Below are positions 1 to 24,000 of a DNA stretch of 24,000 bases, piece after piece. The stretch covers positions 656,660 through 680,659 of the forward strand of contig NZ_CP166625.1 of assembly GCF_041320595.1 (NCBI RefSeq). Reading direction: 5' to 3'. Position 1 is the first letter of the stretch. Each line of letters begins with the position of its first letter. Source of the DNA: Pleomorphomonas sp. PLEO (GTDB lineage: Bacteria > Pseudomonadota > Alphaproteobacteria > Rhizobiales > Pleomorphomonadaceae). The notes under the pieces are model-generated. The model saw only the letters and a program-made list of their open reading frames with translations, was not told where the DNA came from and did no database searches. The translations under genes were made by a program, and so were the position numbers.

Positions 1-190
1 CATCTTCAACTGTGAACGGGTGCGGCACGCGCACCAGCCAGCGCGCTACCTCGATATCACCGAGATAGACCGCCAGCGCTTCGGCATCGTCTTGCTCAAG
101 CGGCCGAAGAACGAGACGACCGGTCTCTATGCGCGGGGAGAGGACCGTGCGCGGTTGCCATGAGCCGAAGGCACCGGAAAGTAACTTCAT
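1..190 (-). CDS. GNAT-family (RimJ/RimL-like) N-acetyltransferase, N-terminal part only; the gene runs off the window start
   Basis: Not in the ORF track. Manual translation of the reverse strand from ATG at 190-188 gives MKLLSGAFGSWQPRTVLSPRIETGRLVLRPLEQDDAEALAVYLGDIEVARWLVRVPHPFTVED with no stop. GAGAGGTGAG RBS lies 6 nt upstream. The N-terminus parallels the neighbouring GNAT (RLILRPPVDDDAEAIARL...VARNLVGMPHPY). Confidence 0.6.
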   Translation of the reverse strand, partial: MKLLSGAFGSWQPRTVLSPRIETGRLVLRPLEQDDAEALAVYLGDIEVARWLVRVPHPFTVED

Positions 191-205
191 TCCGTACTCA
201 CCTCT

Positions 206-360
206 CTAGTGGCCTGGCTCTACCATCCATATCGGCGAAAAGAACCGCCTGAACAGACATAGAAACAAAACCACTAGTACTCACTGTTTCCGGCGGAAGG
301 ATTTGACATTTGAATGGCAACACCAAGGCTGTCCGGATTCAAGTTCAAATTCGCTCCACC
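206..360 (-). repeat. Composite CTAG-ended palindromic intergenic repeat (RIME/REP-like), inverted copy of the element pair at 5648-5816
   Basis: The reverse complement of 297-360 reads GTGGAGCGAATTTGAACTTGA...TCAAATGTCAAATCC. Compare GTGGAGCGAATTTGACATTTGA...TCAAATGTAAAATTC at 5651-5712, which shares the 15-mer GTGGAGCGAATTTGA. A second unit is bounded by CTAGTGG (206-212) and CCACTAG (271-277). Its reverse complement starts CTAGTGGTT, like unit B at 5740. Confidence 0.55.
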
Positions 361-1043
361 GGAGCCTGAAGCTCTGCGCGCCGCTCTTCCCATTCCGCTC
401 TTTCAGCTTCATGGTCGTGGACGCGCAAGGGCTCCCAGGCTCTGATACTCTCCCAGGTGCTGCGATCTATGCGAAAGCGGTCGATGGCCACCGCCGCGCC
501 GCTGCCAACCACCGAGGCCAGCTCCTGCGCCACCATCTGGAACCCGCACTTCTCGATCACCCGTCGCCCGGTCGAGTTTGTCACCCGGCAGGCAAACAGT
601 AATCTGTCATGCCTCTGGTGAAGAAAGGCATAATCAATCGCGGCGTGGCAGGCCTCAGTTGCGAAGCCTTGTCCCCAATGGTGCTCCCCGAGCCAGCAGC
701 CGATCCAGCCAGGCCCGACCCGCCCACGCATATCGAGCGTAAGAACCCCGATCGGGGTCGGCGCCGCGTCGAAGCCCTTACGGCAGATCAGGTGACGCTG
801 ACCGCGCGGGTCGATCGACTCGGCAAGCCAAACGCGTGCGTGCTCGATGCGGTAGGGATGGGGCATGCCCACGAGGTTGCGGGCGACGGTGGCTGAATTG
901 GCGAGCCGGGCGATGGCTTCGGCGTCGTCATCGACCGGCGGCCTAAGAATCAGCCGTCGCGTCTCGATGGCCGGCCTCACCGCCGCCATCAACGGCCAGC
1001 CGCAGGGACTGTCAGGTTCCTCGATCTCGCTTAGTTCGGACAT
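345..1043 (-). CDS. GNAT-family N-acetyltransferase (RimJ/RimL-like), 232 aa
   Basis: ORF track 345..1043. Acetyl-CoA motif-A-like HHWGQGFATEA. RLILRP...DDAEA N-terminus typical of RimJ/RimL-type GNATs. GGAGAG RBS 4 nt upstream of the ATG at 1043. Confidence 0.8.
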   Translation of the reverse strand: MSELSEIEEPDSPCGWPLMAAVRPAIETRRLILRPPVDDDAEAIARLANSATVARNLVGMPHPYRIEHARVWLAESIDPRGQRHLICRKGFDAAPTPIGVLTLDMRGRVGPGWIGCWLGEHHWGQGFATEACHAAIDYAFLHQRHDRLLFACRVTNSTGRRVIEKCGFQMVAQELASVVGSGAAVAIDRFRIDRSTWESIRAWEPLRVHDHEAERAEWEERRAELQAPVERI

Positions 1044-1060
1044 GGGGCTCTCCTAGCGCT

Positions 1061-1099
1061 CCAAATGAAATCAGGGGAAGTGGTGTCCCACTTCCCCTG
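1061..1099 (-). terminator. Rho-independent terminator downstream of rpmA
   Basis: Perfect 12-bp stem CAGGGGAAGTGG (1072-1083) / CCACTTCCCCTG (1088-1099) with a 4-nt loop. On the minus strand it is followed by ATTTCATTTGG. Confidence 0.65.
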
Positions 1100-1172
1100 T
1101 CACATCGCGCGCTTGGATCGCGATCCGCCTGGGTCCGTGGGACACCGGCGGGCCGCGTGAGCTCCATCCGGC

Positions 1173-1448
1173 TTACTCGGCTGCTGCCGCCGTCGTCGTC
1201 GGGACGACCGAGACGTAGACTCGGCCGTTGCTCTTGGTAGCGAAGGACACGTTGCCTTCGGTAAGGGCGAAGATCGTATGATCAACGCCGAGGCCGACGT
1301 TGGCGCCTGGGTGCCATTGGGTACCGCGCTGGCGGATAATGATATTGCCGGGAATGACGGCTTCGCCGCCGAACTTCTTTACGCCAAGGCGTCGGCCGGC
1401 CGTATCACGACCGTTGCGGGACGAGCCGCCTGCTTTTTTATGAGCCAT
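1173..1448 (-). CDS. rpmA: 50S ribosomal protein L27
   Basis: [29 protein letters not shown]...IIRQRGT.WHPG is the canonical L27 sequence. AGGAGA RBS upstream. Confidence 0.97.
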
Positions 1449-1528
1449 TTCAGTCTCCTGTCTGTCGTATCGTCCTCCGGCGGAGCGGTTCGGCGCTCTA
1501 CACCTTGATGGACGGTTATCTGGTCAGG

Positions 1529-1550
1529 TTCCGGCAGCAGCGTGCCGGAA
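1529..1550 (-). promoter_or_regulatory. Intercistronic hairpin between rplU and rpmA
   Basis: 8-bp perfect stem TTCCGGCA (1529-1536) / TGCCGGAA (1543-1550) with a 6-nt loop, 12 nt downstream of the rplU stop. No U-tract follows, so it is not a clear terminator. Confidence 0.3.
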
Positions 1551-1561
1551 AAGGAATTTCG

Positions 1562-1876
1562 TCAGGCGGCGTTGATCGCGGTGATCTTCACCGTGGTCAG
1601 AAGCTGCCGATGACCGCGCTTGCGCTTGGAATTCTGGCGGCGACGCTTCTTGAAGGAGATCACCTTGGGGCCGCGGGTCTGCTCGACAACTTCGGCGACG
1701 ACGGTGGCACCGGCAACGGTGGGAGCACCGAGGGTAACGCCCGCGTCGGACCCGACGGCCAGCACTTCCTCGAAGGTGACGGCGGCGCCGTCCTCAAGCT
1801 CGATCTTCTCAATGTCGAACACGTCGTCAACGGCAACCTTGTACTGCTTGCCGCCGGTCTTGATTACTGCGAACAT
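1562..1876 (-). CDS. rplU: 50S ribosomal protein L21
   Basis: [14 protein letters not shown]...RKRGHRQ is the canonical L21 sequence. The track ORF starts two codons earlier (MTM..., 1882). MFAVIK at 1876 matches the usual L21 N-terminus. Confidence 0.95.
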
Positions 1877-1941
1877 GGTCATGCCAGTCCTTCTTCAGAT
1901 GGTTTTTGGCCGCGCCGCACCTTTCGGGCGCGCGACTGTTT

Positions 1942-1977
1942 GACAAAACGAAAACACCCGGACAATTGACCGGGCGC
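1942..1977 (-). promoter_or_regulatory. Terminator-like hairpin in the presumed rplU 5' leader (possible attenuator)
   Basis: Minus strand reads GCGCCCGG-TCAATTGT-CCGGGTGT followed by TGTTTTCGTTTTGTC, about 65 nt upstream of the rplU start. A TTGACC-N17-TAGGGA promoter-like pair (2022-1994, minus strand) lies upstream of it. Confidence 0.3.
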
Positions 1978-2115
1978 CCATTCAGCCGCGTTTTCCCTAC
2001 ACGGAAAGCCTTCACCGGTCAACGCCGAAGGGAGCGTTTCTGGCGGTTGCCGGCAGGCAGGCGGCATTCATGTCCCAGTACGTTTCAAAAAACCGGCTCC
2101 ATCGGTTTTGCCCCT

Positions 2116-2144
2116 CTTGCCAGAGGCTTTGGTCGCGGTTATGG
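2116..2144 (+). promoter_or_regulatory. Candidate sigma70-type promoter for tRNA-Ser
   Basis: CTTGCC (2116-2121), 17-nt spacer, TTATGG (2139-2144). It sits about 45 nt upstream of the tRNA 5' end. Motif match only. Confidence 0.25.
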
Positions 2145-2188
2145 TCCGCGCCGCTTTCGACCGGGATCACATCCTAAAAAAGCACCGC

Positions 2189-2278
2189 GGAGAGGTGGCA
2201 GAGTGGTCGATTGCACCGCACTCGAAATGCGGCATACTCGCAAGGGTATCGGGGGTTCAAATCCCTCCCTCTCCGCCA
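2189..2278 (+). tRNA. tRNA-Ser (anticodon CGA), class II with long variable arm, CCA encoded
   Basis: Folded by hand. Acceptor GGAGAGG/CCTCTCC. D arm GCAG-AGTGGTCGA-TTGC. Anticodon stem CCGCA/TGCGG with loop CTCGAAA. Variable arm with ATAC/GTAT stem. T arm GGGGG-TTCAAAT-CCCTC. Discriminator G plus CCA. 90 nt. Confidence 0.93.
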
Positions 2279-2413
2279 TTTTCCCAAATGGATTGTTCTT
2301 CGTGTTCGGTCCGAGCATGCTGGGGCCCGACCGCCGGAAACGGCATTGAGCAAAAAGAATCTGGGAATAGTTTTTATCCAGGTCCGCTCGCATCTTTTTG
2401 GTCGCGGGACCTG

Positions 2414-4375
2414 TCAACCGGGCGCGATTGCGTCTGGAGGGGCCAGCCGATCAAGAGCCGCGGCCGCGTCCAGAGGGCGACAGAACAGATAGCCCTGGCC
2501 TTCCATGCATCCGAGGTGGCGCAACGTGCGCGCCTCCGCTTCTGTTTCTATTCCCTCGGCAACAGCGCAGACGCCCAGTTTGCGCGCCAGGGCAAGGATA
2601 TTTTCGACCACCAATTGATGGCGCGGGCTGCCATCGATGCCGGTGATGAAAGAGCGGTCGATCTTAAGCCGATGCAAGGGCAGCGCCGACACCGACGCCA
2701 GCGAGAAATACCCGGCTCCGAAATCATCGAGTGCAATTCGCACGCCGATATCGGCAAGGCGCGAAAGATCGGCCTCCGCGAGATCAAAGTCCAGAATGGC
2801 TTCCTCGGTTATTTCGATCTCGATCCTTCGGGGATCTATCCCGCGAAGCGTAAGGGCTTCGATGATTGTCCGGGCCGGTGAGGTGCGGCGGAATTCGACG
2901 GGCGAAACATTGACCGCAACAACGGTGGTACCGTCGCCTTTAGCCGACAGACCGTCAACGAAATCGCAGGCCCGCCCGAGCACGTAAGCCGTAAGGCGAT
3001 CGTCGACGTAGGTGTTTTGGGCCGCTGCGACGATTTCCGGTGGCGCCACATTGCCAAGCTCTGGATGGGACCAACGAACAAGGGCTTCATGGCCGAGCGT
3101 CCGCCCGGTTTGAAGGTCGACCTGAGGCTGGAAGACGACGCCGAGCTGTTCGTCCGCGATCGCGTTGGCGATGTCACTTTCGATGCGTTGTTGCCGTTCG
3201 AGCGCCTGCTTGAGCGCGTTGTCGAAAAGGGCCGCCCGGTTCTTTCCTCGGCGCTTGGCGTCGTAGAGCGCGATATCGGCCGAGGCGAACAGCTCGTTCG
3301 GCGAGCGGGCATGCCTTGGAAAAAGCGCGAGTCCAACCGAAGCGCCGACGACGGGATGCCCCCCGACTTCAAATGGTTCTCCGACCTGGGCGATCAAGCT
3401 GTTGGCTAGAGCGGTCGCAACACCAAGCGCATCCGGTCCGGGAACGATGACCGCGAACTCGTCGCCGCCGAGTCGGGCAAGGAACTGCTCCGGCCGGCAC
3501 AACGTGCCGAAACGGACTGCGATGTTGCGCAAGGCCTGATCCCCGGCGGCATGTCCCTGGGTGTCGTTGATGACCTTGAAATTATCGAGGTCGACGATCG
3601 CCAGCGCCATCTCGTCCTCGCCGCCTGTCAAATCGCGAATGCGTCGCTCGAGTTCGTCGTTGAAAGCGGCACGATTGTGCAGCCCTGTGAGAACGTCATG
3701 GGTCGCCAACTGGTGGAGACGCGCATTGGCCGCGGTTATTTCCCGGTTGGCACCGGCAAGCGAACTTGCCATCGAAAGGGCCGACAGGCGAAGGCGCTCG
3801 TTGTCGCAGAATGCCCGGGCGTTGCTGAACGCTTGCCGGGCAAACAACCAGATCAGCAGCAAGATGTCGGCGCCGATGATGCCGGCCGCCCATTTTTCAG
3901 TCGCAAACAGAGCAACAGCCGTCGGCGGCAACGCCGGCAGCATGAACATCAGATTGGCTGGTGCATATGAAAAGTTTTGTGTCAGCGCCGTCGATGTCGT
4001 GCCGACGACAATGAAGGCCGTGAAAGCCAAAGTAGACGCGCTGACATTTCCGATTTCGGCAAGTGGAGCGACTCCCCAAAGGCAGCCTGCGATCAGGCAA
4101 AGGATCCTCAGATCACGCAATGCTTTTCTGGGCGAGTACGTCTCGATGCCCACGGCCCGAATATGCCGGTAGTGAAATATCCGGGCCGCCGATACCGAAA
4201 GCGATACGGCTAGCCAGACAAAAACCCAGGGCGACGTTGTTTCGGGCAGCAATACGCCGACCAGCGCAACTGTCAGCGTTGTATTCGCGCCTATGGTGTT
4301 CGGTGTGCCCTCGATAGAGGAGCGTGCCTGACTGGCATAGATTTCAGCGTCACAGGTTGTATCCGTGTCCCGCAT
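2414..4375 (-). CDS. Membrane-anchored diguanylate cyclase/phosphodiesterase (GGDEF + EAL domains), 653 aa
   Basis: About 190 aa hydrophobic multi-TM N-terminus. GGDEF motif (RLGGDEFAVIV). EAL-domain motifs HEALVRW, DDFGAGYFSL, KIDRSF, EGIETE. Confidence 0.9.
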   Translation of the reverse strand: MRDTDTTCDAEIYASQARSSIEGTPNTIGANTTLTVALVGVLLPETTSPWVFVWLAVSLSVSAARIFHYRHIRAVGIETYSPRKALRDLRILCLIAGCLWGVAPLAEIGNVSASTLAFTAFIVVGTTSTALTQNFSYAPANLMFMLPALPPTAVALFATEKWAAGIIGADILLLIWLFARQAFSNARAFCDNERLRLSALSMASSLAGANREITAANARLHQLATHDVLTGLHNRAAFNDELERRIRDLTGGEDEMALAIVDLDNFKVINDTQGHAAGDQALRNIAVRFGTLCRPEQFLARLGGDEFAVIVPGPDALGVATALANSLIAQVGEPFEVGGHPVVGASVGLALFPRHARSPNELFASADIALYDAKRRGKNRAALFDNALKQALERQQRIESDIANAIADEQLGVVFQPQVDLQTGRTLGHEALVRWSHPELGNVAPPEIVAAAQNTYVDDRLTAYVLGRACDFVDGLSAKGDGTTVVAVNVSPVEFRRTSPARTIIEALTLRGIDPRRIEIEITEEAILDFDLAEADLSRLADIGVRIALDDFGAGYFSLASVSALPLHRLKIDRSFITGIDGSPRHQLVVENILALARKLGVCAVAEGIETEAEARTLRHLGCMEGQGYLFCRPLDAAAALDRLAPPDAIAPG

Positions 4376-4420
4376 GGCCAGCCGACCCCAAGGCGAATGC
4401 CATGGGATCTTTTCTGATAA

Positions 4421-4441
4421 TACTTTCGACAGAGTGAATAT
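4421..4441. promoter_or_regulatory. Perfect palindrome in the divergent GGDEF-EAL / LysR promoter region (candidate operator)
   Basis: AGAGTGAA-TATTT-TTCACTCT: 8-bp perfect arms with a 5-bp AT spacer, inside a 298-bp AT-richer divergent intergenic region. Confidence 0.3.
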
Positions 4442-4673
4442 TTTTCACTCTCGATGTGATCGAAACCTGATTATGTGCTGTCGCTAGAGGTTGCGGATCG
4501 TCATTTTCCGCGGATCGCCAACGCAACTCAGTGTTGTTAAACCCTGCGCGCTTGGTTCCGTTCTCTCTTCAGGCCGCTTTTGCGAGATAACGTATCTATG
4601 GAATCAACTTGGCACGCTTGGTGCTTTCCAATGGCCATAGCTGCTTTGCTCTTCTCAAGGATTGAGCTGTTCC

Positions 4674-5645
4674 ATGGAGCCCGTCAACGGTGCCTTCGAT
4701 GTCCGCCTGATGCGGACACTGCTTCTGCTGGTTACCGAATGCAGCGTGTCGCGCACCGCCGAAATACTCGGCCAGACGCAACCGACTGTCAGTTTGGCGC
4801 TGAAGCGACTGCGCGAATTGATCGGCGATCCGATTTTGGTGCGGTCAGGCGGTGTGCTTGTCCCCACCGAGCGTGGCCTTGAACTCAGAGCGACATTGCA
4901 GCGACTGCTTGTCGACATAGATGCTCTTTTGGCGCCGCCACCCAGTTTCGATCCCGAGCATACCAAGCGGCGTTTCCGTATCGCGGCCGCTAATTGCCTG
5001 GATTCGGCCTTCTTGCCTCGCATCTTCGCCCGGCTTGCCGAAGAGGCGCCGAAAGCGTCCATCGACGTTGCGACGCTTCCGGGACACGACGAACTGATGG
5101 CCCATCTCGCCGATGGTTCGCTCGATCTCGTCGTCGGCAACTGGCCGCGACCACCCGAGCAGTTGCGCCTGGCACCGCTGCTTTCAACGCCGATCAGGTG
5201 TGTCGTCGCCGGCAATCATCGGCTCGCTGGCACCATTGGTCCTCTCAGCATGGATCGGTATCTCGCCGAACGGCATCTGTCGCCGTCGGCCGATGTTATG
5301 AAGCAATATAGCCCGATCGACGGTCGGCTGATGGAACTTGGTCTCAACAGGCATATCGCCGCTTCGGTACCGGAATATGCCATCGTCCCGCATATGCTGG
5401 CCGGGTCCGACCTGATCTTCACCACGGGGGCACCCTTTGCCGAGCAGATGGCCGAGACGGGAAATTTCGCCGTCATCGATGCTCCCGTCGAGTTCGGCTG
5501 CATGGATTTCTATCTGCTCTGGCACGACTGCAAGCACCACTCACCAGCCCATATCTGGTTCCGCCATTTGGTTAAGGCCGCGGTCGCCGATCTGAAGGGC
5601 TCGGCCGACGCGGGATCGCAAATGCTGCGCGTCGCAGCCGAGTGA
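4674..5645 (+). CDS. LysR-family transcriptional regulator, 323 aa
   Basis: N-terminal wHTH FDVRLMRTLLLLVTECSVSRTAEILGQTQPTVSLALKRLRE followed by a LysR substrate-binding-type C-terminus. The ATG at 4674 is preferred over the TTG at 4662, which abuts the AAGGA motif directly. Confidence 0.85.
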   Translation: MEPVNGAFDVRLMRTLLLLVTECSVSRTAEILGQTQPTVSLALKRLRELIGDPILVRSGGVLVPTERGLELRATLQRLLVDIDALLAPPPSFDPEHTKRRFRIAAANCLDSAFLPRIFARLAEEAPKASIDVATLPGHDELMAHLADGSLDLVVGNWPRPPEQLRLAPLLSTPIRCVVAGNHRLAGTIGPLSMDRYLAERHLSPSADVMKQYSPIDGRLMELGLNRHIAASVPEYAIVPHMLAGSDLIFTTGAPFAEQMAETGNFAVIDAPVEFGCMDFYLLWHDCKHHSPAHIWFRHLVKAAVADLKGSADAGSQMLRVAAE

Positions 5646-5647
5646 AG

Positions 5648-5726
5648 CTAGTGGAGCGAATTTGACATTTGAGTCCCGCCTGACATAAAGCTCGCGGTCA
5701 AATGTAAAATTCAAAAGCTCCACTAG
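5648..5726 (+). repeat. Palindromic intergenic repeat unit A (RIME/REP-like)
   Basis: CTAGTGGAGC-GAATTTGACATTTGA (5648-5672) pairs with TCAAATGTAAAATTC-AAAA-GCTCCACTAG (5698-5726). The terminal 10-mers are perfectly complementary. The inner 15-mers have one mismatch. Confidence 0.6.
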
Positions 5727-5739
5727 AAACAATAACTTG

Positions 5740-5816
5740 CTAGTGGTTCTTATGACTCCGACATTTGCTCCGAGGCCGATATCAAGCGGATGCAAATGTC
5801 GGAGTCGAACTACTAG
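5740..5816 (+). repeat. Palindromic intergenic repeat unit B (RIME/REP-like)
   Basis: Perfect 15-bp inverted repeat GACTCCGACATTTGC (5754-5768) / GCAAATGTCGGAGTC (5792-5806), flanked by CTAGTGG (5740-5746) and CTACTAG (5810-5816). It shares the CTAGTGG end and GACATTTG core with unit A. Confidence 0.6.
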
Positions 5817-5817
5817 T

Positions 5818-6306
5818 TCAGCGCTTGTCCCAGAACGACCGATGAAGTTGGGCTGCCTCATCTTCGAGCAGCGGACCGATCACTTCGACGGTCCGTTGGC
5901 CGCTTTCCAGCACTGTCCGGCACGGTAGGTCGAGTGTCGGATTTTCGGGATGATTACCGGTAATCTGTCCGAGCGTATTTTCGGAAAGCCCGTAGACGAT
6001 GCGGCCAATGCCTGCCCAATAGGCAGCCCCAGCGCACATGGCGCAAGGCTCAGCCGAGGAGTAGAGCGTGGCGCCCACAAGCTCGGCCGGACGGAAGCGT
6101 TGCGAGGCGCGCGTTGCCAATACCCGTTCGGCGTGACCCGTCATGTCGTGGTCCGGAAGGTAGGCATTGCCCTGTTCCATCAGCACGGCGCCGTCGCTGC
6201 CAACCAGGATGGCTCCAAACGGATGGCTGCCGTTGGCGACCGCCTCCGCCGCGACGGCAAAGGCCCGGCGGAGATAGGCAGCATGATCAAGGTTGGGAAG
6301 CGGCAT
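5818..6306 (-). CDS. Zinc-dependent nucleoside/nucleobase deaminase (cytidine/deoxycytidylate deaminase fold; guanine/cytosine-deaminase-like), 162 aa
   Basis: HAE (GHAERVL) and PCxxC (EPCAMCAGA) zinc-binding motifs at CDA-fold spacing. The ATG at 6306 is preferred over the TTG at 6321. Substrate cannot be assigned from sequence. Confidence 0.8.
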   Translation of the reverse strand: MPLPNLDHAAYLRRAFAVAAEAVANGSHPFGAILVGSDGAVLMEQGNAYLPDHDMTGHAERVLATRASQRFRPAELVGATLYSSAEPCAMCAGAAYWAGIGRIVYGLSENTLGQITGNHPENPTLDLPCRTVLESGQRTVEVIGPLLEDEAAQLHRSFWDKR

Positions 6307-6499
6307 GGCGGTCCGGAGCAAGCGATAGCATCACCGGTCATCTTAGCTGAGATTTCGCGCCGGCAAAGGCGCTCCATCTTGGCATGTGCCTATAGTGTCT
6401 ATTGTGACCGCCATATGGACGTTGCTCGGCGGGGCAATGCAAACTTCCTCAAAATAAAGGGAACAGGACTGTCTTTCCGCAAGCGAGAGGGGTTTTCAC

Positions 6500-7582
6500 A
6501 TGCAGCGCTTCACACTTAACCGCCGCCAGATGCTAGGGGGGCTCGCGGCCGGCGCAGGGCTTTCGCTTCTTGGCCCGATGGGTCGGGCTTCCGCCGCCGT
6601 GTCTGAGATCGTCTGGGCAACGTGGGATTCCAACGGCCATCCCGAATATGTCGCAGCCTTCGAGAAGGCGACGGGCACCAAGGTGAAGCTATCCTTCCTG
6701 TCGAGCGAGGATGCGCAGTTCGCCGCCCTCAAGACCGGCTCGGCGTCCGACTGGGATATCGTCAATCCCTCGCTGAACGGCGCTTGGCGCTACATCAAGG
6801 CCAAGGTGCTGAAGCCGCTCGATCTTTCCAAGGTTCCCAACCTTGCGCACATGTACGACGTGTTCAAAGCGACCGACAAGGTGAAGGGCGAAGATGGCGC
6901 CACCTATGCCATTCCCTATCTCTGGGGCCTCAATCCGATCGTCTACCGGTCGGACATTCACACCGAAGAGCCAACTTACTCGACGCTGTTCGATCCCAAG
7001 TTCAAGGGCCAGCTCGCCATGCGCGACTACGCCCTCGAATCGATCGCCATCGCCGCCTTGCACATCGGTATTCCGCGTGAGCGCGCCTTCCTGCTGACGT
7101 CGGACGACCTCGCCGAGGTCAAGAAGGCGCTGATCGCGCAGAAGCCATTGCTTCGGACCTACTGGCAAACCATCGGCGACCTCACCAATCTATTCGCCAC
7201 CGGCGAAGTGACGGCTGCCTTCTCCTGGCGCGTCCCCTACGACGCGCTGAAGGACAAGATGAAGGTGGCGATGGCCAAGCCGAAGGCCGGCATCATGGGC
7301 TGGTGCGACTGCTTCGGCATCCCGGCCAACCTGCCGGACGAGAAGCTGGAGATTGCCTACAAGTTCGCCGATTATCTGCTCGGCGCCGATTACGCCTCCA
7401 CCATTGCCGAGATCGGCAACTACGCCACCACGTCGTCGATCATCCGCGACAAGCTGAGCCACGAAAAGCAGGAAGCAATCTTCGTCGATGACCTCTCGGT
7501 CATGCAGAACTTCATGTGGCCGGTGGCGCCGGACAATTATTCGGAGTGGCTGAAGGTCTGGAACGAGGTCAAGGCTGCCTGA
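6500..7582 (+). CDS. ABC transporter periplasmic substrate-binding protein, PotD/PotF (polyamine-type) family, 360 aa
   Basis: Signal peptide with a twin-arginine-like NRRQMLGGLAAGAGLSLLGPMGRASA. Size, composition and operon context (PotA/B/C-like genes follow) fit the family. GAGAGGGG RBS upstream. Confidence 0.8.
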   Translation: MQRFTLNRRQMLGGLAAGAGLSLLGPMGRASAAVSEIVWATWDSNGHPEYVAAFEKATGTKVKLSFLSSEDAQFAALKTGSASDWDIVNPSLNGAWRYIKAKVLKPLDLSKVPNLAHMYDVFKATDKVKGEDGATYAIPYLWGLNPIVYRSDIHTEEPTYSTLFDPKFKGQLAMRDYALESIAIAALHIGIPRERAFLLTSDDLAEVKKALIAQKPLLRTYWQTIGDLTNLFATGEVTAAFSWRVPYDALKDKMKVAMAKPKAGIMGWCDCFGIPANLPDEKLEIAYKFADYLLGADYASTIAEIGNYATTSSIIRDKLSHEKQEAIFVDDLSVMQNFMWPVAPDNYSEWLKVWNEVKAA

Positions 7583-7590
7583 TCCGCTGT

Positions 7591-7633
7591 CCGCACCGCT
7601 CGATCGGAAACCGAACGGTGCGGGATTTGCTTG
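7591..7633 (+). terminator. Intercistronic hairpin after the binding-protein gene (possible partial terminator)
   Basis: CCGCACCG (7591-7598) / CGGTGCGG (7616-7623), an 8-bp stem with a 17-nt loop, followed by GATTTGCTTG. Confidence 0.3.
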
Positions 7634-7666
7634 TCGAGCGAGGTTGGGGGAGACCGCCCGAACTCG

Positions 7667-8776
7667 ATGACCGAGGCATTTACATTGGTGGAAAGCGGAA
7701 TGGACAAGCGGACGGAGCCGGCGGCCTCGCCGCTGCTTCTCGCCATGCGAGGTATCGTCAAGACATTTGGTCGCTCGACCGCGGTGGACGGCATTGACCT
7801 CGACGTACCCGAACGGGCATTCCTGACATTGCTCGGTCCGTCGGGGTGCGGCAAGACGACGGTTCTCCGAATGATTGCCGGTTTCGAGGCGCCGGATGCC
7901 GGTGAAATGCGTCTCGACAACACGCCGCTTGCCGACGTGCCACCCGAGCGGAGGCCCGTTAACACGGTCTTCCAATCCTATGCCCTCTTTCCTCATCTCA
8001 CCGTCAATGACAACGTCGCTTTCTCGTTGAAGCTTCGGGGTGGGGTTGCCGATATTGCCGCGCGCGTGCGGCGAGCGCTTGATGCCGTCCATATGGCCGA
8101 TTTTGGCGAGCGTTATCCGCATCAGCTTTCCGGTGGGCAGCAGCAACGCGTCGCGGTGGCGCGATCGATCATCGCCGAGCCGCGCCTTTTGCTGCTTGAT
8201 GAACCTCTGTCGGCCCTCGACCGCAAGATGCGTGGTCATCTCCAGATCGAGCTGAAGGCCCTGCAACGGCGTCTCGGCATCGCTTTCGTCTATGTGACGC
8301 ATGACCAGGAAGAAGCCTTCGCGCTATCCGACATCGTGGTGGTGATGAACAAGGGGCGCATCGCTCAGAAAGCCGACCCACAGACAATCTATAGTCGCCC
8401 AGCCGACAGCTTCGTGGCCGATTTCATTGGCAACTCGACCCTGGTCGAAGGGCGAGTCCTCGAGCGCCGTGGGGAGGTGGCGACGATTGAAACCGCGCTT
8501 GGCGCGATTACCGCGCCGGCTGCCGAGGGGCTCGCTGCCGGCGACCTAGCCATGCTGGTCATCCGTCCCGAGTTGTTGTCAACGCGCGGGGAAGGGGAGG
8601 CGACCTTTACTGGCGACGTCAGTAACTGCGTCTTCCAGGGCGAGCGGAGCATGATGCAGGCCGAAGTCGCCGGGATATCTCTGCGCTTTGCTGCCGAAAT
8701 ACCCTATTCCGTTGGCACGCCGGTTGCTCTCTGGCTTGATGCAGACCGCAGCTTCATCACGAGGATCGTCGCATGA
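7667..8776 (+). CDS. ABC transporter ATP-binding protein, PotA-like, 369 aa
   Basis: Walker A GPSGCGKTT, signature LSGGQQQRVA, Walker B LLLLDEPLSALD, and a C-terminal TOBE-like regulatory region. Start is uncertain: TTG 7631, ATG 7667 or ATG 7700. Confidence 0.88.
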   Translation: MTEAFTLVESGMDKRTEPAASPLLLAMRGIVKTFGRSTAVDGIDLDVPERAFLTLLGPSGCGKTTVLRMIAGFEAPDAGEMRLDNTPLADVPPERRPVNTVFQSYALFPHLTVNDNVAFSLKLRGGVADIAARVRRALDAVHMADFGERYPHQLSGGQQQRVAVARSIIAEPRLLLLDEPLSALDRKMRGHLQIELKALQRRLGIAFVYVTHDQEEAFALSDIVVVMNKGRIAQKADPQTIYSRPADSFVADFIGNSTLVEGRVLERRGEVATIETALGAITAPAAEGLAAGDLAMLVIRPELLSTRGEGEATFTGDVSNCVFQGERSMMQAEVAGISLRFAAEIPYSVGTPVALWLDADRSFITRIVA

Positions 8777-9633
8777 TTTTCCGCCAGCGCCATCTTGCGC
8801 TGCCGGTCGCGGCGGCGATCGTCGCGGGTTGTCTTGCACCACTCGCCGTCCTCGTTGCCTTCAGTTTCTATGAGGTGGAAGATTTCGACCTGGTTCCAGC
8901 CTTCTCGTTCAGGGCCTGGGGGGAACTTGCCTTTTCCTCGACCGATTGGTTCCTGATCGGCAAAGCCGTTCTGTCCGGGCTTTCAACCACCGTGTTCACG
9001 GCCCTTCTCGGCTATCCGGTGGCGCTGGCGCTGACGCGGCTTGCCGCGTCGGGGAAAGGGCTCGCCATCATTATGCTGCTAACGCCGCTTTATACCGGCG
9101 AGATCGTTCGCATCTATGCCTGGCGGATCGTTCTGGGTGGCGAGGGGCTGGTCAACACGCTGCTCCAGGGATTGGGAGTGATCGACCAGCCGTTGAAATT
9201 CCTGCTGTTTTCGCCCTTCACCATCGGTCTTGTCCTCACCTACAACAATCTGCCGTATATGGTGCTTGCCATCTGGGTGTCGGCCGAAATGGTGGATCGT
9301 CGGCTGATCGAGGCCGCGCGCGATCTCGGTGCCCGGCCGATCGACGCCTTCTTCCGCGTCATTTTCCCGCTGACCACGCCGGGTTTGGCTGCCGGCAGCC
9401 TCACCGTCTTTGCCTTGGCGGCCGGCGAGATGCTGACGCCGAGCCTTCTTGGCGGGACGTCGGGGTCCACCGCCATGGCGCTGGTCGACAATCTGTTCGG
9501 TACTGCGTTCGATTGGCCACTTGCTTCGGCATTGGCTCTGGCGCTGCTCGCAACCCTGTTCCTCGTCGCCTCGGCCATGGCGGGATTGCTGTTGCGCTTC
9601 AAGGGCGCGCGGGCCGTGATGGGGAGGGTATGA
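8773..9633 (+). CDS. ABC transporter permease, PotB-like, 286 aa
   Basis: Multi-TM protein with the EAA loop IEAARDLGARPIDAFFRVIFPLTTPGL. Its ATG overlaps the ATPase stop (ATGA at 8773-8776). Confidence 0.88.
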   Translation: MIFRQRHLALPVAAAIVAGCLAPLAVLVAFSFYEVEDFDLVPAFSFRAWGELAFSSTDWFLIGKAVLSGLSTTVFTALLGYPVALALTRLAASGKGLAIIMLLTPLYTGEIVRIYAWRIVLGGEGLVNTLLQGLGVIDQPLKFLLFSPFTIGLVLTYNNLPYMVLAIWVSAEMVDRRLIEAARDLGARPIDAFFRVIFPLTTPGLAAGSLTVFALAAGEMLTPSLLGGTSGSTAMALVDNLFGTAFDWPLASALALALLATLFLVASAMAGLLLRFKGARAVMGRV

Positions 9634-10418
9634 TGGGACGAGCCAGCCTTTCCGTACTGATCGTCGCGGCCGGATTTCTCTATCTGCCGCTCGTCGTGCT
9701 CGCGGTGTTTTCCTTCAACGATTCCGCATTGATGGCCTTTCCGCTGTCCGGCTTCACCTTCGAATGGTATCGCGAGCTGGCGCAGAACGAGAATTTCCTC
9801 AAGGGGTTCGTCACCTCGTTTCTGATTTCGCAGCCGGTCGGTATTCTCGCCATGCTGTTCGGCCTGATGGCCTCGCTCGCCCTGACGGCGCCGGGATTTC
9901 GCTGGCGCGGCCTTTTCGCCGTCCTGCTGCTGATCCCCTTCCTGGTGCCGAAGAGCGTTCTGTCGATCGCCCAGGCCATGATCATGAGCCGCGTCGGTTT
10001 CGAGCGTGGGGCCACAGCGTTGATCCTGGCGCAGTCGCTGGTCGCGCTGCCCTTCGCTACGGCGCTGATCTCGGCGGTGATGGTGCGTCTGGATCCCCGT
10101 CTCATAGAGGCGGCGCGCGATCTGGGCGCCACGCCCTGGCAAGCCTTCCTGCGGGTGCTGTTGCCGCAAATCAGGCCGGCGCTGTCGGGTGCCTATTCGG
10201 TTGGCGTGATCCTGTCGCTGGCCGATCTGACCATCGCCATGTTCCTCGCCGGCCGAACCCAGCCGCTATCGCTGATGGTCGCCTCGGAATTCCGGCGCGA
10301 ACTCAGGCCCGATCTCAACGCCATGCAGGTGGTGGTGCTCGTCCTGACGGCGCTGCTGGTTGGCCTGAGCGAGGCGTATCGCCGCCGCCGGTTACGCAGG
10401 CTCGCTGCAAGCGCTTGA
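9630..10418 (+). CDS. ABC transporter permease, PotC-like, 262 aa
   Basis: Begins MMGRASLSVLIVAAGFLYLPLVV. EAA loop IEAARDLGATPWQAFLRVLLPQIRPAL. Its ATG at 9630 overlaps the PotB-like stop (GTATGATG). The track's 490-aa ORF (8946..) is this gene plus a spurious upstream extension lying out of frame over the PotB-like gene. Confidence 0.85.
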   Translation: MMGRASLSVLIVAAGFLYLPLVVLAVFSFNDSALMAFPLSGFTFEWYRELAQNENFLKGFVTSFLISQPVGILAMLFGLMASLALTAPGFRWRGLFAVLLLIPFLVPKSVLSIAQAMIMSRVGFERGATALILAQSLVALPFATALISAVMVRLDPRLIEAARDLGATPWQAFLRVLLPQIRPALSGAYSVGVILSLADLTIAMFLAGRTQPLSLMVASEFRRELRPDLNAMQVVVLVLTALLVGLSEAYRRRRLRRLAASA

Positions 10419-10422
10419 TCGC

Positions 10423-11232
10423 TCAGCCGGAGAAGGCCGTTTTGGGGGTCAGCCGATCAAGGTCAAAGGCAGCAACGTCCCCCAACAGTGAAACGAAAGC
10501 CGACCCGGCGCGATCGACGATGATCCGTCCCTTTTCGGCAGTGGCGACCTTGGCATTGCCGGCAACGCCCTTGGGGTGAAGATCCTGCGCCTGCCAGCCG
10601 AAGCCGACGGCGCCCTCTGCGGTCAGCAGGCTGCCGGAAGCCTCGATCTCCACCGTCAGCGGAACGAAATCCTCGGCTTTGTCCATGGCAACGAGATCGC
10701 CGTGCAGATGCAGCATGACGCTGGTCTCGAGATCTCCGCCGTGAATGCCATGCGCCGATTCGGCGGCTGGAATGATGTCGTCGACTGTCGTGATGCGGAA
10801 CCACGAGCAGGCAACCGCCAGCATGCCGAGCTTCACCCGGATATCGCGGCAAACGATGTCGATCAGGGCGATCTGACCACCATGAGCATTGAAGAACACC
10901 AGCTTGCGGACGCCGGCGCGATGAACGCTTTCGGCGATTTCAAACCAGATGCGTGCCAGCGTTTCGCCCGTAACGGCAATCGTTCCGGGAAAAGCGATGT
11001 GCTCATCGGACTTGCCGTAGGGCAATGGAGGCAGCACCAGAACGTCGGTATCGGCGGCGAGTTTGGCGAGCGCATCGGCCAATACGCCGGCATTGATTGC
11101 CGCGTCGACACTGACCGGCAAGTGGGGGCCGTGTTGCTCGACCGCGCCGACGGGCAGCACCGCGACCGTCTTTGAAAGATCGCGGCCTGCGAAGTCGGCG
11201 GTCGAGAGATTCCACCAGGAAAAGGATGTCAT
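10423..11232 (-). CDS. Creatininase-family amidohydrolase (creatinine amidohydrolase / MftE / ArfB superfamily), 269 aa
   Basis: Family motifs VEQHGPHLP, GKSDEHIAFPGT, FFNAHGGQ, HGGDLETS. True start is MTSFSWWNL (ATG 11232), 8 nt after the ligase stop. The track's 365-aa ORF carries an Arg/Gly-rich spurious extension that overlaps the ligase gene. Confidence 0.85.
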   Translation of the reverse strand: MTSFSWWNLSTADFAGRDLSKTVAVLPVGAVEQHGPHLPVSVDAAINAGVLADALAKLAADTDVLVLPPLPYGKSDEHIAFPGTIAVTGETLARIWFEIAESVHRAGVRKLVFFNAHGGQIALIDIVCRDIRVKLGMLAVACSWFRITTVDDIIPAAESAHGIHGGDLETSVMLHLHGDLVAMDKAEDFVPLTVEIEASGSLLTAEGAVGFGWQAQDLHPKGVAGNAKVATAEKGRIIVDRAGSAFVSLLGDVAAFDLDRLTPKTAFSG

Positions 11233-11240
11233 GTCGTCGC

Positions 11241-12851
11241 TCACGCTGCGGCTTCGGCGGCGAGTGTCGCCTTGGCGATTTTGCCGGTTGGCGTCATGGG
11301 AAGGCTCGTCGCCTTGCGGATGATCAGCGGCGTCAAGTCGTAGGGTACGAGCGCTGCGATGGTCGCCTTGAGCGCGGCAAGATCGACCGTTTCCCCGTGG
11401 CGCTCTGTTATGTAGGCGATTGGGGTACTCCCACCAGCGGGATTGGGCACGCCGACCAGCGCGGCCAGCAGTACGCCCGGTTGAGCCGCGAGCGCCTCCT
11501 CGACGTCCCGAGGGAACCAATCTACGCCATCTACCGTGACGAGTTCGGCAACGCGGCCGCGCATGGTCACATAGCCATCGGCATCGATGCTGCCGAGATC
11601 GCCGGAATGCAGCCAGCCGCCCCGCGTTGCTTCAGCTGTTTTCTCTGGCCGGCCCCAGTAGCCGGCCATGAAGCCACCCCTCAGGCAGATCTCACCCACG
11701 GTTCCAATGGGAGCTCGGGTGCCGGAGGTGGTCAGGATCGCCACCTCCTTGTCCGGCGTGCCCGGCCCGACGCGAACCAGTTTGCCGTCATCCCGTTCGA
11801 GTTCGGGAAAGCCGAGGGCGAAGAAACCGCCGATTTCACTTTGGCCAAAACTTTCGACCAACGGCAGCTTCAACACGTCGCGGAAGGCCTTTCGCAAGGT
11901 AGGAGGTACCGGCCCTCCGCCTGAAAGCCCAAAGCGCAGCGGTGATGGCAGTCGGCCACGCGTCTGCGATTCCTCGAGAAGTTCGGTCAGCACAACCGGA
12001 TTGCCGACGAACACGGTGGCTCCGGTCCGTTCGAGCGCGTCCCAGCCGGTCGCCTGCGTCCACTTTCCCATGACATTGACGATGGCACCGGCCGCCATCG
12101 GTGGCAGCAGGTTGGCCACCAGCTGATAGGAGCTCGACAGGGCCGTCGGGCCGAAGGAGCGGTCGGCGGCGCGGATGCGCAGTCGTTCGCCAATGCAGCG
12201 GGCGGCAGTAACGGTCGGCTCGTGGGCGAGGCAGGCGCCTTTGGGTTTGCCCGTTGTGCCAGAAGTGTAGGAAAGATGGGCGATCGCCGTGGCGTCTTCA
12301 GGGTCGGTCGGTGGGGCAAAGTTGGCCGCCATCAGTTCCGGCAGCGCGTGGGCGCCGTCCTGTGGACCGTCCATGCAGATGAGATGAGAGACGCAACCTA
12401 TCGCCGCGGCGGCAGCCTTCACCGGTCCTTCCATGTCGTGGGTATAGATGATCGCCTTGGGACGGTGATCGCCGACGTAATAGGCGAGATCGTCGGCGTA
12501 TTTCACGTTCACCAAGGCCGAGATGGCGCCGAGTCGCCAAATCCCGAGCATGGCCAGGAGATAATCCATGCCGTTATGGGCGAAGATCAGCACCCGGTCA
12601 CCGGGCGAGATGCCGAGGTGAGCCAAGGCACCGGCCATTCTCTCCATGCCGCCTACCGCTTGTTCGGCGGTGAGCGCCAGGTTGCGATCCACCCAGTTGA
12701 GGGCAGGAGCGTCCGGGACGCGCTCGGCGGCGCGATAGAGCAGGTGGTGCATCAGCATGGGGTGGCGGCTTCCTTGGCGAGCGGCGTCATATGCACCGAA
12801 CATGGGCACGCCGGCGGGCGAAGGAAATTCAATGCCCGACATAGACTTCAT
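11241..12851 (-). CDS. AMP-dependent synthetase/ligase (acyl-CoA synthetase-like adenylate-forming enzyme), about 536 aa
   Basis: Adenylation motifs LSYTSGTTGKPKG, GWLHSGDLGSIDADGYVTMRGR and PTGKIAK. Start is uncertain. ATG 12851 is the longest start that clears the upstream gene. ATG 12758 has an AAGGAAG motif 11 nt upstream. The track start at 13079 overlaps the activase gene and is rejected. Confidence 0.85.
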   Translation of the reverse strand: MKSMSGIEFPSPAGVPMFGAYDAARQGSRHPMLMHHLLYRAAERVPDAPALNWVDRNLALTAEQAVGGMERMAGALAHLGISPGDRVLIFAHNGMDYLLAMLGIWRLGAISALVNVKYADDLAYYVGDHRPKAIIYTHDMEGPVKAAAAAIGCVSHLICMDGPQDGAHALPELMAANFAPPTDPEDATAIAHLSYTSGTTGKPKGACLAHEPTVTAARCIGERLRIRAADRSFGPTALSSSYQLVANLLPPMAAGAIVNVMGKWTQATGWDALERTGATVFVGNPVVLTELLEESQTRGRLPSPLRFGLSGGGPVPPTLRKAFRDVLKLPLVESFGQSEIGGFFALGFPELERDDGKLVRVGPGTPDKEVAILTTSGTRAPIGTVGEICLRGGFMAGYWGRPEKTAEATRGGWLHSGDLGSIDADGYVTMRGRVAELVTVDGVDWFPRDVEEALAAQPGVLLAALVGVPNPAGGSTPIAYITERHGETVDLAALKATIAALVPYDLTPLIIRKATSLPMTPTGKIAKATLAAEAAA

Positions 12852-12904
12852 TGAAAGTCGCCAATTGACGCCCGCAGATCGAACCTTACGTTTGTCGCGC
12901 CGCT

Positions 12905-13774
12905 TCAGGGTAACCAGACCGACGGCACCGCTACCTCGGCAACGCCGTTGGCCCTTAGAGTGGCGGCCGCAGCTTCGACGCCAGCGCGCGGCATGGGCAG
13001 CCAACTGGCGGCTGGTCCGCGCACCCCGTGGTGTTGGAAGGCGTTGAGGCGGAGGCGCGTCTGCGAACCGAGTGCGCATGCCAGAGTGGCGAGGGCTGCG
13101 ATTTCCTCAGGATGGTCGGTCTCGCCGGGAATCAGCAGGAAGCGCAATTCGTAGAGCTTGCCGGCGTCGGCCAGCAGTCTGGCCGAGGCGAGCGACAGAT
13201 CGTTGTCGGTGCCGGTGAGGCGGCGGTGGCGCTCGGTGTCGAAAGCCTTGATGTCGAGCATGACGCCATCGGTCAGCGGCAGTACCTTTTGCCAGCCTTC
13301 GGCCGGCAGATGGCCGTTGCTGTCGATGAACAGCGTCAGATGGGCGAGGTCCGGCGCCGCCTTGACGGCCGTGAACAGGTCGATCAGGAAGTCGAGCTGC
13401 AACGTCGCCTCACCGCCTGACACGGTGAGGCCGTTGAGGAAGGGGGCATTGCGGCGGAGAAGGCCAAGTACGTCCTCCACCGTCATGCGCTTTACCATCG
13501 GGTTGGCGCGTGTCGGGCAAGCCGCAAGGCAGCTATCGCAGGCAATGCAGACAGCGGGGTCGTGGGCAACCTTGCGACCGGTTCGGTTCAGCGCGCCCGA
13601 CGGGCAAACGGCAACGCAGGCGCCGCAGTCGCAGCAGACGCCGATGGTGTGCGGGTTGTGACAGGTGATGCAACGATAGTTGCAGCCCTGCAGGAACAGG
13701 ACGAAGCGATTTCCCGGCCCGTCGACTACCGACCAGGTCAGGAATTTGCTGACGGCGGCGACGCCGTTAGACAC
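12905..13774 (-). CDS. Glycyl-radical enzyme activating protein (radical SAM), YjjW-like, 289 aa
   Basis: N-terminal GRE-activase signature VVDGPGNRFVLFLQGCNYRCITCHNP (CX3CX2C). Two ferredoxin-type CX2CX2CX3CP motifs (CCDCGACVAVCP, CIACDSCLAACP). SAM-binding-like TVSGGEATL. The GTG start overlaps the upstream GRE stop by 8 nt (GTGTCTAA). Confidence 0.88.
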   Translation of the reverse strand: MSNGVAAVSKFLTWSVVDGPGNRFVLFLQGCNYRCITCHNPHTIGVCCDCGACVAVCPSGALNRTGRKVAHDPAVCIACDSCLAACPTRANPMVKRMTVEDVLGLLRRNAPFLNGLTVSGGEATLQLDFLIDLFTAVKAAPDLAHLTLFIDSNGHLPAEGWQKVLPLTDGVMLDIKAFDTERHRRLTGTDNDLSLASARLLADAGKLYELRFLLIPGETDHPEEIAALATLACALGSQTRLRLNAFQHHGVRGPAASWLPMPRAGVEAAAATLRANGVAEVAVPSVWLP

Positions 13775-15305
13775 CCGAACCTGCCATCAGCTCCAGCCCG
13801 ACAACCCGAGGCTTACGGGCGAGAATATGCACCGTTTCAGCCGCCTCAGCCCCAAGCGCTGTCGTATTGACGCGCGATCCTTTCGCCGCGTTGTAAAGCT
13901 TGACGTCGGAGAGGCGAATCATGAAGCCGGTGACGCGCACCAGATCGTTGCCGGCGACATTGGCGGTGAACTCACGGAAGCCGAGTTGCAGGGCACCCTT
14001 GGCAAGCTGGAACACCGCTTCGGGGTTGGCTCGCACCGTTTCGTCGAGGGTCAGGATCTCCGATACGCCTGAAAGATAGTGCTGGTGGTGCGGCAAGAGC
14101 GCCTGCACGTGGCTGACCGGGTCGGGCTCGCTGCCATAGGGAATGCGCACGCCGGGGGTGGTGCCGGCGTCGCTGGAGAGGCCGGCCTGGGCGTGCAGCA
14201 TGGCAACCCCGCGCCAGACGTGCTCCATCGGTTCGCGGGCGACAAGCTCGGCGAGACGGGCCGAAATGCGGTGGCCAAGGGCGTTGGCCGCGGCATCATG
14301 GCCGTAGCGGCCAGGCCGTCCGGCGATATCCTGCAACTGATTGACCGCCTCGGCCATGGCGAAGATGCCGAACATCGCCGTGAAGCGGTCCTTGTCGATC
14401 CAGCCTTCCTCGACGAGGAAGTTGCCGTCGAAGAAGCCCGACTGGCGGAACAGATAGTCGATGCGGGCGCGCATCAGGCGGGCGTTGAGATTGACGTAGC
14501 GCGGCAGCTGGACATCGAGAAATTCGGCCTCGCTGGCGCTTGCCTCGGCCACCTTCTTGAGATTGATCCGGGCAAGCGACGCGGCGCCGCCCCTGAGAGG
14601 CAGGGCGTTGTAGCAGCTGACGATGGCGTAGCCCGGCTCGTCGAACACTTCGCGGTGGATCGGGTGGTTGGCGATGTGGGGCTTGGAGCAGGCGATGATG
14701 TTGTCGGTGCAAAGCCGCAGCATGGCTTCGCCGCTGACTTCGGGGTCGTAGAGAAAGGTGAGGTTGGGCGCTACCTGCTTCAGCTCGGCGTCGACACGGA
14801 GAATGGCGCGGGCGACGCGGTTGTCGGTGGGGCCGATGTTGGCGTGCAGGAAGGCGTCCGGCAGCACACGGTCGATGTAGCGCCAGAACAGCTTGATCTT
14901 GCGATAGAGGTCGTCGTCGGAAACGCCGTCGCAGAAGGGCAGGAGCAGCGCGTCAAGATGGCCGATAAACACCGGCATGCCGGTTACGGAGGGTACGTGA
15001 TGGTAGGCGATCTGCAATGTGCTGATTGCTTCGTCAAGCGTTTCCGGCTTCGGCAGCTCCAGATGTTCGGAGCCGTTCCGTAGTACCACCTCGTAGTCGG
15101 GCAGCACGTAGCGCGGCTTGTAGGGCGCGTGTCCCTCGTACATGTCGCAGATGATGCGGGCATCAAGCGCGGCGCGCGTCTCGGTGTCGAGCAGCACGTA
15201 GGGCAGCATATTCTCGGCTTCGATCGCCAGCGCATGTGCCTTCTGCTTGAAGCTCAGGGTTGGGTTCTGCGCGATCCTGCGCAGCTGGCTCAGCGTTTCG
15301 GTCAT
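13767..15305 (-). CDS. Short glycyl radical enzyme, YjjI-family-like, 512 aa
   Basis: C-terminal glycine-radical loop NDLVRVTGFMIRLSD matches the RVxG[FYW] GRE fingerprint and lies 52 aa from the C-terminus. The ~510 aa size matches E. coli YjjI, not the 750-850 aa of classical GREs. It is translationally coupled to a GRE activase. Start placed at MTETLSQLRR (ATG 15305; GAGGAA RBS 6 nt upstream) rather than the track's 15344. Confidence 0.75.
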   Translation of the reverse strand: MTETLSQLRRIAQNPTLSFKQKAHALAIEAENMLPYVLLDTETRAALDARIICDMYEGHAPYKPRYVLPDYEVVLRNGSEHLELPKPETLDEAISTLQIAYHHVPSVTGMPVFIGHLDALLLPFCDGVSDDDLYRKIKLFWRYIDRVLPDAFLHANIGPTDNRVARAILRVDAELKQVAPNLTFLYDPEVSGEAMLRLCTDNIIACSKPHIANHPIHREVFDEPGYAIVSCYNALPLRGGAASLARINLKKVAEASASEAEFLDVQLPRYVNLNARLMRARIDYLFRQSGFFDGNFLVEEGWIDKDRFTAMFGIFAMAEAVNQLQDIAGRPGRYGHDAAANALGHRISARLAELVAREPMEHVWRGVAMLHAQAGLSSDAGTTPGVRIPYGSEPDPVSHVQALLPHHQHYLSGVSEILTLDETVRANPEAVFQLAKGALQLGFREFTANVAGNDLVRVTGFMIRLSDVKLYNAAKGSRVNTTALGAEAAETVHILARKPRVVGLELMAGSGV

Positions 15306-15458
15306 GGCGGTTCCTCGTTGTCGGGCACGTGCGTCGTGTTCCATGATACGCCGCTGACGGCGGCGCAGCCATGGTTTGGCGGCATCAAGCGAGATAAAGA
15401 GCGTCTTGTCCAGACGGAGGGTTACCGATCAGCGGCTCCGATGTGCCATTTTCGCGAC

Positions 15459-16346
15459 TCACCCGTTCCCCTCGTCGGGAATTGCCAGGAGGTGACCGCA
15501 GGCCTTGCAATGGACGGCGTCCGGTTCGTGCCGCATGAGCGCGCATTTCGGACAGCGGAACGCGACCTTGTAAGGGCGAAATAGCGCCTGCGCCAAACGC
15601 ACGAACAAAGAGATGCCAACGATCATGGTGACGATGGACGTCAGCTTGCCGATCGTTCCGGGAAGGGTAATGTCGCCGAAGCCGGTGGTGGTAACGGTGG
15701 CGACGGTGAAATAAAGCGCGTCTATCCAGCCCTCCATGCCCGAACCGGGCCGTGCGAAGGCGGTGTAGACGAAGCCCGTTATGACGAAGAGACAGGTGAT
15801 GAGATTGATCGCCGCCCGCCCAACGTCTTCCCACTCCCAGTAGCCTCGCCGACGCAGCGAGCGCCAGAAGACGTCTTTCTGTGACAAGGTCCAAAGGCGA
15901 AGGATACGCAGGAAACCGAGGTTGGCAACCCAGAGGGGGGCCAGCAGCGTTGCCAGCACGATGAAATCCACCCAGACGGATGGTCGTCGCAACCACCGCC
16001 GAAGGCTGATGGCAGCCACAGCCCTTGCCGCCAGGTCGCTGGCGAGCAGGCAAGCCACGGCATAGTCGAACCACAGGAAGGCCCGCCACTCCTGCAGGAC
16101 CGGGCTCAAGATGAAGAAGGCGATGATGATCAGGTCGACTGTGGCAAACGCCCACTGAAAGCGCACCGCCTTGGGATCCGTTCCAACATAGAGCTGGCGC
16201 AGGCGTCGCCGCCAATGTGCCCGGTGAGGCACCTGTTCCGGCGCCACCGCGTGCCGGTGCTGGAATTCGAGAAGCGTCTCGACACTAGGGCCGTCCGACG
16301 TCCGCGCCCCTGGAGTGTCTGACGTGACGGGTGGCTTGGTCGTCAC
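15459..16346 (-). CDS. 6TM voltage-gated-type K+ channel with C-terminal zinc-ribbon, 295 aa
   Basis: Pore helix and selectivity filter WIDALYFTVATVTTTGFGD. Four hydrophobic segments precede the pore module, including an S4-like GFLRILRLWTL...RSLRRR. C-terminal CPKC-x11-CKAC. The GTG start at 16346 is uncertain (AAGGA lies 11 nt upstream). Confidence 0.8.
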   Translation of the reverse strand: MTTKPPVTSDTPGARTSDGPSVETLLEFQHRHAVAPEQVPHRAHWRRRLRQLYVGTDPKAVRFQWAFATVDLIIIAFFILSPVLQEWRAFLWFDYAVACLLASDLAARAVAAISLRRWLRRPSVWVDFIVLATLLAPLWVANLGFLRILRLWTLSQKDVFWRSLRRRGYWEWEDVGRAAINLITCLFVITGFVYTAFARPGSGMEGWIDALYFTVATVTTTGFGDITLPGTIGKLTSIVTMIVGISLFVRLAQALFRPYKVAFRCPKCALMRHEPDAVHCKACGHLLAIPDEGNG

Positions 16347-16499
16347 AATGGATCATATCCTTACGAATGACCGCCTTGGATGGGGAGGATGGCAGTAGAC
16401 GGAGGCCGGTCCGCTCCGCCTCCGAATGTGGCAGTTTCCCGGCAATCCAACCAGCAACCATCGGCTAAGCGATGGGTTCCGCGTCTATCGGCACACCTT

Positions 16500-16825
16500 C
16501 TAAACAGCCGTCGACGGCAGGCGTTATTCTCTGCGCTTTTCAGGCGCGCTCCTGAAACTTGTAACCGGCGCGCTCGCGTGCATGCGAACATGGCTGTGCG
16601 ACTTGAGGTTCGCGGACGTGTCGTCGCGGACCACAAAGGCGGACACCGCCTCAGGCGACCCCGCCCATCCCCTGAGTTGGCTTGCCAACGCGCTCGCTTC
16701 CGCTTCGGGCGGGGGAGGTGGTGACCACCGGAGCCTTCGGCGGCGGCCACGCCATTGTGTCGGGCGAGATGGCGGTCGCAATCGTCGAGGGCTTTGACCC
16801 CATTCGCTTTACACTCAAGGCCTGA
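16500..16825 (+). pseudogene. Frameshifted, 5'-truncated remnant of a 2-keto-4-pentenoate hydratase / MhpD-XylJ-type (FAH-fold) gene
   Basis: Read by hand across three frames. Frame 0 gives MAVRLEVRGRVVADHKGG. Frame 1 gives DTASGDPAHPLSWLANALA. Frame 2 gives LPLRAGEVVTTGAFGGGHAIVSGEMAVAIVEGFDPIRFTLKA*, with the stop at 16823-16825. The pattern G.P...WLAN.L...L.AG.VV.TG....V..G.......G...RF recalls the C-termini of this hydratase/decarboxylase family. At least two frameshifts (about 16640 and 16690) are needed, and no intact N-terminal ~180 aa is present. The left boundary is approximate. Confidence 0.4.
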
Positions 16826-16982
16826 TCGAGCGGTGGCCCTCGATAAAGGTAAAGGAGAACCTAACGCTGCTTTTAGATTTTCTTTGGTCGGCCTTCAGCG
16901 AATACGACTTTCGTATATGTGATCGAAAGCCTATATCAGCGGCGTCGAACAAGGTCGTTCGGCACATGGAAAGGAAACCGAG

Positions 16983-17126
16983 ATGTTCGCCCAGGCTCCC
17001 CTCAACAGGACGTTCCGCGAATCCCGCGCCGTCGAGCGGGGCACCAGCTATGTGCGCGGCTTCGGTTCGGAATTCCGTGAGCGTCAGTATGTCCGCGCTG
17101 GCGGCAGCCGGATCTCCGGTCTCTGA
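16983..17126 (+). CDS. Candidate small basic protein, 47 aa (hypothetical)
   Basis: Too short for the track. Sequence ATG...TGA encodes MFAQAPLNRTFRESRAVERGTSYVRGFGSEFRERQYVRAGGSRISGL. GGAAAGGAAA RBS ends 6 nt upstream. Third-position GC is about 79% (37 of 47 codons, hand count), against about 64% for the overlapping 104-aa antisense ORF. A plus-strand intrinsic terminator follows 36 nt downstream. Confidence 0.4.
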   Translation: MFAQAPLNRTFRESRAVERGTSYVRGFGSEFRERQYVRAGGSRISGL

Positions 17127-17161
17127 CATAGGTGGCTGCTAGCCGAGTTGTTCAGGTCGAG

Positions 17162-17197
17162 CGCCCGATCCGCAAGGATGTCGGGCGTTTTGCTTTT
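17162..17197 (+). terminator. Rho-independent terminator (plus strand)
   Basis: CGCCCGA (17162-17168) / TCGGGCG (17181-17187) stem, followed immediately by TTTTGCTTTT. The U-tract is correct only for the plus strand. Confidence 0.6.
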
Positions 17198-17248
17198 AAA
17201 AAACGCAACAGCAGAGTTGGTCCGCTCCGCACGGGGCGACAAGCCGTC

Positions 17249-18208
17249 TTATTTGCCTGCAGCTTCGGTCTTGCGGCGAGGACGATTAGCGGCCGGCCGT
17301 TGTGCCGGACGGTCTCGCCCGCCCACGACGGTGTGACCGATAAAGTCGCCGTAAAGCGCCGATACCGCATTGAGGCGCGCCTCCACCTCCGGTCCCAGCT
17401 CGGCAAATACCGCGTTGACGATCAGGCCGATCAGGCTTGCCATCGCCGACGTTGCATCCCAAAACTGATCGAAATCGGTGCTGACGGCGAACACCTCGTC
17501 GGCTGCTTCGCTGCCCCAGGTGCAATAGGGATCGGTGATCAGCGTCACGTGCGTACCCGCGTTGCGGGCGGCAATGCCGAGATGGCGGGCGAGGCGCGAA
17601 TAACGGCGACCGTCGATGATCACCAGAGCCGTCTCCGAAGGCGTACCGAGCAAAAGTTCGGCAAAGGTTCCGTCGGCGGCGTCCATCAGATGCACGTTCG
17701 GCCGGAGGTAGGAAAGACCGTGGGCGAGATACTGGGCGTGGCCGCGCTCGGTCTGAAAGCCGGCAACGAAGACCTTATCGGCGCGGGCGAGCCGCGCCGC
17801 CACGGCGCGGAAGGCAGGTTTCGCGGCCAGCTCATGGTTGGCCACAATGGCCGCGATTTCCTTTTCGAGGGCTCGGCTGTCTCCAGTCCGGTTGCGTTCG
17901 GCGAAATCGCGCAATCGGTCGCCAATCAGAAAGGCGCGATCGCCGAGGTCACTCCTGAGCGATGTTTTAAGATCCTTGAAATGGCGGAAGCCGATAGCGC
18001 GACAATAGCGGCCGACAGAGGCTTCGGACACGCCAATCCGGCGGGCAACCGAGCCGGCGGTTTCGAAGGGCAGGCTGGAAAGATCGCTCAAAAAGAAGCC
18101 TGCGATGGCTGCTTCCGTCCGTGTGGCGGCGGCAAGGCTTTCCTCGATGCGGCGCCTAAGGTCGGCGCCTGATCCCGCCGTTTCCTTTGTGCCACGCCGT
18201 TCCTTCAC
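17249..18208 (-). CDS. MurR/RpiR-family transcriptional regulator (HTH_6 + SIS domain), 319 aa
   Basis: RpiR-type HTH AAIAGFFLSDLSSLPFETAGSVARRIGVSEASVGRYCRAIGFRHFKDLK. SIS-like core ADKVFVAGFQTERGHAQYL...ALVIIDGRRYS. Start placed at GTG 18208 (GGGAG RBS 6 nt upstream). The 69-aa extension in the track ORF looks non-coding. Confidence 0.82.
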   Translation of the reverse strand: MKERRGTKETAGSGADLRRRIEESLAAATRTEAAIAGFFLSDLSSLPFETAGSVARRIGVSEASVGRYCRAIGFRHFKDLKTSLRSDLGDRAFLIGDRLRDFAERNRTGDSRALEKEIAAIVANHELAAKPAFRAVAARLARADKVFVAGFQTERGHAQYLAHGLSYLRPNVHLMDAADGTFAELLLGTPSETALVIIDGRRYSRLARHLGIAARNAGTHVTLITDPYCTWGSEAADEVFAVSTDFDQFWDATSAMASLIGLIVNAVFAELGPEVEARLNAVSALYGDFIGHTVVGGRDRPAQRPAANRPRRKTEAAGK

Positions 18209-18323
18209 CCTAAGCTCCCACCTGAATTCGCGGGAACGCTGACAGGGAAATTGCCGGCTGTCAATCTTGCAAAGAAACTTGCAGCAGCCTACCGTTCCCG
18301 GGCTTTTCCCGGAGGTTCCGCCG

Positions 18324-19442
18324 ATGACCCGTTCCCTTCCGCCAATCGAGCGTGCCGAGTTGAGGCTCGTCCGGCTGCCCTTGGTCAACCCCTTCACCAT
18401 CTCCACCGGCACCATGACCGAACGTGTCTTTCCGCTGGTGACGCTTTCTGCCGGCGGTTTGGAAGGCTACGCCGAGGGGGTGATGGATCCGCTACCCGAC
18501 TTTCTCGAGGAGACGATCGCCGGTGCCATGGATCTGATCGGCGAGACCATTCTGCCGTCGATGATGGGGCAATCGTTCGATAACCCGGCCGCTGTCGAAA
18601 GGTTACTCTCTCCATGGCGCGGCAACCGGATGGCGCTCGCCACCGTCGAGATGGCGTTTTGGGATCTGTGGGCCAAATGGCTCGACCTGCCACTCAAGAC
18701 GTTGATCGGTGGTTCGGGCGAGGCGGTTGACGTCGGCGTATCGCTCGGTATCGGTCCGATCGACGGTACGCTGTCGCTGGTGGAGAGCCATGTGGCGCAG
18801 GGCTACAAGCGCATCAAGCTTAAGATCATGCCGGGCCATGACGTCGAACTGTTGGAAGCGGTGCGCCGGGCCTTCCCCAACATCAAGCTGTCGGTCGACG
18901 CCAACAGTGCCTACCGCCTGTCCGATTGGGCGGTGCTCGGCCAGCTCGATAATTTCCACCTTGAATATGTCGAGCAACCGCTGGCCCACGACGACATCGC
19001 CGACCATGCGGTGCTGCAGAGCCGGCTCAAGACGCCCATTTGCCTCGACGAAAGCATCCGCAGTGCTGGTCACGCCCGGCGGGCGCTCCAGGCCGATGCA
19101 ACGCGCGTGATTAACATCAAGGTCGGCCGTGTCGGTGGGCTTGCCGAGGCGATCCGCATCCACGACATCGCCGCCGCCTTCGACGTTCCCGTCTGGTGCG
19201 GCGGCATGCTGGAATCGGGCATCGGCCGCGCTCACAACATCCATCTGTCGACGCTTCCCAACTTCCGTAAGCCCGGCGATACTTCGTCGGCGAGCCGTTA
19301 TTTCCACCGCGACATCATCGTCGAGAAATTGGAGACCGTTGACGGTCGCATGCCTGTACCGGAGGGGCCGGGCATCGGTGTTCACCTTGATCGCGATGCG
19401 CTCGACAACGTCACCCGGTCGGTTCGGGGCTTTTCCGCATGA
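18324..19442 (+). CDS. Enolase-superfamily enzyme of the o-succinylbenzoate synthase / N-succinylamino-acid racemase (OSBS/NSAR) subgroup, 372 aa
   Basis: Muconate-lactonizing-enzyme-subgroup catalytic set: KxK (KRIKLKI), metal ligands in [14 protein letters not shown] and CLDESI, and the second base in [12 protein letters not shown] at 18324 with a GGAGG RBS 8 nt upstream. Confidence 0.82.
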
Positions 19443-20179
19443 GCTCCATAGATACTCAGCCTGTTATCCGCGATCTTTCGGGCATGGTCGAGTTCCACGC
19501 CGCCGAGGATCTTCAACGCGACGTGTGGGGTCCGGACGACAAGACCGATCCTGGCGATCTGATGATGGTCATTCAGGCCGAGGGGGGACTAGCCGCCGGC
19601 GCCTTTGTTAAGGACCGCCTGATCGGCTACGTCTTCGCCTTCCCAACGGCAACGCCCGGCGTGCAGCATTCGCATCGTCTCGCCGTGCGCGCCGAAGCGC
19701 GTGGCTTGGGGCTCGGCCTGAAGTTGAAGCTCTATCAGGCCGACTGGTGCCTCCAGCGAGGCATACGGCACGTGCGTTGGACCTACGATCCGCTGCGCCT
19801 TCCCAACGCCGCCCTCAACATCGGTCGTCTTGGCGCGACATCAAGCACCTATCACCGCGACTATTACGGGAAAATGGGCGGCATCAACGCAGGTACCGCA
19901 TCCGACCGCTTGCTCGTCGATTGGAGACTGGACGGCGATCGCTACGCCCGATGCCGGGCAGGGGAGGCCGCGCTGACGGCCAGCCAGGTCGCAACTGCCC
20001 GCCGGATCGCCCTACCTTCAGATTTCGCCGGATTGCTTAGAGCCGATCCGGCTGCGGCGAGCGCTGAGCGCCTTAGGGTCCGTGAGGAGATCGAGGCCTC
20101 TCTTGCTGCCGGGTTCGTCATCGCCGGTGTCGATGCCAGGGAACCGGCCTATCTTCTGCAACGTTTACCAATCGAATAG
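19439..20179 (+). CDS. GNAT-fold acyltransferase-like protein (uncharacterised family often found beside NSAR/OSBS genes), 246 aa
   Basis: R-x-x-G-x-G acyl-CoA-binding motif ([11 protein letters not shown]) and a conserved-looking TYDPL...NA.LN..LGA block. The start overlaps the NSAR stop (ATGA at 19439-19442). Confidence 0.6.
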
Positions 20180-20312
20180 CTCCGCGGCCGCCGCGCAGCG
20201 AGATTGCACCCGTTAGTTCGTCAGATTACACGCTCTATAAAAGGGTTTTTCGTTCCTTCGATAGATTCCGCCAACTTCTTCCGATCATCGTCCTTCTTGA
20301 CTGTGAGATATC

Positions 20313-21719
20313 ATGTCCGTCAGCTTTGGAACGTCGGGTCTTCGTGGCCCGGCTATTGATTTCACAGGCCCTACCACGGCCGCTTATGTACGAGCCTTTC
20401 TGGAAGTAATTTGTTCCGGCGTTTCGTCGCGGACTGTCTACCTTGGTGCCGATCTCAGGGCGTCCAGTCCAGAGATTGCCGGCTATGCCGCGGCCGCCAT
20501 TTCCGCTGCCGGTTGGACGCCTGTTTATGCCGGCAACGTGCCGACCCCGGCGCTGGCTGTATATGCGTTGGCCCGTCAGTCGCCGGCCGTCATGGTGACC
20601 GGTAGCCACATTCCCGAAGACTATAACGGCATCAAATTCTATCGCCCCGATGGCGAATTCCTGAAGGAAGATGAGGCGCCTGTGCGCGACCGCGCCGAAG
20701 CTCTGATTGCCGAGACTCTTTCCGCTGGCGGCGGTAACCTGCCACCTGTTGATCCGGCCATCGCCGAAGCCTATGTCGCCCGCTATACCGACGCCTTCGC
20801 TGGTCGGCCACTTAAGGGGCTACGGGTCGGGCTCGACCTGCATTCGGCTGTGGGCCGTGATCTCACGGGCCGCATTCTCGAGGGCCTGGGCGCCGAGGTG
20901 TTTCCGTTCCGCCGTTCTGACCGCTTCATCGCAGTGGATACCGAAGCACTTGATCCGGAAGATCTTTCCCGCGCCAAGGGCGAGATTGCCGCTCACCGGC
21001 TGGATTCCGTGGTCTCAACCGACGGCGACGGCGACCGTCCCCTGGTGATTGACGAGGCCGGTCGCCAGGTAAATGGCGATGTGCTCGGCATCCTTACGGC
21101 TCGTCGGCTCGGTGCCAAGACCGTGGTGACGCCGATCTCTTCGACATCGGCTATCGAGATGACCGGCTGGTTCGAGACTGTCGTCCGTACCCGCATCGGT
21201 TCCCCTTACGTCGTTGCCGGTATGGCGGCTGCCAAAACGGCACCCGTCGTTGGCTTCGAGGCCAACGGTGGGTTCCTGACCGAAAGTGACATCGCGCTTT
21301 CCGGTGGCTCGCTCGCGCGTCTGCCTACTCGCGATGCCATCTTGCCGATGGTCGCCGCCCTTGTTGCCGCCGCCGAGGCGAAGAGGCCTTTGTCAGCGTT
21401 GGTCGCAGACTTGCCGCCGCGTGTCATGAAGGCCGATCGTCTCAAGAAGATCGCCCCCGCCGATGGGGCAAAGCTGCTGCTTGCCATCGACGGCTCGCGT
21501 GAGGCGCGCGTTGCACTCGATCCGCGTCTCGCAGCGCCGGTGGCCGTCGACCACACCGACGGGCTTCGCCTGGTATTGTCGAACGGTGAGATCGTCCACT
21601 TCCGGCAGTCCGGTAACGCGCCGGAGCTCCGCTGCTATGTCGAGACGGACAGCGCAGCCGCGACCGACGCGTTGCTCGCCGACATGCTGGCCGCCCTCAA
21701 CCGCCATTTCGCCGCCTGA
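20313..21719 (+). CDS. alpha-D-phosphohexomutase family protein (phosphomannomutase/phosphoglucomutase, NoeK-like), 468 aa
   Basis: N-terminal FGTSGLRG. Phosphoserine loop MVTGSHIPEDYNGIKF. Metal loop STDGDGDRPLVID. Sugar loop FEANGGF. Phosphate loop RQSGNAPELRCYVE. Confidence 0.85.
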   Translation: MSVSFGTSGLRGPAIDFTGPTTAAYVRAFLEVICSGVSSRTVYLGADLRASSPEIAGYAAAAISAAGWTPVYAGNVPTPALAVYALARQSPAVMVTGSHIPEDYNGIKFYRPDGEFLKEDEAPVRDRAEALIAETLSAGGGNLPPVDPAIAEAYVARYTDAFAGRPLKGLRVGLDLHSAVGRDLTGRILEGLGAEVFPFRRSDRFIAVDTEALDPEDLSRAKGEIAAHRLDSVVSTDGDGDRPLVIDEAGRQVNGDVLGILTARRLGAKTVVTPISSTSAIEMTGWFETVVRTRIGSPYVVAGMAAAKTAPVVGFEANGGFLTESDIALSGGSLARLPTRDAILPMVAALVAAAEAKRPLSALVADLPPRVMKADRLKKIAPADGAKLLLAIDGSREARVALDPRLAAPVAVDHTDGLRLVLSNGEIVHFRQSGNAPELRCYVETDSAAATDALLADMLAALNRHFAA

Positions 21720-21727
21720 GAGAACCT

Positions 21728-23158
21728 ATGTCCCAAGCATCTCCCAAGATCGTTCCGGTCATTTTGGCGGGCGGCTCCGGCACCCGTCTATGGCCGGCTT
21801 CGCGCGATTCCTTCCCCAAGCAGTTCCAGCCGCTGACGGGCGAGCTTTCGACCTACCAGGAAACGTTGCGGCGCGTGGCTGACCCCACGCTGTTCGACGA
21901 CCCCGTGGTGATCACCTCCGATACCTTCCGCTTCTTCGCCCGCCGCCAAGCGGCCGATGTTGGTGTCAAGGTAACCGTTGTGCTGGAGCCGTCGCGCCGC
22001 GATAGTGCCGCCGCCGTTGCCGCCGCCGCGGCTTTTGTCGAAAAGACGCGCCCAGGCAGCGCGGTGCTGGCGCTGGCCGCCGATCATGTGGTGCTCGACG
22101 ACGAGGTGTTTCGCGACGCCGTCCGGCTTGGTCTCACAGCAGCCGAGGCCGGCAAGATCGTGGTGTTCGGCCTGGTCCCGACCGAGCCGAAGACCGCTTA
22201 CGGCTACATCCGCCCCGGTGCCGCGCTGAATGGCAACGACGATCTCTGCCTCGTTGACGCTTTCGTCGAGAAGCCGGACGCTGCAACTGCGCTCGAGTAT
22301 CTCCGGCAGGGATATCTATGGAATTCGGGCAATTTCCTGTTCAAGGCCAGCCAGATGCTGGCTGAGTTCGGCAAGTTTGCACCCGACATTGTCGCCGCCG
22401 CTTCCGAAGCCGTCGACAAGGCGTCCGAGGACATTGGCTTCGTCCGGCTTGATCCGGACGCCTTTTTGGCAGCGCGCAAGACATCGATCGACTACGCGGT
22501 GATCGAGAAGACGGCGGAGATCGCCGTGGTGAAGGGGCGCTTCCGCTGGTCGGACGTCGGTGCCTGGGATGCCATCTGGCAGGTGAGCGAGCGCGACGAG
22601 GAGGGTAACGCCATCCACGGCGACGGCGTGATCCTCGCCTCACACGATTGCTTGGTTCACAGCCAGGGCATCCTGACGACGGTTGTCGGCGCCGAGGGGC
22701 TTGTCGTGGTGGCGACGCCGGATGCGGTGATGGTCGTGCCACGCGAACAGGCGCAAGCCGTCAAGGGGCTGGTCGATACTCTGAAGGAGCGCGGGCGTGG
22801 CGAGGCGACGCTGCATCGGCGCGACTTCCGTCCCTGGGGCTACATTGAGGCGCTGGTTGGCGGATCGCATTTTGCCGTCAAGCATATCGTGGTCGATCCG
22901 GGTGGGGTGCTGTCGTTGCAGCGTCACCAACATAGGGCCGAGCATTGGGTGGTGGTGAACGGTACGGCGACCATCGAGATCGAGGGTGAAGCGCCGCGTC
23001 TTCTCACCATCAACCAGTCGGCCTATGTGCCGCTTGGCGCCCGTCATCGCCTCTCCAACCGGGGCAAAATCCCGCTGGAGCTGATCGAGGTGCAGTCGGG
23101 TGCCTATCTCGGCGACGACGATATCGAGCGCATCGAGGATATCTACCAGCGAAACTGA
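21728..23158 (+). CDS. manC: Bifunctional mannose-1-phosphate guanylyltransferase / mannose-6-phosphate isomerase (type II PMI-GMP), 476 aa
   Basis: N-terminal nucleotidyltransferase signature VILAGGSGTRLWPASRDSFPKQF. C-terminal cupin QRHQHRAEHWVVVNGTATIEI. Confidence 0.9.
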   Translation: MSQASPKIVPVILAGGSGTRLWPASRDSFPKQFQPLTGELSTYQETLRRVADPTLFDDPVVITSDTFRFFARRQAADVGVKVTVVLEPSRRDSAAAVAAAAAFVEKTRPGSAVLALAADHVVLDDEVFRDAVRLGLTAAEAGKIVVFGLVPTEPKTAYGYIRPGAALNGNDDLCLVDAFVEKPDAATALEYLRQGYLWNSGNFLFKASQMLAEFGKFAPDIVAAASEAVDKASEDIGFVRLDPDAFLAARKTSIDYAVIEKTAEIAVVKGRFRWSDVGAWDAIWQVSERDEEGNAIHGDGVILASHDCLVHSQGILTTVVGAEGLVVVATPDAVMVVPREQAQAVKGLVDTLKERGRGEATLHRRDFRPWGYIEALVGGSHFAVKHIVVDPGGVLSLQRHQHRAEHWVVVNGTATIEIEGEAPRLLTINQSAYVPLGARHRLSNRGKIPLELIEVQSGAYLGDDDIERIEDIYQRN

Positions 23159-23212
23159 GGGCAGACTGTTCAGCTCGCTATCGGTCGGTCGAGCGGATGC
23201 TTTTCAAATTGC

Positions 23213-23254
23213 GGGCAAGCGAGCCTTTTGGGGTCGCTTGCCCGTTTGTCTTTC
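23213..23254 (+). terminator. Rho-independent terminator between convergent manC and the epimerase gene
   Basis: Perfect 10-bp stem GGGCAAGCGA (23213-23222) / TCGCTTGCCC (23234-23243), followed by GTTTGTCTTTC. The tail overlaps the epimerase stop codon. Confidence 0.7.
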
Positions 23255-24000
23255 AGCCCTTCCAGGTCCTGTACCATTCGACGAAGTTCTGGACGCCGTG
23301 TGGCACATCGGTGTCCGGCACGTAGCCGGTGAGCGCCTTGAGAAGATCGGGTGCGGCGTAGGTCTGCGGCACGTCGCCTTTCTGCATGGGCAAGAGGTTG
23401 CGGGCGGCGGGCTTGCCGAGCGCCTGTTCGATGGCTGTGATGAAGTCCAAGAGGCCGACCGGCTGGCCACCGCCGATGTTGACGATGCGGAACGGTGCCT
23501 GTTTCGACAGTGTGTCGATCACGCCCTCGGCGGTGACGCGGTTGTCTTCGCTCGGGGCGACGGGCACCAACCGGACGATCGCCTCCACCAAGTCTTCGAC
23601 ATAGGTGAAGTCGCGCCGCATGTTGCCTTCGCCGTAGACGTCGATCGCCTCGCCCTTCTCGATGGCGTCGACGAACTTGAACAGCGCCATGTCCGGCCGG
23701 CCCCAGGGACCGTAGACGGTGAAGAAGCGGAAAGCGGTGGTCGGGATCTTCCACAGGTGGGCGTAGGAGTGGCCCATCGCCTCCATCGCCTTCTTGGTGG
23801 CGGCGTAGAGCGTCAGCGGCTCATCGGTCTTGTCGGCCTCGGCGAACGGCACCTTGTCATTGGCACCATAGACCGACGACGTCGAGGCGAGCATCAGGTG
23901 CTTCACTTCGCACGCCTTGGCCAGCTCCAGCACGTTCCAACTGCCGACGAGGTTGGCGTCGACATAGGCGCGTGGGTTCTCGAGGCTGTAGCGAACGCCG
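23253..24000 (-). CDS. NAD-dependent sugar-nucleotide epimerase (extended SDR; UDP-glucuronate 4-epimerase / LpsL-like), C-terminal part; the gene continues past the window end
   Basis: YxxxK catalytic motif (YAATKKA), plus [16 protein letters not shown] and RDFTYVEDL, typical of UDP-GlcA/UDP-Glc 4-epimerases. The reading frame stays open upstream of the track's start: [28 protein letters not shown] reads through to position 24000. Confidence 0.85.

Follow-up and report, generated by a model that had tools for sequence, protein, structure and literature searches.

The gene pair that compares most closely with the locus analyzed here is yjjI-yjjW of Escherichia coli, which encodes a glycyl radical enzyme, YjjI (b4380, 516 aa), and its radical-SAM activase, YjjW (b4379). 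The E. coli yjjI gene is among the operons directly bound by FNR and is marked '+' in the columns for FNR and for anaerobic expression (PMC3688515); it also co-clusters with narG (PMC3228777), and in Yersinia intermedia under anaerobic conditions, yjjI and yjjW are upregulated 4.3-fold and 2.1-fold, respectively (PMC3792023). By analogy with E. coli yjjI, the most likely physiological setting of YjjI would be anaerobic or nitrate/denitrifying growth. Despite its high conservation and its presence in E. coli, YjjI has no assigned reaction in the literature searched, which likewise yielded neither a function for the family nor a report of a stable glycyl radical in any YjjI.

The window analyzed here (the whole stretch of DNA, 24,000 nucleotides) belongs to the chromosome of Pleomorphomonas sp. 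PLEO, a member of the family Pleomorphomonadaceae in the order Hyphomicrobiales (formerly Rhizobiales), in agreement with the Rhizobiales-type host surmised in the preliminary description. The yjjI-yjjW pair in this window is best interpreted as a standard two-gene module that has been inherited vertically within the Pleomorphomonadaceae and employs a generic radical mechanism; we assign this reading a probability of roughly 0.88, a figure that covers the gene identities, the vertical inheritance and the generic mechanism and does not extend to any particular substrate. The pair and its immediate surroundings consist of the following features (window coordinates):

10423..11232, minus strand: creatininase-family hydrolase, 269 aa (PF02633, 237 bits; exact match to WP_370678182.1)
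11241..12758, minus strand: class I adenylate-forming (acyl-CoA ligase-like) enzyme, 505 aa (PF00501 and PF13193; exact match to WP_370676321.1)
12905..13774, minus strand: yjjW, radical-SAM glycyl-radical activase, 289 aa, GTG start (TIGR04041; exact match to WP_370676322.1)
13767..15305, minus strand: yjjI, YjjI-family glycyl radical enzyme, 512 aa (TIGR04040 and PF11230; exact match to WP_370676323.1)
15306..15458, minus strand: intergenic region upstream of yjjI, between the stop codon of the potassium channel gene and the yjjI ATG
15459..16247, minus strand: potassium channel family protein, 262 aa (PF07885; exact match to WP_370678183.1)

In HMM searches, YjjI matches TIGR04040 with 678.1 bits (cutoff 498.3; model positions 2-497 of 497) and PF11230 with 653.7 bits (cutoff 23; positions 1-485 of 485), and the TIGR04041 score of YjjW, which is also matched by PF04055, PF13353 and PF12838, is 344.3 bits (cutoff 250.2). 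Both proteins clear the curated cutoffs by a wide margin, and their scores are well past chance. The identical RefSeq proteins, WP_370676323.1 and WP_370676322.1, already bear the names YjjI and YjjW, respectively, and together with TIGR04040 and TIGR04041 they bear out the preliminary identification of the pair as the YjjI/YjjW glycyl radical enzyme and activase. With its HMM match, the glycine and cysteine loops and the adjoining YjjW, the 512 aa protein is a member of the YjjI family (TIGR04040/PF11230), and its partner, by HMM match and both of its motifs, is a member of the YjjW activase family (TIGR04041). The exact RefSeq match places the true start of yjjI at the ATG at position 15305, which is M14 of a longer ORF (13767-15344). 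The yjjW gene lies downstream, and its start overlaps the last 8 nt of yjjI. Long open reading frames antisense to yjjI and yjjW (for example, 14079-15083 and 13158-13661, both on the plus strand) and the stretch by which the ligase ORF reaches 5' into yjjW, as far as 13079, were rejected as high-GC artefacts because the RefSeq boundaries and the GC3 phase favour the minus-strand genes.

The glycine loop of YjjI comprises residues 453-467 (NDLVRVTGFMIRLSD), with G460 located within NDLVRVTG460F. Neither G460 nor C231 varies in any of the 82 aligned YjjI sequences, so that the glycine loop proves to be conserved among the YjjI homologues, or in a broader alignment of 17 representatives that extends down to 30% identity; R65, R246, R387, H154, H371 and E300 are further invariant residues in this broader alignment, and the family core S-C-x-N / R-x-x-G is kept invariant. 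G460 is predicted to be the radical site, and C231, at the tip of the S230-C231-Y-N233 hairpin, is the predicted thiyl site. YjjW contains the N-terminal activase motif DGPGNRF, the SAM-cluster motif CX3CX2C (QGC31NYRC35ITC38HNP) and two ferredoxin-like CX2CX2CX3CP motifs (C46-C49-C52-C56P and C76-C79-C82-C86P); C31, C35, C38 and VDGPG are invariant in the YjjW alignment. Accordingly, the motifs quoted in the preliminary description, namely the VRVTGF loop, the activase signature and the two CX2CX2CX3CP clusters, are all present, with both ORFs on the minus strand.

Over their full lengths, the window YjjI and YjjW are 56 and 49% identical to their E. coli counterparts, with the YjjW motifs conserved, and the order and overlap of the two genes are the same. 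The YjjI proteins of both bacteria possess the glycine loop NDLVRVTG[YF]M and the invariant SCYN cysteine loop, and both YjjW proteins possess the CX3CX2C motif and the two ferredoxin-like motifs. The two pairs differ in that E. coli YjjI has Tyr after the radical glycine whereas the window YjjI has Phe, and in their flanking genes, those of E. coli being unlike those in the window. The preliminary description had drawn attention to a deficit of 250-350 aa relative to classical glycyl radical enzymes, which is numerically true but not peculiar to this protein, given that such a length is the norm of the YjjI family, as the size of E. coli YjjI illustrates.

In the AlphaFold2 model of YjjI (pLDDT 83.7, pTM 0.84), C231 lies at the tip of the hairpin 226-229/233-236 and G460 at the tip of the hairpin 455-458/461-464, although the glycine loop is the least confident part of the model (pLDDT below 50 at residues 457-461). 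A Foldseek search of the PDB with this model yielded 175 matches at E<=0.001, the best 50 of which are all either NrdD or PFL-like glycyl radical enzymes. The 28 best matches are all NrdD (E 3.5e-16 to about 1e-11, TM 0.60-0.71), with 1h78 (E 3.5e-16, TM 0.65) and 8p2s at the top, and a second tier consists of PFL2, PflD, HypD, CutC and glycerol dehydratase (E 1e-11 to 1e-9). The model thus suggests that YjjI adopts the ten-stranded alpha/beta barrel of the glycyl radical superfamily, with opposed Gly and Cys finger loops. By analogy with characterized glycyl radical enzymes, none of which is a YjjI, the [4Fe-4S] cluster bound by the CX3CX2C motif of YjjW would, under anoxic or microoxic conditions, reductively cleave S-adenosylmethionine to give a 5'-deoxyadenosyl radical, with electrons presumably delivered to the SAM cluster via the two ferredoxin-like clusters. 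This radical would then take a hydrogen from Gly460 of YjjI and leave a stable glycyl radical, which during turnover would move to Cys231, at the tip of the beta-hairpin facing it, to give a thiyl radical that would attack the substrate.

The promoter of yjjIW is presumed to lie within the intergenic region 15306..15458, which contains blocks conserved within Pleomorphomonas and, at 15416-15402, a hairpin that weakly resembles a terminator. FNR targets yjjI in E. coli, but no FNR-type TTGAT-N4-ATCAA box with up to 2 mismatches was found upstream of yjjI in the window, and TTGA-N6-TCAA does not occur in the window. Across the upstream regions of 81 loci (that of the window and those of the 80 closest species-representative loci), FNR-type boxes with up to 2 mismatches are present in 10, compared to about 7% of shuffles, which is no enrichment; anaerobic regulation of yjjIW in Pleomorphomonas sp. 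PLEO is therefore something that we only infer. An Rfam scan of the window detected one tRNA and nothing else, and the RIME-like repeats noted earlier in the flanks were not recovered, the repeat search having returned short chance-level pairs and one paralogous stretch common to two permease genes.

YjjI is encoded in at least 576 species-representative genomes. The 80 closest of these include 62 Alphaproteobacteria, among them 29 Hyphomicrobiales, a count that does not support the earlier view that glycyl radical enzymes are uncommon in Rhizobiales. Full-length YjjI proteins form only about 25 clusters at 50% identity among 1.84 billion representatives; this small number, together with the 56% identity between the E. 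coli and Pleomorphomonas proteins, and, in E. coli, the co-clustering of yjjI with narG and its binding by FNR, hints at a respiration-linked role. The yjjI and yjjW genes of the window are already known, being annotated in RefSeq, and are ordinary family members, and the window itself is of little significance, with no decisive clue to the reaction of YjjI. Leads toward the function of the family are its frequency in denitrifying marine and soil Alphaproteobacteria, the invariant S-C-x-N / R-x-x-G core and the predicted likeness to class III ribonucleotide reductases. It is a speculative and rather doubtful proposition that YjjI is a tightly conserved, NrdD-shaped radical enzyme tied to nitrate/NO/denitrifying anaerobic respiration; if this were the case, its spread in denitrifying, diazotrophic Alphaproteobacteria such as Pleomorphomonas would mark an as yet unrecognized step of anaerobic metabolism.

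The preliminary description regarded the pair as an oxygen-sensitive system in an aerobic host, out of place and recently acquired. The first half of this view has a basis in that the formal description of the Pleomorphomonadaceae calls them 'generally aerobic and mostly diazotrophic' (PMC7179689), but the supposed anomaly dissolves given the documented occurrence of the genus under anoxic conditions. Strain T1.2MG-36, from a set of isolates obtained under strict anaerobic conditions, possesses a complete denitrification pathway along with nif genes and several hydrogenases (PMC13286885); P. oryzae has an [FeFe]-hydrogenase and all of its maturases (PMC4967309); and one isolate of the genus forms H2 and CO2 from CO when fermenting CO/syngas anaerobically (PMC5603099). 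Because Pleomorphomonas is a soil and sediment genus known to live without oxygen, the presence of YjjI/YjjW in this host is unremarkable. That an essentially aerobic bacterium of rhizobial type recently gained an anaerobe's enzyme by horizontal transfer would fit the formal description of the family, the differing neighbours that yjjIW has in Oryzibacter and a single divergent Pleomorphomonas MAG, and the finding of the first protein search that the nearest named relative of YjjI outside the Pleomorphomonadaceae is that of Paludibacterium, a Betaproteobacterium (75% identity). The deeper branches of the YjjI tree also mix orders and classes, interleaving Hyphomicrobiales, Rhodobacterales, Gammaproteobacteria and one Betaproteobacterium, and older horizontal transfers are therefore likely. 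A recent gain is nevertheless highly improbable in view of the anaerobic repertoire of the genus and of several features of the locus. In the neighbour-joining tree, which was built without bootstrap, the YjjI proteins of the Pleomorphomonadaceae, including Oryzibacter, form one group, and in all of them except that of MAG L007, and in this clade only, the residue after G460 has changed from Tyr to Phe (Phe461). The 90%-identity cluster of the window YjjI includes P. diazotrophica, Pleomorphomonas sp. NRK KF1, sp. T1.2MG-36 and uncultured Pleomorphomonas, and yjjI is also found in P. carboxyditropha (94% identity) and sp. JP5 (93%). Synteny around yjjIW is preserved across the six core Pleomorphomonas loci, and the flanking genes have diverged to a similar extent (84-97%). 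The GC content of yjjIW is typical of the window, as is GC3 (0.82 for yjjI and 0.80 for yjjW, against 0.81 for the ribosomal protein gene rplU and 0.68-0.89 for the other correctly framed genes), and yjjI is not plasmid-associated: a search of 72,556 plasmid records gave 16 matches, and among those listed, many are the size of a chromosome. Thus, both the phylogeny and the GC3 comparison with a ribosomal protein gene speak against recent acquisition, and at the genus and family level, YjjI/YjjW is essentially a core, vertically inherited pair of a facultatively anaerobic host. It is very improbable that yjjIW is degenerating or has lost its function in the Pleomorphomonas lineage: both ORFs are intact and full length relative to the models, all family-invariant residues are kept, and YjjI is 92-96% identical across the core Pleomorphomonas species, that is, at least as conserved as most of the flanking genes.

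YjjW was found beside YjjI by tblastn in 80 of the 81 compared loci, and ORF clustering of these loci identified it as the only widely conserved neighbour, with every other family confined to at most 11 loci. The potassium channel gene is located directly upstream of yjjI on the same strand, the adenylate-forming enzyme gene 146 bp downstream of yjjW, and the creatininase-family gene, the synteny of which is limited to Pleomorphomonas, 8 bp downstream of the ligase. One could propose that in Pleomorphomonas, yjjIW, the ligase, the creatininase-family hydrolase and a divergent PotD-type ABC importer constitute a single operon and a single pathway, considering that the genes share one strand, that the 146 bp separating yjjW from the ligase gene revealed no terminator-like site, and that the arrangement is kept in the six core Pleomorphomonas loci. 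We find this proposal quite improbable: the ligase is adjacent to yjjIW in core Pleomorphomonas alone (loci L002-L006 and L009), none of the 74 other loci, including those of Oryzibacter and the divergent Pleomorphomonas MAG, carries these genes alongside yjjIW, the 146-bp gap stands against the 8-nt overlap of yjjI and yjjW and the 8-bp spacing of the ligase and hydrolase genes, and synteny among such close relatives (83-97% protein identity) carries little functional weight. The adenylate-forming enzyme is probably outside the YjjI system. Elsewhere, the clade-confined neighbours of yjjIW include a divergent AraC regulator, NnrS with UbiD and UbiU in one Rhodobacterales clade, and MtnA in Woeseiaceae; the proximity of yjjI to nnrS, ubiD and ubiU is a hint of a respiration-linked role. 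As a general clue to function, the neighbourhood was discarded, given that the recurring neighbours are restricted to individual clades and only YjjW is widespread among the 81 loci.

Among the known systems, the best structural match to the YjjI model is NrdD (1h78 of T4 and 8p2s of Prevotella copri; E about 1e-16, TM 0.62-0.71), which is similar in overall size and has, like the model, a C-terminal glycine hairpin and a central cysteine hairpin. It could be envisaged that YjjI is a minimal class III ribonucleotide reductase-like enzyme acting, by NrdD-type radical elimination and reduction, on a small molecule that is nucleotide-like or phosphorylated. Such a reading agrees with the run of 28 NrdD structures at the top of the Foldseek results, with the size of YjjI, which is close to that of NrdD cores, with the invariant Arg, His and Glu residues, which could bind an anionic substrate, and with an earlier structure-prediction note that suggested an NrdD-like domain in YjjI (PMC3228777). 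Nevertheless, it appears unlikely, considering that the fold match comes from a predicted model with approximately 12-14% identity to the targets, and that sequence homology between NrdD and YjjI is undetectable by HMMs, phmmer against the PDB or hhalign: no NrdD, ATP-cone or PFL model in Pfam or NCBIfam matches YjjI, no solved structure is matched by its sequence in the phmmer search, and hhalign against E. coli NrdD gives a probability of 1.1%. Furthermore, unlike NrdD, YjjI lacks the ATP cone and the C-terminal zinc-binding Cys4 cluster; it has five cysteines in total, none of them in C-terminal CX2C pairs, and C53, the candidate second cysteine, is invariant in the proteobacterial subgroup only and not family-wide. 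By sequence, therefore, YjjI was not classified as a class III ribonucleotide reductase.

The PFL-like glycyl radical enzymes PflB, PflD, CutC, HypD and glycerol dehydratase are predicted from the model to share the superfamily fold with YjjI. An assignment of YjjI to this group was rejected on the domain models: PF11230 is its sole Pfam match, with no match to the PFL-like or Gly_radical models, and at 512 aa it is about 250-330 aa shorter than the PFL-like enzymes (about 750-850 aa), and the Foldseek alignments span only about 40-46% of these targets (TMt 0.38-0.46). The activase shows closer ties to this group, being a long, PflC/CutD-like protein with ferredoxin inserts and not NrdG-like. 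Among solved structures, PflA (3c8f, E 1.3e-22) comes nearest to it in sequence, and the best activase models other than YjjW itself are PflA and PFLE_PFLC (TIGR02494, 141 bits), which makes the activases of the PFL-like enzymes homologs of YjjW. The PFL-like enzymes and YjjI also have in common the RVxG[YF] glycine loop and the dependence on a radical-SAM activase.

The two overlapping minus-strand open reading frames (ORFs) reported in the preliminary description were recovered and represent a gene pair, yjjIW, that is already known and annotated. The yjjI ORF (13767-15344, -) has its true start at 15305 and encodes a 512 aa product that matches end to end both PF11230 (YjjI-like; 653.7 bits) and TIGR04040 (YjjI family glycine radical enzyme; 678.1 bits, cutoff 498.3). 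The downstream yjjW ORF (12905-13774, -), which begins with GTG and shares 8 nt with the 3' end of yjjI, encodes a 289 aa protein matching TIGR04041 (YjjW family activase; 344.3 bits, cutoff 250.2) along with the Pfam radical-SAM and 4Fe-4S models. The yjjI product is identical to RefSeq WP_370676323.1, named "YjjI family glycine radical enzyme", and the yjjW product to WP_370676322.1, named "YjjW family glycine radical enzyme activase". Of ten window proteins compared with the protein collection, nine have identical entries, all of them from Pleomorphomonas sp. PLEO. The sequence motifs quoted previously are all present, namely VRVTGF with the predicted radical glycine G460, DGPGNRF, QGCNYRCITCHNP and two CX2CX2CX3CP clusters (C46-C56 and C76-C86); YjjW, an activase of the long type, thus carries a pair of ferredoxin-like motifs. 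The YjjW partner at L084 (9508-10245) and L085 (2554-3291; Desulfobulbaceae MAG) is only 245 aa long and lacks the 43-residue insert bearing both ferredoxin-like CX2CX2CX3CP motifs, so that not every member of the YjjW activase family has the auxiliary clusters.

Genes of the window (coordinates, strand, product)
345-1043, -, GNAT acetyltransferase
1173-1448, -, rpmA (L27)
1562-1882, -, rplU (L21)
2189-2278, +, tRNA-Ser(CGA), between rplU and the GGDEF-EAL gene; sole Rfam/ARAGORN match in the window
2414-4375, -, GGDEF-EAL protein
4662-5645, +, LysR regulator
5818-6321, -, deaminase, cytidine/guanine-type
6500-10418, +, PotD-type ABC importer
10423-11232, -, creatininase-family hydrolase
11241-12758, -, adenylate-forming enzyme (ligase)
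12905-13774, -, yjjW
13767-15305, -, yjjI
15459-16247, -, K+ channel
within ORF 17249-18415, -, RpiR regulator
18267-19442, +, enolase-superfamily protein
19439-20179, +, GNAT acetyltransferase
20313-21719, +, phosphomannomutase
21728-23158, +, ManC
23253-23933, -, epimerase

A stretch of about 1 kb (16248-17250) separates the K+ channel gene from the RpiR regulator and contains ORFs 16361-16750 (-), 16815-17129 (-) and 16380-16724 (+), none of which matched Pfam or NCBIfam profiles. By tblastn, three Pleomorphomonas loci match ORF 16815-17129 at 64-84% identity; the exact sequence of this ORF was not found in the protein collection.

The YjjI sequence matched neither solved structures nor the PFL-like and NrdD profile models, and its profile comparison with E. 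coli NrdD was insignificant (1.1% probability). AlphaFold2, given an alignment of 57 sequences, produced a model (mean pLDDT 83.7, pTM 0.84) that contains two beta-hairpins with C231 (in S-C-Y-N), the predicted thiyl cysteine, and G460 at their tips, the glycine hairpin being the least confident part. In a Foldseek search of the PDB with this model, the 28 best matches were all class III ribonucleotide reductases (1h78, 8p2s, 9d3x; for 1h78, E 3.5e-16, TM 0.65), followed by PFL2, PflD, HypD, CutC, glycerol dehydratase and alkylsuccinate synthase. Residues that never vary in a family-wide alignment extending to 30% identity include S230, C231, N233, R457 and G460 as well as E57, R65, Y66, H154, R246, E300, H371, Q373, D379 and R387, whereas C53 is invariant among proteobacterial sequences only. 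Together, the fold matches and the conserved Cys and Gly loops place the modelled YjjI in the glycyl radical superfamily; in predicted shape it is nearest to NrdD, yet it is not an NrdD. By analogy with characterised superfamily members, YjjW would cleave SAM reductively, the resulting 5'-deoxyadenosyl radical would take a hydrogen from G460, and the glycyl radical would generate a thiyl radical at C231 that attacks the substrate.

The preliminary description considered such an oxygen-sensitive pair anomalous in an aerobic, Rhizobiales-type host. The assignment is right at the order level (Alphaproteobacteria, Hyphomicrobiales, Pleomorphomonadaceae), and the family has been described as "generally aerobic and mostly diazotrophic" (PMC7179689). 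Nevertheless, an oxygen-sensitive enzyme is unremarkable in Pleomorphomonas because members of the genus have repeatedly been reported from anoxic settings. Strain T1.2MG-36 of Pleomorphomonas sp., which belongs to a deep-subsurface isolate set obtained under strict anaerobic conditions, combines full denitrification with nif genes and several hydrogenases (PMC13286885), P. oryzae has an [FeFe]-hydrogenase with all maturases (PMC4967309), and an isolate of the genus produces H2 and CO2 from CO during anaerobic CO/syngas fermentation (PMC5603099).

Members of the 90%-identity YjjI cluster come from P. diazotrophica, sp. NRK KF1, sp. T1.2MG-36 and an uncultured Pleomorphomonas, and the same contigs turn up again in searches with the flanking genes. 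Synteny in the six core Pleomorphomonas loci covers the deaminase, ABC importer, hydrolase, ligase, yjjW and yjjI, and on contigs that are long enough it continues to the RpiR regulator; a K+ channel was found in five of these loci. Identities among these loci are 84-97% for flanking proteins, 92-95% for YjjI and 82-86% for YjjW. The yjjIW context differs in Oryzibacter oryziterrae, of the same family, and in a divergent Pleomorphomonas MAG. In a neighbour-joining tree of 82 YjjI sequences, without bootstrap support, all Pleomorphomonadaceae fall in one group, and all except MAG L007 carry Phe directly behind the radical glycine, a position held by Tyr in the remaining sequences shown. GC3 of both genes lies within the range of the other correctly framed window genes (yjjI 0.82, yjjW 0.80; range 0.68-0.89, rplU 0.81), and plasmid carriage of YjjI is negligible. 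Taken together, synteny, the family grouping, the shared Phe, ordinary GC3 and negligible plasmid carriage point to inheritance within Pleomorphomonadaceae and not to recent acquisition. The deeper branches of the same tree, also without bootstrap support, interleave orders and classes (Woeseiaceae and one Rhodoferax among Alphaproteobacteria), which makes older horizontal transfers of YjjI likely. The supposed anomaly is not real, because the pair is essentially a core, vertically inherited component of a facultatively anaerobic host.

The only widely conserved neighbour of yjjI across the compared loci is yjjW. At 11 alphaproteobacterial loci, as well as in Paludibacterium and Hoeflea prorocentri (L011-L014, L017, L023, L025, L030, L033, L043, L059, L083, L086), yjjI is preceded at ~110-210 bp by a divergently transcribed AraC-family regulator, which suggests small-molecule induction in these hosts; this regulator is absent in Pleomorphomonas. 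In one Rhodobacterales clade (L020, L021, L027, L028, L037, L075), yjjIW is located within ~8 kb of nnrS (PF05940, 212 bits), ubiD and ubiU (NF047963, 514 bits, cutoff 440), in combinations that vary among the loci. The ubiU gene functions in O2-independent (anaerobic) ubiquinone biosynthesis, and the neighbourhood fits a clade-specific anaerobic or denitrifying theme. The ligase and creatininase-family genes, 146 bp from yjjW, adjoin yjjIW in core Pleomorphomonas only. This genus-specific cluster (10423-12758, -, and 5818-10418) consists of the adenylate-forming enzyme and the hydrolase, 8 bp apart, facing the PotD-type importer, the deaminase and the LysR regulator; the cluster might serve to break down a nitrogen-containing compound.

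Upstream of yjjI (15402-15416 and 15330-15400, -), the blocks GATCGGTAACCCTCCGGCTGGACAAG, TTTATCTCGCTTGATG, CATGG and GCGGCGTATCATGG are kept among Pleomorphomonas species, GATCGGTAACCCTCCGGCTGGACAAG overlapping a weak terminator-like hairpin that follows the K+ channel gene. Neither an FNR-type box nor standard sigma-70 spacing was recognised in this region, and FNR-type boxes are not enriched across the compared yjjI upstream regions. In E. coli, yjjI is listed as a direct FNR-binding target and is marked '+' in the columns for FNR and for anaerobic expression (PMC3688515), and it co-clusters with narG (PMC3228777); in anaerobic Yersinia intermedia, yjjI is up 4.3-fold and yjjW 2.1-fold (PMC3792023).

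No published reaction for YjjI was found in the literature searched. At least 576 genomes encode YjjI (one genome per species scanned). The best 80 of these, a ranking biased towards relatives of the query, include 8 loci from Pleomorphomonadaceae, 21 from other Hyphomicrobiales (Roseibium, Pseudovibrio, Devosia, Hoeflea, a Rhizobiaceae MAG and others), 27 from Rhodobacterales, 6 from unclassified Alphaproteobacteria, 16 from Gammaproteobacteria and one each from Betaproteobacteria and unclassified Pseudomonadota; the bias notwithstanding, these counts show that YjjI is common in Hyphomicrobiales. Across the compared loci, YjjI is consistently much more conserved than YjjW (95% vs 86% identity within Pleomorphomonas, ~72% vs ~57% across Alphaproteobacteria, 57% vs 49% to the E. 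coli proteins). Among 1.84 billion 50%-identity representatives, 487 match YjjI at E<=0.001, about 25 of them full length and none of the latter, among the matches listed, exceeding 532 aa. YjjI of E. coli K-12 has 516 aa and is ~56-57% identical to the window protein in a full-length alignment; the short length is therefore the family norm, and the family is compact and very strongly conserved. The E. coli YjjW is 49% identical to its counterpart in the window, the nearest relatives of which among characterised activase models are PflA and PFLE_PFLC.
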